Source: Geobacter metallireducens GS-15 (GTDB taxonomy: Bacteria > Desulfobacterota > Desulfuromonadia > Geobacterales > Geobacteraceae). Taken from it: 32,000 bases of DNA. Of this stretch, positions 1 through 32,000 are shown piece after piece. The notes below the pieces were generated by a model that was not told the DNA's origin, searched no databases, and was given only the letters and a program-made list of their open reading frames with translations. The stretch covers positions 2,370,001 to 2,402,000 of the forward strand of contig NC_007517.1 of assembly GCF_000012925.1 (NCBI RefSeq), given 5' to 3'. Both the position numbers and the translations under genes were made by a program. Positions within the stretch are counted from its first letter, which is position 1. The number at the start of each line of letters is the position of its first letter.

Positions 1-849
1 CCGTCCTACGTGGGCAAATACGTGGGAACCCACGACATCACCATGCACCATACGGTGCTCGACGTGGTAAAAATGAACCCGCTCCTGAAGGCACAGATCA
101 CCAATGCGGTGGGCGCCATCTGCGGCATGGTCGAGATGACCCAGGGGACGAACATCACCTTTGACAAGCCATGCGTCGCCATCTCCTCGTTCGGTTTCGG
201 CGAAATGGCCGTGCAGACCGCCCTCGGCATGCTGGACGAGGCCGGTTTCACCCCTATCGTCTGCCATGCGCAGGGAAAGGGGGACAAGGCAATGGAGGAT
301 ATGATCCGTGCCGGCGCCTTCCATGGCGTGCTGGACATCTGCACCGGCGGCATTGTCGAAAACCTCTTCAAGGGGAACCGGGACCCGGGGCCCGACCGGT
401 TCATGGCAGCGGTGGAGACCGGCATTCCCATGGTGCTGGCCCCCTGCGGCCTCGATATCCTCTCCTATGGCGGGCGCCCCGACATGCTGGAGAAGACCAA
501 GGACCGGCCCCAGTACGTGCAGGACTCCCTGAGGGTCCAGGTACGCACCACCGCCGACGAACTGCGCCAGGCCGCCGACGTGATTGCCGAACGGCTCAAC
601 CGGGCCAACGGGGAGTGGACCTTCCTGATCCCCCTGAAAGGGTGGTCGTCCCAGGACCTTGAAGGACGGATCATCTACGATCCGGCCGCCGATGCCGCCT
701 TCGTTGCCCGGCTGAAAGAAAAACTGGATGAACCGGAGCGGGTCAAGGAAGTCGATCTGCATCTCTACACGAAGGAATTCGCCCGGGTCGCCGTCGACGA
801 GTTCGTGCGGCTGTACGAGGGAACGCCGGCCCAGGCAGTGGCCGGTTAA
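1..849 (+). CDS. UPF0261 / Tm-1-like ATP-binding family protein, C-terminal ~280 aa (5' end lies outside the window)
   Basis: Frame 1 is open from base 1 (CCG TCC TAC precede the listed GTG at 10). Stop TAA 847-849. Colinear with the C-terminal half of the complete paralogue at 6501-7868 (GFTPIVCHAQGKGDKAMEDMI vs GYESVTFHTTGTGGQAMERMV; GIPMVLAPCGLD vs GIPTVIVPGNID). Confidence 0.7.
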   Translation, partial: PSYVGKYVGTHDITMHHTVLDVVKMNPLLKAQITNAVGAICGMVEMTQGTNITFDKPCVAISSFGFGEMAVQTALGMLDEAGFTPIVCHAQGKGDKAMEDMIRAGAFHGVLDICTGGIVENLFKGNRDPGPDRFMAAVETGIPMVLAPCGLDILSYGGRPDMLEKTKDRPQYVQDSLRVQVRTTADELRQAADVIAERLNRANGEWTFLIPLKGWSSQDLEGRIIYDPAADAAFVARLKEKLDEPERVKEVDLHLYTKEFARVAVDEFVRLYEGTPAQAVAG

Positions 850-863
850 AAGGAGAGTGCGCG

Positions 864-1304
864 ATGATAGTCCGCAACTGGATGCAAAACAACCCTCTTA
901 CGATTTCGAGCGACACCCTGGCCTCTGAAGCAAAGCGGCTGCTTCTCGACAACAACCTGAATGCCCTGCTCGTGGTGGACAATGGACGTTTGCGCGGCCT
1001 GGTGACGCGGCACAATGTGATGCGCATGGGGCACTATGTCACGCGCACCCAGAATCCGGACGAAGTCAGTTTCTTCGTCAACCGGCTTAAGGTCAGGGAT
1101 TTCATGGTCCGCAATCCGGCCACCGTGGATGCGAACGACACCATGGAACACTGCCTTGAATACGGCAAGGAGCTGATGGTGGCCCAGTTTCCCGTCATGG
1201 AAAACGGTTCGGTGGTGGGAATCATATCCGCCAACGAGATCTTCCAACTGGCGGCCCATCTGTGCGGGACCATGGAAGCGGAGAAAATGCGGAAAGCGCA
1301 GTGA
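864..1304 (+). CDS. Stand-alone CBS-domain pair protein
   Basis: 146 aa. Two CBS-like repeats (VRNWMQNNPLTISSDT...ALLVVDNGRLRGLVTRHNV and VRDFMVRNPATVDANDT...FPVMENGSVVGIISANEIF). RBS AAGGAGAG about 6 nt upstream of ATG 864. 14 nt after the preceding stop. Confidence 0.75.
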   Translation: MIVRNWMQNNPLTISSDTLASEAKRLLLDNNLNALLVVDNGRLRGLVTRHNVMRMGHYVTRTQNPDEVSFFVNRLKVRDFMVRNPATVDANDTMEHCLEYGKELMVAQFPVMENGSVVGIISANEIFQLAAHLCGTMEAEKMRKAQ

Positions 1305-1391
1305 TGCCGGGACCCGGTCCTGACGTCTCGGCAACGATTGCGGGATTATCCCGCCACCCCGTCAACGACAAACGGAGAAAGGAGCAAGACC

Positions 1392-1997
1392 ATGAGCCTT
1401 CCATTGGTAGTGGCAATCACCGGCGCAACAGGCGTGATCTACGGGGTGGAGATGCTGAACGTGCTGAAGGAACTGGGTCAGGAAACCCATCTCATCGTCA
1501 GCGAGGCCGCCGGCAAGAACCTAGAGATCGAGACATCATACTCCCTTGACGAGGTCCGGGCCTTGGCCGACGTCGTCTATGACAACAAGGATATCGGCGC
1601 CTCGGTGGCCAGCGGCTCGTTCCGCACCCGCGGCATGATCGTGGCTCCTTGCACCGTAAAGACGCTTTCGGCCATTGCCAACTCGTTCACCTACAACCTG
1701 GTGATACGCGCCGCCGATGTAACCCTGAAAGAACGGCGCCCCCTGGTGCTCATGGTGCGCGAAACACCTTTGCACAAGGGGCACCTGGAGCTCATGTCGC
1801 GCGCCACCGACTGCGGCGCCCAGATATTGCCGCCAATGCCGGCCTTCTACCACAAGCCGGAGTCAATCATGGACATCGTCCACCAGAGCATCGGCAAGGC
1901 TCTGGACCAGGTGGGGATCGAGCACAATCTCTTCAAGCGCTGGCACGGGGACAACCGGAAGGAGCAGGTTCGGGAGTCCCTCAGAATCGCCAATTAA
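1392..1997 (+). CDS. ubiX: Flavin prenyltransferase UbiX (prenyl-FMN synthase)
   Basis: MSLPLVVAITGATGVIYGVEML..., GMIVAPCTVKTLSAIANS and RPLVLMVRETPLHKGHLELM are typical UbiX/Pad1 blocks. ATG 1392 is preferred over the ORF-track start at 1338 because AAAGGAG (1378-1384) lies 7 nt upstream. Confidence 0.85.
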   Translation: MSLPLVVAITGATGVIYGVEMLNVLKELGQETHLIVSEAAGKNLEIETSYSLDEVRALADVVYDNKDIGASVASGSFRTRGMIVAPCTVKTLSAIANSFTYNLVIRAADVTLKERRPLVLMVRETPLHKGHLELMSRATDCGAQILPPMPAFYHKPESIMDIVHQSIGKALDQVGIEHNLFKRWHGDNRKEQVRESLRIAN

Positions 1998-2027
1998 TGC
2001 CACATCCAGGGACTGTGGGGGCAGACC

Positions 2028-3107
2028 ATGAACCGTGACAAGACAATACTCATCATCAATCCCGGCTCCACCTCGACCAAGATCGGCATCTTTTCGGCAG
2101 GCGAGATGAAAATCAACGTGTCGGTCAGACATGACGACGCGGAGCTGAGGAAGTTTGCCACCATCTGGGATCAGTACGATTACCGCAAGGACGCCCTCCT
2201 CGGGTTCCTGCGGGACCACGATCTCGCCATGGATGATATCGACGCCATCGCCTGCCGCGGCGGTAACGTCAGACCGCTCCCCGGTGGCATCTACCGGCTC
2301 TGTCCGCGAATGATCGCCGACATGAAGAGCGGCATCTACGGCGGCCACCCGATCAACGTGGGGGGGCTGGTGGCATATGACCTGGGGAACCAGTACGGCA
2401 TCCCGGTTCTGACCGCCGATCCTCCCATGACCGACGAACTCTGCGCCTCGGCCCGCTACTCCGGGATTCCCCAGCTCACGAGGACGAGCAGCTTCCACGC
2501 CCTGAACCAGAAGGCCACTGCCCGCAGAATCGCGGCGGAACTGGGGAAACGGTACGATGAGGTGAACCTGATCGTCGCTCACCTGGGGGGCGGCATCTCG
2601 GTGGGAGCACACCAGAAGGGGAAGATCGTCGACGTGAACAACGCCCTGGACGGGGACGGCCCCTTCTCGCCGGAACGGGCCGGGACACTGCCGGCCGGCG
2701 ACCTGGTCAAACTCTGCTTCAGCGGCGACTACACGAAGGCCGAGGTGCTGAAGCTCCTGACCGGCGGCGGAGGGCTGTACGCCTATCTGGGTACCACCAA
2801 CGTGATCGAGATTGAAAAGCGGATCACGGCGGGCGACGGGAAGGCGGCCGAGGTGTTCGAGGCGATGATCTACCAGGTGGCCAAGGAGATCGGCGCCTGC
2901 GCGGCCGTACTGGAGGGGACGGTGGACGCCATCGCCCTCACCGGGAGCCTGGTCTATTCGGAGCGACTCCTGGAGAGTCTGAAGAGGAAGATCGCTTTCA
3001 TCGCCCCGGTCCATTTGAACCCCGGCGAGAACGAGATGGAGGCCCTGGCCGATGCGGCAATGCGCTACTTCAGCCAGGAAGAAGAGCTGTCCGTGTACGC
3101 CGCCTGA
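2028..3107 (+). CDS. Butyrate-kinase-family (ASKHA) acyl kinase, copy 1
   Basis: 359 aa. ILIINPGSTSTKIG N-terminal phosphate loop, AIACRGG, LIVAHLGGGISVGAH, DGDGPFSPERAG and AIALTGSL are the conserved butyrate-kinase blocks. Close paralogue at 26057-27145. Confidence 0.85.
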   Translation: MNRDKTILIINPGSTSTKIGIFSAGEMKINVSVRHDDAELRKFATIWDQYDYRKDALLGFLRDHDLAMDDIDAIACRGGNVRPLPGGIYRLCPRMIADMKSGIYGGHPINVGGLVAYDLGNQYGIPVLTADPPMTDELCASARYSGIPQLTRTSSFHALNQKATARRIAAELGKRYDEVNLIVAHLGGGISVGAHQKGKIVDVNNALDGDGPFSPERAGTLPAGDLVKLCFSGDYTKAEVLKLLTGGGGLYAYLGTTNVIEIEKRITAGDGKAAEVFEAMIYQVAKEIGACAAVLEGTVDAIALTGSLVYSERLLESLKRKIAFIAPVHLNPGENEMEALADAAMRYFSQEEELSVYAA

Positions 3108-3161
3108 CCGGTTGCAACGGGCGGCAATCAATTACATCATTTACGAGAAAGAGGATTACTT

Positions 3162-4091
3162 ATGAAACAGTTCTCCCTCCGTCGGCTGTTGTTCCTCCCT
3201 TGCATCGCCCTTGCCGTATTTCTGTTCTCCGCCCCCCTGACGTGGGCCGGCGGAGGGCAGCACTATCCGAACGGTGTCGAAGACTTCGCCGTGGGGGCAC
3301 TCCCCCCTCCGGGTGTCTATCTCGTGAATTACCTGCTGCTCGTCCAGAAAAACAGCATCAAGGACAATTCCGGAAACAGCGTACCGGCGGATTTCAAGGC
3401 TGATGTGGTGGCCGAGGTCCCCCGACTCATCTACGTCAGTCCGTTCAAGCTATTGGGAGCCAACTGGGGCGCCCATGTCTTTCTTCCCTTCTACCACGCC
3501 GATGTGAAAAGCAGTTCCGACATCCCCCCGCTCAATTTCGATTCCCGCGACACGGGGATGGGGGATCTTATCTTCAGCCCCCTCATCCTTGGCTGGCACT
3601 TCACCCCCTCGCTCCATGCCGTCTTTGCACTGGACACCTGGGCACCCACCGGGGACTACGACAAGAACCGGCCGGCAACCCAGATCCTCTCCAGGAACCA
3701 CTGGACCTTCGAGCCGGTCGTGGCGGTCTCATACCTCAAGGAGGGTTTCGACGTCTCCGCCAAGCTCATGTACGACTTCAACACCAGAAACAGCGACACC
3801 GGCACCGACCCAGGCCAGGAGTTCCACATTGACTGGGCAGCGGGCTATGGACTCAGCAACGGGCTGAGCGGGGGCGTGGTGGGCTACAACTACTGGCAGA
3901 CCACCGACGACAAGGTCAACGGAGTCAGGGTCGAAGACGCAAACAGCAGGGTGGGAGGCATCGGCTTCGGCATCAAGTACTGGCCCAAACAGGGGCCGTT
4001 CAGCATGACCTTCAAACAGTACTGGGAGTATGGCGCCCGCAACATCGCCACCGGCCCCCAGACCCAGTTCAAGATTTCCTATGCCTTCTGA
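3162..4091 (+). CDS. Outer-membrane beta-barrel channel, MetA-pathway / phenol-degradation OMP family
   Basis: Signal peptide MKQFSLRRLLFLPCIALAVFLFSAPLTWA. Alternating amphipathic strands. C-terminal aromatic residue (KISYAF). GALPPPGVYLVNY and FEPVVAVSY blocks are shared with the paralogue at 25093-26016. RBS AAGAGGA upstream. Confidence 0.7.
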   Translation: MKQFSLRRLLFLPCIALAVFLFSAPLTWAGGGQHYPNGVEDFAVGALPPPGVYLVNYLLLVQKNSIKDNSGNSVPADFKADVVAEVPRLIYVSPFKLLGANWGAHVFLPFYHADVKSSSDIPPLNFDSRDTGMGDLIFSPLILGWHFTPSLHAVFALDTWAPTGDYDKNRPATQILSRNHWTFEPVVAVSYLKEGFDVSAKLMYDFNTRNSDTGTDPGQEFHIDWAAGYGLSNGLSGGVVGYNYWQTTDDKVNGVRVEDANSRVGGIGFGIKYWPKQGPFSMTFKQYWEYGARNIATGPQTQFKISYAF

Positions 4092-4163
4092 CCCCCCGTG
4101 TCAGGAGCGGCTCTGACGCGGCTGATCAATTTCAACGGTTCCGAACAGGGACAAGGTACGCCC

Positions 4164-4736
4164 ATGCGGGAAATGTCGAAAATTTACGAACATATCTACG
4201 ACCTGGCCAGGCCTCATCTGAATACCCGGAACAACGATATTCATACCAATGTAGCCTATCGTTTTGCCCTGCGGTTGCTCGAGGATGAGCCGGGTGATCC
4301 CGACGTGGTCATCCCGGCCATCATCTGTCATGACATCGGGTGGATAAAGCTCCCGGAAGCGTTGCACTCGAAGGCATTCGGTCCGGGATTCGATCCCGAT
4401 CTGCGCAGGGTCCACGAGGTTGAGGGGGTCGAACTGGCCCGGGAGATCCTGAGAAGCGTGGCCTATGACCCGCACAAAAGCCGCGAGATCCTGGAGATTA
4501 TCGAGGGCCACGATTCCCGTCTCGAAGCGATCTCCGACAGCGACAAGATCGTGAAGGATGCGGACAAACTGTGGCGCGTTACGTCCGAGGGGCTGGCAAT
4601 CGATGCCGAATGGTTCCGGCAGGAACCCGAGGAACACCTGCACTGGACGGCGGTGCAGATCGATTCCTGGTTTTTCACCGAAACCGGCAGGCAACTGGCC
4701 TGGGCAGCGTTGGAAAAGGCGGGATACACACCTTGA
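4164..4736 (+). CDS. HD-domain metal-dependent phosphohydrolase
   Basis: IPAIICHDIGW (H-D doublet), EGHDSR and KDADKLW motifs. ATG 4164 is chosen rather than the GTG at 4098. ATG 4173 is also possible. Confidence 0.65.
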   Translation: MREMSKIYEHIYDLARPHLNTRNNDIHTNVAYRFALRLLEDEPGDPDVVIPAIICHDIGWIKLPEALHSKAFGPGFDPDLRRVHEVEGVELAREILRSVAYDPHKSREILEIIEGHDSRLEAISDSDKIVKDADKLWRVTSEGLAIDAEWFRQEPEEHLHWTAVQIDSWFFTETGRQLAWAALEKAGYTP

Positions 4737-4763
4737 CCGCGCTTCAGTGCGCTGGGGGTTTCC

Positions 4764-6185
4764 ATGGCCGACACAGAGCAGCATCTGGAAGAGATGCTTC
4801 GGCTGGCAAATTTCACCATAGAGCGGACCGGCACCCCCATTGTCTGGGTGGACTCCACGACCCGTTTTGCACGGGTAAACGACGCGGCATGCCGGTGTTT
4901 CGGTTACTCGCCCGATGAATTCATCCGCCTGACTGCCCAGGACATCGCCCCGGGGATCCCCACGGAATTGTGGCCGCAGCACTGGGCAGAGCTGAAGCGG
5001 ATGCAATTCCGCACCTTTTCGGATCATTTCAGAAAACGCTCCGGGGAAAAGTTCCCGGTAGAGGTCGAGGAAAACTTCATCCGGTTCGAAGGGAGGGAAT
5101 ACTCCTGCAGCTTCATCAAGGACATGACCCAGCATTTCCAGACCCAGGAAGCCCTGAGGCGGGCCTTGGACGAGGTGCAAACGCTCAAAAACCGTCTGGA
5201 AGCCGAAAACGTGTACCTGATGAACGAGATCAAACTCTCCAACAACTTCGATGAAATAGTCACCGGCAATCCCATCTTCATGAAGGCCCTGCAGCTTGTG
5301 GAACAGGTTGCCCCCACCGATGCGTCCGTACTTATCCTCGGAGAAACAGGCGTCGGCAAGGAACTCATCGCCCGCGCCATCCATAACCTGAGCAACCGCC
5401 GTGATCGCCCCCTCATCCGGCTCAATTGCGCCGCATTGCCGGCAACTCTCATGGAAAACGAACTTTTCGGCCACGAAAGGGGAGCCTTCACGGGAGCGAA
5501 CTGCCGCAAACCCGGCAGGTTCGACCTGGCTGACGGGGGGACCCTTTTTCTCGACGAGGTGGGTGATCTGCCCATGGAGTTGCAGAGCAAGCTTCTGCGT
5601 GTCTTGCAGGAAGGGGAATTCGAGCGGCTCGGCGGCGCTGAAACGATAAAGGTCGATGTACGCATCCTGGCCGCGACCCACGTGGATTTGAAAGCCCTGC
5701 TTGCCGAGGGGCGGTTTCGCAGCGACCTGTACTATCGCCTCAATGTCTTTCCGATCCAATGCCCCCCCCTCAGGGAACGCAGGGAAGACATCCCCCTGCT
5801 GGTCAGGCATTTTGTCAAAGCCTCCTGCGAAAAGAACGGAAAAAGCATCGAGCTTATTCCGCGCCATGTCATGGAGTCACTGGAGGGGTACCCCTGGCCC
5901 GGCAATATCCGGGAACTGCAGAACGTTATCGAACGGGCGGTGATCATCAGCCGGGGAAACAAGCTGGAGATCGACTCCCTCCCTAAAATGGTCATAGCCG
6001 CCGATGCAGCCCCCATCTCACCTCTGGAAGTGACCGAACGGGAACATATCATCCGTGCTCTCGAAACAACGGCATGGCGAGTCGGCGGGCCAAAGGGCGC
6101 CGCTGAAATCCTCGGACTGAAACGCACAACCCTCCAGGCGAGGATGCGCAAGCTCGGCATCAACCGGCAGGGCCTGCCAGCCTGA
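4764..6185 (+). CDS. Sigma-54-dependent transcriptional activator with N-terminal PAS sensor (PAS-AAA+-HTH)
   Basis: PAS-like N-terminus. Walker A GETGVGKE. ELFGHERGAFTGA (GAFTGA sigma-54 contact loop). [14 protein letters not shown]-terminal Fis-type HTH AAEILGLKRTTLQARMRKLGI. Confidence 0.9.
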   Translation: MADTEQHLEEMLRLANFTIERTGTPIVWVDSTTRFARVNDAACRCFGYSPDEFIRLTAQDIAPGIPTELWPQHWAELKRMQFRTFSDHFRKRSGEKFPVEVEENFIRFEGREYSCSFIKDMTQHFQTQEALRRALDEVQTLKNRLEAENVYLMNEIKLSNNFDEIVTGNPIFMKALQLVEQVAPTDASVLILGETGVGKELIARAIHNLSNRRDRPLIRLNCAALPATLMENELFGHERGAFTGANCRKPGRFDLADGGTLFLDEVGDLPMELQSKLLRVLQEGEFERLGGAETIKVDVRILAATHVDLKALLAEGRFRSDLYYRLNVFPIQCPPLRERREDIPLLVRHFVKASCEKNGKSIELIPRHVMESLEGYPWPGNIRELQNVIERAVIISRGNKLEIDSLPKMVIAADAAPISPLEVTEREHIIRALETTAWRVGGPKGAAEILGLKRTTLQARMRKLGINRQGLPA

Positions 6186-6287
6186 CCGCACGCACACTGA
6201 CTCTCATCCTCCTTCTCCCCCTCCCCTTTCCCGCACGCTGTCTCCCGAGCAAACGCCCAAGTTTTTCAGAAGATATCGTTCTATTAT

Positions 6288-6330
6288 TTTTTGCCATCAT
6301 TTGGGCTCTGCTCCAACATATGGGCAAAAA
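6288..6330. repeat. 8-bp perfect inverted repeat TTTTTGCC-N27-GGCAAAAA; candidate upstream activator site
   Basis: TTTTTGCC at 6288-6295 and GGCAAAAA at 6323-6330, read directly. Centre lies about 125 bp upstream of the -12 element at 6433-6436, the usual distance for enhancer-binding-protein sites. The function is inferred. Confidence 0.3.
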
Positions 6331-6421
6331 CCACCATACCCCAGCACACAAACCCTGTCTGTCACAACAATTTAATACCTTATTTCATAATGTTACATAT
6401 TTTTTACTCAATCAGCATCCA

Positions 6422-6437
6422 TGGAACACCTGTTGCT
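6422..6437 (+). promoter_or_regulatory. Sigma-54 (-24/-12) promoter
   Basis: TGGAAC-ACCTG-TTGCT against consensus TGGCAC-N5-TTGCW. The GG (6423-6424) and GC (6435-6436) are separated by exactly 10 nt. Lies 64 nt upstream of ATG 6501, after an AT-rich stretch and next to a sigma-54 activator gene. Confidence 0.6.
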
Positions 6438-6500
6438 AAACATTGTTTTGAATAAACGATTCCACAAATGCAAATCCCCATCACAGGAGAGGAGGCTCAC

Positions 6501-7868
6501 ATGTTAACCAGGACAGATGGCAAGGGCAGTAAGGTACTATTAATCGCGGCCATGGACACCAAGGGAACAGAAGCCCGTTACATCGAATCGTGGCTGGCGA
6601 AGGCGGGTTTCACCACGTTGATCATGGATATGGGTATCCGTGGAAAAAGGCCCGGTCCGGTCGCAGTCACCCGGGATGAAGTGCTGCGCGCTGCCGGGAA
6701 GACCTGGGATGACATACAAAATGTCACCAGCGAGGGGGACGCCGTGGACATCATGATCTCCGGCGGCGTCAAGTGTGCGCTTGCCCTGTACAAAGCTGAT
6801 CTAATTCAGGGGGTCATCAGTCTTGGGGGAACAATGGGCACCACCCTGGGCACGGGAGTGATGCGGGCTTTCCCCATTGGTTTCCCTAAGGTAATGATCT
6901 CTACCATCGCTGCCAAGGATACCGAGGCATTTATTGGGAACATGGATATTTTCATGCTGAATTCGGTGTCTGATCTGGCAGGACTGAACCGGATCACCCG
7001 TAAAGTGTTGCGAAACGGGGCGCTGGCAATTGCCGGCCTGGTCAGGGAACGGGAGTTCCATGACGAATTTTCACGCCCGCTGGCCGTCCTGACGACTCTG
7101 GGCACAACGGAGGCCACGGCGGCACGGATGAGAATCCACTTTGAGGCGTGGGGATACGAAAGTGTGACGTTCCATACCACGGGAACCGGCGGCCAGGCAA
7201 TGGAGCGGATGGTCAACTTCGAACCGGTCTCCGCAGTGGTGGACCTGTCCCTTCATGAACTGATAGACCACCATTTCGGAGGAGCGTTCGATCCCGGTCC
7301 GGAGCGTGGCAGAGCTGCCCTGCAAAAGGGGATACCGACGGTGATCGTTCCGGGCAATATCGATTTTCTGGTAACCGGTCCCATGGCCCAGGCCCAGATT
7401 TATTTTCCCGGCAGACGGGGGCACAAACATAACGCCAACATCACCTGCGTCCGGACAAGTCTGGAGGAAATCCAACGGATAGCAGAAATCATGGCCGGTT
7501 ACTGCAATGAAAGCACGGGGCCCGTTGCCGTCCTCGTGCCCATGAAGGGGTTCTCATGCCTGGATCATGAGGATGGCCCCCAACCGGACCCGGAGGGGCC
7601 TCGCGTTTTCGCCGAAACCTTCGCCAGGGCATTAACGCGCACCATCCATTTTGAAACGGTCCCGCTGCACATAAACGACGAAGCGTTTTCCGAAGTAATT
7701 GTCGGGGCACTGCAAAAAATCGGCGGACTGCGGAAAATCGAGGCTGATCGGCTACCATCCCGACAACCTGCGACATGGAGCCCTTACAGCTCAGTGCACA
7801 CCCTCGACCGCTTCTCCGGTAATCAGCACACCACTACGGAAACAACAGGAGATGCGCTTGCGGCATGA
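6501..7868 (+). CDS. UPF0261 / Tm-1-like ATP-binding family protein (full length, with about 50 aa C-terminal tail)
   Basis: KVLLIAAMDTKGTE, ISLGGTMGTTLGTGVMRAFPIGFPKVMIST and FMLNSVSDLAGLNRITRKVLRNGALAIAG match the conserved UPF0261 blocks as I remember them. ATG 6501 is preferred over 6468 because GGAGAGGAGG (6486-6495) precedes it. Confidence 0.75.
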   Translation: MLTRTDGKGSKVLLIAAMDTKGTEARYIESWLAKAGFTTLIMDMGIRGKRPGPVAVTRDEVLRAAGKTWDDIQNVTSEGDAVDIMISGGVKCALALYKADLIQGVISLGGTMGTTLGTGVMRAFPIGFPKVMISTIAAKDTEAFIGNMDIFMLNSVSDLAGLNRITRKVLRNGALAIAGLVREREFHDEFSRPLAVLTTLGTTEATAARMRIHFEAWGYESVTFHTTGTGGQAMERMVNFEPVSAVVDLSLHELIDHHFGGAFDPGPERGRAALQKGIPTVIVPGNIDFLVTGPMAQAQIYFPGRRGHKHNANITCVRTSLEEIQRIAEIMAGYCNESTGPVAVLVPMKGFSCLDHEDGPQPDPEGPRVFAETFARALTRTIHFETVPLHINDEAFSEVIVGALQKIGGLRKIEADRLPSRQPATWSPYSSVHTLDRFSGNQHTTTETTGDALAA

Positions 7869-7884
7869 AGAACAATTCAAACAT

Positions 7885-7927
7885 CCCCCCGGGAACCGTC
7901 ATCATTGATGAAGAGGTGCCCGGGGGG
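7885..7927. other. GC-rich stem-loop (9-bp perfect stem CCCCCCGGG / CCCGGGGGG, 25-nt loop holding an inner TCATCA/TGATGA repeat) between convergent genes
   Basis: Arms at 7885-7893 and 7919-7927, read directly. Starts 17 nt after the stop at 7868. No adjacent U-tract, so it is not a classical intrinsic terminator. Confidence 0.3.
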
Positions 7928-8159
7928 ATGTCACATTTTCCACCACTGGTTCCCGGAAGGGGCGGAGCTCTCGCGGAGAAGCGATCCCCGCAAAAAACCA
8001 CCTACGGCGTTTGCGGAGGGAAAGCCCCGGGAATAGCTGTTCACGTGCCACGAAGACCGGCTGGTGACGCTGGATCGCTTCGGAGCGAGAGATCCGCCCC
8101 TTCCGACACCATGCGTGACCAAGTTGAAGTAATGAGCACCAGCCGTTGAATCCGCCGGT

Positions 8160-8879
8160 TCAGAACGATGTGACGATAGCAGGGAGTACGGTGTGGGAGG
8201 GAATCAGCCGGTCAGGAGCATGCATCGACAGGGAGGCGCTGTCGCCGGCCCCGGTGAGCACGCTCACCACTCGCACGCCGGCGGCGCGGCTGGCGAAAAT
8301 ATCTATCGGGGCATCACCCACGTAGAGGGCGTCGGCGGGTGCGACGCTGAGGTGATCCAGGCATTTAAGGATCCCCTCGGGGTCGGGCTTGCTCTTGGAG
8401 ACATCCTTGCCGAGCACGACCGCGTCAAAGCGCTCCAGGACACCGTTTGGCCGAAGCAGTTCCAGAACTTCGGGGCGGGCGCCGCTCACGATGCCGAGCA
8501 GTATCCCGAGACCTTTCAGCGCATCGAGCGTTTCCAGCACCCCGTCGAACAGCTTGCCGTGCTCCCGCAGTATCCGCGGCCACTCCCGGGCGGCATTGGC
8601 GGAAATAGCCTTCAAGATGGCAGCGCCATCACTCCGATCCTCCGGCACAATGCCTTTCCAGAAGCTGCCCCCAGAGGAGAGCGCCAGCCGCACCTGTTCC
8701 TCTGTCACCTCAAAGCCGAACGGCTCGGCAGCGACCCGCGCCACCTCGATGTAGGCGCCGACCGAATCGACCAGCGTACCGTCAAGATCGAACAGTACCG
8801 CCCTGACGGCGAGCGAGCAACACAACTCCGCCCCGGGCCCTGCCTCGGTCCCAAACGTAGAATGCCCTTCAAATGCCAT
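8160..8879 (-). CDS. HAD-superfamily hydrolase (phosphoglycolate-phosphatase-like, subfamily IA)
   Basis: VLFDLDGTLVDS (motif I, DxDGT), IVSGA (motif II) and YVGDAPIDIFASRAAG (motif IV). ATG 8879 is preceded on the minus strand by GGGAG with a 5-nt spacer. Confidence 0.8.
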   Translation of the reverse strand: MAFEGHSTFGTEAGPGAELCCSLAVRAVLFDLDGTLVDSVGAYIEVARVAAEPFGFEVTEEQVRLALSSGGSFWKGIVPEDRSDGAAILKAISANAAREWPRILREHGKLFDGVLETLDALKGLGILLGIVSGARPEVLELLRPNGVLERFDAVVLGKDVSKSKPDPEGILKCLDHLSVAPADALYVGDAPIDIFASRAAGVRVVSVLTGAGDSASLSMHAPDRLIPSHTVLPAIVTSF

Positions 8880-8901
8880 GATGACTCCCGGAACTACCGG
8901 T

Positions 8902-9378
8902 TCAAGTCTTATCTGCCATGCTCAGATCAACCTCGTCGCGATTGCCCAAGCCGAGTGAATTGTCGATAAAATAGAGACGGTGCGGAACCACCTTGTACCA
9001 GCGAACCTTGGCCATGGCCTTGACAATGGCCGCCGGAGCCTGGGCCAGCAACCCGACCACCGGGAACTTCCGCCCGTACAGCTTGCGGGCTTTTTCTTCC
9101 TCGGCGCCGGAAATCTCGACGGCTATCCCTTCGATCTGCACCCCCTTGATTTCCAGCCAGTCGGCATAATCCTCCTGGATGGTCACGGCAACGCATGCCT
9201 CCTGGGCCAGATCGAGACAATGCCGGGTCGTTGGCGATGACAGAAAATAGAGGGTATAACCATCGTTTGCGTAGAACACCGCCGCCGCCCACGGGCCACC
9301 GCTGCCGCTGGTTGCCACGGTGGCAACATTGTGGTCCAGCAGGTACCTCTGCACCCGCATGCCCAGCGCGTCTTTCAC
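8902..9378 (-). CDS. Pyridoxamine-5'-phosphate-oxidase-like (FMN-binding split-barrel) protein
   Basis: 158 aa. LLDHNVATVATSGSGGPWAAAVFYANDGYTLYFLSSPTTRH...VTIQED is the typical PNPOx-like fold signature. A GTG start at 9378 overlaps the upstream stop (GTGA). ATG 9360 is the alternative start. Confidence 0.65.
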   Translation of the reverse strand: MKDALGMRVQRYLLDHNVATVATSGSGGPWAAAVFYANDGYTLYFLSSPTTRHCLDLAQEACVAVTIQEDYADWLEIKGVQIEGIAVEISGAEEEKARKLYGRKFPVVGLLAQAPAAIVKAMAKVRWYKVVPHRLYFIDNSLGLGNRDEVDLSMADKT

Positions 9379-11096
9379 TTCTCGCCACCTGCGTCGGACC
9401 CGTCATCGTGCAGACGGCCCAGGCGATAGGCCAGTTGCGGCCGGGTCAGTCCGAGCAGCCGGGCAGCAGCGGAGAGATTGCCATTGGCCTTTTTCACCGC
9501 TGCTTCTATCAGTGCGGCTTCGGCCTGATCCAGGGTCATGGTGCCGTTCAGGACCTCATCCCGGAGGTCGTTCCCGCTTGCGGGGCGGTCGATACCGAGA
9601 CTGCCGCTGCTGTCCAGCCCGAATTCCAGTCCCAGCCCATCGGCACTCCCCGAGAACATCTGTTCCAGCTCTATGCGCGAGCCGCTGGGAGCCAGTATGA
9701 CCCCCCGCTCCACCATGTTCATCAACTCGCGGATGTTGCCCGGCCAGGGGTAGGCCAGAATGGCCCGCATGGCCTTGTCGGTAAAACCGGTGAGCTTTTT
9801 GCCGTGAATCGCGGAATACTTTTCGACAAAACCGTGGGCAAGGAGGGGGATATCCTCTTCGCGCTCCCTGAGAGGCGGGATGTTGATCTGGAAAGCATTG
9901 AGCCGGTAATAGAGATCCGATCGAAATTTCCCCTCTTTGACCAGCTGTTTCAAGTCGACATTGGTCGCCGCAACCAGCCTCACATCCACCTTGCGGACCT
10001 TCTGTCCCCCAAGGCGCTCGATTTCCCCCTCCTGGAGGACCCGCAGCAGTTTCACCTGGGCCGAGAGGGGGAGATCACCAATCTCATCGAGAAACAGAGT
10101 CCCACCGTGGGCGCGTTCGAAGCGTCCCGGCCGGGTGTTGAGCGCGCCGGTGAAGGCCCCCTTTTCCACCCCGAACAGCTCCGATTCCACCAGGTCGTGG
10201 GGGATGGCGGCGCAGTTGATGGCGATGAACGACTCGTTGCGGCGGGCGCCCATTTCGTGCAGTGAACGGGCGAAGACCTCCTTGCCGACGCCGGTCTCGC
10301 CCAACAGAAGCACCGTAATCTGGCTGTTTGCCGCCTGCTTGAGCAGTCCGTAGGCAACGCGAAAGGCCGGAGAATTCCCCACGATGTCCGCAGGGAGCTT
10401 TTCCTTCTCGTTTATGGCCGAACGCAACTGCACCACCTGGGTCTGCAGGTCGATGAGCTGATCGGCAATGGACTCCTGGTTGAAGATGCGCAGGTAGTCG
10501 GCCGAGTCCTCCCATTCCTCGATGGGCTTGCCGACGATGCGACAGCTGTTGTCCCCCTTGCCGACACACTCGATTTCCTTGTACAGAATCGGCCGCCCCA
10601 TCAAGGCCGTGGTATAGCCGCAGGCATAGCCGATCTGGCTCCAGCAGACCGGTTCGGAATGGGTGCCGTACTGGTGCCGGTGCCACTGCCCTTCCCAGGA
10701 GTTTTCCCACAGGAACTCGCCGTAGTACCTGCCGGCGGCGCGGTCGGCCTCCAGCTTGAGGGTGGTCACCTTGACGATGCCTTCAAGGGTATGGAGCTGG
10801 GTGCCGGTCATGAAAGCTTCGTAGTCGGTTGCCCCCTGATCCCGCCTGCTGAAGACTTCGGCATCGTGCATGCCCGATGCAAAGCCCATGCGAATGAGGA
10901 GCCCCCGTGCGCGTTCCATGCCGAGGGTGTCGATCAACTCCTTGCGCATCCCCCCCTGTGCATTGGCATGAACCAAGAGCATACGGTGCTCGTGGAGCCA
11001 TATCTGACCGGTTTCGGCACAGAAATGCACCAGTGAGCGCAGGTCGCTGTTGGTTGCGTCGCAGGCGATATTTCGGTTACCGCGGGGTTTGGTCAT
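9375..11096 (-). CDS. XylR/DmpR-type sigma-54-dependent activator (XylR_N + V4R aromatic-effector sensor, AAA+, HTH), paralogue 1
   Basis: [15 protein letters not shown]...[20 protein letters not shown] (XylR N-terminal domain). [11 protein letters not shown]...CRIVGKP (V4R). [43 protein letters not shown]. Confidence 0.9.
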   Translation of the reverse strand: MTKPRGNRNIACDATNSDLRSLVHFCAETGQIWLHEHRMLLVHANAQGGMRKELIDTLGMERARGLLIRMGFASGMHDAEVFSRRDQGATDYEAFMTGTQLHTLEGIVKVTTLKLEADRAAGRYYGEFLWENSWEGQWHRHQYGTHSEPVCWSQIGYACGYTTALMGRPILYKEIECVGKGDNSCRIVGKPIEEWEDSADYLRIFNQESIADQLIDLQTQVVQLRSAINEKEKLPADIVGNSPAFRVAYGLLKQAANSQITVLLLGETGVGKEVFARSLHEMGARRNESFIAINCAAIPHDLVESELFGVEKGAFTGALNTRPGRFERAHGGTLFLDEIGDLPLSAQVKLLRVLQEGEIERLGGQKVRKVDVRLVAATNVDLKQLVKEGKFRSDLYYRLNAFQINIPPLREREEDIPLLAHGFVEKYSAIHGKKLTGFTDKAMRAILAYPWPGNIRELMNMVERGVILAPSGSRIELEQMFSGSADGLGLEFGLDSSGSLGIDRPASGNDLRDEVLNGTMTLDQAEAALIEAAVKKANGNLSAAARLLGLTRPQLAYRLGRLHDDGSDAGGEK

Positions 11097-11098
11097 CG

Positions 11099-12709
11099 TT
11101 ACTGTGCCTCATCCGATGGTGCAATTTTGACAATAATCATCGCCACATCGTCAGCAAGAGGCCCGTCGCCGGTAAATTCGGTCAATTTCCGGAAAATCCC
11201 GGCCATGATCTCTTTCGGATGGTTGTCCCGGTATGCGGCAACGGCCTCGCAGAGCCGCCCGGTGCCGAAAGGCTCTCCCGCGGCACTTTCCGCTTCCGTT
11301 ACGCCGTCGGTATAGAGGATGAAGATGTCCCCCGCCGCCACCAGGATGGTTTTTTCCTCGAAACCGACCTCTTTTTTTACCCCCATGATCATTCCGTCAG
11401 CATCGAGTTCAATGAAATCAGCCTGCTCCGAACGGTAGAGAACGGGATGGTTGTGGCCGGCGTTGGCGTAGGACACGGTGTGGTTGGGGATGTCCAGCCG
11501 GATATAGAACATGCTGATCTGAAGCTCTGCCCGCGAGAGATCATCGTGGAGCAGGTCATTTACCACTTCGAGGAGCTTTCCGGGGGGGCGGCTGCCGGTG
11601 ACCTTGGCGTTAAGCACACTGCGGGCCATGGTCATCAGGAGGGACGAGCCGACGCTATGGCCGGTGACATCGGCGATGACCATATCGATGGCGCCCTCTT
11701 CCAGGGTGAAGAAATCGTAGTAATCGCCACCCACATGGGCCGCCGGGTGACAACAGCACGCCATGAGCACCCCCGGCAACGCCGAGGGACATACCGGCAG
11801 GAACGACTGCTGGATCTCCTTGGCTATCTCCAGTTCCCGGGTGATCCGGGCGTTGTCCAGGAGGGCGGCCGCGGCCTTTTTCTGTTCGGTGATGTCGGAG
11901 AAGCTCCCCCGGATGCCGAGGTAGGTACCGTTGTCGTCGAACACCGGCTGGCAGACATGGCGAATCCAGCGGATATCACCATCCCGGTGGACGATGCGGA
12001 ATTCAACCTGGCCCATAACCTTTTCTTCTCTCACCTCATGCCGGTGGACGTCCACAAGCTGCCGATCATCGGGGTGAACGATATTCCAGATCAGGCCGGG
12101 ATCGGCAGTGAACGCGTCGGCCTCATAGCCGCAGACCCTTTCGCAGGAAGGAGACGTGTAAATGACCCTTCCTTCCGGGCTCAGCCAGAATTCCCAGTTG
12201 AAGGTGTTGTCGGCGACGATCCGGTATTTGATTGCCGCCTCCCGCAACGCCTCTTCCGCACGCCGTCGTTCCGTGATATCGCGCCCTTCCGGAACGACCA
12301 GGACCACATTCCCCCTCTCATCCTTCACGGGCTTAAGCGAAAAATCTATGTACGCAACTCTTCCGTCAAGGGTCGCCGCGTGGGTGGTTTCAAAGCGGAT
12401 GAACTCCCCCCGGGCAGCAGCCTCGATCCCCTCGCGCACCCGCTTCTGTTCTTCGCGGGAGTGAGCCCACCACGGAGTGTCCCAGAAGGGCCTGCCGATA
12501 ACTTCCGATTCCTTTCCCTTGATGGAACGGAAGGCGGCTTTATTGATCTTGATGAGGGTGCCGTCCGGCTTCAGGAGCCCCATCAACTGAAACGCTTCGT
12601 CAAAGACGACACTCAACAGGGCGTAGCTTTGGAGAAACGCCTCGTCTTTCAGGCGGGATCTGTTGCTTCGAAATCTATTGAGAAAATTTTCGGTAACTTT
12701 GGTTTGCAT
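11099..12709 (-). CDS. PAS-PAS-PP2C (SpoIIE/RsbU-type) serine phosphatase
   Basis: Two PAS-like repeats ending in DITERRRAEEAL and DITEQKKAAAAL linkers. Then EIAKEIQQSFLP, GGDYYDF, VIADVTGHSVGSS, LYTDGVTEA and ADDVAMIIV, the PP2C metal-binding Asp motifs. RBS GAGGAG 6 nt upstream. Stop lies 2 nt before the next start. Confidence 0.85.
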   Translation of the reverse strand: MQTKVTENFLNRFRSNRSRLKDEAFLQSYALLSVVFDEAFQLMGLLKPDGTLIKINKAAFRSIKGKESEVIGRPFWDTPWWAHSREEQKRVREGIEAAARGEFIRFETTHAATLDGRVAYIDFSLKPVKDERGNVVLVVPEGRDITERRRAEEALREAAIKYRIVADNTFNWEFWLSPEGRVIYTSPSCERVCGYEADAFTADPGLIWNIVHPDDRQLVDVHRHEVREEKVMGQVEFRIVHRDGDIRWIRHVCQPVFDDNGTYLGIRGSFSDITEQKKAAAALLDNARITRELEIAKEIQQSFLPVCPSALPGVLMACCCHPAAHVGGDYYDFFTLEEGAIDMVIADVTGHSVGSSLLMTMARSVLNAKVTGSRPPGKLLEVVNDLLHDDLSRAELQISMFYIRLDIPNHTVSYANAGHNHPVLYRSEQADFIELDADGMIMGVKKEVGFEEKTILVAAGDIFILYTDGVTEAESAAGEPFGTGRLCEAVAAYRDNHPKEIMAGIFRKLTEFTGDGPLADDVAMIIVKIAPSDEAQ

Positions 12710-12727
12710 GGCGTGCTCCTCGCCACC

Positions 12728-14467
12728 TCACTCCGGAACGGCTGCCAGGGCAACGCCGGCAGGCGCCACGTTATTCTCCTGCAGACGTCTGAGTCGGTAG
12801 GCCAGTTGCGGCCGGGTCACGCCAAGCGTCCGTGCCGCCGCCGAAAGGTTGCCGTTGGCCGTTTTTACGGCCGATTCGATCAGGGTGGCCTCAACCTGGT
12901 CCAGAGTCATGTTCCCTTTAACCACAAATTCGTAGATATCATTCACGGGTTCCGGGGTATCGGCACCGAGACCGCCGTTACTATCGAGGCCGAATTCCAT
13001 GGCCATATCAATGCTGCTGGAGGAGAACATCTGCTCTAGCTCGATCCGGGTGCCATTGGGGGTAAGAATGACCCCCCGCTCCACCATGTTCAGCAATTCG
13101 CGGATGTTCCCCGGCCAGGGGTAGGCCAAGATGGCCCGCATGGCCTTATCGGTAAAGCCGTTAAGTTTCTTGCCGTGGATGGCGGAATATTTCTCAATGA
13201 ACCTTTGGGCCAAGAGAGGGATGTCCTCTTTGCGCTCCCGGAGAGGAGGGATGTTGATCTGGAAGGCATTGAGCCGATAGTAGAGATCCGACCGGAACTT
13301 ACCCTCCTTGACCAGTTGTTTCAGGTCGATGTTGGTGGCCGCGACCAGCCTCACATCTACCTTGCGGACTTTGTGGTCCCCAAGCCGCTCGATTTCACCT
13401 TCCTGAAGAACCCGCAGCAGCTTGGCCTGGGCCGACAGCGGCAGATCACCGATCTCGTCGAGAAACAGCGTGCCTCCATTGGCCCGCTCGAAGCGTCCCG
13501 GCCGGGCACTGAGCGCACCGGTATAGGCCCCCTTCTCCACCCCGAACAGCTCCGATTCCACCAGGTCGTGGGGGATGGCGGCGCAGTTGATGGCGATGAA
13601 CGATTCATTGCGGCGAGTGCTGCGGGAGTGCAGCGCCCGGGCGAAGACCTCCTTGCCGGAGCCGGTCTCGCCGAGCAGCAGGACCGTTATCTGGCTTTTG
13701 GCCGCCTGCTGCAGCATGTCGTAGGCCGCACGGAATGCCCTGGAATTGCCGACAATGTCCGCAGGGAGTTTCTCTTTTTCACCGATGACCGAACGGAGCT
13801 GGACCACCTGGGTCTGCAGATCGATCAGCTGCTCGGCAATGGACTCCTTGACGAAAAAGCGCGAATATTCCGATGCGTCTTCCCACTCCTCAAGGGGCTT
13901 TCCAACGATGCGGCAATGACCTTCCCCCATGCCCGCGCACTCCAGTTCCTTGTAGAGAATGGGGCGTCCCATGAAGGATGACGCATAGGCGCAGGCATAC
14001 CCTATCTGGCTCCAGCAGACCGGCTCGGAGTAGGTGCCGTAGTACTGTTTGTGCCACTCGCTCTCCCAGGAGTTCTCCCAGATGAACTCGGCATAGAAGC
14101 TGCCGGCGCTGCGGTCGTACTCCAGCGAGACCGTGGACACCTTGGCGATGCCTTCCAGCATGTGCAACTGCGGGCCGGCAATGAACGCCTCCACATCGCC
14201 ATCGCTTCCGGCCCTGGTGCGGGCCAGCTCGAAGTCGCGCATCCCTGCCGCGTACCCCATGCGGGTGAGAAGCCCCCGGGCACGGTCCATGCCGAGGGTG
14301 TCGATCAACTCCTTGCGTAGCGACGCCTGGACCTCGGCATGGATCAGGAGCATGCGATGCTCGTGCAGCCATATCTGGCCGGTTTCGACACAGAACCTCA
14401 AGCGCGAGCGCAGATCCGTGTCGTTCGTGTCGCGGACCGGCCTGGTTTTACCGGAATATTTGTACAT
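12728..14467 (-). CDS. XylR/DmpR-type sigma-54-dependent activator, paralogue 2
   Basis: Same architecture as 9375-11096 and colinear over the full length ([66 protein letters not shown]). Confidence 0.9.
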
Positions 14468-14965
14468 GAAAAATACCTACCGCCGAAAATTATATAAAAC
14501 CAAGTTATACCAGACATGTATATTTGTCCAGTACATATGGTCGGCAGTCACGATGTAACCGCCCGCCAGTCCTGCAATAATAACAAGTTATGGTGCCAGG
14601 AAAACATTGCAGCGCGCTAATTCATTGTTTACTTATTCAACAGTTCTATAAATATTTACTAATTCAATAATGTTTCCCCCCATCAAACTCTCATCTGTTG
14701 CAATCCCGTCGCTCAAAAATTGCCTCAAGCCACTATTCGCAACAGTTTATGCCGCAATCCCGCCTTTACCTTGCATTCGTTTTTCACCATTTAATCAACA
14801 ATCCCCACCCCCCGTCAACCACAATTCACCAAATGATAAAATGAGGGGACTTGCCATTTCGGTCAAAACAAGCGACTAACCAACCCTCCCCAAAAACCGT
14901 GAAACCTTGCCAGTACTGCCTTTTCTAAACCCTTCCATAGCCTAACCAATTTTTACAACAGCGTT

Positions 14966-14981
14966 TGGCATATCCAGTGCT
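14966..14981 (+). promoter_or_regulatory. Sigma-54 (-24/-12) promoter for the downstream catabolic/respiratory gene string
   Basis: TGGCAT-ATCCA-GTGCT. The GG (14967-14968) and GC (14979-14980) are separated by 10 nt. Only the T to G change at the first -12 position departs from TGGCAY-N5-TTGCW. Lies in a 650-bp AT-rich gap divergent from a sigma-54 activator gene. Confidence 0.55.
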
Positions 14982-15115
14982 TTACGCAAGGCAACCAACG
15001 CGTAAGCAGACAACGGGAGCTACGCATAACCAAAACATACATAACAATGTTTTGCGCATTAAGGCATGCATAACCGCTCAGGAAACAACAGGGTCTGAAA
15101 GGACGGGAGTTGATC

Positions 15116-16261
15116 ATGACCGCAATGAATGACGGGCAGCATGGGGCGACCATGGATGAACTGGTGAACAACGGGCTGGATAACGTTAATAGCGGCACAA
15201 GGGCCGCTGTCCCGGGCATCGCCCAACTGGGGTTCTACCTGGTGATATTCATGGCCATAAGCTGGGCGATGATGTTCTTCATCCCCACGCCGTTCCTCTT
15301 TACCGTGCTCCTCCCCGCTTCTTTTTACGTCCTGTACAGCCTGGTGGTTTTCTCCCCCCTGGTTTCCGGCGGGTGGCCCTTCGCTCCCCCCCTCGGCAGC
15401 TGGCGCCCCGGGCAGAGTTGGCTGAAGCCGGGAGTGGGGACGACGGCTCTTCTGGTGGCCGTCGCCATCGCCGGTCCCCTCTTCACAAGCACGATCTATC
15501 CCCGAATCCCTCTTTTCCCGGTCGGGTTCTGGTGGGGGATCATCCTCTTCACGGTCACCCTCTGGTATTCCATGGTCTGGAACGGCTGGCCCCTCAACGG
15601 GAAATGTTCTCCGGCCGTGCGGGGCATCGGCGGCGGCCTGATCATCCTTCTGATCACCGCGCTTCTGTGGCAACTGGTCAACCTGGGCGGTACCCCCTTT
15701 GCCGACGCCCCCTATGATCCCCGCGGGCCGTTCCAGGCTGAATGGTTCTTCGGTCTCCTGGTCTGGATCATCGTCTGGATCCAGGCCTTCGCCAACGTCC
15801 TGACTTTCCAGCAATGGCCCTTTTACAAACTGGGCGAGCCCTGGGGGCAAATCGCCAACACCGTGGTCTCCATCGTTCTCGGCTGGCTCTGCTGGACCAC
15901 AAGCCTCAAATTCATGGCCCCGACCTTCTCCTTCGCGGCGGTCGCCGGCTCCATCATCGGGATGCAGAACTTCCACGGCGCCATCTTCGGCTACTATCCG
16001 TTCCTCAAGTTCAAACAGCCTAAACGGGGCATCTGCAACTTCCTCACGGAAATTGCCCTGGCCTTCGTCTGGATCGCCCTGCTCCGGGTACTGATGCAGC
16101 CCATTGTCGCCAAGGTGCAAGCAGCGGGGCTCCCGTTCGACATCAATGTAGTCTCGGTTCTCTACACCCTGCATTTCATCGCCCTGCTCACGCTCATCCA
16201 CAACTTCTATTTCCTGCGGGCACCCCTGCCCCCATCCGGACCTCCCCCTGCTCCCGAATAA
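15116..16261 (+). CDS. Polytopic integral membrane protein of unknown function (about ten hydrophobic segments, Trp-rich loops)
   Basis: 381 aa. No motif I recognise and no CxxCH. GGGAG (15105-15109) lies 6 nt before ATG 15116. Would be the first gene of the pcm string if the published lettering follows gene order. Confidence 0.65.
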   Translation: MTAMNDGQHGATMDELVNNGLDNVNSGTRAAVPGIAQLGFYLVIFMAISWAMMFFIPTPFLFTVLLPASFYVLYSLVVFSPLVSGGWPFAPPLGSWRPGQSWLKPGVGTTALLVAVAIAGPLFTSTIYPRIPLFPVGFWWGIILFTVTLWYSMVWNGWPLNGKCSPAVRGIGGGLIILLITALLWQLVNLGGTPFADAPYDPRGPFQAEWFFGLLVWIIVWIQAFANVLTFQQWPFYKLGEPWGQIANTVVSIVLGWLCWTTSLKFMAPTFSFAAVAGSIIGMQNFHGAIFGYYPFLKFKQPKRGICNFLTEIALAFVWIALLRVLMQPIVAKVQAAGLPFDINVVSVLYTLHFIALLTLIHNFYFLRAPLPPSGPPPAPE

Positions 16262-16316
16262 GTGAGTCCATGTCGTTCCAGCCCTTAAGAGAGCACAACG
16301 AACAGAGGAGAAGACG

Positions 16317-18164
16317 ATGGCAAACCCAAGCGGCAAATATCAGGTGAAGATCCTGGGCATCGAGGACTATCAGGCCTTGACGGCATGTCAGAGCGCCTGC
16401 CCCCTGGGAACTGATACCAAGCGGTACGTACGGGCCATCACCGAAGGAGATTACGAGAAGGCTTTTCTCATCGCCCGGCAGACCAATCCCCTGGTGTCGG
16501 TCTGCAGCAGGGTCTGCACCGCCCCCTGCGAAAAGTCCTGCCGGAAAGGGGAGCAAGGACACCCGGTTGATATCCGCGCCCTGAAGCGGTTCGCCTGCGA
16601 CAAGCATGGCGTGACATCGCCCCGCGCCGTCGCCGGGAGGCTTGAAGAGATCTCGCGCCAGAACGGAGGGGTGGGAGACCGGACCGGCAACCATATCCTG
16701 ACCATGGCCGCCGTGCAAAAGGCCGGCGCAGCGGCCACATCGCGAAAGCCTGCCCCCCGGGTGGCCATCATCGGGTCCGGCCCGACCGGCCTCTCGGCAG
16801 CCCACGATCTCGCCCTGCTCGGCTACGGGGTGACCATCTTCGAGGCAGCCCCCTACGCGGGGGGGATGCTCCGCACCGGGATTCCGGCCTTCCGCCTCCC
16901 CAAAGACGTGCTCCAGCAGGAGATCGATGCGATCCTGAATCTCGGCGTGGAACTGAAGCTGAACAGCCCCATCGGCGAAGACCTGACCCTGGCCGACCTC
17001 AAGGCGCAGGGGTACGAGTCGGTGTTCATCACCATCGGCCTGCAAGATCCCCTGCGGATTCTGAACATCGAAGGGACCGACCTGGCGGGGATCTACAGCG
17101 GCGTCGAGTATGTGCGGGATCACGAAAAGATCCGGCTCGGGAAACGCTGTCTGGTCATCGGAGGCGGCGGGGTGGCCATTGACTGCGCCCAGCACGCCGT
17201 GCGGCAGGGGGCGGAGCAGGTGATGATCGCCTGCCTCGAGTCCTGGGAGACGATGCCCGCAAGCCTGACGGAACGGGAAGACGCCCAGGAGGAGGGGATC
17301 GTGTTCCACCCTGCCCTCGGCCCGCGCCGCTTCATGGGCCACAACGGGCACGTCGCCCGGGCCGAGTTCCTCCAGGTGAGCTCCGTCTTCGACAGCGAAG
17401 GACGATTCGCCCCCACTTTTGTCCCGGACAGCACCACCACCCTGGAAGTCGATTCGGTCATCCTCGCCGTGGGCCAGGCCTCCACTGCCCCTTCCCTGGC
17501 GGGACTCGCCGGGCTGGACCTCACCCCCAACGGACTGATCAAGGCGGCAGAGGACATGTCCACCAACCTCCCCGGCGTTTTTGCCGGCGGCGACGTGCGC
17601 TGGCGCTTCACCCGCAATGCCACGGACGCCATTGCCGACGGGCAGAAGGCGGCCCGCGCCATCCATGGTTATCTCAGCGGCCATACGCCCCAGGTGATCC
17701 GGAAGGGGTTCATGCGGCCGGTGTCGCCGGACTTCGAGAATACCCGCTGCGACACCATCGCCCCGGTACCGATCCCCAAGCGTGATGCCGGCGAGCGGGT
17801 CCGGACCAAAGAGGAGATCACCATCGGCTTCGGAGAGGCGGAGGCACGGGAGCAAGCCGCCCGGTGCCGGCGGTGCAACATCCAGACGGTGTTCGAGCGG
17901 TCCCGGTGCCTGCGGTGCGGCACCTGCGTCGACACCTGCGTGAATGGCGCCCTGAGGATAGTCCGGCTGGCGGATATCCAGGGTGACGAAGATGTGGCGA
18001 AGCTGACCGATGCCCTGAAGAAGAGCGCGCAGACCCGCAGCAAGGCAATGACCGCGATCATCAAGGACGAGAGCCGCTGCGCCAGCTGCGGCATGTGCGC
18101 CCGACGCTGCCCCGGCGGAGCCATAACCATGGCCGAGTTCTACTGCCAAGAGGAATGGGAATAA
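16317..18164 (+). CDS. GltD-like (glutamate-synthase small-subunit family) NAD(P)H-dependent FeS flavoprotein with C-terminal 2x[4Fe-4S] ferredoxin domain
   Basis: N-terminal [10 protein letters not shown]...[19 protein letters not shown] cluster motif. [17 protein letters not shown] and [12 protein letters not shown] dinucleotide folds. C-terminal CRRCN...[11 protein letters not shown] and [12 protein letters not shown]. Confidence 0.85.
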
Positions 18165-18193
18165 CCAACAACCTGAGTACGCGGAGACCAATC

Positions 18194-18937
18194 ATGAGTG
18201 AATCAGCCTACAGCATTACAGAAGCCATCCGGCAACTTCCAAGAAACATCAAGGCGTCCATCTCCCGCCGCGGAGAAGGAACCGTGGAACAGGAACAGGC
18301 CGCGGCGGTATTCGGCAACATGTTCCTCCATCTCCATCCGGTGCGGGTCCATGTGAACTCCCTGCGCGCGGGATACACCTTCGGGCTGGGACTGATCTCC
18401 TTCTACCTCTTTCTCATCCTGGTCGCCTCGGGGCTGCTGCTGATGTTCTATTACACCCCCTCCACCGAGCTGGCCTACCGGAACATGAAAGACCTCGAAT
18501 ACGTCGTCACCTTCGGCGTGATCCTGCGCAACGTCCACCGCTGGTCGGCCCATGCCATGGTCGCCTTTGTCTTCCTCCACATGTGCCGGGTCTTCTATAC
18601 CGGCTCCTACAAGGCTCCCCGTGAATTCAACTGGGTCATCGGCGTCTTCCTGCTGCTCGTGACGCTCTTCCTGAGCTTTACCGGCTACCTCCTCCCCTGG
18701 GATCAGCTGGCCTTCTGGGCCGTTACCGTCGGCTCCAATATCGCCGGCTACATGCCCGTACTCGGGGATTACATCCGCTTCCTGATGCTGGGGGGGAATG
18801 AGGTCGGCCAGATGGCGCTCCTGCGGTTCTACGTGCTGCACGTGGTGGCGCTCCCTCTCCTTGCCGCCACCCTGCTGGGAGTTCACTTCTGGAGGATCCG
18901 CAAGGACGGTGGCCTGTCACGGCCCAGGAACGACTGA
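18194..18937 (+). CDS. Cytochrome b6-type subunit (N-terminal four-helix core of cytochrome b)
   Basis: Haem-ligand His pairs [17 protein letters not shown] (13 residues between) and [17 protein letters not shown] (14 between). [15 protein letters not shown] 18194 with GGAGA 6 nt upstream is preferred over the ORF-track start at 18095. Confidence 0.85.
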
Positions 18938-18978
18938 GTCCGGCAGGAGACGCGAGAGACAACTGAGGAGGTTCAGAC

Positions 18979-19500
18979 ATGCAAGCAGCTAAAAAAGAAG
19001 AGATATTCCCGAAGGACCCCAACAAGACCTATTCCCTGATGGCAATCGTCGACGGCGACTCCTTCCAGGTGGAAAAGGGTCCCGAAGACACGGTGCAGAG
19101 CTGGCCGCACCTCATGGTGCGCGAGCTGGGGCTGTTCCTGCTGGTCCTCGCCGTGATCATGGGTGTTTCCCTCATCTTCAACGCCCCCCTGGAGGAAGCG
19201 GCCAATCCCCAGCACTCCACCAACCCGGCCAAGGCCCCCTGGTATTTCGTCGGCATCCAGGAACTGGTGAGCTATTCGGCACTTCTGGGGGGGATCGTAA
19301 CCCCGGCCATCATCGTGGTCACGCTTCTGCTCCTCCCCTATCTGGACCGGAACCCCAAGGGGACCGGCGTCTGGTTTTCCCGGGACCGGCGGGTCGCCAC
19401 TATCCTGTTCACCGTCTTTGTCGTAGCCATGCTCATTCTTATCGTAATCGGACAGTTCCTGCGGGGACCGAACTGGCATCTGTACCTGCCGTGGCAATGA
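18979..19500 (+). CDS. Cytochrome b C-terminal part / subunit-IV-like (PetD-like)
   Basis: 173 aa with three hydrophobic helices. Qo-loop motif NPAKAPWYFVGIQEL. RBS GAGGAGG upstream. Confidence 0.8.
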   Translation: MQAAKKEEIFPKDPNKTYSLMAIVDGDSFQVEKGPEDTVQSWPHLMVRELGLFLLVLAVIMGVSLIFNAPLEEAANPQHSTNPAKAPWYFVGIQELVSYSALLGGIVTPAIIVVTLLLLPYLDRNPKGTGVWFSRDRRVATILFTVFVVAMLILIVIGQFLRGPNWHLYLPWQ

Positions 19501-19536
19501 CACGTTGAAACAACACCCCTTGAAAGGAGAAGTGAT

Positions 19537-20055
19537 ATGAGTTCCGAAAACAGCACCGGCGCAACGATTCTCCCCTTCAGAACCTCCGATGACGTGGTGG
19601 ACGAGGATCGCAGAGGCTTCGTGAAAAAGATGGCGCTGACGGCCCTCACCGTGGGAGTCGGGGGAGCTGCCATCCAGAGCGCCCGTTTCTTCAAGCCCAA
19701 TGTGCTCTACGAGCCCTCAAAGGCTTTCAAGGTGGGCGAGCTGAGCAAGTTCCCCATCGGAAGCCGCATCGTCATCGAAGGCCGGGGGATCGAGATCGTC
19801 AGAGAACGGGACGGCATGCACGCCATATCCCTTGTCTGCACCCACCTGGGATGCCTCATAAAGCCCGTGGAGAACGACCCCGACACCGGGTACATGTGCC
19901 CCTGCCACGGCTCCACCTTTACCCTTACGGGTGGAGTTCTAGGGGGCCCCGCCCCGAAGGATCTCCCCTGGTACGAGATGTACATGGACAATACCGGGGC
20001 TCTCGTGGTGGACACGTCCAAGGTGAACCACAAACGGACCAAACTCGCAGTCTGA
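19537..20055 (+). CDS. Rieske [2Fe-2S] subunit with twin-arginine signal
   Basis: DRRGFVKKMALTALTVG Tat signal/anchor. CTHLGC and CPCHGS cluster-binding boxes. Confidence 0.9.
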   Translation: MSSENSTGATILPFRTSDDVVDEDRRGFVKKMALTALTVGVGGAAIQSARFFKPNVLYEPSKAFKVGELSKFPIGSRIVIEGRGIEIVRERDGMHAISLVCTHLGCLIKPVENDPDTGYMCPCHGSTFTLTGGVLGGPAPKDLPWYEMYMDNTGALVVDTSKVNHKRTKLAV

Positions 20056-20070
20056 GACAGGAGCAAACCC

Positions 20071-21009
20071 ATGGAGGATAAGCAGATGGAAAAGGCAGTT
20101 TCACGCAAGCTTACATTATTCTGCGTCATCTGCGGGCTGGCCGTACTGGTCCTTATGGGAGCAACGGTGATCCGCGACGGGGAGCGGGAATGGAAGCATT
20201 ACCAGACCCAATACCGGGAGATGCTTCTGAAGATGATCAAGAAAGAGGACAACCCGACCTTCTATCAGCGGGTTGAGGAGATGAAGCCGGAGATCCGGCA
20301 GATCGTCGTCGATGAATGGAAGACGGTGGACCGCTGCACCACCTGTCACCTGGGGATCGAAGACCCCCTCTTTGCCAACGCCAAGCAGCCGTTCACCACC
20401 CACCCCAATCCGGAGCTGCTGAAGCACCATCCGGTGGATAAGTTCGGCTGCACCATGTGCCATGGCGGCCAGGGGCTGGCCACAACCTACAATGGCTCCT
20501 CCCACCAGCCCATCGACAACTGGCCCATCACCCTGGTGTCCAAGGGGCTCATGCAATCCCGGTGCGGCTACTGCCACAAGGATTTCGAGGCCATCAAGGC
20601 GGACCGCCTCATCAAGGGGCGCGAACTCTACAAGGAGATGCACTGCGCCGGCTGTCACCAGATCGACGGCCAGGGGGGGAACGTGGGGCCGGACCTGAGC
20701 AACTTCGCCGACAAGGACCCCAGCAACTTCTCCTACGAGAGCATAGAGGGCCCCCACTCCAAGCAGACGTGGGTCATCGAACACTTCAGGGATCCCAAGC
20801 GGGTCAGCCCCGGCACCCCGATGCGCACCTACGCCATGAACGACGACCAGATCGAATGTCTCGCGAGCTATGTCCTGAGCCTGACCCAGCGGGGTTTCTC
20901 GCGCCCCTACAGCACCAAGGTGAAGGCTGACTTTGTGCCGCACAAGGTGGACGAATACGTCCCCGAACCCGAATTGTCCGACTCCGCGGACGACGCCGAA
21001 AGCAACTAG
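20071..21009 (+). CDS. Membrane-anchored tetrahaem c-type cytochrome
   Basis: Four CxxCH motifs (CTTCH, CTMCH, CGYCH, CAGCH). N-terminal hydrophobic anchor LTLFCVICGLAVLVLMGATVI. The last haem lies in a class-I-like domain (CAGCHQIDGQGGNVGPDL). ATG 20086 is an alternative start. Confidence 0.85.
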   Translation: MEDKQMEKAVSRKLTLFCVICGLAVLVLMGATVIRDGEREWKHYQTQYREMLLKMIKKEDNPTFYQRVEEMKPEIRQIVVDEWKTVDRCTTCHLGIEDPLFANAKQPFTTHPNPELLKHHPVDKFGCTMCHGGQGLATTYNGSSHQPIDNWPITLVSKGLMQSRCGYCHKDFEAIKADRLIKGRELYKEMHCAGCHQIDGQGGNVGPDLSNFADKDPSNFSYESIEGPHSKQTWVIEHFRDPKRVSPGTPMRTYAMNDDQIECLASYVLSLTQRGFSRPYSTKVKADFVPHKVDEYVPEPELSDSADDAESN

Positions 21010-21061
21010 ACAGCCGGGCGATCATTGACGCTGGAGAGACTTTCCAATGAGGAGAGAGAGA

Positions 21062-21445
21062 ATGAATCGGAAAACCTCGTTAATAGTGGCGGCAGCACTG
21101 GTCTTCGGGATGCTCTTGCCGGGCTCCGGGGCACTGGCGCAGGAACCGCCGAAAATGCCCTACGTCTTCGCCATGTACTGCGTGATGTGCCACAAGGAAG
21201 GGGTTCAGATCGGCCCCATAGGCATCTACGACATGATGTCGAAGAGCGGCAACCCGTTGCACGAGCAGCTTATCCGCAACAATACCCGCTTCGGCTACAA
21301 CGCCATGCCTGCCTTCAGGATGTCGGAGGTAAGCCCGAAGGAGATGAACGCCATCGTGGCCTACCTGAAGGACGTGGCGGCATACCGCAAGACCCATCCC
21401 GGTTACAAGCCGGTACCGGCGAAGGAAGGAGGGGCCAAAAAATGA
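21062..21445 (+). CDS. pcmG: Monohaem c-type cytochrome, p-cresol methylhydroxylase cytochrome (beta) subunit
   Basis: Sec signal MNRKTSLIVAAALVFGMLLPGSGALA. Single CVMCH. NAMPAF Met-ligand region. Lies immediately upstream of the flavoprotein subunits, as in pchC-pchF. The symbol is from memory of the G. metallireducens cluster. Confidence 0.75.
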   Translation: MNRKTSLIVAAALVFGMLLPGSGALAQEPPKMPYVFAMYCVMCHKEGVQIGPIGIYDMMSKSGNPLHEQLIRNNTRFGYNAMPAFRMSEVSPKEMNAIVAYLKDVAAYRKTHPGYKPVPAKEGGAKK

Positions 21446-21861
21446 TGGAAACGGGAAGAAGAGGGTTTTTCAAGCAGATTTTCACGGCCGTGGCCGCAGT
21501 AGCCGCAACAGGGGCCACAGCAGCCGCCCCCCGCAGGGCCGAGGCCTCCGTGGCGGGACAGATCAAAGGGGTGTGCCTCTACGTCCCGAGCCTTGGCAAA
21601 GCGACTGATTTTGTCGAGATGATGAACAAGAACGCCCCCGGATCCTGGACGGTTCACCCCCTCACCGGATCCCTGAGCGAGCATTACTTCACCACCAGGA
21701 ACCTCTACGAGGAGGCCCGTGGAAGCGCCAACACCTTTGTGGGGGTCGTGGATCCGGCAACCTTTGCCATCGTTCACGAAGCGATCGTCGATTGCGGCGG
21801 CAGCTTCCACTACACCACCTACGAAGACCGGAACCGGGTCACGTTTTCCGCACAGCTGTAA
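21442..21861 (+). CDS. Small protein with twin-arginine signal, unknown function (occupies the position of pchX between the cytochrome and flavoprotein genes)
   Basis: MMETGRRGFFKQIFTAVAAVAATGATAAAPRRAEA is a good Tat signal (RRxFFK, h-region, AxA-like site). ATG 21442 overlaps the upstream TGA (ATGATG). The longer listed ORF from 21025 is a frame overlap with the cytochrome gene. Confidence 0.6.
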   Translation: MMETGRRGFFKQIFTAVAAVAATGATAAAPRRAEASVAGQIKGVCLYVPSLGKATDFVEMMNKNAPGSWTVHPLTGSLSEHYFTTRNLYEEARGSANTFVGVVDPATFAIVHEAIVDCGGSFHYTTYEDRNRVTFSAQL

Positions 21862-21877
21862 CCGAGGAGGTTTGAAA

Positions 21878-23473
21878 ATGAGTCGTTTCATTGCACTTCC
21901 CAAAGGAGTGACAGAAGCAGCCTTCGCCAAGGCCATCCAGGAATACCGGGCGCTCCTGGGCGAGGACCGGGTCCGCACCGATCCGGCTTCCCTGCAGTCC
22001 TACATGAAGATCATGATCCCGGAGACCGAGGAACTGCACAAGCCTTCGGCCGCCATGTACCCCAGAACGGTCAAAGAGATCCAGGCCATCGTGGCCATAG
22101 CCAACAAGTACAAGACCCCCCTCTGGACGGTGAGCACCGGCAAGAACATGGGATACGGTTCCGCTGCCCCGGCCACCCGGGGGCAGATCGTCCTCGACCT
22201 GAAGACCATGAAGAAGATCATCCATGTGGATGAGGAGCTGGGGTACTGCCTGGTGGAGCCGGGGGTGACCTACTACGACCTGCAGGAGTACTTCAGGAAG
22301 CACAAGATGAACCTCTGGGTCGATGTCCCCGCCCCCTCGTCCATGGCCAGCCCGATGGGGAACACGGCAGACCGGGGGGTGGGCTACACCCCCTACGGCG
22401 AGCACTTCCTCGTTTCCTGCGGCATGGAGGTGGTCCTGGCCAACGGCGACGTGGTCCGCACCGGCACGGGGGGCGTCCAGAACTCCACCAGCTGGCAGGC
22501 CAGCAAATGGGGCTACGGACCGTATCTCGACGGCATTTTCACCCAGTCCAACTACGGCATCATCACCAAGCTCGGGGTCTGGCTCCTGAAGGGCCCTCCT
22601 CCCGGCGGCTACATGCCGTTTCTCATGAAGTTCCCCAAGGTGGAGATGCTGGGCGACATCGTCAAGACCTTCATGCCCCTGCGCCTGGCCCAGATCATCC
22701 CCAACGCCTGCGTCGTGGTCAACGCCGGCTGGGAGGCGGCCGGCTACTTCACCTACGACAAGAACGGCAAGGGAACCAACCGGAGCAGCTTCTACAAGGG
22801 GAAGGGAAGCCTCCCCCCCAAGGTGTTCCAGGAGATCATGGACAAGTTCAAGATCGGCGCCTGGAACTTCTACGCCGCCCTCTACGGCTCCCCCGAGCAG
22901 GTGGCCCTCAACTGGAAATACGTCTCGGGCGCCTTCAAGGCCAAGTTCGGCAATCAGGTCCAGATCATCACCGAGAAGGAAGCCAAGGACGACCCCATCT
23001 TCGAGTACCGCCGCCAGCTGATGATGGGGGGGAGCACCCTGCAGGAGTTCGGCCTCTACAACTGGCGTGGAGGGGGCGGTTCCATGTGGTTCGCCCCGGT
23101 TGCGGCCGCCAGACCCTCCGAGTGCGACAAGCAGATGAGGGTTGCCACCGACATCCTCAACAAGCACGGCTTCGACTACGTCTCCGAGTTCATTGTGGGG
23201 TGGCGCGAAATGCACCACATCATCGACCTCCTCTACGACCGTACCCAGCCGGACGAGATGCACCGGGCCTACCAGTGCTTCGATGAGTTGTTGAGGGTGT
23301 TTTCCAAGAACGGTTACGGGACCTACCGCACCAACACGGCCTTCATGGAAAAGGCTGCCAACACCTACGGGCCCGAGATGCGGAAGCTTCATCGGACCCT
23401 GAAGAAGGCGCTGGATCCCAACAATATCCTGGCCCCGGGCAAGTCGGGCATCAACCTGGATATTCCCCTGTAG
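21878..23473 (+). CDS. pcmI: p-Cresol methylhydroxylase flavoprotein (alpha) subunit, VAO/PCMH family
   Basis: 531 aa. FAD-binding PCMH-type domain (PSAAMYPRTVKEIQAIVAIANKYKTPLWTVSTGKNMGYGSAAP). GLYNWRGGGGSMWFAPV with Tyr394 (23057-23059). TYRTN Tyr483-Arg484. RBS GAGGAGG. The symbol is from memory. Confidence 0.85.
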   Translation: MSRFIALPKGVTEAAFAKAIQEYRALLGEDRVRTDPASLQSYMKIMIPETEELHKPSAAMYPRTVKEIQAIVAIANKYKTPLWTVSTGKNMGYGSAAPATRGQIVLDLKTMKKIIHVDEELGYCLVEPGVTYYDLQEYFRKHKMNLWVDVPAPSSMASPMGNTADRGVGYTPYGEHFLVSCGMEVVLANGDVVRTGTGGVQNSTSWQASKWGYGPYLDGIFTQSNYGIITKLGVWLLKGPPPGGYMPFLMKFPKVEMLGDIVKTFMPLRLAQIIPNACVVVNAGWEAAGYFTYDKNGKGTNRSSFYKGKGSLPPKVFQEIMDKFKIGAWNFYAALYGSPEQVALNWKYVSGAFKAKFGNQVQIITEKEAKDDPIFEYRRQLMMGGSTLQEFGLYNWRGGGGSMWFAPVAAARPSECDKQMRVATDILNKHGFDYVSEFIVGWREMHHIIDLLYDRTQPDEMHRAYQCFDELLRVFSKNGYGTYRTNTAFMEKAANTYGPEMRKLHRTLKKALDPNNILAPGKSGINLDIPL

Positions 23474-23499
23474 CCGACAACCGTTGAGGAGGTAAGAAC

Positions 23500-25062
23500 A
23501 TGAGTCGTTACCTAGCGCTGCCAAAGGGCGTTACCGAAGCAGCCTTTACCAAAGCGATCACTGAGTATCGCACCCTTCTGGGAGAGGGGCGCGTCCGCAC
23601 CGATCTGGCATCCCTCAGTCCGTACATCGTCAACTCCATTGCCGAAAGCGATTCATTGCACACTCCCTCGGCAGCCATCTACCCGACGACCACCAGGGAA
23701 ATCCAGTCCATTGTCGGCATTGCCAACAAGTACAAGACGCCGCTCTGGACTGTCTGCAACGGGGAAAACGAGGGGTACGGCTCCTCGGCGCCGGCAACCG
23801 CCGGGCAGATAGTGCTCGATCTGCGAAACATGAAGAAGATCATCGAGGTCGATCGGGAGCTGGGCTACTGTCTGGTGGAGCCCGGCGTGACCTATGCCGA
23901 CCTCCAGAACTACCTCACCAGCAACAAGATCAACCTCTGGCTCGATGCTCCGGCACCTTCGGCCAATGTCAGCATCCTCGGCAATATCCTGGAGCGGGGG
24001 AGCGGCTACACCCCCTACAGCGAGGATTTCCTCTTTTCCTGCGGCATGGAGGTGGTGCTGGCCAACGGGACTGTCCTCAAGACCGGCATGGGGGGCATCC
24101 CCAATTCCACCAGCTGGCAGGTCTTCAAGTGGGGGTTCGGCCCCTATGTGGACGGGCTCTTTTCCCAGGGGAACAACGGGATCGTCACCAAGGTCGGCGC
24201 ATGGCTGATGGGAGCACCGCCTCCGGGTGGCTACAAGCCTTTCTGCATCAGGTTCCCCAAGAACGAGATGCTGCCCAACATCATCAAGCCGCTCATGTTC
24301 CTGCGCCAGGCCCAGATCGTTCCCAACGCCTGCGCCCTGGTCAACGCCGGATGGGAAACGGCCACCCGTTTCGCCAATGACCGGAGGAACAACGGCCGTT
24401 TCATCAACACGGCGAACCGGGTCATTCCCGCCAACAAACTGGTCAACCGCAACGTTGGTGCCTGGAATCTCTACGGGGCCGTCTACGGCTCTCCCGAGCA
24501 GGTGGCCCTGAACTGGATGTACGTCTCCGGCACCTTCAAACAGGCCTTCGGTAACAAGATCAGCATCATCACCGAGAATGAGGCCAAGGGGGACCCGGCC
24601 TTCGAGTATCGCAAGCAGCTCATGATGGGGGGGGTCACCAGCCGCAATCCCCTGGACAGCTGGCGCCCCGGCTACGGCTCCATGAAGTTCGCCCCCACGG
24701 CGGCGGCACGGCCGGGCGAATGCGCCCAGCAGGCGAAGGTGGCGGCAGAGATCATCAACCGGCACGGTTTCGACTACCTCAGCGAGTTCAGCTTCTTCTG
24801 GTACGACGCCCGCCACACCGTCGATCTCCGTTTTGACCGCACCAGGCCCGAGGAGATGAAACGGGCCCATGCCTGCTTCAACGAGCTCATCAGCGCCTTC
24901 GCCAAACATGGCTGGGCGGTGGGCCGCACCAACACCGCCTTCATGGACAAGGTGGCCGATTCCTACGGCCCGGCAAAGCAGAGGCTCAACCGCACCATCA
25001 AGAAGGCCCTGGACCCCAACAACATCCTGTCGCCGGGCAAATCAGGGATCACGGCAGGGTAA
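23500..25062 (+). CDS. pcmJ: Second PCMH flavoprotein-type subunit (alpha-prime), divergent at cofactor and substrate residues
   Basis: 520 aa, colinear with 21878-23473 from the first residues (MSRYLALPKGVTEAAF vs MSRFIALPKGVTEAAF). Reads PLDSWRPGYGSMKFAPT and AVGRTN at the two key sites. The symbol is from memory. Confidence 0.85.
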   Translation: MSRYLALPKGVTEAAFTKAITEYRTLLGEGRVRTDLASLSPYIVNSIAESDSLHTPSAAIYPTTTREIQSIVGIANKYKTPLWTVCNGENEGYGSSAPATAGQIVLDLRNMKKIIEVDRELGYCLVEPGVTYADLQNYLTSNKINLWLDAPAPSANVSILGNILERGSGYTPYSEDFLFSCGMEVVLANGTVLKTGMGGIPNSTSWQVFKWGFGPYVDGLFSQGNNGIVTKVGAWLMGAPPPGGYKPFCIRFPKNEMLPNIIKPLMFLRQAQIVPNACALVNAGWETATRFANDRRNNGRFINTANRVIPANKLVNRNVGAWNLYGAVYGSPEQVALNWMYVSGTFKQAFGNKISIITENEAKGDPAFEYRKQLMMGGVTSRNPLDSWRPGYGSMKFAPTAAARPGECAQQAKVAAEIINRHGFDYLSEFSFFWYDARHTVDLRFDRTRPEEMKRAHACFNELISAFAKHGWAVGRTNTAFMDKVADSYGPAKQRLNRTIKKALDPNNILSPGKSGITAG

Positions 25063-25092
25063 CGTTCAATGAGCATTTGGAGGAAACAATCC

Positions 25093-26016
25093 ATGAATCT
25101 ATCAAAATCCCTGATACTGAGCATCTGCCTCACGACCATCGTCTTCATCCACTCGGGAGCCTGGGCCTTCAATTCCAGTTCCTTCAACGGCACGGCCGAC
25201 TTTTACGCCGGAGCCGCTCCGCCGCCGGGACTCCATCTCATCGACTACAACGTCTTCATGGATATCAAGAAGATAGAAAACAAGGGACAGGGACTGGTGG
25301 ACGGCAAAGGGACCCTGACCGCCATAGCCTTCCGCCCCATCTATGTCTCGGAAAAGGGGCTCTTCGGCGGCAACTTCCTCATGCACTCCATCATTCCCCT
25401 CCTGTCGGTGGAGGCCGACGTGAAGGCAAACACGCCCGGCGGGCAGATCACCGTGCAAGGCCATGACGGAGGGCTTGGCGATGTCTATTTCGGGGTGGGG
25501 ATGGCGTGGCACACCCCGGTCTGGCACTGGCTGACGGTACTGGACGTCATCACCCCCACCGGCAGCTTCGATCCGAACAAACCCGTCAATGCCGGCAACA
25601 ACGCCTTCATCATCGAACCGGTTGTGGCCGTTACCGGCATGTTCCCGAACGGCATGGAGGTGAATGCCAAGTTCATGTACTCCTACCACACCAAGAACAG
25701 CGACTATGTGGAAGCCGGAACGGGTATCAAGGGGTATCAGACGGGACAGGCGTTCCACATGGACTACAACGTGAACTATGCCGTGACCAAGGATCTGAAG
25801 CTCGGTGTTACCGGCTGGCTCTGGCAGGGACTGGAGAACGACCGGATCGGCGGGCAGAAACGTGCCGACACCAAGGACTTCGAATTCTCCATGGGGCCGG
25901 CAGCCCGATACCAGAACGGCAAGTTTGCCGTCATCGGCAAGTATGTGCTGCCGGTGGCCGCCGAGAACCGTATCGAAGCCAACCAGCTCTGGATCGATCT
26001 GGTCTATTCATTCTAG
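25093..26016 (+). CDS. Outer-membrane beta-barrel channel, MetA-pathway / phenol-degradation OMP family, copy 2
   Basis: Signal peptide MNLSKSLILSICLTTIVFIHSGAWA. GAAPPPGLHLIDY, IIEPVVAVTG, C-terminal LVYSF. GGAGG (25079-25083) lies 9 nt before ATG 25093, which is preferred over ATG 25069. Confidence 0.7.
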   Translation: MNLSKSLILSICLTTIVFIHSGAWAFNSSSFNGTADFYAGAAPPPGLHLIDYNVFMDIKKIENKGQGLVDGKGTLTAIAFRPIYVSEKGLFGGNFLMHSIIPLLSVEADVKANTPGGQITVQGHDGGLGDVYFGVGMAWHTPVWHWLTVLDVITPTGSFDPNKPVNAGNNAFIIEPVVAVTGMFPNGMEVNAKFMYSYHTKNSDYVEAGTGIKGYQTGQAFHMDYNVNYAVTKDLKLGVTGWLWQGLENDRIGGQKRADTKDFEFSMGPAARYQNGKFAVIGKYVLPVAAENRIEANQLWIDLVYSF

Positions 26017-26056
26017 GGATTTCACAGGGATTGACACTCTTCCGGAGGGTACAACG

Positions 26057-27145
26057 ATGGACGACAAGAAAATACTGATAATCAATCCAGGCTCCACCTC
26101 GACGAAAATCGGTGTCTTTACCGAAGGGAAGATGATCGTCAATCAATCGGTGAAGCATGACGACGAGGAACTGAGGAAGTTCCCCACCATCTGGGACCAG
26201 TATGATTTCCGCCGGGATGCAATCTTCAAGGTGCTCGCGGACAACAACCTCTCCATGGGGGAAATTGACGCCATCGCCTGCCGGGGCGGCAACGTCAGGC
26301 CCCTTCCCGGCGGCATCTACCGGGTCTGCCCGAAGATGATCGAGGACATGAAGAGCGGCATCTATGGCGGCCATCCCATCAATGTGGGGGGGCTGGTGGC
26401 CTTCGACCTGGGGAACCAGTTCAATATCCCGGTCCTCACCGCCGATCCCCCCATGACCGACGAACTCTGCGCCTCGGCCCGGTACAGCGGCATTCCCCAG
26501 ATCACCAGACAGAGCAGTTTCCACGCCCTCAACCAGAAGGCCACTGCCAGGAAGATCGCCGCGGAACTGGGAAAGAAATACGACGAAATCAACCTGATCG
26601 TCGCCCACCTGGGTGGCGGAATTTCGGTGGGCGCCCACCGCAGAGGAAAGATCATCGATGTGAATAACGCCCTTGACGGCGACGGCCCCTTCTCCCCGGA
26701 GAGGGCCGGCTCCCTTCCGGCGGGCGACCTGGTGAAGCTCTGCTTCAGCGGCGAGTACACCAAAAAAGAGGTTCTCAAGCTACTGACCGGAAAGGGAGGA
26801 CTGTTCGCCTATATGGGAACGACCGACGCCGTCGAAATCGAGAAGAGAATCGCCCATGGTGGGCAGAAGGCGGCGGAGGTCTATGAAGCGATGATCTACC
26901 AGGTGGCCAAGGAGATCGGTGCCAGCGCGGCGGTCCTTGAGGGAGATGTTGACGCCATCGCCCTCACCGGCAGCCTGGCCTACTCGAAAAAGCTCGTGGA
27001 AAGCCTGAGCAGGAAGATTTCCTTCATCGCCCCGGTGCTCCTCAATCCGGGCGAAAACGAAATGGAAGCCCTGGCCGACGCGGCCATGAGGTATTTCAAC
27101 AATGAAGAGGCCCTCTCCGTCTACCACCAGGACAAGGCGGCATGA
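26057..27145 (+). CDS. Butyrate-kinase-family (ASKHA) acyl kinase, copy 2
   Basis: MDDKKILIINPGSTSTKIGVF... Same conserved blocks as 2028-3107. Roughly four residues in five look identical by eye. ATG 26057 with GGAGGG upstream. The listed ORF start at 25805 overlaps the porin gene. Confidence 0.85.
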   Translation: MDDKKILIINPGSTSTKIGVFTEGKMIVNQSVKHDDEELRKFPTIWDQYDFRRDAIFKVLADNNLSMGEIDAIACRGGNVRPLPGGIYRVCPKMIEDMKSGIYGGHPINVGGLVAFDLGNQFNIPVLTADPPMTDELCASARYSGIPQITRQSSFHALNQKATARKIAAELGKKYDEINLIVAHLGGGISVGAHRRGKIIDVNNALDGDGPFSPERAGSLPAGDLVKLCFSGEYTKKEVLKLLTGKGGLFAYMGTTDAVEIEKRIAHGGQKAAEVYEAMIYQVAKEIGASAAVLEGDVDAIALTGSLAYSKKLVESLSRKISFIAPVLLNPGENEMEALADAAMRYFNNEEALSVYHQDKAA

Positions 27146-27202
27146 CCAGAAAACTGTCTGAAGAGGATTTAGGCCAATAAACCAATAAAGGAGAGCAAGA
27201 CC

Positions 27203-27970
27203 ATGGGAAAACTTACGGGAAAAGTAGCGATCATCACCGGCGGTGCACAGGGAATCGGCGCGGCCTATGCTGTAGGTCTGGCAAAGGAAGGAGCGAAGAT
27301 CGTCATTGCCGACGTACTGGACGGCGCCAAGGCGGTTGAGGCGGTGAAAGCAGCGGGAAGCGACGCCATCTACGTCAAAACCGACGTGAGCAGCCAGGAG
27401 CAGTGCGACGCCATGGCCCAGGCCGCTGCCGAGAAGTTCGGCTCCGTGGACATCCTCCTCAACAATGCGGCCATCTTCGGCAGCATCGTCCTGAAGCCGT
27501 TCACCGAATGCACCCCCCAGGAGTTCATGAAGGTGATGGAAATCAACGTCCTTGGCCAGTTCAACTGCATGAAGGCGGTATTCCCCCACATGAAGGCCAG
27601 GGGGGGGAAGATCATCAACATCAGCTCCTCCTCCATCATTGAAGGAGTCCCCGGCATGCCCCACTATGTGGCTTCCAAAGGTGCAATCATGGCCCTCACC
27701 CGCTCCATGGCCCGTGAACTGGGTGACTACAAGATCAACGTCAACACCATCGCCCCCGGCTTCACCCATTCCGATGGGGGTAACAGCTTCGACAAGAACA
27801 AGAAGCTGGATCTGCCGCCGCTGGAAGAGCTGCAGATCAATGCCCGCTGTCTGAAAAGGGAAGCGGTGCCCGAGGATCTCATCGGCCTGGCCCTGTTCCT
27901 CTCCTCCGATGACAGCGCCTTCATCACCGGCCAGATGATCGTCCACGACGGCGGATTGTCGTTCCACTAA
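27203..27970 (+). CDS. Classical short-chain dehydrogenase/reductase (candidate 4-hydroxybenzyl-alcohol dehydrogenase)
   Basis: TGGAQGIG (TGxxxGxG), NNAAIFG, S...YVASKGA (YxxxK). The substrate is inferred from context only. Confidence 0.85.
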   Translation: MGKLTGKVAIITGGAQGIGAAYAVGLAKEGAKIVIADVLDGAKAVEAVKAAGSDAIYVKTDVSSQEQCDAMAQAAAEKFGSVDILLNNAAIFGSIVLKPFTECTPQEFMKVMEINVLGQFNCMKAVFPHMKARGGKIINISSSSIIEGVPGMPHYVASKGAIMALTRSMARELGDYKINVNTIAPGFTHSDGGNSFDKNKKLDLPPLEELQINARCLKREAVPEDLIGLALFLSSDDSAFITGQMIVHDGGLSFH

Positions 27971-27985
27971 GGGATGGAGGGTGCC

Positions 27986-28384
27986 ATGAAAGAAGTCCTC
28001 GATATGCTTCCCGCCCCCTGTTACGGCAGCCTGGCAACGGTGGCCGGCGGCAAACCCCGGGTCAGGCCCTTTGCCTTCATGTATGAAGAAAACGGTCGAT
28101 TCTATTTCTGCACGGCCAGCAACAAAGAGGTTTACCGGCAACTGACCGAGACGCCGTTCATCGAATTCACCAGGACCGATGAACAGATGCGCTGGCTGAG
28201 AATCGGCGGCGAGATCACATTCGACGAGGATATCAAGAGCAGGGAGAAATGCTTCGCCAACTATCCCATGCTCAAAGATATCTATCAGACGCCTGACAAC
28301 CCGCTCTTCAAGGTGTTTTACCTGGAGCACGGCGCGGCATCCGTTAACAGTCTGACCGAACCGCCCAAGAACTTTGAATTCTGA
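27986..28384 (+). CDS. Pyridoxamine-5'-phosphate-oxidase-like (FMN-binding split-barrel) small protein
   Basis: About 132 aa. GSLATVAGGKPRVRPFAFMYEENGRFYFCTASNKEVYRQL is typical of this fold family. GGAGG (27976-27980) lies 5 nt before ATG 27986. Confidence 0.6.
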   Translation: MKEVLDMLPAPCYGSLATVAGGKPRVRPFAFMYEENGRFYFCTASNKEVYRQLTETPFIEFTRTDEQMRWLRIGGEITFDEDIKSREKCFANYPMLKDIYQTPDNPLFKVFYLEHGAASVNSLTEPPKNFEF

Positions 28385-28402
28385 CCCCAGAAAGGGATAA
28401 CC

Positions 28403-29845
28403 ATGAAAGAATACAGACTTTTCATCAACGGAGAATGGGTGCCCTCCTCCACGGGCACCATGGCCGACGACATCAATCCGGCCACCGGCGACGTGTATGC
28501 CAAGGTGCACCAGGCGAGCCGTGATGATATCGAACAAGCCATCGCCTCCGCCTATCGCGCCCGGGTAGATTGGGGGAAAACGGTGCCGGCCCAGCGGGAG
28601 GCGATCCTGATCAAGGCCGCCGCCATTCTCGAAGAGCGGATTCCCGAGTTCGCAGAGGTGCTCATCGAGGAAGGTGGCGCCACCTTCGGCAAGGCGATGT
28701 TCGAGTCCTCTTTTGTCGTCACCCTGCTCCGGAGCGCGGCCGGTGAGTGCCGGCGCATCTTCGGCGAGACGATCCCCTCCGACGCCCCGGGCCTCTTTTC
28801 CATGAGCGTCCGCAGGCCCCTGGGAGTCATCGCGGGGATCTCCCCCTTCAACTTCCCGTTCCTGCTGGCCATGAAAAAAGTCGCACTGGCCCTGGCCGCC
28901 GGCAACACCTTCGTCCTCAAGCCTGCCTCGCCGACGCCGGTCATCGGCCTGAAGATCGCCGAACTGTTCGAGGCGGCCGGTCTTCCTAAGGGGGTCCTCA
29001 ACGTCATCCCCGTCAAGGGGAGCACCCTGGGAAATACCCTGGTGGAGGACCCGAGGATCCGGATGGTGACCTTCACCGGTTCCACGGACGTGGGAAAACA
29101 GCTGGCCGAGGTCGCGGGGCGCCACCAGAAGAAGATCACCCTGGAAATGGGCGGGAAAAGCCCCCTCATCGTGCTCAAGGATGCGGATATCGACTATGCG
29201 GTTGACGCCGCCGTGTTCGGCATCTTCCTCCACCAGGGACAGGTCTGCATGGCCAACTCACGGCTCATCGTCGAAGCAGACATCTACGACCGGTTCTGCG
29301 AGAAACTGACGGCAAAAGTCAAAGGGCTCAAGATGGGCGACCCCCACAAGCCCGACACGGTCATCGGCCCCCTCATCGACGCCAAGCAGTGCGCCTTCAT
29401 CGACTCCCAGGTACACGACGCCCTGGCCGACGGGGCGCGGGTTCTCTCGGGAGGAAGGTCGGAAGGTGCGTTCTATCAGCCCACCATCGTGGCCGACGTG
29501 ACCAGGAAGATGCGCATCTTCGACGAGGAGAGTTTCGGCCCGGTCGTCTGCGTCATCAAGGCCGCCAACAGCGAAGAGGCCCTGGCCCTGGCCAACGACT
29601 CCTCCTTCGGCCTCTCCGCCGGCCTGATCACCAACGACCTGCAGAAGGCCTTCGATCTGTCGCTGCGGCTTGAGTCCGGCATGGTCCACATCAATGACAG
29701 CAGCATCTTCGACGAGCCCCATGTCCCCTTCGGCGGCGTGAAAGACAGCGGCGTCGGACGCGAAGGCGGCCACTATTCCATGGAGGAGATGACCGAGGTG
29801 AAGTGGATTACCGTGCAGATGGGCAAACGGCAATTCCCCTTCTAG
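28403..29845 (+). CDS. pcmO: NAD(P)+-dependent aldehyde dehydrogenase (4-hydroxybenzaldehyde dehydrogenase by context)
   Basis: 480 aa. FTGSTDVGKQL, LEMGGKSP (catalytic Glu), QGQVCMANSR (catalytic Cys), EESFGPV. The symbol is from memory. Confidence 0.85.
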   Translation: MKEYRLFINGEWVPSSTGTMADDINPATGDVYAKVHQASRDDIEQAIASAYRARVDWGKTVPAQREAILIKAAAILEERIPEFAEVLIEEGGATFGKAMFESSFVVTLLRSAAGECRRIFGETIPSDAPGLFSMSVRRPLGVIAGISPFNFPFLLAMKKVALALAAGNTFVLKPASPTPVIGLKIAELFEAAGLPKGVLNVIPVKGSTLGNTLVEDPRIRMVTFTGSTDVGKQLAEVAGRHQKKITLEMGGKSPLIVLKDADIDYAVDAAVFGIFLHQGQVCMANSRLIVEADIYDRFCEKLTAKVKGLKMGDPHKPDTVIGPLIDAKQCAFIDSQVHDALADGARVLSGGRSEGAFYQPTIVADVTRKMRIFDEESFGPVVCVIKAANSEEALALANDSSFGLSAGLITNDLQKAFDLSLRLESGMVHINDSSIFDEPHVPFGGVKDSGVGREGGHYSMEEMTEVKWITVQMGKRQFPF

Positions 29846-29874
29846 AAGACTGACGAAACACAACAACGGAGCCA

Positions 29875-29901
29875 GGAGAGAGCGCGGCAACGCGCCTCTC
29901 C
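29875..29901 (+). other. RNA stem-loop with GNRA tetraloop (GGAGAG-A-GCGCG GCAA CGCGC-CTCTCC)
   Basis: 11 bp of pairing with one bulged A, read directly. Starts 30 nt after the aldehyde dehydrogenase stop. No U-tract follows. Confidence 0.4.
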
Positions 29902-29928
29902 GGAAGCTCCTCTTGAGGGAGGCTCATC

Positions 29929-30129
29929 ATGTTTGGATTCGGCATGCCGGAAATCATCATTCTGCTGGTCATCGCGCTCGTGGTCTTCGGACCGGCAAAG
30001 CTTCCCCAACTGGGCTCGGCATTGGGGGGGGCCATCAGAAACTTCCGAAAAGGGACGGAAGAGCCGACGGTTGTAAATCGCCAGAACAAAGAAAATCATG
30101 AAACCGCCGAAAGACACGAAAAAATCTAA
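29929..30129 (+). CDS. tatA: Twin-arginine translocase subunit TatA/E
   Basis: MFGFGMPEIIILLVIALVVFGPAKLPQLGSALGGAIRNFRKG is the canonical TatA TM helix, hinge (FGP) and amphipathic helix. RBS GAGGGAGG upstream. Confidence 0.85.
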   Translation: MFGFGMPEIIILLVIALVVFGPAKLPQLGSALGGAIRNFRKGTEEPTVVNRQNKENHETAERHEKI

Positions 30130-30158
30130 CATAATGCTTTATTTTTCACTATTTCCCG

Positions 30159-30187
30159 TTGACATGACCTCCCCTTGCGGTTATCTT
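30159..30187 (+). promoter_or_regulatory. Sigma-70-type promoter candidate for the MarR gene (TTGACA-17 nt-TATCTT)
   Basis: TTGACA at 30159-30164, a 17-nt spacer, then TATCTT at 30182-30187. The -10 lies inside the 21-bp repeat at 30176-30196. Confidence 0.45.
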
Positions 30188-30196
30188 GTATGCAAG
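30176..30196 (+). promoter_or_regulatory. 21-bp repeat copy A, TGCGGTTATCTTGTATGCAAG (candidate MarR operator)
   Basis: Matches the reverse complement of 30649-30669 at 20 of 21 positions. The core TTGTATGCAA is itself an 8/10 palindrome. Confidence 0.55.
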
Positions 30197-30209
30197 AGGA
30201 TTTATTGAG

Positions 30210-30623
30210 ATGATTTCATATCGGGACCACATAGTATTCTTGATCGCCAAGGCCCATCAACGGGCCCAGGGAGCCCTTAAGGGACACCTTCTCCCCTTTG
30301 GTCTCACCCCCATGCAGTGCCTTTTTCTGGAGGCCCTCATGGAGGAGGATGGGCTTTCGGTGGGAGAGATCGGCCGGCGCATAGCCCTGGATACCGCCAC
30401 CCTTGCGGGAATTCTCGACCGCATGGTCACGGCCGGCTGGGTCAGGCGCGAGACCGACTCCCAGGACGCCCGGGTGGCGCGGGTCTATCTGACGGAGAAG
30501 GCAGCGGCGGCCATTCCGGAGCTGTCAGCAAGCATTGAACGAACAAACGATGAGCTCATGCGGAACTTTTCCCTTGAGGAAAAACTTCTGATGAAACGGT
30601 TCCTTCGGGATTTCCGGGAATAA
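30210..30623 (+). CDS. MarR-family transcriptional regulator
   Basis: LTPMQCLFLEALMEEDGLSVGEIGRRIALDTATLAGILDRMVTAGWVRRETDSQDARVARVYLTEKA is a winged-HTH of MarR type. ATG 30210 with AGAGGA upstream is preferred over the TTG at 30186. Confidence 0.85.
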   Translation: MISYRDHIVFLIAKAHQRAQGALKGHLLPFGLTPMQCLFLEALMEEDGLSVGEIGRRIALDTATLAGILDRMVTAGWVRRETDSQDARVARVYLTEKAAAAIPELSASIERTNDELMRNFSLEEKLLMKRFLRDFRE

Positions 30624-30648
30624 GAATGATTTTCTTTTAACCTAACAC

Positions 30649-30669
30649 CTTGCATACAAGATATCCGCA
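30649..30669 (-). promoter_or_regulatory. 21-bp repeat copy B (minus-strand reading TGCGGATATCTTGTATGCAAG)
   Basis: The plus strand reads CTTGCATACAAGATATCCGCA. Lies 38 nt upstream of ATG 30707 of the Mo-hydroxylase operon. Confidence 0.55.
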
Positions 30670-30706
30670 TAGGGCAAGGACCATCATCAATGTGAGGAGA
30701 TACACC

Positions 30707-31576
30707 ATGTACATGCCCGATTTTGAGTACCATACTCCGGAGACTCTGACCGAGGCCTGCGCGCTCCTGGACGAACTGGGAGAACAGGCCACGGTCCTGG
30801 CCGGGGGAACCGATGTCCTCCACAAGATGAAGGTGGGTAAACTGGCGCCGGGGCATCTGGTATCGCTCAAAAACCTGGACGACCTTCGCACCATCAGCCA
30901 CGAGCCGGGGCGCGGCATCGTCATGGGAGCCCTGACCAGCCACAATGCCATCTACACCTCGCGTCTGCTCCAGAAACGCTACCTGTCCCTCCCCATGGCG
31001 GCCCACACCATGGCCTCCAACCAGATCTGCAACATGGGAACCGTGGGCGGTAACATCGTCAACGGCGTCCCTTCCGCCGACCTCCCTCCGATCCTCATTG
31101 CCCTCAACGCCTCGATACGGCTGGTTTCCAGCAAAGGGGAGCGAACCATGCCCCTGGAAGACTTCTTCCATGGCTCGGCCGAGACGGTGATCGCTCCGGG
31201 CGAGTTGCTGGCCGACATCACCATCCCGGACCAGCCGACCACCGGGAGCACCTACATGAAATTCGGCCTGCGCCGCTCCGGTGCTCTAGCGGTTGTTGGG
31301 GTAGCGGTGTCGGTTACGGTGAAAGGTGACATCCTGGAAGACGTCCGGATCGTTCTCGCTTCGGCGGCGCCAACGGTAATGCGCGCTCGGAAGGCAGAGG
31401 ACCGGCTGAGGGGGAAAAAGATCAGCGACGAATTGCTGGCCGAAGCCGGGGAGGAGGCAGCGGCGGAAAGCCGTCCCCGGGACAGCATCCGGGGTTCCGC
31501 CGAATATCGCCGGAACTTGGTCGGAGTGCTCACCAAACGGGCGCTGCGCAAAGCAATCGACGAAGGCCACTCGTAA
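30707..31576 (+). CDS. FAD-binding (medium, CoxM/HcrB-like) subunit of a molybdenum hydroxylase; 4-hydroxybenzoyl-CoA reductase-like by context
   Basis: 289 aa. FEYHTPETLTEACALLDELGEQATVLAGGTDVL and NMGTVGGNIVNGVPSADLPP are the FAD-binding blocks of xanthine-oxidase-family medium subunits. RBS GAGGAG 7 nt upstream. Confidence 0.8.
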   Translation: MYMPDFEYHTPETLTEACALLDELGEQATVLAGGTDVLHKMKVGKLAPGHLVSLKNLDDLRTISHEPGRGIVMGALTSHNAIYTSRLLQKRYLSLPMAAHTMASNQICNMGTVGGNIVNGVPSADLPPILIALNASIRLVSSKGERTMPLEDFFHGSAETVIAPGELLADITIPDQPTTGSTYMKFGLRRSGALAVVGVAVSVTVKGDILEDVRIVLASAAPTVMRARKAEDRLRGKKISDELLAEAGEEAAAESRPRDSIRGSAEYRRNLVGVLTKRALRKAIDEGHS

Positions 31577-31588
31577 GGAGGTAAATAT

Positions 31589-32000
31589 ATGTTGCAGTCA
31601 ATAACCGACAAAGACGGAGTGAAGCGTTACCTGATCACCCTGAAGGTGAATGGGGATGCGAAGACCGTGCTGGTAAAGGGAAACGCCATCCTGACCAATG
31701 TGCTGCGCGACCACCTGGACCTGACCGGCACCAAGAAGGGGTGCGAGCTGGGGGACTGCGGTTCGTGCACCGTTCTGCTGGACGGCAAACCGGTGGATTC
31801 GTGCCTGATGCTGGCCGTTGAGGCAGACGGCCGGGAGATCACCACCATCGAAGGGGTTGCCGCCAACGGGGCACTGGACGCCATTCAGGAGTCCATGATC
31901 AACCACGCCGCCGTGCAGTGCGGCTACTGCACCCCTGGCATGGTCCTCTCCGCCAAGGCACTTCTGACCCGCAACCCGCATCCCACGGAACCGGAGGTTC
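31589..32000 (+). CDS. [2Fe-2S] (small, CoxS/HcrC-like) subunit of the molybdenum hydroxylase, 3' end outside the window
   Basis: My own translation from ATG 31589 (AAGGAGG 7 nt upstream): MLQSITDKDGVKRYLITLKVNGDAKTV...GCELGDCGSCTVLLDGKPVDSC...QCGYCTPGMV. Both 2Fe-2S Cys motifs are present. The frame stays open to base 32000. Confidence 0.85.
   Translation, partial: MLQSITDKDGVKRYLITLKVNGDAKTVLVKGNAILTNVLRDHLDLTGTKKGCELGDCGSCTVLLDGKPVDSCLMLAVEADGREITTIEGVAANGALDAIQESMINHAAVQCGYCTPGMVLSAKALLTRNPHPTEPEV

Follow-up and report, generated by a model that had tools for sequence, protein, structure and literature searches.

In Geobacter metallireducens GS-15, the kinase-channel neighbourhoods of the phenol operon and the p-cresol operon are independent juxtapositions and not copies of one duplicated two-gene module. 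Kinase and channel are accessory gene types that such operons recruited repeatedly in the Geobacterales, and sequence comparisons across relatives point to a phosphotransacylase (Ptb), rather than the channel, as the consistent partner of the kinase. The two pairs were examined in the window, that is, the whole stretch of 32,000 nucleotides that was analysed. A sequence-only reading had reported two kinase and two channel ORFs there in opposite gene order, and all four were found at the positions it gave, on the plus strand. In the phenol (pps/ppc) operon, the butyrate-kinase-family acyl kinase BukA (Gmet_2106; 2028..3107) precedes PorA (Gmet_2107; 3162..4091), which belongs to the phenol-operon clade of COG4313/PF13557 outer-membrane channels. 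In the p-cresol (pcm) operon, PorB (Gmet_2127; 25069..26016), a channel of the same family from the p-cresol-operon clade, precedes the second acyl kinase of the butyrate kinase family, BukB (Gmet_2128; 26057..27145). The BukA coordinates agree with those of Gmet_2106 (Butler 2007 Additional file 1), and the PorB ORF has possible starts at 25069 and 25093, the latter being the annotated start of Gmet_2127.

Both pairs are embedded in tightly spaced plus-strand operons. A UbiX-type flavoprotein gene (1338..1997; PF02441, 137 bits) lies directly upstream of BukA, separated from it by 30 bp in which the terminator scan gave no match, and a gene for an HD-domain phosphohydrolase (4098..4736; PF01966) begins 6 bp after PorA. 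Directly upstream of PorB is the gene of a second p-cresol methylhydroxylase (PCMH) alpha-type flavoprotein (23500..25062; PF01565, PF02913). [quoted passage not shown] The kinase-channel gaps are 40-54 bp in both pairs, each with a strong channel gene, and the operon gaps flanking both kinases are 30-57 bp. Neither operon gave an internal match in pattern scans for sigma-70 and sigma-54 promoters and for terminators. Whole-genome profile searches returned exactly two matches above the cut-off of the butyrate kinase model, BukA and BukB, and four matches to PF13557, of which two were strong (PorA and PorB) and two weak. That the two kinases adjoin precisely the two strong channel genes is more than chance would give.

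BukA and BukB are identical at 291 of 354 residues (82%) in a gap-free pairwise alignment, and the three peptide runs that had been quoted as nearly identical between them occur in both. The kinases scored 462.2 (BukA) and 486.2 (BukB) bits against the butyrate kinase model TIGR02707, with a curated cut-off of 289.1, and 62-71 bits against the acetokinase family PF00871, with a cut-off of 22. BukA is ~50% identical to Thermotoga Buk2 (PDB 1SAZ/1X9J; E 2.5e-100), both kinases share 42-50% identity with clostridial enzymes, and both start without a signal peptide. Nei-Gojobori estimates for the pair were dS 0.90, dN 0.118 and dN/dS 0.13, and codon analysis revealed no tract of raised synonymous identity between the two genes; recent gene conversion is therefore not the source of their similarity. 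An AU test rejected BukA and BukB as sisters (delta lnL 97.6, p-AU 2.6e-5), which together with these estimates also rules out recent duplication. The nearest relatives of BukB are pcm-linked kinases (94% identity to that of G. hydrogenophilus), and BukA clusters with phenol-linked ones, among them that of G. argillaceus. The closest relative of BukA, a kinase at locus L099 (89%), lies in a context without recognisable aromatic genes. Duplication of a kinase-channel unit was likewise ruled out by the kinase and channel trees and by the variable gene order described below.

The channels PorA and PorB are COG4313 outer-membrane channels. They scored 223.5 and 170.3 bits, respectively, against PF13557 (gathering cut-off 22), and both have a hydrophobic N-terminal leader, an Ala-x-Ala-type site (TWA and AWA) and a C-terminal Phe, as read directly from the sequence. 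When PDB sequences were searched with PorA, nothing was returned at E up to 1, but a fold search with its AlphaFold model (pLDDT 84.7) did find a COG4313 channel structure, 4RL8, as the top match (E 1.2e-14, TM 0.75/0.86, rmsd 2.8, 277 columns); this reference, Pput2725, is a 12-stranded barrel, and the likeness of PorA to it is that of the fold match. As the sequence-only reading had stated, the channels share only family-level blocks, with 31% identity over 314 columns (E 1e-41), and Nei-Gojobori estimates gave a dN of 0.77 and a dS of 1.3, the latter being saturated. In the channel tree they fall into separate deep clades, each of which has a support of 100 and occurs in a single operon type. 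PorA orthologues with 60-80% identity occur in the phenol operons of other genomes, and members of the PorB clade (12 rows) always lie between the PCMH alpha-2 gene and the kinase gene. This distribution fits the earlier suggestion that the channels diverged for different phenolic substrates. From operon context, PorA would admit phenol and PorB would admit p-cresol. The first p-cresol enzyme, PCMH, is described as periplasmic.

The same reading had ascribed the contrast between similar kinases and dissimilar channels to much tighter constraint on the kinase. This holds in part, as trees of orthologues indicate that the channel evolves ~2.3 times faster than the kinase, but it does not account for the whole of the difference between 82% and 31% identity. 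The PorA-PorB path is ~6 times the BukA-BukB path, which exceeds the ~2.3-fold rate difference and suggests that the channel split is older, or that channel evolution was accelerated.

Kinase-channel pairing also occurs outside this genome: a COG4313 gene lies within 700 bp and on the same strand in 20 of 47 distinct close kinases. BukB orthologues (79-94% identity) are found in a PCMH-PorB-Buk-SDR arrangement in 11 other family genomes, the adjacency of Buk and SDR is conserved among relatives, and the position of the kinases in aromatic operons is conserved in at least 12 genomes. The order of the two genes in phenol operons is variable, being Buk-PorA in G. metallireducens (G000) and G. argillaceus and PorA-Buk at loci L093, L094, L104, L160 and L162. 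We had considered the kinase-then-channel order peculiar to G. metallireducens, and a wider scan overturned this, since G. argillaceus has the same UbiX-Buk-PorA-HD order. Each gene also occurs without the other. The phenol operon of G. daltonii has the channel without the kinase and keeps UbiX-PorA-HD, with 112 bp from UbiX to PorA, and the operons at L091 and L098 have the kinase without the channel. The PorA-HD pairing is kept in both G. daltonii and G. argillaceus. Twelve of the 47 close kinases are in contexts without recognisable aromatic genes, where the neighbours include AMP-ligase, EamA, DctP, ABC binding protein and CoA-transferase-GNAT genes.

The single Ptb gene of G. metallireducens (Gmet_2098) is located outside the window, on the minus strand ~9.8 kb upstream of BukA (G000:C1:2361250-2362230). 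Its product is ~50% identical to C. acetobutylicum PTB, and its transcripts were up 4.3-fold on benzoate (Butler 2007 Additional file 2). In relatives, Ptb is adjacent to the kinase (L092, L104, L140, L153-155), and the orders Buk-Ptb-MarR-HBCR (L092, L108, L140, L154, L164) and PCMH-(PorB)-Buk-SDR...Ptb-MarR-HBCR (L079, L083, L139, L150) recur. Basal members of the kinase clade overlap a ptb gene and retain a buk-ptb operon. In-frame TGA codons had been flagged in Ptb-linked kinases; these proved to be the ordinary stop codons of those genes, past which the reading had continued at the C-terminal end, in the overlap with ptb. Co-occurrence of kinase, Ptb and reductase was scored across 87 family genomes. 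Of the 15 that have the kinase clade, 13 also have a Ptb with 53% or more identity to Gmet_2098, and the remaining two are 83% and 61% complete; no family genome lacking the clade has such a Ptb. An HBCR beta orthologue occurs in 14 genomes, every one of which has the kinase clade. Four g8 genomes encode, in addition to the aromatic-cluster Buk and Ptb, a second Buk (47% identical) that has a Ptb of its own. The ties of the clade to Ptb, MarR and HBCR, downstream of both pathways, fit the earlier proposal that the kinase acts on a common downstream intermediate. Because kinase, Ptb and HBCR share one genomic island, their co-occurrence may reflect linkage and not function, and the related genomes are non-independent samples.

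The kinases appear to form a Desulfuromonadia-specific clade of butyrate-kinase-family enzymes. Residues R77, H107, H157 and R217, matched by motif to the AckA residues Arg91, His123, His180 and Arg241 (PMC3475010), are invariant in 32 of 32 clade members. Comparison with 42 canonical Buk sequences revealed clade-wide replacements: the canonical L80, E/D/Q106, A108, L111, M/I/L155 and G307 are not conserved in the clade, which has N80, G/A106, P108, V111, S155 and S307. The change from E/D/Q106 to G/A is at the motif equivalent of Leu122 of the acetokinase acyl pocket (pocket residues from PMC3475010). By this motif-based placement, the substitutions fixed in the clade fall on acyl-pocket positions of acetokinase or directly beside them and are candidate pocket residues.

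These observations are consistent with a role in the activation of 4-hydroxybenzoate, the product common to the phenol and p-cresol branches. The kinase would convert 4-hydroxybenzoate and ATP to 4-hydroxybenzoyl phosphate and ADP, Ptb would convert the acyl phosphate and CoA to 4-hydroxybenzoyl-CoA and Pi, and the CoA ester would then feed HBCR. Such an ADP-forming route from the free acid to the CoA ester, with the channels taking up phenol or p-cresol, is the reading that we prefer, and we give it an even chance. It would cost one ATP equivalent, compared with two for an AMP-forming CoA ligase, and a common substrate would explain why similar kinases occur alongside differing channels. Domain searches found no AMP-ligase gene in either operon. 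Genome-wide, a single protein exceeded the cut-off for the benzoate-CoA-ligase family, and its gene lies 8.7 kb beyond the window. Activation of 4-hydroxybenzoate may instead be the work of BamY or some other ligase. The sequence-only reading had noted that a butyrate-kinase-family enzyme has no assigned step in the aromatic pathways, and the literature that we found agrees, assigning these kinases, with Ptb, to growth of G. metallireducens on butyrate by inference (PMC2700814). The literature searches brought up no relevant report of an aromatic acid kinase or of a benzoyl phosphate route. More tentatively, and with slightly less confidence than in the route itself, we suggest that the Geobacterales might have replaced the AMP-forming 4-hydroxybenzoate-CoA ligase by a dedicated aromatic-acid kinase and phosphotransacylase derived from butyrate kinase and Ptb; this would save one ATP equivalent per ring and would make the kinase the first acetokinase-family enzyme with a physiological aromatic acid.

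The kinases could instead serve growth on butyrate, as in the published reading, and be mere residents of an aromatics island, their adjacency to channels having no meaning for aromatic pathways. This is rather unlikely, although several observations speak for it. Both kinases exceed the cut-off of the butyrate kinase equivalog model by a wide margin, their identity to clostridial enzymes is substantial at 42-50%, and they are the sole Buk genes of a butyrate-utilising organism whose growth on butyrate has been attributed to them. Some clade members have generic genes for carboxylate transport and activation as neighbours, and earlier retentostat proteomes that did not detect the pcm proteins Gmet_2117-2127 are implied to have detected Gmet_2128 (PMC7324539). 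Against these stand the embedding of the kinases in the phenol and pcm operons without promoter or terminator matches, the retention of this position in at least 12 genomes, the tracking of HBCR by the kinase in 14 of 14 genomes and the changes fixed in the clade at positions conserved in acetokinase motifs. Aromatic-cluster copies are also retained in genomes that have a separate housekeeping Buk and Ptb. Improbable in our view is operation of Ptb and kinase in the reverse direction, turning pathway acyl-CoA (excess 4-hydroxybenzoyl-CoA, benzoyl-CoA or short acyl-CoA) into free acid and ATP as a CoA-releasing, ATP-conserving overflow valve. Buk/Ptb is reversible (PMC2700814) and usually runs towards ATP in fermenters (PMC9706017), and linkage to Ptb and CoA-ester enzymes is compatible with either direction. 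However, acid excretion would waste substrate for a ring-oxidising Fe(III) respirer, the free 4-hydroxybenzoate made by these operons must be activated where a ligase gene is absent, and the kinase gene lies just ahead of the acid-making dehydrogenases and of HBCR, which uses the CoA ester.

The location of BukA 30 bp after UbiX, with the HD hydrolase after PorA and the same order in G. argillaceus, might indicate that the kinase, with this hydrolase, supplies prenyl phosphate for the prenyl-FMN of a UbiD-type carboxylase. This is very improbable, as most clade members, including BukB, are in pcm, Ptb or HBCR contexts without UbiD or UbiX, G. daltonii keeps UbiX-PorA-HD without the kinase, and the clade has the catalytic residues of a carboxylate kinase. 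We give slightly less credence still to a functional dyad in which uptake through the channel is coupled to trapping of the phenolic by kinase phosphorylation. The two genes are neighbours at two places in this genome and at 20 of 47 related loci, but the periplasm and inner membrane would separate an exported barrel from a kinase without a signal peptide, the gene order varies and either gene occurs without the other. Moreover, acetokinase-family enzymes act on carboxylates, and phenol is already phosphorylated by PpsAB, the phenol operon's own phenol-phosphorylating enzyme.

Compared with the clostridial and Thermotoga Buk-Ptb systems (TIGR02707; PDB 1SAZ, 7VG9), the Geobacter proteins belong to the same families and keep the catalytic Arg/His motifs. 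In contrast, the Geobacter kinases form a separate clade with L80N, E106G/A, A108P, M/I155S and G307S, and are encoded in anaerobic phenol and p-cresol operons beside HBCR genes and not in fermentation operons. AckA-Pta is an ADP-forming, low-cost alternative to AMP-forming acetyl-CoA synthetase. The proposed activation of 4-hydroxybenzoate would share its kinase-phosphotransacylase logic, a one-ATP route from free acid to CoA ester, and would differ in having an aromatic acid as substrate; no report of an acetokinase-family enzyme in aromatic acid activation was found in the literature search. The same step is carried out by the AMP-forming 4-hydroxybenzoate-CoA ligase of the phenol clusters of Thauera, Rhodopseudomonas and Desulfatiglans, an enzyme of an unrelated family and a different energy cost whose gene is absent from the Geobacter operons. 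In Desulfatiglans anilini, the ligase gene lies with that of the reductase in the phenol cluster (PMC6114531). Phenol carboxylation and hydroxybenzoate activation together cost up to four ATP equivalents, and how strict anaerobes afford this, including the activation step, has been posed as an unsolved question (PMC6114531). If true, the one-ATP route would answer part of it, Geobacter pathway maps and metabolic models would change for genes now assigned to butyrate use, and the acetokinase family would gain an aromatic substrate class. The operon-specific PorA and PorB provide a natural pair for selectivity studies in a family, COG4313, that has few characterised members. Among its members, TcpY, SphA and Pput2725 are implicated in the uptake of hydrophobic or phenolic compounds (PMC4493636). 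Both Geobacter channels resemble them by HMM membership, and PorA also by its fold (TM 0.86 to 4RL8). Like TcpY (PMC4493636), PorA and PorB are encoded inside phenolic-compound catabolic operons; unlike the known COG4313 channels, they are a pair of deeply diverged paralogues within a single anaerobe, and each is fixed to its own phenolic operon.

Both kinases and both channels were found as ORFs on the + strand of the window: BukA (Gmet_2106, 2028-3107) followed by PorA (Gmet_2107, 3162-4091) in the phenol operon, and PorB (Gmet_2127) followed by BukB (Gmet_2128, 26057-27145) in the p-cresol (pcm) operon. Butler et al. 2007 (Additional file 1, PMC1924859) list Gmet_2106 and Gmet_2128 as butyrate kinases at 2372028-2373107 and 2396057-2397145, and Gmet_2107 at 2373162-2374091. 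These values equal the window positions plus 2,370,000, in line with the location of the window at G000:C1:2370001-2402000, and identify the organism as Geobacter metallireducens GS-15. The phenol operon starts upstream of the window with ppsA, ppsB and a UbiD-type gene, and continues with UPF0261 (1-849), a CBS protein (864-1304), UbiX (1338-1997), BukA, PorA, an HD hydrolase (4098-4736) and a sigma-54/PAS activator (4764-6185). The p-cresol operon starts with an FeS flavoprotein, cytochrome b, a Rieske protein and cytochrome c; two p-cresol methylhydroxylase (PCMH) alpha-type flavoproteins (21719-25062), PorB and BukB are followed by an SDR, a PNPOx-like protein and an aldehyde dehydrogenase (27203-29845), and by MarR and 4-hydroxybenzoyl-CoA reductase (HBCR) subunits (30186 onward). 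The gaps flanking the four kinase and channel genes are 6-57 bp, and a search of the + strand between these genes revealed no promoter-like or terminator-like sites. PorB could start at either of two ATG codons separated by 24 bp (25069 and 25093); the downstream one is annotated and gives the more typical signal peptide. The phenol region also holds a second UPF0261 (Tm-1-like) gene at 6468-7868, for which, as for BukA and the preceding sigma-54/PAS activator, Butler's table gives no orthologue in G. daltonii.

Pairwise alignment of BukA and BukB was gap-free with 82% identity, compared to 31% for PorA and PorB. In profile searches of the whole genome (4,011,182 bp, two contigs), the two kinases scored 462 and 486 bits against the TIGR02707 butyrate-kinase equivalog (cut-off 289 bits) and no third gene passed this cut-off. 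PorA and PorB matched PF13557 (Phenol_MetA_deg), which corresponds to COG4313, at 223 and 170 bits; the genome has two further matches, both weak. Since further genes of either kind are so scarce, the kinase-channel adjacency occurring twice is not chance. In a codon analysis the kinase pair had dS 0.90, dN 0.118 and dN/dS 0.13, and synonymous identity was not raised in any tract; the channel pair had a saturated dS of 1.3 and a dN of 0.77. The likeness of the kinases thus reflects purifying selection over a long time and not recent conversion.

In a maximum likelihood tree of 83 kinases, all Desulfuromonadales-type kinases formed one clade (SH-aLRT 96) with ptb-linked basal members, and nested within it was an aromatic-cluster clade of 32 rows (support 99). 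BukB fell among pcm-linked kinases of its own genus and family, and BukA grouped with the kinase of locus L099 (89% identical), the phenol-linked G. argillaceus kinase and phenol-linked MAG kinases. Forcing BukA and BukB to be sisters cost 97.6 log-likelihood units (p-AU 2.6e-5). The channel tree contained a PorA clade (10 rows, 8 in phenol operons) and a PorB clade (12 rows, all in pcm operons), each with support of 100, which met unrelated Geobacteraceae COG4313 clades at one unresolved node. Path lengths were ~0.37 substitutions per site between BukA and BukB and ~2.25 between PorA and PorB, whereas the channel-to-kinase ratio for orthologues of G. metallireducens and G. daltonii was only ~2.3. 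The channels therefore either parted before the kinases did or changed more quickly once they had parted. With sister kinases rejected and path lengths mismatched, a single duplication of the kinase-channel unit is unsupported, and the idea of a duplicated pair is wrong. The argument of the sequence-only reading from tighter constraint on the kinase holds only in part, since the PorA-PorB gap exceeds the ratio for orthologues. The L099 kinase is the closest relative of BukA; its neighbours (L099:1241-6219) are not aromatic genes but genes for an EamA transporter and an IclR regulator and a glutamate-mutase-E-like gene.

Among 87 Geobacteraceae genomes, kinases fell into tiers of 77-94% identity to BukA or BukB, 65-69% identity, and 46-48% identity, the last a housekeeping type that 22 of the 24 genomes of one genus carry. 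A PorB orthologue (76-98%) lay immediately 5' of a BukB orthologue (79-94%) in short loci from 11 other genomes of the family. The order PCMH alpha-1, PCMH alpha-2, PorB, Buk, SDR was kept wherever longer flanks were fetched, and was seen in full in G. hydrogenophilus, Geotalea toluenoxydans, Geotalea sp. SG265 and a complete genome taken as that of G. daltonii, among others. The G. argillaceus phenol operon has the G. metallireducens order UbiX-Buk-PorA-HD, whereas the order is UbiX-PorA-Buk in several Desulfuromonadales MAGs and metagenome contigs and UbiX-PorA-Buk-Ptb in loci L104 and L108. The G. daltonii operon is UbiX-PorA-HD without a kinase (112 bp from UbiX to PorA), in agreement with Butler's table, where Gmet_2106 has no FRC-32 orthologue (PMC1924859). 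Pcm operons with a kinase and without a channel were arranged PCMH-Buk-SDR (L091, L139) or PCMH, Fe-ADH, Buk, SDR (L098, L137). A census covered 47 distinct kinases that share 72% or more of their residues with BukA or BukB. Of these, 20 had a COG4313 gene at most 700 bp away on the same strand (14 with PorB upstream, 4 with PorA upstream, 2 with PorA downstream), 16 had HBCR genes within 7.5 kb and 12 had other contexts; a porin tag was found in the context labels of 0 of the 42 canonical kinases of the tree set. The pairing is real and is conserved beyond this genome. A Geotalea toluenoxydans-like genome has PorA-type genes that are fragmented or carry several internal stops (G053:C25:17276-18175, G053:C15:80083-80974), either as pseudogenes or through errors of assembly. 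The kinase match spans two frames in two contigs from MAGs or metagenomes (L108:8001-9120, L157:5217-6273), because of a frameshift or an error in sequencing. One Geobacteraceae MAG has a 363-aa ORF without a Pfam match (L081:4447-5538, - strand) between UbiX and PorA, the place of the kinase in G. metallireducens.

The recurrent neighbour of the kinase is the phosphotransacylase Ptb, not the channel. The arrangement Buk-Ptb-MarR-HBCR was seen in L092, L108, L140, L154 and L164, and Buk-SDR with Ptb-MarR-HBCR a few kb on in L079, L083, L139 and L150; in the 65-69% tier the kinase gene overlaps ptb. Of the 15 family genomes with the kinase clade, 13 have a Ptb that is 53% or more identical to Gmet_2098, the other two being 83% and 61% complete; no family genome lacking the clade has one. 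HBCR beta orthologues occurred in 14 genomes, all 14 with the kinase clade. As these genes share one island and the genomes are related, their co-occurrence fits a shared function without proving it. Four genomes of genus g8 keep housekeeping and aromatic-cluster Buk/Ptb together, which argues for separate roles. The kinase clade was found in 25 of 301 sampled Desulfuromonadia genomes, across eight families. An uncultured deltaproteobacterial contig carries two convergent basal-clade Buk-Ptb pairs back to back (L107:5486-7458, + strand; L107:8477-10457, - strand).

In G. metallireducens the single phosphotransacylase gene, Gmet_2098 (G000:C1:2361250-2362230, minus strand), lies alone directly after the XylR-type phenol regulator, itself divergent from ppsA, with a DDE transposase gene ~3 kb further on. 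In G. daltonii, a kinase gene of the 65-69% tier (66% identical to BukB) overlaps the start of the Ptb gene (91% to Gmet_2098 at the protein level); together with a sigma-54/PAS regulator, which also precedes Ptb, they adjoin the phenol regulator. Comparison of these loci (L069:11247-12230 and L069:6911-8080, both - strand, with L072:7668-9648) suggests that a local rearrangement removed the Ptb-linked kinase in G. metallireducens.

The 32-row clade differs from 42 canonical butyrate kinases by fixed changes from VVG-RGG-L to IAC-RGG-N (L80N), G-E-H-A-S-N-L to G-G/A-H-P-I-N-V, S-[M/I/L]-F-H to S-S-F-H and LTGG to LTGS, with the catalytic Arg and His residues unaltered. Acyl-binding positions of acetokinases are Leu122, Val93, the residue before the catalytic His, Pro234 and Arg243 (PMC3475010). 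Position 106 corresponds to Leu122 of acetate kinase, since it directly precedes the invariant His; N80, I109 and S155 are candidates that might line the pocket. Synteny, phylogenetic profile and this signature lend support to the earlier suggestion of a shared downstream intermediate. For the channels, an AlphaFold model of PorA (33 input sequences, pLDDT 84.7) best matched Pput2725 (4RL8, TM 0.75/0.86), which with TcpY (trichlorophenol) and SphA (sphingosine) belongs to the family members implicated in uptake of hydrophobic molecules (PMC4493636). The fidelity of each channel to one operon type would fit uptake of phenol by PorA and of p-cresol by PorB, and would equally fit simple co-inheritance with the operon.

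Both operons end in free 4-hydroxybenzoate, from phenylphosphate carboxylation in the phenol operon and via PCMH, SDR and aldehyde dehydrogenase in the pcm operon, and both need 4-hydroxybenzoyl-CoA as the reductase substrate. A domain search of the window genes found no AMP-ligase gene in either operon, and a 4-hydroxybenzoate ligase could not be predicted by Butler et al. (PMC1924859); the one benzoate-CoA-ligase-family gene of the genome over the cut-off lies 8.7 kb beyond the window and is Gmet_2143/bamY in their table. The Desulfatiglans anilini phenol cluster has a ligase gene (PMC6114531). Because the CoA ester is needed and a ligase is missing from the operons and from prediction, we propose, inferring every step, that the kinase makes 4-hydroxybenzoyl phosphate and Ptb moves the acyl group onto CoA. 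This route would cost one ATP to ADP, and by our own estimate the overall reaction would be near equilibrium and pulled forward by the reductase. How strict anaerobes meet the energy cost of activating hydroxybenzoate is a recognised puzzle (PMC6114531), and Ptb transcripts were 4.3-fold up on benzoate versus acetate (Butler Additional file 2, PMC1924859). The four genes are annotated and lie in a well-studied island; this kinase role was not found in the literature searched, and it is directly testable.

The published reading, that both kinases and Ptb serve growth on butyrate (PMC2700814, repeated in PMC7324539), is viable, because both kinases pass the equivalog model, are the sole Buk genes of a butyrate user, and have relatives (12/47) adjoining generic carboxylate uptake and activation genes. 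We rate lower the readings in which kinase and Ptb run in reverse to yield ATP, in which the kinase beside UbiX supplies prenyl phosphate, or in which channel and kinase form a direct functional dyad. PMC7324539 implies that earlier retentostat proteomes included the Gmet_2128 protein, whereas the pcm proteins Gmet_2117-2127 were undetected in either experiment, which hints that this kinase is transcribed independently of the upstream pcm genes. Near aromatic-clade kinases outside the phenol and pcm operons, L102:4121-5977 (- strand) and L074:13212-15071 (+ strand) encode an acetyl-CoA hydrolase/transferase that carries a fused GNAT acetyltransferase domain at its C-terminus, with an AMP-ligase or ABC binding protein also there.

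What the first reader, a model, noticed from the sequence alone, without database searches (positions are those of the whole stretch)
8160..14467. Five-gene operon: XylR-type activator - PAS-PAS-PP2C phosphatase - XylR-type activator - PNPOx-like - HAD
All five genes are on the minus strand. The junctions are 18 nt, 2 nt, a 4-nt overlap (GTGA) and 22 nt, so co-transcription and partly coupled translation are very likely.

XylR/DmpR-type activators are normally controlled directly by binding of an aromatic effector to the N-terminal domain. They have no receiver domain, and I know of no established phospho-control. A SpoIIE/RsbU-type serine phosphatase with two PAS sensors sits exactly between two such activators, and no STAS/anti-sigma partner is in sight. 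This suggests an undescribed layer in which a redox- or metabolite-sensing phosphatase tunes aromatic-responsive enhancer-binding proteins or a third partner. The trailing FMN-binding-fold and HAD proteins may belong to the same circuit.
Basis: partly seen in the sequence, partly recalled or inferred. Interest (0 to 1): 0.7.

Follow-up and report, generated by a model that had tools for sequence, protein, structure and literature searches.

The report
Phosphatase gene inside p-cresol regulator operon
The regulator operon of the Geobacter metallireducens p-cresol genes holds two ordinary aromatic-sensing activators with an intact signalling protein phosphatase between them; related bacteria keep this neighbourhood, but nothing found here shows what the phosphatase acts on.

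Summary
Five minus-strand genes (Gmet_2116 to Gmet_2112 of G. metallireducens GS-15) have the stated domains and junctions of 18, 2, -4 and 22 nt.

Both activators are canonical DmpR/XylR-type sigma-54 activators. They are paralogues with diverged sensor domains (63% identity), similar ATPase domains and the same DNA-recognition helix. They face an invariant sigma-54 promoter with XylR-type upstream sites in front of the p-cresol (pcm) genes.

The middle protein is a PAS-PAS-PP2C phosphatase of the RsbU/SpoIIE type. All of its metal-binding aspartates are conserved.

A related PAS-PP2C gene lies next to or near XylR-type genes in eight more loci of Geobacter/Geotalea relatives, in five gene orders. 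PP2C relatives without this PAS domain never do (0 of 47 informative loci).

The trailing PNPOx-like and HAD genes are ancestral companions of the activator. They also occur where no phosphatase is nearby, so they are not phosphatase partners.

No STAS protein or kinase is encoded in the window or in the related flanks that were annotated.

By family precedent, an unlinked phosphoprotein partner is more likely. I rate this a new variant of a known kind, of moderate interest.

The parts
12728..14467 (-). XylR1 (Gmet_2116). DmpR/XylR-type sigma-54 activator, 579 aa.
   Evidence: Pfam XylR_N, V4R, Sigma54_activat, HTH_8. It matches DmpR/CapR 6IY8 at E 5e-160 over residues 18-481 with no extra domain. 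Walker A, GAYTGA, Walker B, the His/Trp phenol anchors and the Cys/Glu/Cys/Cys zinc site are present.
11099..12709 (-). PAS-PAS-PP2C phosphatase (Gmet_2115), 536 aa.
   Evidence: Pfam PAS_4, PAS_3, SpoIIE. The motifs GGDYYD, DVTGHS, TDGVTE and DDV are invariant in 6 orthologues and 40 relatives. The AlphaFold model has pLDDT 85.8. Its phosphatase domain matches SiaA (target-normalised TM-score 0.80), RssB, the RsbU domain of Rv1364c, and SpoIIE.
12245..12625 (-). PAS1 of the phosphatase (residues about 29-155).
   Evidence: The best solved relative is TodS PAS1, the toluene sensor (5HWV, E 8e-19). 7 of 12 TodS pocket residues are identical and 2 are conservative. PAS1 is the only sensor domain conserved in all orthologues.
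11864..12196 (-). PAS2 of the phosphatase (residues about 172-282).
   Evidence: Pfam PAS_3/PAS_9. It is replaced by a different PAS domain in orthologues P0042 and P0043.
11120..11842 (-). PP2C (SpoIIE-type) catalytic domain (residues about 290-530).
9375..11096 (-). XylR2 (Gmet_2114). Paralogous DmpR/XylR-type activator, 573 aa.
   Evidence: 74% identical to XylR1 overall. By region: sensor domain 63%, ATPase region 87-90%. The recognition helix RPQLAYRL is the same.
8902..9378 (-). PNPOx/YhbP-like split-barrel protein (Gmet_2113), 158 aa. Its start overlaps the XylR2 stop.
   Evidence: Pfam PNPOx_N. The model (pLDDT 84.6) matches flavin-, heme- and F420-binding split barrels. Homologues follow XylR genes directly in L171, L172 and L005.
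8160..8879 (-). HAD-IA hydrolase (Gmet_2112), 239 aa.
   Evidence: Pfam HAD_2. It is 61% identical to the HAD part of the L003 fusion protein. Similar HAD plus CTP-dependent riboflavin kinase fusions follow the PNPOx gene in L171, L172 and L173.
14966..14980 (+). Sigma-54 promoter (TGGCATATCCAGTGC) of the divergent pcm operon.
   Evidence: The GG-N10-GC spacing is correct. The core TTTGGCA...TGCT is invariant in five lineages.
14785..14841 (+). Two XylR-type upstream activator half-sites in inverted orientation (CACCATTTAATCAACAA and TTCACCAAATGATAAAA).
   Evidence: AAATGATAAA is invariant and CAAATGATAAA nearly so in five lineages, about 125-180 nt upstream of the promoter. The resemblance to the XylR site TTGANCAAATC comes from my own knowledge.
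15116..16261 (+). Gmet_2117, a membrane protein and first gene of the pcm operon. It is the likely target of the activators.
   Evidence: The same gene lies divergently upstream of the regulator genes in L001, L002, L005, L006 and L171.

Best explanation
This is the regulatory unit of the p-cresol (pcm) gene cluster of G. metallireducens. It was built from an older three-gene unit, XylR-type activator + PNPOx-like protein + HAD hydrolase.

In the G. metallireducens lineage the activator was duplicated. The two copies now have different effector-sensing domains but similar ATPase domains and the same DNA-recognition helix. A PAS-PAS-PP2C phosphatase gene came to lie between them.

Step 1 (shown by sequence, function inferred): XylR1 and XylR2 each bind a phenolic effector, bind the conserved upstream sites, and activate the sigma-54 promoter at 14966.

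Step 2 (inferred from family precedent only): the phosphatase is an active RsbU/SpoIIE-type enzyme. A signal read by its conserved PAS1 domain switches it on, and it dephosphorylates a phosphoserine protein that is not encoded in this locus. By precedent this would be a STAS-type partner-switching protein whose kinase is also elsewhere. The phosphatase therefore adds a second, conditional input to aromatic catabolism or to the stress response to phenolics. It does not replace effector control of the activators.

Step 3 (inferred): the PNPOx-like and HAD proteins serve flavin cofactor metabolism for the neighbouring UbiX/UbiD-type phenol enzymes. They are not part of the signalling.
For: Activators:
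- Full DmpR-type motif set; colinear with DmpR.
- Orthology groups by sensor domain (X1 79-98%, X2 76-97%, X1 versus X2 62-66%). ATPase regions within one genome are 87-95% identical, at least as similar as orthologues in L005.
- Invariant sigma-54 promoter and upstream sites.

Phosphatase:
- Catalytic motifs invariant.
- PP2C fold confirmed.
- Bacterial phosphatases of this family are known to act on STAS-domain proteins (PMC11418112).
- The Geobacteraceae locus L171 carries a receiver domain on its homologue, as in RsbY-type inputs (the RsbY comparison is from my own knowledge).

Linkage:
- A related PAS-PP2C gene sits next to or near XylR genes in L001, L002, L003, L005, L006, L168/L169 and L171, in five gene orders. 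Butler 2007 lists the same gene set for Geobacter sp. FRC-32.

Three-gene core without phosphatase nearby:
- L172 has XylR-PNPOx-HAD/riboflavin kinase with no PP2C within 8 kb.
- In Azoarcus sp. EbN1 the best hits of the activators and of the PNPOx-like protein have consecutive accession numbers.
- L170 and L173 have the PNPOx-like gene without XylR or PP2C in the flanks; in L173 it is paired with HAD/riboflavin kinase.

Expression: Gmet_2112-2114 respond together on benzoate, while Gmet_2115-2116 are not listed.
Against: - No STAS protein or kinase was seen in the 32-kb window or in the flanks of L001-L003 and L171. The proposed partner is therefore purely hypothetical, and the rest of the genome could not be searched.
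- Retained proximity to XylR genes through several rearrangements would also fit a direct functional tie to the activators.
- The ligand of PAS1 is unknown.
- The microarray evidence is threshold-based and comes from one condition.
Confidence: 0.4

Rival explanations
1. Direct control of the activators. The PAS-PP2C protein binds XylR1 and/or XylR2 and either removes an inhibitory or activating phosphoserine from them, or holds them inactive the way NifL holds NifA. A second signal would then gate effector-dependent activation of the pcm promoter.
For: - The PP2C gene keeps its place beside XylR genes in five gene orders, in every 2-PAS orthologue locus examined.
- Junctions in the window are very short (18 and 2 nt) and there is a 4-nt overlap in L169, as in translationally coupled regulator pairs.
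- No alternative substrate is encoded locally.
- The tandem-PAS architecture resembles NifL in the solved NifL-NifA complex 9QQ6, and XylR1 matches NifA of that same entry.
- Accessory proteins that antagonise a DmpR-type regulator are known, for example MphX-MphR (PMC3063778).
- V4R sensor and PAS domains occur fused in PcrS and in L047.
Against: - No kinase is present in the locus.
- No phosphorylation of any XylR/DmpR-type protein turned up in the literature search.
- The activators have no added domain or insertion relative to DmpR.
- The tight junctions are not conserved: gaps of 292 and 288 nt precede the PP2C gene in L003 and L005.
- XylR-PNPOx-HAD units exist without a PP2C nearby (L172), and PheR is treated as a one-component activator.
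- Known substrates of this phosphatase family are STAS proteins.
Confidence: 0.22
2. Post-translational control of catabolism. The phosphatase acts on an enzyme or transporter of the p-cresol/phenol pathway, or hydrolyses an aryl phosphate such as phenylphosphate, and so tunes flux rather than transcription.
For: - The gene lies at the junction of the p-cresol and phenol gene clusters in Geobacter and in L171 and L007.
- From my memory of the abstract of Peters et al. 2007, which I could not read here, pcm transcript levels and enzyme activities were regulated differently and post-transcriptional control was suggested.
- PP2C enzymes hydrolyse the aryl phosphate pNPP in vitro (my own knowledge).
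Against: - No member of the SpoIIE/RsbU family is known to have a metabolic-enzyme or small-molecule substrate.
- There is no local kinase.
- Nothing in the sequence points to a particular enzyme.
Confidence: 0.1
3. No functional link. The phosphatase is one of the many orphan PAS-PP2C signalling proteins of Geobacteraceae. It sits beside the activators only because the whole aromatic island is inherited as a block.
For: - All loci with this linkage come from one family-level group and from the same island.
- Close multi-PAS relatives stand alone, for example next to a transposase in Geotalea sp. SG265.
- Geobacteraceae encode many PAS- or receiver-PP2C proteins.
Against: - Gene order around the PP2C has been reshuffled at least four times, yet XylR proximity is kept.
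- The protein is under clear purifying selection, from 90% down to 54% identity with the catalytic residues and PAS1 intact.
Confidence: 0.15

Closest known systems
DmpR / XylR / PheR one-component sigma-54 activators
   Same: XylR1 and XylR2 have the same domain order, the His/Trp phenol anchors, the zinc site, the GAFTGA loop and a Fis-type helix-turn-helix. They face a divergent sigma-54 promoter with upstream sites.
   Different: Here there are two paralogues with different sensor domains but the same recognition helix, and a phosphatase gene lies between them. PheR of Aromatoleum is described as working as a single protein.
RsbU / RsbP / SpoIIE partner-switching phosphatases (RsbP is PAS-PP2C and is co-encoded with the helper enzyme RsbQ)
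   Same: SpoIIE-type PP2C domain with an N-terminal sensor domain, all catalytic aspartates, and a long helical linker into the phosphatase domain.
   Different: No STAS substrate and no anti-sigma kinase gene lies nearby. The neighbours are sigma-54 activators instead. The RsbQP comparison is from my own knowledge.
NifL-NifA anti-activator pair
   Same: A tandem-PAS sensor protein is encoded immediately beside a sigma-54 activator with very short junctions. Fold search ranks NifL of the complex 9QQ6 among the matches.
   Different: NifL ends in a kinase-like domain, not a PP2C domain. No binding has been shown here, and the short junctions are not conserved in all relatives.
TodS PAS1 aromatic-hydrocarbon sensor domain
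   Same: It is the best solved relative of PAS1 (E 8e-19). The aromatic cage F79/W84/W85/F128 and the signalling residues E146 and R148 are kept.
   Different: F46 becomes Leu and I114 becomes His. The same residues are typical of a subfamily spread across many phyla (His in 73 of 85), so binding of aromatic compounds is not established.
SiaA-SiaB-SiaC of Pseudomonas aeruginosa
   Same: SiaA is the closest solved PP2C domain by fold (target-normalised TM-score 0.80). That system shows this phosphatase family can control outputs other than sigma factors (the system's function is from my own knowledge).
   Different: The SiaA match is far below the NCBIfam cut-off (56 versus 700 bits). No SiaB- or SiaC-like genes are present.
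PcrSR p-cresol sensor of Aromatoleum aromaticum
   Same: It regulates anaerobic p-cresol methylhydroxylase genes and combines a XylR_N/V4R sensor with a PAS domain.
   Different: PcrS is a histidine kinase with a response regulator. Geobacter instead uses one-component activators plus a separate PAS-phosphatase.

Membership tests
XylR/DmpR-type sigma-54 enhancer-binding proteins | N-terminal XylR_N + V4R effector domain, with the His/Trp anchors and the Cys/Glu/Cys/Cys zinc site | tested here: met
   Pfam. H102, W130, C151, E174, C177 and C185 were located by motif search and column alignment; all these positions are matched in the HMMER alignment to DmpR 6IY8.
XylR/DmpR-type sigma-54 enhancer-binding proteins | AAA+ domain with Walker A, Walker B and the GAFTGA loop; C-terminal Fis-type helix-turn-helix; no receiver domain | tested here: met
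   GETGxGKE, GA(Y/F)TGA, LFLDEI and HTH_8 are present, and there is no Response_reg hit.
XylR/DmpR-type sigma-54 enhancer-binding proteins | Effector-dependent activation of a sigma-54 promoter | not testable with these tools
   Only the conserved -24/-12 promoter and the upstream sites were found.
RsbU/SpoIIE-type PP2C phosphatases (PF07228) | PP2C fold with the metal-binding aspartates | tested here: met
   SpoIIE domain at E 4e-45. D329, D332, D347, D468, D520 and D521 are invariant in 40 relatives. Target-normalised TM-score 0.80 to SiaA, 0.74-0.79 to the isolated RssB phosphatase domain, and 0.54-0.55 to the longer two-domain Rv1364c chain.
RsbU/SpoIIE-type PP2C phosphatases (PF07228) | Phosphoserine phosphatase activity | not testable with these tools
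   Requires an enzyme assay.
Partner-switching module (phosphatase + STAS antagonist + anti-sigma kinase) | STAS-domain substrate and RsbW-type kinase encoded with the phosphatase | tested here: not met
   No such domain in the scanned ORFs of the 32-kb window or in the annotated flanks of L001, L002, L003 and L171. Genes elsewhere in the genome could not be searched.
NifL-NifA-type anti-activator pair | Sensor protein co-encoded with the sigma-54 activator it binds | tested here: inconclusive
   Adjacency is met in nine loci. Tight junctions are met in the window and in L168/L169 but not in L003 or L005. Binding cannot be tested here.
NifL-NifA-type anti-activator pair | C-terminal GHKL nucleotide-binding domain on the sensor protein | tested here: not met
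   The C-terminal domain is PP2C.
TodS-type aromatic-binding PAS domains | Hydrophobic pocket residues F46, G48, V59, A63, F79, W84, W85, I114, V126, F128, A145 and G147 | tested here: inconclusive
   7 identical, 2 conservative and 3 changed (F46L, I114H, A145P). The same pattern is common to 85 PAS domains from many phyla. No ligand-binding data exist.
PNPOx-like split-barrel flavoproteins (YhbP-like) | Split beta-barrel fold | tested here: met
   PNPOx_N. The model has pLDDT 84.6. Matches include Rv2991, a heme-binding protein of M. smegmatis, HugZ, and FMN/F420 binders. The cofactor is undetermined. The YhbP model scores 66 bits against a 176-bit cut-off.
HAD-IA hydrolases | HAD core domain | tested here: met
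   HAD_2 at E 1e-33. No equivalog cut-off was reached. The substrate is unknown.

The most novel reading that the evidence does not exclude
The PAS-PP2C protein is a dedicated partner of XylR/DmpR-type activators. It would bind them, and either dephosphorylate them or hold them in a NifL-like complex, so that p-cresol genes fire only when both the phenolic effector and a second PAS-sensed signal are present. That would be the first phosphatase-based control layer known for this activator family.
Probability: 0.2. Interest if true: 0.75.

Novelty: new variant of a known kind. Interest (0 to 1): 0.45.

Why it matters
XylR/DmpR-type activators are the textbook one-component aromatic sensors and are widely used as biosensors. 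A conserved phosphatase partner would mean that some of them integrate a second signal. It would also give a handle on how strict anaerobes prioritise toxic phenolic substrates. Even under the more conservative reading, the locus links a partner-switching-type phosphatase to an aromatic catabolic island in an organism where deletions can be made. The question can therefore be tested directly.

Tried and rejected
1. His110 of PAS1 (replacing TodS I114) as a specific anchor for the phenolic hydroxyl. Rejected: His occupies this position in 73 of 85 PAS1-like domains from unrelated phyla.

2. PNPOx-like and HAD proteins as members of the phosphatase circuit. Rejected: they follow XylR genes with no PP2C nearby (L172) or occur without XylR or PP2C in the flanks (L170, L173).

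3. A genome-wide survey using the full-length phosphatase alignment.

4. A metagenome survey using the catalytic domain only. It returned 80 loci with PP2C domains at most 60% identical. None had PAS1, XylR_N or PNPOx, and 47 of them had at least 6 kb of flank.

5. Recent gene conversion between the two activator genes. Support is only modest: DNA identity in the ATPase region is 76-88% and the longest identical run is 68 nt.

6. PAS2 as a LOV/FMN sensor linked to the PNPOx-like protein. I saw no LOV cysteine motif by eye, and PAS2 is replaced in two orthologues.

7. Sigma-70 promoter scan. Nothing was found in 7800-15150, so the operon's own promoter remains unidentified.

8. Literature. Peters et al. 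2007 on the pcm cluster is not held. No paper mentions Gmet_2111-2116 in its main text. The search for serine phosphorylation of XylR/DmpR-type activators returned nothing relevant; a planned search for PP2C control of sigma-54 activators failed on a syntax error and was not repeated.

Full report
**Where the window comes from.** The gene coordinates and annotations match Additional file 1 of Butler et al. 2007 exactly once 2,370,000 is added to window coordinates. The window is therefore part of the aromatic-catabolism island of Geobacter metallireducens GS-15, and the five genes are Gmet_2116, 2115, 2114, 2113 and 2112. The PNPOx-like protein is found with 100% identity on a contig of 3,997,420 bp.
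- On the right, on the plus strand, lie the p-cresol methylhydroxylase (pcm) genes: a membrane protein, an FAD/FeS oxidoreductase, bc1-like subunits, a cytochrome c and two FAD-linked oxidase subunits. After them come an SDR, an aldehyde dehydrogenase, a MarR regulator and the start of 4-hydroxybenzoyl-CoA reductase.
- On the left lie genes of the phenol cluster: UPF0261, UbiX, a butyrate-kinase-like protein, a porin, an HD protein and a PAS-containing sigma-54 activator.

The five minus-strand ORFs, their lengths, the junctions (18, 2, -4, 22 nt) and the GTGA overlap are all as stated. Every start codon has a plausible ribosome-binding site. No STAS protein, RsbW-like kinase or Hanks kinase was found among the scanned ORFs of the 32 kb.

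**The two activators are canonical.**
- XylR1 aligns with DmpR/CapR (6IY8) over residues 18-481 at E 5e-160, with only a one-residue gap.
- Both copies keep the phenol-anchoring His and Trp, the Cys/Glu/Cys/Cys zinc site, Walker A and B, the GAFTGA loop (GAYTGA in XylR1) and the same recognition helix RPQLAYRL.
- They are 74% identical overall, but unevenly so: sensor domains 63%, ATPase regions 87-90%.
- Sensor domains sort into two orthology groups across genomes (X1 79-98%, X2 76-97%). The ATPase regions of the two copies within one genome (87-95%) are at least as similar as orthologues in the more distant locus L005 (82-88%). This suggests some concerted evolution, but at the DNA level the signal is modest.
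- The simplest reading is two sensors for different phenolic effectors acting on the same DNA sites.

**Their target is visible.** Aligning the intergenic region from five lineages shows an invariant sigma-54 promoter core (TTTGGCA...TGCT, window 14966-14980). It also shows an invariant AAATGATAAA element (CAAATGATAAA in four of the five), with a second, inverted copy, 125-180 nt upstream. This is the usual architecture for XylR/DmpR-regulated promoters.

**The phosphatase looks active.**
- The four motif groups that carry the metal-binding aspartates (GGDYYD, DVTGHS, TDGVTE, DDV) are invariant in six orthologues spanning 90% to 54% identity, and in a 40-sequence alignment of wider relatives.
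- An AlphaFold model (pLDDT 85.8) shows PAS, PAS, a long helix and a PP2C domain. The PP2C domain superposes on SiaA (target-normalised TM-score 0.80), on the isolated RssB phosphatase domain (0.74-0.79), and on the RsbU domain of Rv1364c and SpoIIE (0.51-0.55 against those longer chains).
- PAS1 is the only sensor domain conserved among orthologues. PAS2 is a different PAS domain in P0042 and P0043.

**What PAS1 might sense.** Its best solved relative, by a wide margin, is the toluene-binding PAS1 of TodS (E 8e-19; the next PAS structure covering PAS1 scores 5e-4). I mapped the twelve published pocket residues (PMC4861429). Seven are identical, two are conservative, and three differ (F46 to Leu, I114 to His, A145 to Pro). 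This is tempting for a phenol sensor. However, the same residues, including the His, are typical of a PAS subfamily found in methanogens, Planctomycetes, cyanobacteria and many others (73 of 85 carry His). The ligand therefore remains unknown. 'Aromatic-sensing' is only a lead, as is 'redox-sensing'.

**Is the arrangement conserved?** Yes, but only within a narrow group.

| Locus | Gene order |
|---|---|
| Window, G. grbiciae (L001), G. hydrogenophilus (L002; no HAD gene follows PNPOx) | XylR1 - PP2C - XylR2 - PNPOx - HAD |
| L005 | XylR1 - PNPOx - PP2C - XylR2 |
| L006 | PP2C - XylR2 |
| L168 / L169 | XylR1 - PP2C - XylR2, with a three-PAS phosphatase |
| L003 | XylR - PP2C - PNPOx |
| L171 (Geobacteraceae MAG) | XylR - PNPOx - HAD/riboflavin kinase, then a receiver-PAS-PP2C 0.5 kb further on |

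- Butler 2007 lists orthologues of the same gene set in Geobacter sp. FRC-32, with accession numbers running in an order like that of L171.
- Eighty metagenomic loci have PP2C domains at most 60% identical. None contains PAS1, a XylR sensor domain or the PNPOx-like gene, and 47 of them have at least 6 kb of flank.
- A close three-PAS relative in Geotalea sp. SG265 stands alone beside a transposase.
- The link is thus real and has survived several rearrangements. It is confined to Geobacteraceae-like aromatic islands, so shared descent cannot be fully separated from selection.

**The trailing genes belong to the activator, not the phosphatase.**
- The PNPOx-like protein has more than 120 close homologue clusters, far more than the handful of full-length two-PAS phosphatase orthologues.
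- In L172 it directly follows a XylR gene with a 4-nt overlap, and is followed by a HAD/CTP-dependent riboflavin kinase fusion. These sit beside a phenol cluster (porin, UbiX, CBS, NUDIX, UPF0261, UbiD, phenylphosphate-synthase-like gene), with no PP2C within 8 kb.
- In L173 the PNPOx-HAD/kinase pair occurs with neither XylR nor PP2C in the flanks. In L170 the PNPOx-like gene stands alone in a CoA-transferase/beta-oxidation cluster.
- In Azoarcus sp. EbN1 the best hits of the Geobacter activators and of the PNPOx-like protein have consecutive accession numbers.
- The HAD protein of the window is 61% identical to the HAD part of the L003 fusion, and the window gene lacks the kinase domain that its homologues carry.
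- The PNPOx-like model matches flavin-, heme- and F420-binding split barrels without discriminating among them.
- I infer a role in flavin (possibly prenyl-FMN) supply. This is an inference from context only.
- In a benzoate-versus-acetate microarray, Gmet_2112, 2113 and 2114 rose 2.3-2.7 fold together, while Gmet_2115 and 2116 did not pass the 2-fold cut-off. That fits an older XylR2-PNPOx-HAD unit with its own promoter. The 'five-gene operon' is better seen as XylR1 + PP2C placed in front of that unit.

**How it most likely works.**
- With good confidence: the two activators sense phenolic effectors and drive the pcm promoter.
- For the phosphatase, only family precedent is available. Bacterial SpoIIE/RsbU-type phosphatases dephosphorylate STAS-domain proteins in partner-switching pathways (PMC11418112), and many genomes encode the partners elsewhere. 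I therefore rank 'unlinked phosphoprotein partner, second input to aromatic or stress physiology' first (0.4).
- Direct control of the activators, by dephosphorylation or NifL-like binding, comes second (0.22).
  - For it: retained adjacency, the short junctions in the window and in L168/L169, and the absence of a local substrate.
  - Against it: no kinase; the activators carry no extra domain; the junctions are long in L003 and L005 (292 and 288 nt); XylR-PNPOx-HAD units exist with no PP2C nearby; and PheR of Aromatoleum is described as a one-component activator confirmed by deletion and complementation.
- Post-translational control of pathway enzymes (0.1) and mere co-inheritance (0.15) remain possible.

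**Novelty and interest.** All parts belong to known families. I found no paper naming these genes in its main text; the only mention located is the supplementary table of Butler 2007, where the phosphatase appears as 'putative PAS/PAC sensor protein'. A PP2C phosphatase held beside XylR/DmpR-type activators is not a described arrangement as far as I could find, so I call it a new variant of a known kind. It would interest specialists in sigma-54 regulation and anaerobic aromatic degradation. It can be tested directly in a genetically tractable organism. The present evidence does not show any new mechanism.

Noticed in passing
window 6422-6436 (+): Sigma-54-type promoter TGGAACACCTGTTGC, one mismatch from consensus. 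It lies 32 nt before the ORF start at 6468 (65 nt before the start annotated in the genome record, window 6501) of the UPF0261 gene Gmet_2110, and just downstream of the PAS-containing sigma-54 activator Gmet_2109 (4764-6185). This is probably a second activator-promoter pair in the window.
   Followed up: partly
window 27974-28384 (+): A second, shorter PNPOx-like gene (136 aa) lies between the SDR (27203-27970) and the aldehyde dehydrogenase (28403-29845) of the p-cresol pathway. PNPOx-like genes thus occur twice in this island.
   Followed up: no
window 2028-4091 and 25069-27145 (+): Two pairs of a Phenol_MetA_deg porin gene and a butyrate-kinase-family gene (Gmet_2106/2107 and Gmet_2127/2128). 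What a butyrate-kinase-like enzyme does in phenol/p-cresol clusters is unexplained.
   Followed up: no
window 8160-8879 (-); L003 11220-12263; L171 5176-6219; L172 8606-9625; L173 8584-9633: The homologues of the HAD protein are fused to an N-terminal CTP-dependent riboflavin kinase domain that is missing in G. metallireducens and G. grbiciae. In L003 and L172 the fusions sit near NUDIX, UbiX, UbiD, CBS and UPF0261 genes, which suggests a flavin or prenyl-FMN supply module for the UbiD-type carboxylase.
   Followed up: partly
L047 9131-10876 (+): In a Desulfobacterales genome bin, one 581-aa protein joins a XylR_N/V4R-like sensor (with the zinc-site cysteines), a PAS domain 46% identical to PAS1 of the phosphatase, and a LuxR-type helix-turn-helix. 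It lies next to a molybdenum hydroxylase gene. This is a natural fusion of the two sensor types that are separate proteins in Geobacter.
   Followed up: partly
window 12245-12625 (-) and loci L007-L086: The PAS subfamily marked by FWxTPWW, TH and PEGR is very widespread. It occurs in methanogens, Planctomycetes, cyanobacteria, Omnitrophota and others, and it shares its aromatic cage with TodS PAS1. Its ligand appears to be unknown.
   Followed up: partly
window 9375-11096 versus 12728-14467 (-): The ATPase regions of the two activator paralogues are at least as similar within each genome (87-95%) as to their orthologues in L005 (82-88%), while the sensor domains keep clean orthology. This is possible concerted evolution of part of the gene.
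   Followed up: partly
L168 2653-3850: The XylR2 orthologue in this metagenomic contig changes reading frame between about 3621 and 3719. It is either a pseudogene or an assembly error. The sister contig L169 is intact as far as it reaches.
   Followed up: no
window 7865-8149 (+): Gmet_2111, a 94-aa ORF overlapping the stop of the UPF0261 gene by 4 nt. It has no family match. The published table lists no homologue, and no gene is called at this position in G. grbiciae. It ends 10 nt from the convergent HAD gene stop, leaving no room for a terminator between the two transcription units.
   Followed up: partly

What the first reader, a model, noticed from the sequence alone, without database searches (positions are those of the whole stretch)
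15116..18164. Unknown 10-helix membrane protein paired with a GltD-like NAD(P)H/FeS flavoprotein at the head of the bc-type complex operon
The first two genes after the promoter have no role in the textbook p-cresol pathway. The first product (15116-16261) has no recognisable motif. The second (16317-18164) combines a GltD-type FeS/FAD/NAD(P) module with a 2x[4Fe-4S] ferredoxin domain, and it has no signal peptide or TM segment of its own.

Lying directly upstream of a quinone-interacting bc-type complex, the pair could be a membrane-anchored module linking the quinone or cytochrome pool to NAD(P)H or a low-potential FeS carrier. One possibility is energy-dependent generation of the low-potential electrons that the downstream 4-hydroxybenzoyl-CoA-reductase-like enzyme needs. 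This is speculative.
Basis: inference. Interest (0 to 1): 0.65.

Follow-up and report, generated by a model that had tools for sequence, protein, structure and literature searches.

The report
pcmA and pcmB: two separate modules
The first two genes of the Geobacter p-cresol operon are real but are not a functional pair: one is the NAD(H)-linked iron-sulfur flavoprotein arm of the neighbouring Rieske/cytochrome b complex, and the other belongs to a rare, unclassified membrane-protein family that in other anaerobes sits beside phenol-phosphorylating enzymes.

Summary
Both ORFs are as described. They are pcmA (Gmet_2117) and pcmB (Gmet_2118) of Geobacter metallireducens GS-15, already named and annotated as parts of a "PcmABCDEFG complex", with no tested function.

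The pairing idea fails its own co-occurrence test. PcmB homologs (35-58% identity) are followed directly by Rieske and cytochrome b genes in 14 of 15 loci across the phylum, with no PcmA nearby. Desulfuromonas sp. TF keeps pcmB-cytb beside p-cresol methylhydroxylase without pcmA. PcmB is NfnB/GltD-like with four or more FeS clusters. Its best PDB sequence match (9bov/9bp5) is the structural neighbour reported for the NAD(P) oxidoreductase subunit of the anammox Rieske/cyt b complexes.

PcmA has no Pfam, NCBIfam or PDB relative, although its 10-helix model is confident (pTM 0.85). The family is rare: 77 clusters among 1.84 billion representatives. Outside Geobacterales it lies beside a phenylphosphate-synthase-like gene pair in nearly every locus, and never beside PcmB. 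A tree suggests that this link is ancestral.

Best reading:
- PcmB feeds NADH electrons through the b haems, so that high-potential p-cresol electrons can reduce menaquinone at the Qo site.
- PcmA handles the phenolic substrate at the membrane.

Both mechanisms are inferred, not shown.

The parts
14966..14981 (+). sigma-54-type promoter-like element, TGGCAT-N5-GTGC, about 135 nt upstream of pcmA
Evidence: Read directly from the sequence. Two XylR-type sigma-54 activators are encoded divergently upstream.
15116..16261 (+). pcmA (Gmet_2117): 381-aa, 10-TM membrane protein of an unclassified family. By the positive-inside rule the topology is N-in/C-in. Four cytoplasmic [WY]P[FL] loops start at residues 87, 158, 234 and 294. 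There is a QPKRG loop and a conserved Pro-rich C-terminal tail ending in PE.
   Evidence: No Pfam or NCBIfam hit. AF2 pTM 0.85. No Foldseek or HMM hit in the PDB. 77 cluster representatives among 1.84e9 proteins. Alignment A1. Repeat test. Gene name from PMC10989804.
16317..18164 (+). pcmB (Gmet_2118): 615-aa soluble NfnB/GltD-like FeS flavoprotein. It has an N-terminal Fer4_20 domain (Cys 24, 28, 63, 67, 71, 75), an FAD Rossmann fold (GSGPTG, 153-158), a second dinucleotide site (GGGGVAID, 282-289, followed by CLES instead of YRR[TS]), a CxxC pair (517, 520) and two CxxCxxCxxxC motifs (531-541, 588-598).
18194..18937 (+). pcmC: cytochrome b6-type subunit. Proposed here as the membrane anchor and electron entry point for PcmB.
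   Evidence: Pfam Cytochrome_B 2e-44. A cyt b gene follows the PcmB homolog in 14 of 15 loci and in L030-L032.
18979..19500 (+). pcmD: subunit IV-like protein carrying the Qo motif A-P-W-Y
   Evidence: Pfam Cytochrom_B_C. Sequence NPAKAPWYF. The APWY clade is discussed in PMC4122944.
19537..20055 (+). pcmE: Rieske [2Fe-2S] protein
   Evidence: Pfam Rieske 7e-11.
20071..21009 (+). pcmF: membrane-anchored tetrahaem cytochrome c, with CxxCH at residues 89, 127, 165 and 192
21047..21445 (+). pcmG: monohaem cytochrome c with a signal peptide, followed by the p-cresol methylhydroxylase flavoprotein genes
   Evidence: One CxxCH at residue 45. Synteny in L030, L073-L088.

Best explanation
The two genes belong to two different functional modules that share a promoter only in Geobacterales.

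(1) PcmB is the cytoplasmic, NAD(H)-linked FeS-flavoprotein subunit of the PcmCDEF Rieske/cytochrome b complex. It docks on the N side of cytochrome b, not on PcmA. A chain of four or more FeS clusters wires its FAD to the b haems. This is the same architecture as the anammox Rieske/cyt b complexes that carry an NAD(P) oxidoreductase subunit.

In p-cresol oxidation the periplasmic methylhydroxylase is a high-potential electron donor. I therefore propose that the complex runs the Qo reaction in reverse, as a confurcation. One electron comes from PCMH through cytochromes c and the Rieske centre. The other comes from NADH through PcmB, haem bN and haem bP. Together they reduce menaquinone to menaquinol, helped by membrane potential. 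This replaces or supplements the purely pmf-driven reversed Q cycle proposed in 2008.

(2) PcmA is a member of a rare, unclassified 10-TM family whose ancestral and dominant genomic partner is a PpsA/PpsB-like phosphotransferase pair (PEP-utilizers and PPDK_N). It most likely handles the phenolic molecule at the cytoplasmic membrane. That could mean passage or hand-over of phenol, p-cresol or 4-hydroxybenzaldehyde to cytoplasmic enzymes, using its strongly conserved cytoplasmic face. It carries no redox-cofactor motif.

Shown here: the gene structures, the domain content, the synteny statistics and the absence of known relatives for PcmA. Inferred: docking of PcmB on cytochrome b, NADH specificity, direction of electron flow, and any transport or hand-over role for PcmA.
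For: PcmB:
- Its homologs are directly followed by Rieske and cyt b genes in 14 of 15 loci fetched from 22 positive genomes out of 401 in the phylum.
- The same holds in Desulfuromonas sp. TF and in a metagenome contig where the periplasmic partner is a Mo-pterin enzyme instead of PCMH.
- There is no TM segment.
- The Cys motifs for four or more clusters are invariant across the family.
- The NADPH-specifying YRR[TS] is replaced by [CS]LE[ST] in 15 of 17 members.
- A reversed Q cycle for this complex has already been proposed (PMC4122944 citing Johannes 2008).

PcmA:
- There is a single copy in the genome.
- 12 of 401 genomes in the phylum carry a homolog. In 9 of 10 informative loci a Pps-like gene is close by.
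- In the named-genome scan all 13 informative non-Geobacterales loci carry Pps-like genes and none carries PcmB or cyt b.
- L028 is a free-standing three-gene unit: PpsA-like, PpsB-like, PcmA-like.
- L080 reads PpsA-PpsB-PcmA-PcmB-bc-PCMH.
- In the tree the pcm-linked proteins form one derived clade among Pps-linked clades.
- ppsA/ppsB-like genes lie 17-20 kb upstream in the same island.
- The most conserved motifs all fall on the predicted cytoplasmic loops.
Against: - No experiment or transcript data could be examined.
- In Geobacterales pcmA and pcmB are always adjacent (16 loci) and are co-regulated in published transcriptomes. A lineage-specific physical association is therefore not excluded.
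- Geobacterales PcmA proteins carry a clade-specific acidic N-terminal extension that could be such an adaptation.
- The direction of electron flow rests on thermodynamic reasoning alone.
- NADH specificity is inferred from one motif.
- The C-terminal domain of the PcmB model is of low confidence.
- PcmA resembles no known transporter fold, so 'permease' is guilt by association.
- Phenols cross membranes unaided, which weakens the need for a permease.
Confidence: 0.55

Rival explanations
1. The reader's model, which is also the current annotation ('PcmABCDEFG complex'). PcmA is an integral subunit that anchors or partners PcmB. Together they form a membrane-bound NAD(P)H/ferredoxin:quinone or cytochrome module at the head of the bc complex.
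For: - pcmA and pcmB are adjacent, 55 nt apart, behind one promoter, and stay adjacent in all 16 Geobacterales loci.
- Both are up-regulated together with pcmC-G in DIET co-cultures (PMC10989804).
- PcmA has a conserved cytoplasmic face and a clade-specific N-terminal extension.
Against: - PcmB-Rieske-cyt b clusters elsewhere never contain PcmA.
- PcmA homologs elsewhere never have PcmB or cyt b nearby.
- The conserved cytoplasmic motifs of PcmA are shared with homologs from organisms that lack PcmB.
- PcmA has no conserved Cys and only one invariant His, so it cannot carry electrons itself.
Confidence: 0.13
2. The PcmB-bc complex runs forward, as proposed for anammox. Menaquinol is oxidised at Qo. 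One electron goes to a high-potential periplasmic acceptor. The other is lifted through the b haems to PcmB to make NAD(P)H, or reduced ferredoxin through the NfnB-like flavin. That would supply 4-hydroxybenzoyl-CoA reductase and benzoyl-CoA reductase.
For: - PcmB is closest to bifurcating NfnB-type flavoproteins.
- The anammox proposal and its energetics are laid out in PMC12954380.
- A 4-HBCR operon lies downstream.
- The pcm genes are induced without p-cresol during DIET, which suggests a more general electron-transport role.
- Related clusters carry Mo-pterin enzymes that could be reductases.
Against: - In this operon the dedicated periplasmic partner, PCMH, is an electron donor, not an acceptor.
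- From my own knowledge, Geobacter periplasmic cytochromes are mostly of low potential.
- The family-wide link is to Rieske/cyt b, not to HBCR.
- The four clusters are more simply read as one wire, as in DPD and in the anammox model.
Confidence: 0.2
3. PcmA is a membrane sensor or signal-transducing partner for phenolic compounds. It would feed the adjacent sigma-54 regulators rather than carry or hand over substrate.
For: - In several loci the PcmA homolog is followed directly by a PAS histidine kinase and a sigma-54 response regulator.
- Here it is the first gene next to divergent XylR-type activators.
- A distant relative (P0257, E 6e-6) fuses the membrane domain to an N-terminal HTH.
Against: - XylR-type activators bind effectors directly through their own V4R/XylR_N domains (established knowledge).
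- In most loci the immediate neighbour is the Pps-like enzyme pair, not a regulator.
- The HTH-fused protein is only a remote relative.
Confidence: 0.1

Closest known systems
Anammox Rieske/cytochrome b complexes with an NAD(P) oxidoreductase subunit (Kuenenia stuttgartiensis Kuste4569-4574 and Kustd1480-1485; Kartal 2013, de Almeida 2016, PMC12954380)
   Same: - The operon combines a soluble NfnB-like FeS flavoprotein with Rieske, split cyt b6/subunit IV and multihaem cytochrome c.
- The flavoprotein has FAD, a dinucleotide site and about four FeS clusters.
- Both share the closest solved relative, NfnABC 9bp5.
- Coupling of the Qo site to pyridine nucleotide has been proposed for the anammox complexes.
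   Different: - The periplasmic partner here is an electron-donating flavocytochrome hydroxylase (PCMH), so the likely direction is reversed.
- The Qo motif is APWY.
- Most family members have [CS]LE[ST] where NADPH-binders have YRR[TS].
NfnB / NfnABC / StnC / GltD / DPD N-terminal module (PDB 4ylf_B, 5jca_L, 9bov_A, 8oh5_C, 6s6s_G, 1h7x)
   Same: The Fer4_20 two-cluster domain plus the FAD and NAD(P) Rossmann domains. Phmmer E-values range from 1e-71 to 1e-40, and Foldseek TM-score is up to 0.72 on the target.
   Different: - No NfnA or GltB partner gene is present.
- There is an extra C-terminal 2x[4Fe-4S] domain plus a CxxC pair.
- The Arg pair for the NADPH 2'-phosphate is missing.
- All NCBIfam cut-offs are missed (best hit PRK12771, 368 against 516 bits).
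- The genomic partner is a Rieske/cyt b complex.
Phenylphosphate synthase PpsABC system of anaerobic phenol degraders (Thauera aromatica, G. metallireducens, Desulfatiglans anilini)
   Same: PcmA homologs lie next to PpsA-like (PEP-utilizers) and PpsB-like (PPDK_N) genes in nearly all loci outside Geobacterales. G. metallireducens has its pps-like genes 17-20 kb upstream of pcmA.
   Different: - No membrane component of Pps is described in the papers I could read.
- In Geobacterales pcmA heads the p-cresol/bc operon instead.
- The substrates of many of the neighbouring Pps-like pairs are unknown.
Reversed Q-cycle model for PcmCDEF (Johannes et al. 2008, as cited in PMC4122944)
   Same: The same complex and the same problem: how to move electrons from high-potential PCMH into the menaquinone pool.
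   Different: As cited, that model uses only pmf and the bc core. Here PcmB supplies the second, low-potential electron from NADH. PcmA plays no part in either model.

Membership tests
Rieske/cyt b complexes with a cytoplasmic NAD(P) oxidoreductase subunit (anammox type) | A gene for a soluble FeS flavoprotein in one operon with Rieske and cytochrome b genes | tested here: met
   Window order is pcmB-pcmC-pcmD-pcmE-pcmF. The same adjacency is seen in 14 of 15 loci across the phylum and in L030-L032.
Rieske/cyt b complexes with a cytoplasmic NAD(P) oxidoreductase subunit (anammox type) | The flavoprotein carries FAD and pyridine-nucleotide sites plus a chain of about four FeS clusters | tested here: met
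   Pyr_redox_2, NAD_binding_8, Fer4_20 and Fer4_7 hits. The Cys motifs are invariant in alignments.
Rieske/cyt b complexes with a cytoplasmic NAD(P) oxidoreductase subunit (anammox type) | The flavoprotein is homologous to Kuste4570/Kustd1483 | tested here: inconclusive
Rieske/cyt b complexes with a cytoplasmic NAD(P) oxidoreductase subunit (anammox type) | The subunits co-migrate as one membrane complex | not testable with these tools
   This needs complexome profiling of p-cresol-grown membranes.
NfnB / glutamate synthase small subunit (GltD) | Fer4_20 domain plus FAD/NAD(P) Rossmann domains | tested here: met
NfnB / glutamate synthase small subunit (GltD) | An Arg pair (YRR[TS]) after strand beta2 of the second Rossmann fold, which binds the NADPH 2'-phosphate | tested here: not met
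   PcmB reads ACLES where 9bov and 9n5u read YRRT and YRRS. 15 of 17 Rieske/cyt b-linked homologs have [CS]LE[ST].
NfnB / glutamate synthase small subunit (GltD) | A partner NfnA or GltB large subunit encoded alongside, and the curated family score reached | tested here: not met
   No such gene is in the window. All NCBIfam hits fall below their cut-offs.
Known membrane transporter or quinone-site families (MFS, EamA, MATE, NrfD/PsrC and others), tested for PcmA | A match to a family profile or fold | tested here: not met
   - Pfam and NCBIfam: 0 families.
- Distant relatives also have no Pfam hit.
- PDB profile search: 0 hits at E<=10.
- Foldseek against the PDB: best E 0.43, TM<=0.26.
PcmA-like family (unnamed; defined here) | About 350-385 aa and 10 TM helices. 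Motifs GGWP(F/L)APP, TLWY, Q-x-[WY]PFYK and QPKRG, and a C-terminal P-x-x-P-x-GPP-x-x-PE tail. | tested here: met
   Alignment A1 of 31 sequences has 38 invariant columns. The profile finds 77 cluster representatives.
PcmA-like family (unnamed; defined here) | The gene lies beside a PEP-utilizers/PPDK_N (Pps-like) pair | tested here: not met
   In this window the neighbours are XylR-type regulators and pcmB. The pps-like genes lie 17-20 kb upstream. The feature holds for the three non-Geobacterales clades.

The most novel reading that the evidence does not exclude
PcmA-family proteins are the membrane component of a vectorial 'capture by phosphorylation' system for phenolic compounds. A new 10-TM fold, built from hairpin repeats with cytoplasmic GWP loops, takes phenols from the membrane or periplasm and hands them to a docked PpsA/PpsB-type phosphotransferase. 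This would be a PTS-like logic that uses unrelated proteins. In Geobacterales the same protein was recruited to the p-cresol operon, next to an NADH-confurcating Rieske/cyt b complex.
Probability: 0.2. Interest if true: 0.8.

Novelty: new variant of a known kind. Interest (0 to 1): 0.55.

Why it matters
How strict anaerobes dispose of the high-potential electrons released by periplasmic hydroxylases such as p-cresol methylhydroxylase has been open since 2007-2008. Recognising PcmB as a member of a widespread family of Rieske/cyt b-attached, NADH-type flavoproteins gives a concrete, testable scheme: reduction of menaquinone at the Qo site by one cytochrome c electron plus one NADH electron. It also extends the anammox-type complex to Desulfobacterota, where genetics is possible, since G. 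metallireducens is tractable.

Separately, PcmA defines an unclassified membrane-protein family with a confident but unmatched predicted fold. The family tracks phenol-phosphorylating enzymes in three phyla. A missing membrane step in anaerobic phenol metabolism would interest people working on aromatic pollutant degradation.

The result also corrects the working annotation that treats pcmA and pcmB as one unit of a 'PcmABCDEFG complex'.

Tried and rejected
- Pfam and NCBIfam scans of PcmA and of ten distant relatives found nothing, apart from an HTH in one fusion protein.
- A PDB profile search with A1 gave 0 hits.
- Foldseek of the PcmA model against the PDB gave only noise: GPCRs, MFS and transhydrogenase at TM<=0.26. 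Ordinary transporter folds and NrfD/PsrC-type quinone subunits are therefore rejected.
- A search for a 5+5 internal repeat by hhalign found only weak hairpin-level similarity (E 3.5e-4 to 1e-2, probability <=37%). I report this as suggestive only.
- There is no paralog of pcmA in the genome.
- The small ORF upstream of PcmB in L032/L056/L057 was checked as a possible PcmA substitute. It is a signal-peptide trihaem cytochrome c, not a membrane protein.
- The AF2 model of PcmB reached only pLDDT 62, with the C-terminal ferredoxin domain below 50. The geometry of the cluster chain could not be judged.
- Peters 2007 and Johannes 2008 are not held.
- The anaerobic benzene 'Magic/Nanopod' cluster papers were read and proved unrelated to PcmA.
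- The Desulfatiglans phenol paper mentions no membrane protein.
- Earlier scan notes hold nothing on these two genes beyond the promoter and the bc complex.
Full report
**Identity of the locus**

The window is C1:2370001-2402000 of a genome of 4,011,182 bases in two contigs. It carries the p-cresol (pcm) cluster of Geobacter metallireducens GS-15. [quoted passage not shown] The cluster Gmet_2117-2127 is attributed to Peters et al. 2007 (PMC7324539). The genes are therefore named, but I found no experimental statement on what either product does. The two primary papers are not in the library.

**Checking the observation**

- ORF 15116-16261 encodes 381 aa.
- It hits nothing in Pfam or NCBIfam.
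- AlphaFold2, run on an alignment of 31 homologs, gives a confident model with ten long helices (pLDDT 84.9, pTM 0.85).
- ORF 16317-18164 encodes 615 aa. It has Fer4_20 (residues 23-97), Pyr_redox_2 (148-442) and a C-terminal dicluster ferredoxin domain.
- It has no hydrophobic segment: the maximum 19-residue hydropathy is 1.3.
- A sigma-54-type element, TGGCAT-N5-GTGC, lies at 14966-14981.
- XylR-type activators are encoded divergently upstream.
- Downstream come cyt b6 (18194-18937), a subunit IV-like protein with the Qo motif APWY (18979-19500), Rieske (19537-20055), a tetrahaem c (20071-21009), a monohaem c, and the methylhydroxylase genes.

**Do the two genes belong together?**

For PcmB:
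- 22 of 401 genomes sampled across the phylum have a homolog at E<=1e-90.
- I fetched 15 of these loci. In 14 the PcmB homolog (35-58% identity) is followed directly by Rieske and cytochrome b genes. A multihaem cytochrome c usually comes next, and often a Mo-pterin oxidoreductase with a Fer4_11 protein. None contains a PcmA homolog.
- Desulfuromonas sp. TF has pcmB-cytb-suIV as one operon, with Rieske, cytochrome c and PCMH genes lying divergently. There is no pcmA within 9 kb. A periplasmic binding protein and an MFS transporter are present instead.
- A metagenomic contig has PcmB (56% identity), Rieske, cyt b, suIV, a 710-aa multihaem c, a Fer4_11 protein, a Mo-pterin enzyme and a TorD/NarJ-like chaperone. 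It has no PCMH and no PcmA.

For PcmA:
- The family is rare. It appears in 12 of 401 genomes of the phylum and in only 77 cluster representatives at E<=1e-3 among 1.84 billion proteins.
- The genome has a single copy.
- In the phylum sample, 9 of 10 informative loci outside the window's own genome have a PEP-utilizers and/or PPDK_N gene (PpsA/PpsB-like) within a few kb, mostly directly adjacent. None has PcmB, cyt b or Rieske.
- In the named-genome scan of 31 loci, 16 Geobacterales/Desulfuromonadales loci show PcmA-PcmB(-bc-PCMH).
- All 13 informative loci from other lineages carry Pps-like genes and no PcmB. These lineages are Peptococcaceae, Pelotomaculum terephthalicicum, Desulfosporosinus, Desulfocucumis, Syntrophus, Syntrophaceae, Desulfocarbo indianensis and Syntrophorhabdales.
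- Further contexts: directly after a 4-hydroxybenzoyl-CoA-reductase-like Mo enzyme in Desulfoscipio; inside Pps-like clusters in Desulfosarcina ovata and others; next to an extradiol-dioxygenase-like gene and an IclR regulator.
- In L028 the unit PpsA-like/PpsB-like/PcmA-like stands alone between unrelated genes. This argues for a direct link to the phosphotransferase rather than to a whole pathway.
- One MAG contig, L080, reads PpsA-PpsB-PcmA-PcmB-bc-PCMH.
- A quick maximum-likelihood tree places all pcm-linked PcmA proteins in one clade (SH-aLRT 95-100) beside three Pps-linked clades. With distant relatives as outgroup, a Pps-linked clade branches first.
- In G. metallireducens itself the ppsA/ppsB-like genes lie 17-20 kb upstream on the same strand.

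The pair is therefore a Geobacterales-specific juxtaposition of two modules.

**What PcmB is**

- The closest solved sequences are the NfnB-like parts of NfnABC (9bov/9bp5, E 1e-71), Thermococcus NfnABC, StnC (8oh5) and NfnB (4ylf, 5jca). GltD and DPD are more distant, at about 1e-40.
- Foldseek on a mediocre model (pLDDT 62) gives the same list.
- All NCBIfam hits are below their cut-offs.
- Alignments of the Rieske/cyt b-linked homologs show several conserved motifs: C-x3-CP, C-x-R-x-C-x2-PC-E-x2-C, RC-x2-C and two CxxCxxCxxxC motifs. That is enough for four or more clusters.
- Where NADPH-dependent relatives read YRR[TS], PcmB and 15 of 17 relatives read [CS]LE[ST]. By the usual Rossmann-fold rule an acidic residue at this position favours NADH. 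This is inference.

Rieske/cyt b complexes with a large cytoplasmic FeS oxidoreductase subunit are known from anammox bacteria. The same gene proximity has been noted in other lineages (PMC5600118). For Kuenenia, a 2025 study modelled a path running from haem bN/cN through four FeS clusters to FAD and NAD(P). It used 9bp5 as the structural homolog of Kuste4570 (PMC12954380). PcmB fits this kind of subunit. I could not align it with Kuste4570 directly.

**How the PcmB-bc complex most likely works here**

This section is inference. PCMH is a periplasmic flavocytochrome that releases electrons at high potential. From my own knowledge the c haem is at about +230 to +250 mV, menaquinone at about -74 mV and NAD at -320 mV. 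Johannes et al. 2008 proposed a reversed Q cycle to bring these electrons into the menaquinone pool (as cited in PMC4122944).

With PcmB on the N side, a simpler scheme is possible. At Qo, menaquinone would receive two electrons:
- one from PCMH through cytochromes c and Rieske;
- one from NADH through PcmB, haem bN and haem bP.

The mean donor potential, about -45 mV, is close to that of menaquinone. Electron movement from the N side to the P side is helped by the membrane potential.

The forward, anammox-type direction would have menaquinol giving one electron to a high-potential acceptor and one to NAD+. It remains a rival, and it may apply to the related clusters that carry Mo-pterin enzymes. 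Induction of pcmA-G in ethanol-grown DIET co-cultures without p-cresol shows that the complex is not used only for p-cresol.

**What PcmA is**

- It matches no family or fold: Pfam and NCBIfam give nothing, its distant relatives have no Pfam domain, the PDB profile search gives 0 hits, and the best Foldseek hit has E 0.43 and TM<=0.26.
- The alignment shows no conserved Cys and only one invariant His, H362, plus a near-invariant H353 on the same helix. A redox role is therefore unlikely.
- By the positive-inside rule applied to the model's helices, the topology is N-in/C-in (about 11 K+R on the inside loops against 4 outside; my count).
- On that topology the most conserved motifs are all cytoplasmic: GGWPFAPP, NGWPL, QQWPFYK, YYPF..QPKRG and the C-terminal PPxGPPxxPE tail.
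- The motif [WY]P[FL] recurs after TM2, TM4, TM6 and TM8. hhalign gives weak support for 2-TM hairpin repeats (E 3.5e-4 to 1e-2).
- Remote relatives keep the repeated GWP loops. One has an N-terminal HTH.

A conserved cytoplasmic face, together with obligate proximity to a soluble phosphotransferase, suggests a membrane protein that passes or presents phenolic molecules to a docked cytoplasmic enzyme. In Geobacter the substrate could be phenol for Pps. It could also be the periplasmically formed 4-hydroxybenzaldehyde, destined for the cytoplasmic aldehyde dehydrogenase (28403-29845).

I rate 'phenolic handling at the membrane' at about 45-50%. Within it, the specific group-translocation-like idea stands at about 20%.

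**Verdict**

- PcmB is a new member of a known kind of complex, with a probably reversed direction of use.
- PcmA is an uncharacterised family whose genomic logic points away from electron transfer.
- Nothing here is experimentally shown.

Noticed in passing
L056-L070 (loci from genomes G269, G211, G256, G227, G382, G308, G162, G021, G291, G101, G234, G065, G045): A conserved cluster recurs across many Desulfobacterota genera. It comprises a PcmB-like flavoprotein, Rieske, cyt b (often fused with subunit IV and longer), a multihaem cytochrome c, a Mo-pterin oxidoreductase and a Fer4_11 protein. The substrate of the Mo enzyme and the direction of electron flow are unknown.
   Followed up: partly
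L080 (MAG contig JBAVTL010000467.1, labelled Anaeromyxobacteraceae): The gene order is PpsA-like, PpsB-like, PcmA, PcmB, cyt b, Rieske, cytochrome c, PCMH. This looks like a bridging arrangement between the Pps-linked and pcm-linked contexts of PcmA. The proteins are 62-85% identical to the Geobacter ones, so the bin label may be wrong.
   Followed up: no
L028:5136-9296 (genome G327); similar in L021, L025-L027: A free-standing three-gene unit, PpsA-like (615 aa), PpsB-like (354 aa) and PcmA-like (370 aa), is flanked by a copper ATPase, a peroxiredoxin, an AIR-synthase-related gene, an MFS gene and cas genes. No aromatic catabolic genes are nearby. It may be a detoxification or capture system.
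   Followed up: partly
L071, L091, L095-L100, L103, L005, L003: A recurrent Pps-like 'type 1' cluster comprises PPDK_N, Amidohydro_2, a HAD-like gene, one or two small unknown genes, PEP-utilizers (with the Rph_4th domain), PcmA-like, a threonine-synthase-like PLP enzyme, an OYE, a CoA ligase and an enoyl-CoA hydratase. It occurs in Pelotomaculum terephthalicicum, Syntrophus, Desulfocarbo, Syntrophorhabdales and Desulfosarcina ovata. Substrate and pathway are unknown.
   Followed up: no
window 15116-16261, residues 87-89, 158-160, 234-236, 294-296: The motif [WY]P[FL] recurs in the predicted cytoplasmic loops after TM2, TM4, TM6 and TM8. hhalign gives weak similarity between successive 2-TM units. 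The remote relative P0257 (512 aa) keeps five GWP loops and carries an N-terminal sigma70-region-4-like HTH.
   Followed up: partly
window 15116-15214 (PcmA residues 1-33): Geobacterales PcmA proteins have an acidic N-terminal extension of about 32 residues (pLDDT below 50). It is absent from all Pps-linked homologs and may be an adaptation to the pcm context.
   Followed up: no
window 2028-4091 and 25069-27145; also L030:17750-19758: Each Phenol_MetA_deg outer-membrane channel gene sits next to an acetate/butyrate-kinase-family gene, in both the phenol part and the p-cresol part of the island. The pair is conserved in Geomonas. Its role is unknown.
   Followed up: no
L031 (Desulfuromonas sp. 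TF, KI421413.1): The pcm cluster is split into pcmB-cytb-suIV and a divergent Rieske-cytochrome c-PCMH operon that ends in an MFS transporter. A Peripla_BP_6 gene occupies the place where pcmA would be. This may be a replacement of PcmA by other transport components.
   Followed up: no
window 18194-18937 (PcmC): The N-terminal region reads FGLGLISF where, as I recall, b6-type cytochromes carry the Cys that binds haem ci/cn (C-L-G-G). If so, this complex lacks that haem. This was not checked against reference sequences.
   Followed up: no
literature: PMC10989804, Table 2: pcmA-G transcripts are 9- to 123-fold higher in G. metallireducens co-cultured with Methanosarcina barkeri than with G. sulfurreducens, although no p-cresol is present. 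The complex may therefore have a general electron-transport role.
   Followed up: no

Follow-up and report, generated by a model that had tools for sequence, protein, structure and literature searches.

PcmH, a small twin-arginine-signal protein of the Geobacter metallireducens pcm cluster, is a candidate Tat escort for the signal-less PCMH flavoprotein

Results

Gene content of the locus

The DNA analysed here, which we call the window, is a stretch of 32,000 nucleotides corresponding to positions 2,370,001-2,402,000 of the Geobacter metallireducens GS-15 genome (4,011,182 bp, two contigs). Reading of its open reading frames (ORFs) together with Pfam matches shows genes for a split cytochrome b, for a Rieske protein and for a cytochrome c with four haems, and further genes for two flavoproteins of the PCMH type and a monohaem cytochrome c. 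The window also holds genes for a MetA-type outer-membrane channel, an SDR, an aldehyde dehydrogenase, a TatA protein and a MarR regulator, and for an enzyme resembling 4-hydroxybenzoyl-CoA reductase. This content agrees with the pcm (p-cresol) cluster of G. metallireducens attributed to Peters et al. 2007, which we take the window to contain, the small gene of interest presumably being pcmH. The cluster outline given in PMC1924859 agrees with it as well. The features on which the analysis turns are the following:

19537-20055, plus strand: Rieske iron-sulfur protein with a Tat-type signal anchor (DRRGFVKK, then a hydrophobic anchor), the presumed second Tat client of the cluster
21047-21445, plus strand: pcmG, monohaem cytochrome c subunit with a Sec-type signal (PF13442/PF00034)
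21442-21861, plus strand: pcmH, 139-aa precursor, minimal PchX-family member and candidate Tat escort (open frame, homologues, adjacency)
21442-21546, plus strand: predicted twin-arginine signal peptide of PcmH, residues 1-35 (motif, h-region, c-region, AEA)
21547-21858, plus strand: mature domain of PcmH, ~104 aa, predicted compact alpha/beta (AlphaFold2, alignment)
21878-23473, plus strand: pcmI, PCMH alpha flavoprotein without signal peptide, presumed cargo (PF01565 and PF02913)
23500-25062, plus strand: pcmJ, alpha-prime paralogue, signal-less, presumed co-cargo (PF01565 and PF02913)
29929-30129, plus strand: cluster-encoded tatA paralogue (PF02416, 65.9 bits; TIGR01411, 64.4 bits)

The pcmH ATG (21442-21444) overlaps the TGA stop of pcmG (21443-21445) as ATGA, which is the overlap between the small gene and its upstream neighbour that a sequence-only reading of this DNA had reported. 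A strong Shine-Dalgarno sequence, GGAAGGAGGGG, lies 8 nt upstream of the start. Downstream, 16 nt separate the pcmH TAA from the start of pcmI, which has its own GAGGAGG.

PcmH carries a predicted Tat signal and its flavoprotein neighbours carry none

The pcmH frame translates without internal stops into 139 aa, with the N-terminus MMETGRRGFFKQIF (MMETGRRGFFK). The sequence-only reading had seen a near-consensus Tat signal on this 139-codon gene, and its elements are all present: the motif TGRRGFFK, a weakly hydrophobic h-region rich in Ala, Thr and Gly, a basic c-region (PRR) and AEA before S36. A moderately hydrophobic h-region and a basic c-region are features of Tat-type signals, and the maximum mean Kyte-Doolittle hydropathy over 12 aa was 1.91 for PcmH versus 2.83 for the Sec-type signal of PcmG; the latter, strongly hydrophobic value agrees with the Sec assignment made earlier for the cytochrome. 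Among 22 PcmH relatives the motif reads (T/Q)GRRxFFK, in 16 of them the AxA site is directly preceded by a basic residue, and RRxFF and AxA are both conserved in the alignment of PcmH homologues. Since every one of the 117 homologues described below keeps the RR motif, the signal is more than a chance resemblance. The Tat-signal HMM TIGR01409, a short and weak model, gave PcmH 10.6 bits against a cut-off of 16.7. At E values up to 1, TIGR01409 or PF10518, both likewise short and weak, matched 11 of the 22 PcmH members and 11 of 32 PchX-like proteins, and L008 and L042 scored above the cut-off of the curated Tat-signal HMM. In the AlphaFold2 model pLDDT stays below 50 across residues 1-36, and the signal region is disordered. 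By motif, h-region, c-region and AxA site, the N-terminus of PcmH is predicted to be a Tat signal.

The two flavoproteins begin with MSRFIALPKGVTEAAF (PcmI) and MSRYLALPKGVTEAAF (PcmJ), both starting five residues ahead of the conserved LPKGV motif. Residue 6 of PcmI aligns with residue 8 of chain 1DII_A, the P. putida PchF of the crystal structure (E 2e-187), and therefore there is no space for a signal peptide; the start near LPKGV and this alignment agree with the earlier statement that neither flavoprotein has an N-terminal signal. Within the set pcmG, pcmH, pcmI and pcmJ, a Tat signal is thus found only in pcmH and a Sec-type signal in pcmG, while pcmI and pcmJ have none.

A Tat-signal ORF adjoins PchF-type genes in many bacteria

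Loci around PchF-type flavoproteins were collected from one-genome-per-species contigs (80 loci) and from plasmids (13 loci), and one fixed Tat-motif rule was applied to them, with all other ORFs of at least 100 aa in the same loci as background. An ORF with the strict motif ends at the flavoprotein start in 63 of 77 loci, drawn from many phyla, versus 82 of 1648 background ORFs (5%), and several of the misses (L023, L028, L049, L062, L086 and L090) carry a Tat motif by eye. The sequence-only reading had suggested looking for homologues beside pchF-like genes, pchX for example, and this search bears the suggestion out far beyond Geobacter. About 70 of the 80 genomic loci have a Tat-signal ORF of the same family adjoining the flavoprotein gene, whose product lacks a signal, and among the more distant plasmid loci that were inspected most have it there too. 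These ORFs encode 126-363 aa, start in the manner of RRx(L/F)LKG and leave a gap with a median of 13 nt to the flavoprotein gene; their hosts include Pseudomonas, Halomonas, Nitrosomonas/Nitrosospira, Nitrospira, Rhodocyclales, Comamonadaceae and Campylobacterales, among others.

The commonest gene order is cytochrome c (C), Tat ORF (X), flavoprotein (F). The order X-C-F occurs in Novosphingobium and Steroidobacteraceae, X-F-C in Paraburkholderia, Roseomonas and N. pentaromativorans, and F-X in Caballeronia. The flavoproteins start 0-19 residues ahead of LPxGV in 79 of 79 cases, with a signal peptide in none of the 79. The Tat ORF is absent at two loci without a cytochrome partner, which serve as negative controls, in Rhodococcus and in a GlcF-linked locus of Rhizobium, and one further locus (L019) has a PcmI-like gene without an upstream pcmH.

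PcmH as a remote, minimal member of the PchX family

A word-indexed search with PcmH returned 117 full-length homologues of about 138 aa (55-93% identity, RR motif in all), the best name among which was "twin-arginine translocation pathway signal protein". A profile built from these homologues found two clusters only among 1.84 billion representative proteins, so that the PcmH type proper appears confined to Geobacter-like bacteria; tblastn of PcmH against plasmids gave no match. Run strictly with PcmH as its only query, jackhmmer stays within the Geobacter type and does not reach PchX, as the Pseudomonas members are named in database sources, and neither the single-sequence search nor the homologue profile reaches it; any homology between the two is therefore remote.

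The connection was made from the other side. A strict jackhmmer search from mature Pseudomonas PchX (P. putida-type, L057) against 2616 locus ORFs gave 69 matches, all of them upstream neighbours of flavoproteins, with no off-target match and with all six Geobacter-type proteins included. When the PchX profile was built without any Geobacter-type sequence, it still matched L065 (E 5.8e-6), L017 (E 3.1e-4) and PcmH (E 1.1e-3) in a set of 2617 sequences, and hhalign of PcmH against the PchX family gave a probability of 91.6% (E 8.4e-7) over 81 columns. A permissive jackhmmer run on a database of 73 sequences, which linked all the proteins, was set aside as too lenient.

An alignment of 32 diverse family members shows the two arginines as the only invariant residues. 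Shared features are the core vGLxDxAsxxL...aG, a His after the core in most members and a C-terminal strand of the (F/Y)VSF type; the corresponding landmarks of PcmH are GRRGFFK, FVGVVDPATFAIV and RVTFSAQL. Two minimal forms lack the variable middle insert, namely PcmH and a 126-aa Phaeospirillum protein. On these profile comparisons we assign PcmH to the uncharacterised PchX family, for which there is no Pfam or NCBIfam model, as a minimal and remote member. The sequence-only reading had placed the mature part in no family, which is right as regards Pfam and NCBIfam but not as regards PchX, to which hhalign and jackhmmer link it.

A compact alpha/beta domain in the mature protein

AlphaFold2 predicts the mature part of PcmH as beta-alpha-beta-alpha-beta-alpha-beta-beta, and most of residues 40-139 have a pLDDT higher than 90. 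Its conserved core, FVGVVDPATFAIVHEAI, and its C-terminal strand, RVTFSAQL, align with the PchX-like proteins. Since PcmH is the shortest form in the family, this suggests that the N-terminal alpha/beta domain and the C-terminal strand are the functional core of PchX proteins. No cofactor-binding or ligand motif is conserved in PcmH in either the homologue or the family alignment. Neither Pfam (E up to 0.01) nor NCBIfam has a model that matches the mature part, Foldseek found no structural match in the PDB at E up to 1e-3, and a sequence profile of PcmH had no match in the PDB. The ESM Atlas gave no usable match, and a wide VIA-align search returned generic alpha/beta halves only (best Z 7.3) and no specific relative.

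The reading frames of pcmH and pcmI coincide in several relatives, interrupted by one stop codon only. The read-through pcmH-pcmI product of locus L100, translated with codon table 6, was co-folded as a fusion from a block-structured alignment with 24 close flavoprotein sequences, and the model reached a mean pLDDT of 43.7 and a pTM of 0.28, with the PcmH domain folded (block-mean pLDDT 72-92) and the flavoprotein part unfolded, because an alignment of 24 sequences is too shallow. Natural fusions of PchX and PchF were not found with a profile against the 1.84 billion representative proteins or in a further search, which counts as weak evidence against the escort model.

Co-occurrence with pcmI and a local tatA

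Profiles of pcmH and pcmI match the identical 24 of 239 genomes of the order to which the window belongs. All 32 pcmH copies adjoin a pcmI-like gene, lying directly upstream of it, with up to three such modules per genome, and pcmH was never found apart from pcmI among the 239 genomes. These genomes are kin and thus not independent, and genes of one operon are co-inherited; because they travel together, the co-occurrence establishes pcmH as a fixed component of the module but does not show protein interaction.

The earlier assignment of 29929-30129 to tatA is supported by the PF02416 and TIGR01411 matches, and that of a Tat-type Rieske protein in the cluster by DRRGFVKK followed by a hydrophobic anchor. 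The genome has four TatA/B/E paralogues, the cluster tatA included, and a single tatC. Five relatives were checked for a local tatA: three of them, from two genera (G064, G075 and G076), have it 9.4-9.8 kb downstream of pcmH and on the strand of pcmH, in a fourth it lies 21 kb off on the opposite strand, and the fifth has none on the pcmH contig. The Rieske protein of the cluster could by itself explain the local tatA.

Discussion

Textbooks have treated PCMH as a periplasmic flavocytochrome since the 1980s, and the extracytoplasmic place of its flavoprotein follows from its partner, a c-type cytochrome. Such a cytochrome must pass Sec to receive its haem in the periplasm, and Sec threads single unfolded chains, one at a time. 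Kim et al. 1995 reportedly found that cytochrome binding triggers the covalent flavinylation of the PCMH flavoprotein. For the P. putida enzyme, a 2025 preprint (10.1101/2025.09.08.674859) cites Hopper et al. 1985 for a periplasmic location.

Taking into consideration that: (i) the flavoprotein takes up FAD and attains its folded state in the cytoplasm and is reportedly flavinylated covalently only after it has bound the cytochrome, so that it must cross the membrane folded although it has no signal, and (ii) the Tat signal of PcmH is the only one in the gene set of the enzyme; we consider it probable that the product of pcmH is a Tat "hitch-hiker" carrier dedicated to this enzyme, most likely ferrying the folded PCMH flavoprotein. 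The comparison of loci gives the model good support, through the synteny across phyla, the two invariant arginines, the shared occurrence with pcmI, the position of tatA in two genera and the missing Tat ORF at the loci that lack a cytochrome partner, and the B. cepacia enzyme described below offers a precedent. Counting against it are the TIGR01409 score below the cut-off, the PcmI-like gene of L019 with no pcmH ahead of it and the failure to find natural fusions; operon co-inheritance by itself could also yield the co-occurrence, and the Rieske protein could be the client of the local tatA. In the sequence of events that we propose, PcmI, with non-covalent FAD, and its FAD-less paralogue PcmJ would fold in the cytoplasm, both being without a signal peptide, and the ~100-aa alpha/beta domain of pre-PcmH would bind the folded flavoprotein. 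The twin-arginine signal of PcmH would then bring the complex to TatBC, where it would cross the membrane whole, perhaps assisted by the TatA paralogue of the cluster, and the signal is predicted to be cut at AEA. In the periplasm the flavoprotein would meet PcmG, matured by Sec and Ccm, and covalent flavinylation would be triggered, after which PcmH would be released or loosely retained. Release is suggested by the composition of purified PCMH, which is said to be alpha, alpha-prime and beta only. Geobacter PCMH has reportedly been purified without PcmH, and the crystallised P. putida enzyme (1DII, 1WVE) reportedly lacks PchX; if both are absent from the purified enzyme, the carrier would have to come off the enzyme again, which most known hitch-hiker carriers do not do. 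We put forward tentatively, with a confidence slightly short of even, a broader reading in which PchX and PcmH form a distinct and as yet unnamed family of dedicated, released Tat escorts, rather than subunits of the finished enzyme, that carry folded flavoproteins of the VAO/PCMH type into the periplasm. The Geobacter form of ~100 aa would then be the minimal functional module, serving a heterodimer of an active and an inactive subunit (alpha and alpha-prime) with a dedicated TatA.

Much of the evidence above would also be expected if PcmH were a Tat-exported periplasmic accessory, that is, an assembly or stabilising factor or a loose third subunit, and the flavoprotein were exported otherwise. 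Synteny and co-occurrence would be equally tight, the confident prediction of PcmH as an independent small domain fits such a role, and so does its reported absence from the purified enzyme. Still, we judge this explanation unlikely: no other export route is visible, as the flavoproteins are signal-less and the other signal among the enzyme genes is the Sec signal of the cytochrome, a pathway that passes one unfolded chain at a time. The family signal is, moreover, far better conserved than the mature part, which fits targeting better than catalysis or structure.

Two further explanations were weighed. That PcmH is an unrelated periplasmic Tat substrate, for example a phenolic ligand-binding or regulatory protein that merely shares the operon, seems very improbable. 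Its best structural matches are indeed halves of periplasmic binding proteins, but they are weak (Z about 7, values that VIA-align rates as common for unrelated models), a binding protein would need more than about 100 aa, no ligand or cofactor motif is conserved, and the adjacency to the flavoprotein survives the changes of order to X-C-F, X-F-C and F-X. We hold it to be very improbable too, and slightly more so, that PcmH is a Geobacter-specific adaptor tethering PCMH to the membrane or to the Rieske/cytochrome b complex. Geobacter PCMH is reportedly membrane-bound (Peters et al. 2007; Johannes et al. 2008), which an adaptor would account for, and genes of a bc-type complex lie directly upstream; yet the family is common in loci without bc-type genes in the fetched flanks (Pseudomonas, Nitrosomonas, Halomonas and others), and PcmH is the shortest form of the family and not an elaborated one. 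The AxA cleavage motif is also conserved, so that a membrane anchor is not expected in PcmH. Export of the folded flavoprotein by PcmH is the reading that we carry forward.

Early Tat reviews may already have remarked on the signal-less PchF. In the searchable literature we did not find the idea that PCMH hitch-hikes through Tat, nor an explanation of pchX function or of flavoprotein export; the 2025 preprint (10.1101/2025.09.08.674859) assumes that the Sec signal of the cytochrome serves to "guide" the PCMH complex. What this analysis contributes is that it ties the short Geobacter form to PchX, documents the co-occurrence across the order, reports a conserved tatA in the cluster and defines a minimal core. 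If the escort reading is true, a new protein family joins the short list of Tat hitch-hiker systems, maybe with a rare carrier that is shed after export, and the presence of this gene in hundreds of aromatic-degradation operons is accounted for. Periplasmic production of PCMH-type biocatalysts (cresol, eugenol, ethylphenol and bisphenol F hydroxylases) would then need co-expression of pchX. The Geobacter version is a convenient test case because it is the smallest form and comes with its own tatA.

Comparison with known systems

The closest counterpart is PchX of P. putida, the product of an unassigned ORF in the operon pchC-pchX-pchF, which like PcmH lies between or beside the genes for the cytochrome and the signal-less flavoprotein. 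The two proteins have in common the N-terminal twin arginine, the core vGLxDxAsxxLxxxxxxxG and a C-terminal VSF/VTF strand. They differ in size, PcmH having 139 aa without the variable middle insert and PchX about 230 aa, and their identity is about 15-20%. Unlike PchX, PcmH serves an alpha/alpha-prime pair, and its cluster has its own tatA and a bc-type complex.

The FAD-glucose dehydrogenase of Burkholderia cepacia consists of a small gamma subunit with a Tat signal, an FAD subunit without any signal and a haem c subunit that depends on Sec, and gamma has been termed a Tat hitchhiker protein (PMC6719666). The three-part export logic is shared with the pcm genes. The gamma subunit, however, is made of five helices (PMC6719666), whereas PcmH is alpha/beta in the predicted model; the cargo of gamma is of the GMC type, that presumed for PcmH of the VAO/PCMH type; and gamma stays in the final complex, which PchX and PcmH apparently do not. 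An assignment of PcmH itself to the FAD-dehydrogenase small subunits (the gamma subunit just described, the FAD-SLDH small subunit, PF12318 and kin) was considered and rejected, as there is no Pfam match and the model is alpha/beta and not five-helix. One of 32 PchX-like proteins gave a weak PF12318 match (E 0.0019), for which a match to the signal peptide is the likeliest cause.

A precedent for a carrier outside the final enzyme is MelC1, the Tat-signal "caddie" that escorts the signal-less tyrosinase of Streptomyces through Tat and is then released. MelC1 differs in being a copper chaperone in Gram-positive secretion, and it is unrelated to PcmH in sequence, with matches to 2 of 22 PcmH members at E 0.15, which is chance level. 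With the small subunits of [NiFe]-hydrogenases (HybO/HyaA) and in systems of the DmsA type, too, the Tat signal of one subunit exports a folded, signal-less partner; these carriers are cofactor-bearing catalytic or electron-transfer subunits, whereas PcmH has no cofactor motif. Tat hitch-hiking is thus an already known mechanism, and the PchX/PcmH carrier family is unrelated to the known carriers in sequence and in predicted fold, from which it may differ further by being shed.

Tat-signal ORF in the flavoprotein module

The Tat-signal ORF (X) is kept within the module despite a varying gene order near the flavoprotein gene (F) and the cytochrome c gene (C), as seen in the loci (L) fetched around PchF-type flavoprotein genes:

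X-C-F, Novosphingobium and Steroidobacteraceae: L007:3216-3590, L082, L044, L058, L084
X-F-C, Paraburkholderia, N. pentaromativorans and Roseomonas: L012, L096, L098
F-X, Caballeronia: L094:4539-4985

In several relatives from the window's taxonomic order (genomes G013, on contigs C50, C52 and C40, G016, G156, G181, G189, G073 and G014), the complete pcmH-pcmI module is present two or three times within one genome, and every pcmH has its own flavoprotein gene beside it. An exception to the pairing of flavoprotein gene and Tat ORF is a PcmI-like flavoprotein gene of 79% identity (L019:4001-5581, equivalent to G073:C60:2142-3722), for which neither a Tat ORF nor a cytochrome c gene was found within 4 kb upstream. 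G073, the source of this exception, holds two further pcmH copies elsewhere.

In Halomonas, Tat-motif ORFs of ~195 aa sit where PchX would (L073:3358-3948, L088:3360-3947 and L092:3361-3948), and the PchX profile gives no match to these three ORFs; they may represent a strongly diverged branch, or a second, unrelated family with the same job.

Cluster-encoded tatA

A tatA paralogue lies 8.5-9.8 kb downstream of pcmH, on the same strand, in the window and three relatives (two genera):

29929-30129, tatA paralogue of the window
C1:3473304-3473432, tatA at the equivalent position in G064
C1:421914-422042, the same in G075
C1:134809-134931, the same in G076

In G203, tatA is 21 kb from pcmH and on the opposite strand, and in G141 no tatA was found on the pcmH-bearing contig. 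The clients of the cluster tatA may be PcmH, the Rieske protein or both.

Cytochrome signal and PchX-like proteins of nitrifiers

The cytochrome PcmG begins with MRRERMNRK (21047-21076 of the window), where two arginines occur without a Tat-like context; the core that comes next is of Sec type and strongly hydrophobic. Such a signal is readily mis-scored as Tat. The 2025 preprint that credits the cytochrome's Sec signal with guiding the PCMH complex (10.1101/2025.09.08.674859) makes no mention of the neighbouring Tat-signal gene.

PCMH-type flavocytochrome operons are retained in ammonia and nitrite oxidisers. The PchX-like proteins of nitrifiers have lengths of 290-363 aa, with a large additional middle region containing conserved Cys and His positions (L030:3068-3982, L052:2937-3977, L036:2878-3969 and further Nitrosomonas, Nitrosospira and Nitrospira loci).

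Follow-up and report, generated by a model that had tools for sequence, protein, structure and literature searches.

PchF of Pseudomonas putida (1DII, 1WVE) forms the homodimer of PCMH, a soluble alpha2-beta2 enzyme, and this dimer has two active sites; the FAD-linking residue of PchF is Tyr384, and Glu380 is an active-site residue. The phenolate-activating set in PCMH consists of Tyr, Tyr and Arg (Tyr95, Tyr473 and Arg474 in PchF), and His436 and Tyr473 are mobile gate residues on a substrate path that passes through the subunit interface (PMC5646868). An Ala-Pro pair contacts N5 of the flavin in PCMH (PMC7617285 Table 1), and in this enzyme family a substrate corridor and a shared chamber are located at the dimer interface (PMC5646868; PMC7617285). 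In a further relative, nsVAO of Novosphingobium sp. (9FFK), the linking residue is naturally absent, and the enzyme holds FAD without a covalent bond and has catalytic activity (PMC7617285).

The product of the gene at 23500-25062 is most probably PcmJ, the PCMH alpha-prime subunit of Geobacter metallireducens GS-15, as the gene stands in tandem behind a Tyr394-bearing paralogue within a pcm cluster linked to a bc complex. The subunit is said to have been described by Peters et al. in 2007 and by Johannes et al. in 2008 (J Bacteriol 190:6493). In the latter work the soluble part of the Geobacter enzyme was reportedly purified as alpha/alpha-prime/beta2 with a single FAD that is joined covalently to alpha Tyr394, none being present on alpha-prime, which hence is said to have been regarded as catalytically inactive; only one of the two haems was reportedly reduced by p-cresol. 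The composition with a single FAD that an earlier note on this DNA had given fits that account. A FAD-less, inactive alpha-prime was already published in 2008, so the reading of the earlier note is right but not new, and the modest comparative additions made here are the clade-wide signature of fixed replacements, the finding that alpha-prime strictly co-occurs with alpha, and the evidence on selection. Two preprints that cite Johannes 2008 state that FAD is covalently attached to Tyr394 of PcmI and that PcmI and PcmJ are two homologues of PchF; citing texts also propose that a bc-type complex accepts the electrons of the Geobacter enzyme. In the open-access literature, no text was found that gives the FAD content of alpha-prime.

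The window, that is, the whole stretch of 32,000 nucleotides that was analysed, carries the two flavoprotein genes in tandem, and all features given here with coordinates lie on its plus strand. The gene for alpha, the catalytic flavoprotein of PcmI type (531 aa), spans 21878-23473 and has all catalytic motifs intact, and that for the PcmJ-type paralogue alpha-prime (520 aa) follows at 23500-25062. The two proteins are 62% identical across 525 columns, both match Pfam PF01565 (FAD_binding_4) and PF02913 (FAD-oxidase_C), and each open reading frame has an ATG start codon preceded by a GAGGAGG ribosome-binding site.

Upstream of alpha the order is a gene for a 10-helix membrane protein, a GltD-like FeS flavoprotein, a split cytochrome b, a Rieske protein, a tetrahaem cytochrome c, a monohaem cytochrome c of 132 aa and a 139-aa protein with a twin-arginine signal; downstream of alpha-prime lies a gene for a MetA-type outer-membrane channel. 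The genes of the bc-type complex (split cytochrome b, Rieske protein and tetrahaem cytochrome c; 18194-21009) were assigned by Pfam and by four CxxCH motifs. In each related cluster for which the retrieved DNA extends that far, they are likewise located upstream of the genes for beta, alpha and alpha-prime. The monohaem cytochrome (21047-21445) is the candidate for the beta subunit, with one CxxCH at residue 45, a signal-like hydrophobic N-terminal segment and weak matches to cytochrome c families; it is the sole gene of its kind in the cluster and is kept in every related cluster, and a small cytochrome c gene is likewise found close to PchF. The 139-aa protein, encoded between beta and alpha (21442-21861) with the twin-arginine motif TGRRGFFK, is also kept in every related cluster and gave no match in Pfam or NCBIfam. 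Over the span that starts with the GltD-like gene and ends with the channel gene, the surroundings from eight other genomes show the gene order of the window, with one exception (G115) in which alpha has relocated to the head of the cluster.

In a phmmer search of alpha-prime against all PDB sequences, PchF (1DII/1WVE) ranked first with E = 2e-153. The alignment places alpha-prime LDSWRPGYGSMKFAP opposite PchF LYNWRGGGGSMWFAP and GWAVGRTN opposite GYAVYRVN (1DII), which pairs Asp386 with Tyr384, Gly475 with Tyr473, Arg476 with Arg474 and Tyr93 with Tyr95. Asp386 (GAC, 24655-24657) stands in the column of the FAD-linking tyrosine, which in alpha is Tyr394 (TAC, 23057-23059). At 24922-24927, GGCCGC encodes Gly475-Arg476, so that the equivalent of PchF Tyr473 is lost and that of Arg474 kept; alpha has Tyr483-Arg484 here (TACCGC, 23324-23329). 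The residues and coordinates that the earlier note had given for these four sites are all exact, and the motifs read as quoted. The phenolate triad is incomplete in alpha-prime, with Tyr93 and Arg476 present and Gly475 at the position of Tyr473.

Other parts of the site differ as well. The catalytic loop S-T-G-(K/R)-N-(M/L/F) is replaced by C86-N87-G88-E89-N90-E91 (23755-23772), just upstream of the retained Tyr93. PchF Glu380 falls on Arg382-Asn383 (24643-24648), with HMMER placing PchF Glu380 on Arg382 and MAFFT placing Glu390 of alpha on Asn383; neither residue is acidic in the GS-15 protein. The segment F432-F433-W-Y-D-A437-R438-H-T-V-D-L-R444 (24793-24831) carries clade-fixed changes of Val to Phe, Gly to Phe, Met to Ala, His (PchF His436) to Arg and Leu to Arg. 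Compared with PchF, alpha-prime therefore has the equivalents of Tyr384, Glu380, His436 and Tyr473 all replaced and Arg91 changed to Glu, while it keeps those of Tyr95, Arg474 and Ala154-Pro155.

The AlphaFold (AF2) model of alpha-prime has a mean pLDDT of 86.9 and a TM-score of 0.92 to 1DII_A, the fold being the same as that of PchF end to end with 45% identity in the structural alignment, and alpha-prime accordingly retains the complete VAO/PCMH two-domain fold. Model confidence was also considered as an indicator of a vacant FAD site and was rejected for this use: the pLDDT of alpha-prime dips at residues 86-100, 161-180 and 191-220, but a control model of alpha built from the same alignment dips equally or more deeply, so the dips are uninformative on the FAD site.

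A search of the protein collection gave 120 relatives, which on alignment fell into two clean classes, and we compared 71 catalytic sequences with 62 alpha-prime sequences (49 long and 13 short cluster representatives). The catalytic class is marked by GLY-N/R-WRGGGG, Y-x-x-YR and STG(K/R)N-x-GYG, and the alpha-prime class by PLD-x-WR-(A/P)-GGG, W-(A/G)-x-(N/S/G/T)-R and (C/Y)-(N/G)-GENEGYG. Among the 169 columns that are at least 95% conserved in the 71 catalytic relatives, the alpha-prime consensus is the same in 144 and different in 25; the changed columns include the equivalents of Tyr384, Glu380, Tyr473 and His436, and in 13 of the 25 alpha-prime has a residue of its own fixed at 90% or above.

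At the FAD-linking column Asp is present in 48 of the 49 long alpha-prime sequences versus Tyr in 71/71 catalytic ones, and Asp386 is therefore not a chance substitution. The column of alpha Glu390 (PchF Glu380, by MAFFT) holds Glu in all 71 catalytic sequences and Asn, Ser, His or Asp in alpha-prime. Arg is found in 49/49 long alpha-prime sequences both at the column of alpha His446 (PchF His436; alpha-prime Arg438) and at that of alpha Leu452 (alpha-prime Arg444). Further clade-wide changes are Phe-Phe at 432-433 for Val440-Gly441 of alpha, Arg or Lys at 396 for Trp404, Cys/Tyr followed by Asn/Gly for Ser86-Thr87, and Glu for the hydrophobic residue 91 of the catalytic class. The Lys/Arg89 column (PchF Arg91), which is Lys or Arg in 71/71 catalytic sequences, is Glu in 61 of the 62 alpha-prime sequences (48/49 long and 13/13 short). 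Tyr93, Arg476, Ala152-Pro153 (the pair equivalent to the one that contacts N5), Arg166, Tyr170, Glu175 and Asp436 are kept in alpha-prime, Arg476 being invariant in the clade, and most of the glycine motifs of the FAD domain are intact.

Two details of the GS-15 sequence that the earlier note had given hold in part. The disrupted Gly loop is real in GS-15, which reads GYG, but it is limited to this strain and one near-identical sequence, and all other alpha-prime proteins read GGG. Similarly, the loss of the phenolate tyrosine to Gly475 is real, but glycine itself is specific to the GS-15 lineage: at the column of alpha Tyr483 (PchF Tyr473; alpha-prime 475) the long alpha-prime sequences mostly have Asn (36), with Ser in 5, Gly in 4 and Thr in 2. 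The combination of Asp386 and Glu89 is present in the GS-15 gene, and both residues are near-invariant in the 62 clade members; this signature is defined by the present comparison, with no published definition behind it.

The earlier note had named another Tyr or His at the flavinylation site of the second paralogue as evidence against its reading. Using the nsVAO residues L409/L418 (PMC7617285 Table 1) together with the sequence alignment, the column of VAO His422 was mapped to PchF Ser392, alpha Ser402 and alpha-prime Ser394, which is Ser in 44 of the 49 long alpha-prime sequences. No histidine for a VAO/EUGO-type histidyl-FAD is present at this column of alpha-prime. Tyr392, the tyrosine of the GS-15 GYG, lies two residues off the His column and is confined to GS-15 and the one near-identical sequence. 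When the alignment was screened for a His, Cys or Tyr that is conserved in alpha-prime and not in the catalytic class, only position 86 (Cys/Tyr) and Cys249 emerged, and in the clade alignment no alpha-prime-specific conserved Tyr, His or Cys lies near either known flavin-linking site. The check for a substitute linking residue was negative.

Absence of a linking residue has a described precedent. Like alpha-prime, nsVAO (9FFK/9FGE) has neither a His422-type nor a Tyr384-type residue, and it carries Leu at the latter position (PMC7617285 Table 1). Unlike alpha-prime, it keeps STGKN and the Tyr-Arg pair, and it is a homodimer that does not pair with an active paralogue. Because nsVAO is active without a linking residue, loss of the linking tyrosine alone is no proof of inactivity, and the inference of a dead site in alpha-prime is drawn from several losses combined.

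Of 151 genomes of the order, 15, from 7 of 35 genera, encode PCMH flavoproteins. Alpha and alpha-prime occur together in every one of these 15, both with open frames and in the same bc-complex-linked cluster; a sixteenth genome (G113) was left out, as its one match inside the E-value cut was 36% identical and to something else. The two genes are 40-180 bases apart in the main clusters, and some genomes have two or three clusters. Across the phylum, 400 further genomes gave zero PCMH-type matches at E <= 1e-120. In a maximum-likelihood tree alpha-prime forms one clade (SH-aLRT 100, stem length 0.24) beside the Geobacterales alpha, which points to one duplication of alpha. The clade contains a shorter subclass of 497-504 aa; 9FFK/9FGE (501 aa) was considered as a solved structure of this subclass and rejected, as it is a catalytic-type Novosphingobium oxidase.

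The alpha-prime gene is under purifying selection, with a rate of change 2-3 times that of alpha. For closer genome pairs, dN/dS (Nei-Gojobori) mostly lies at 0.06-0.2 in alpha-prime, compared with 0.03-0.08 in alpha, and dN is 2-6x higher in alpha-prime. Mean column entropy in 12 matched genomes rises from 0.25 in alpha to 0.51 in alpha-prime, and the relaxation in alpha-prime is concentrated at residues 41-80, 281-320, 381-400 and 441-480; the flavinylation loop (381-400) has an entropy of 0.00 in alpha and 0.57 in alpha-prime. Residues 161-220, 261-280 and 321-380 stay conserved in alpha-prime, of which 161-180 corresponds, by our own offset of the numbering, to VAO 183-197 on the path at the subunit interface. 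Among the 49 diverged alpha-prime clusters 158 columns are invariant. Purifying selection together with relaxed active-site regions indicates that alpha-prime is a maintained protein whose own active site has been freed from constraint.

These observations are best accommodated if alpha-prime is a pseudoenzyme paralogue that replaces the second alpha in the Geobacter-type PCMH, giving alpha/alpha-prime/beta2 with one FAD, and we consider this reading very probable. The earlier note took the protein for a partner subunit without catalysis, with no covalent flavinylation and no normal substrate binding; this view fits the loss of the Tyr384, Tyr473, Glu380 and His436 equivalents and the change of Lys/Arg89 to Glu. 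In the proposed sequence of events, one duplication of the catalytic alpha gene gave rise to alpha-prime, which kept the two-domain fold and probably the dimer-interface segments. Its own active-site chemistry was lost through replacement of the linking Tyr by Asp and of the phenolate Tyr by Asn or Gly and through disappearance of the Glu380 equivalent, and further losses are those of the gate His to Arg and of the Lys/Arg of the STG(K/R)N loop to Glu. Alpha-prime would then stand in for the second alpha of the usual alpha2-beta2 flavocytochrome, unlike PchF, which pairs with itself.

With alpha/alpha-prime/beta2 and one FAD, only the alpha-beta half would turn over p-cresol. Since the corridor of this family lies at the dimer interface, alpha presumably needs a partner protomer, and alpha-prime may have been retained as such a partner without a second active site. 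The asymmetry of the dimer might favour attachment of a single catalytic half to the membrane bc-type complex. The fixed replacements (Asp, Glu, Arg and Phe) could serve as a surface on which that complex docks, or they could occupy the flavin pocket left empty. The sequence of alpha-prime is compatible with weak non-covalent binding of FAD or a nucleotide, which may occur. If this reading holds, the locus would show how a flavoenzyme homodimer evolves so that one half stays active and the other is dead, with selection maintaining the heterodimer.

We considered whether alpha-prime might still be a flavoenzyme that holds FAD non-covalently, as nsVAO and PchF Y384F do, and acts on another substrate or at a lower redox potential, the cofactor being lost in purification. 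The retained glycine motifs of the FAD domain, the N5-contacting Ala152-Pro153, Tyr93 and Arg476 would suit such an enzyme, as would purifying selection on the gene, and nsVAO (9FFK) works without the covalent link (PMC7617285). However, nsVAO retains STGKN and the Tyr-Arg pair, whereas in alpha-prime the Tyr384, Glu380, Tyr473 and His436 equivalents are lost together, the charge at 89 is reversed and two bulky Phe residues take the place of Val-Gly at 432-433. The flavinylation loop, invariant in alpha (0.00), is variable in alpha-prime (0.57). As the complex moreover reportedly contains one FAD (Johannes 2008), a surviving flavoenzyme appears very improbable. At the other extreme, a decaying, functionless duplicate might be suspected from the faster evolution of alpha-prime relative to alpha and from its lost catalytic residues, but the selection data contradict it: the frames are intact in 15/15 genomes, dN/dS is far under 1 and 158 columns are invariant in 49 diverged clusters. 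The subunit is also said to co-purify in the enzyme (Johannes 2008), and we regard decay as next to impossible.

The replacements themselves raise the question of what alpha-prime may have gained. The charged set of Asp386, Glu89, Glu91, Arg438, Arg444 and Arg/Lys396 could form a new site that makes alpha-prime an adaptor joining one catalytic alpha-beta half to the membrane bc complex or, in a variant, a relay through the second, substrate-irreducible haem; we consider this doubtful, although, if true, it would explain why the pair lies in a bc-linked cluster in every cluster examined. A more general form of the idea, in which alpha-prime has acquired a positive function past that of a scaffold, with Asp386, Glu89, Arg438 and Arg444 as a new binding or docking site, would extend to docking of the bc complex, electron relay to a second cytochrome or tuning of the substrate corridor shared with alpha. 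Fixation of a new residue throughout the clade in 13 of the 25 changed columns, several of them charged, speaks for it. So do the position of the pair within the bc-complex cluster wherever the retrieved DNA extends that far and its absence from the genomes sampled elsewhere in the phylum, and the portal that opens into the interface chamber is lined by two of the altered positions, those of His436 and Tyr473. The fixed charged residues are, however, equally explicable as a salt-bridge network that fills and stabilises the empty flavin pocket, and we judge a new function of this kind improbable. Net charge gave no clue to docking, as the pI ranges overlap (8.8-9.1 for alpha and 8.5-9.5 for alpha-prime). 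The pseudoenzyme partner described above is the reading that we prefer.

The combination of PLD-x-WR, G-E-N-E-GYG and A-R-H provides a simple discriminator of alpha-prime from catalytic PCMH genes. At present, the genes of both kinds are annotated as '4-cresol dehydrogenase'.

The flavin-linking tyrosine, Tyr394, is present only in the upstream 531-residue gene when the sequences of both paralogues are compared. This Tyr394-bearing subunit was reportedly named alpha by Johannes 2008. The subunit labels are in conflict: in a preprint, pcmI is the 'alpha-prime subunit' and bears Tyr394 (bioRxiv 10.64898/2026.01.30.702948).

Within the loop of alpha-prime that corresponds to the catalytic STG(K/R)N motif, Cys86 is encoded at 23755-23757 on the forward strand. 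The aligned column holds Ser in 71 of 71 catalytic sequences, and in the long alpha-prime clade it is divided between Cys (31 representatives) and Tyr (18), with no third residue. A shorter alpha-prime subclass of 497-504 residues was also observed (related proteins P0066-P0080; loci L034, L035, and L039). These proteins lack approximately 20 residues of one cap-domain loop and, at the column of the flavin-linking His422 of VAO, carry Tyr in six cases, Phe in four, and Leu in two. Their partner is a distinct alpha subclade with the motif FTYYNWRG. In genome G115, alpha heads the cluster, adjoining the GltD-like FeS gene, and the Tat-signal gene is followed immediately by the short alpha-prime; the two contigs involved, C266 (locus L039) and C60 (locus L040), appear to join as a single rearranged cluster.

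A 139-residue protein with a twin-arginine motif is encoded on the forward strand (21442-21861), in the interval separating the cytochrome c gene from alpha; its gene overlaps the cytochrome c stop by 4 bases. A family search with this protein gave no match, and it is kept across all related clusters. Both the alpha and alpha-prime flavoproteins lack a signal peptide.

Downstream, the MetA-type channel gene (25069-26016) shares approximately 210 bases with the longest open reading frame of the acetate-kinase-like gene (25805-27145, GTG start at 25805). The true start probably lies beyond this GTG, since neither the family match nor the homologues from other genomes reach as far upstream.
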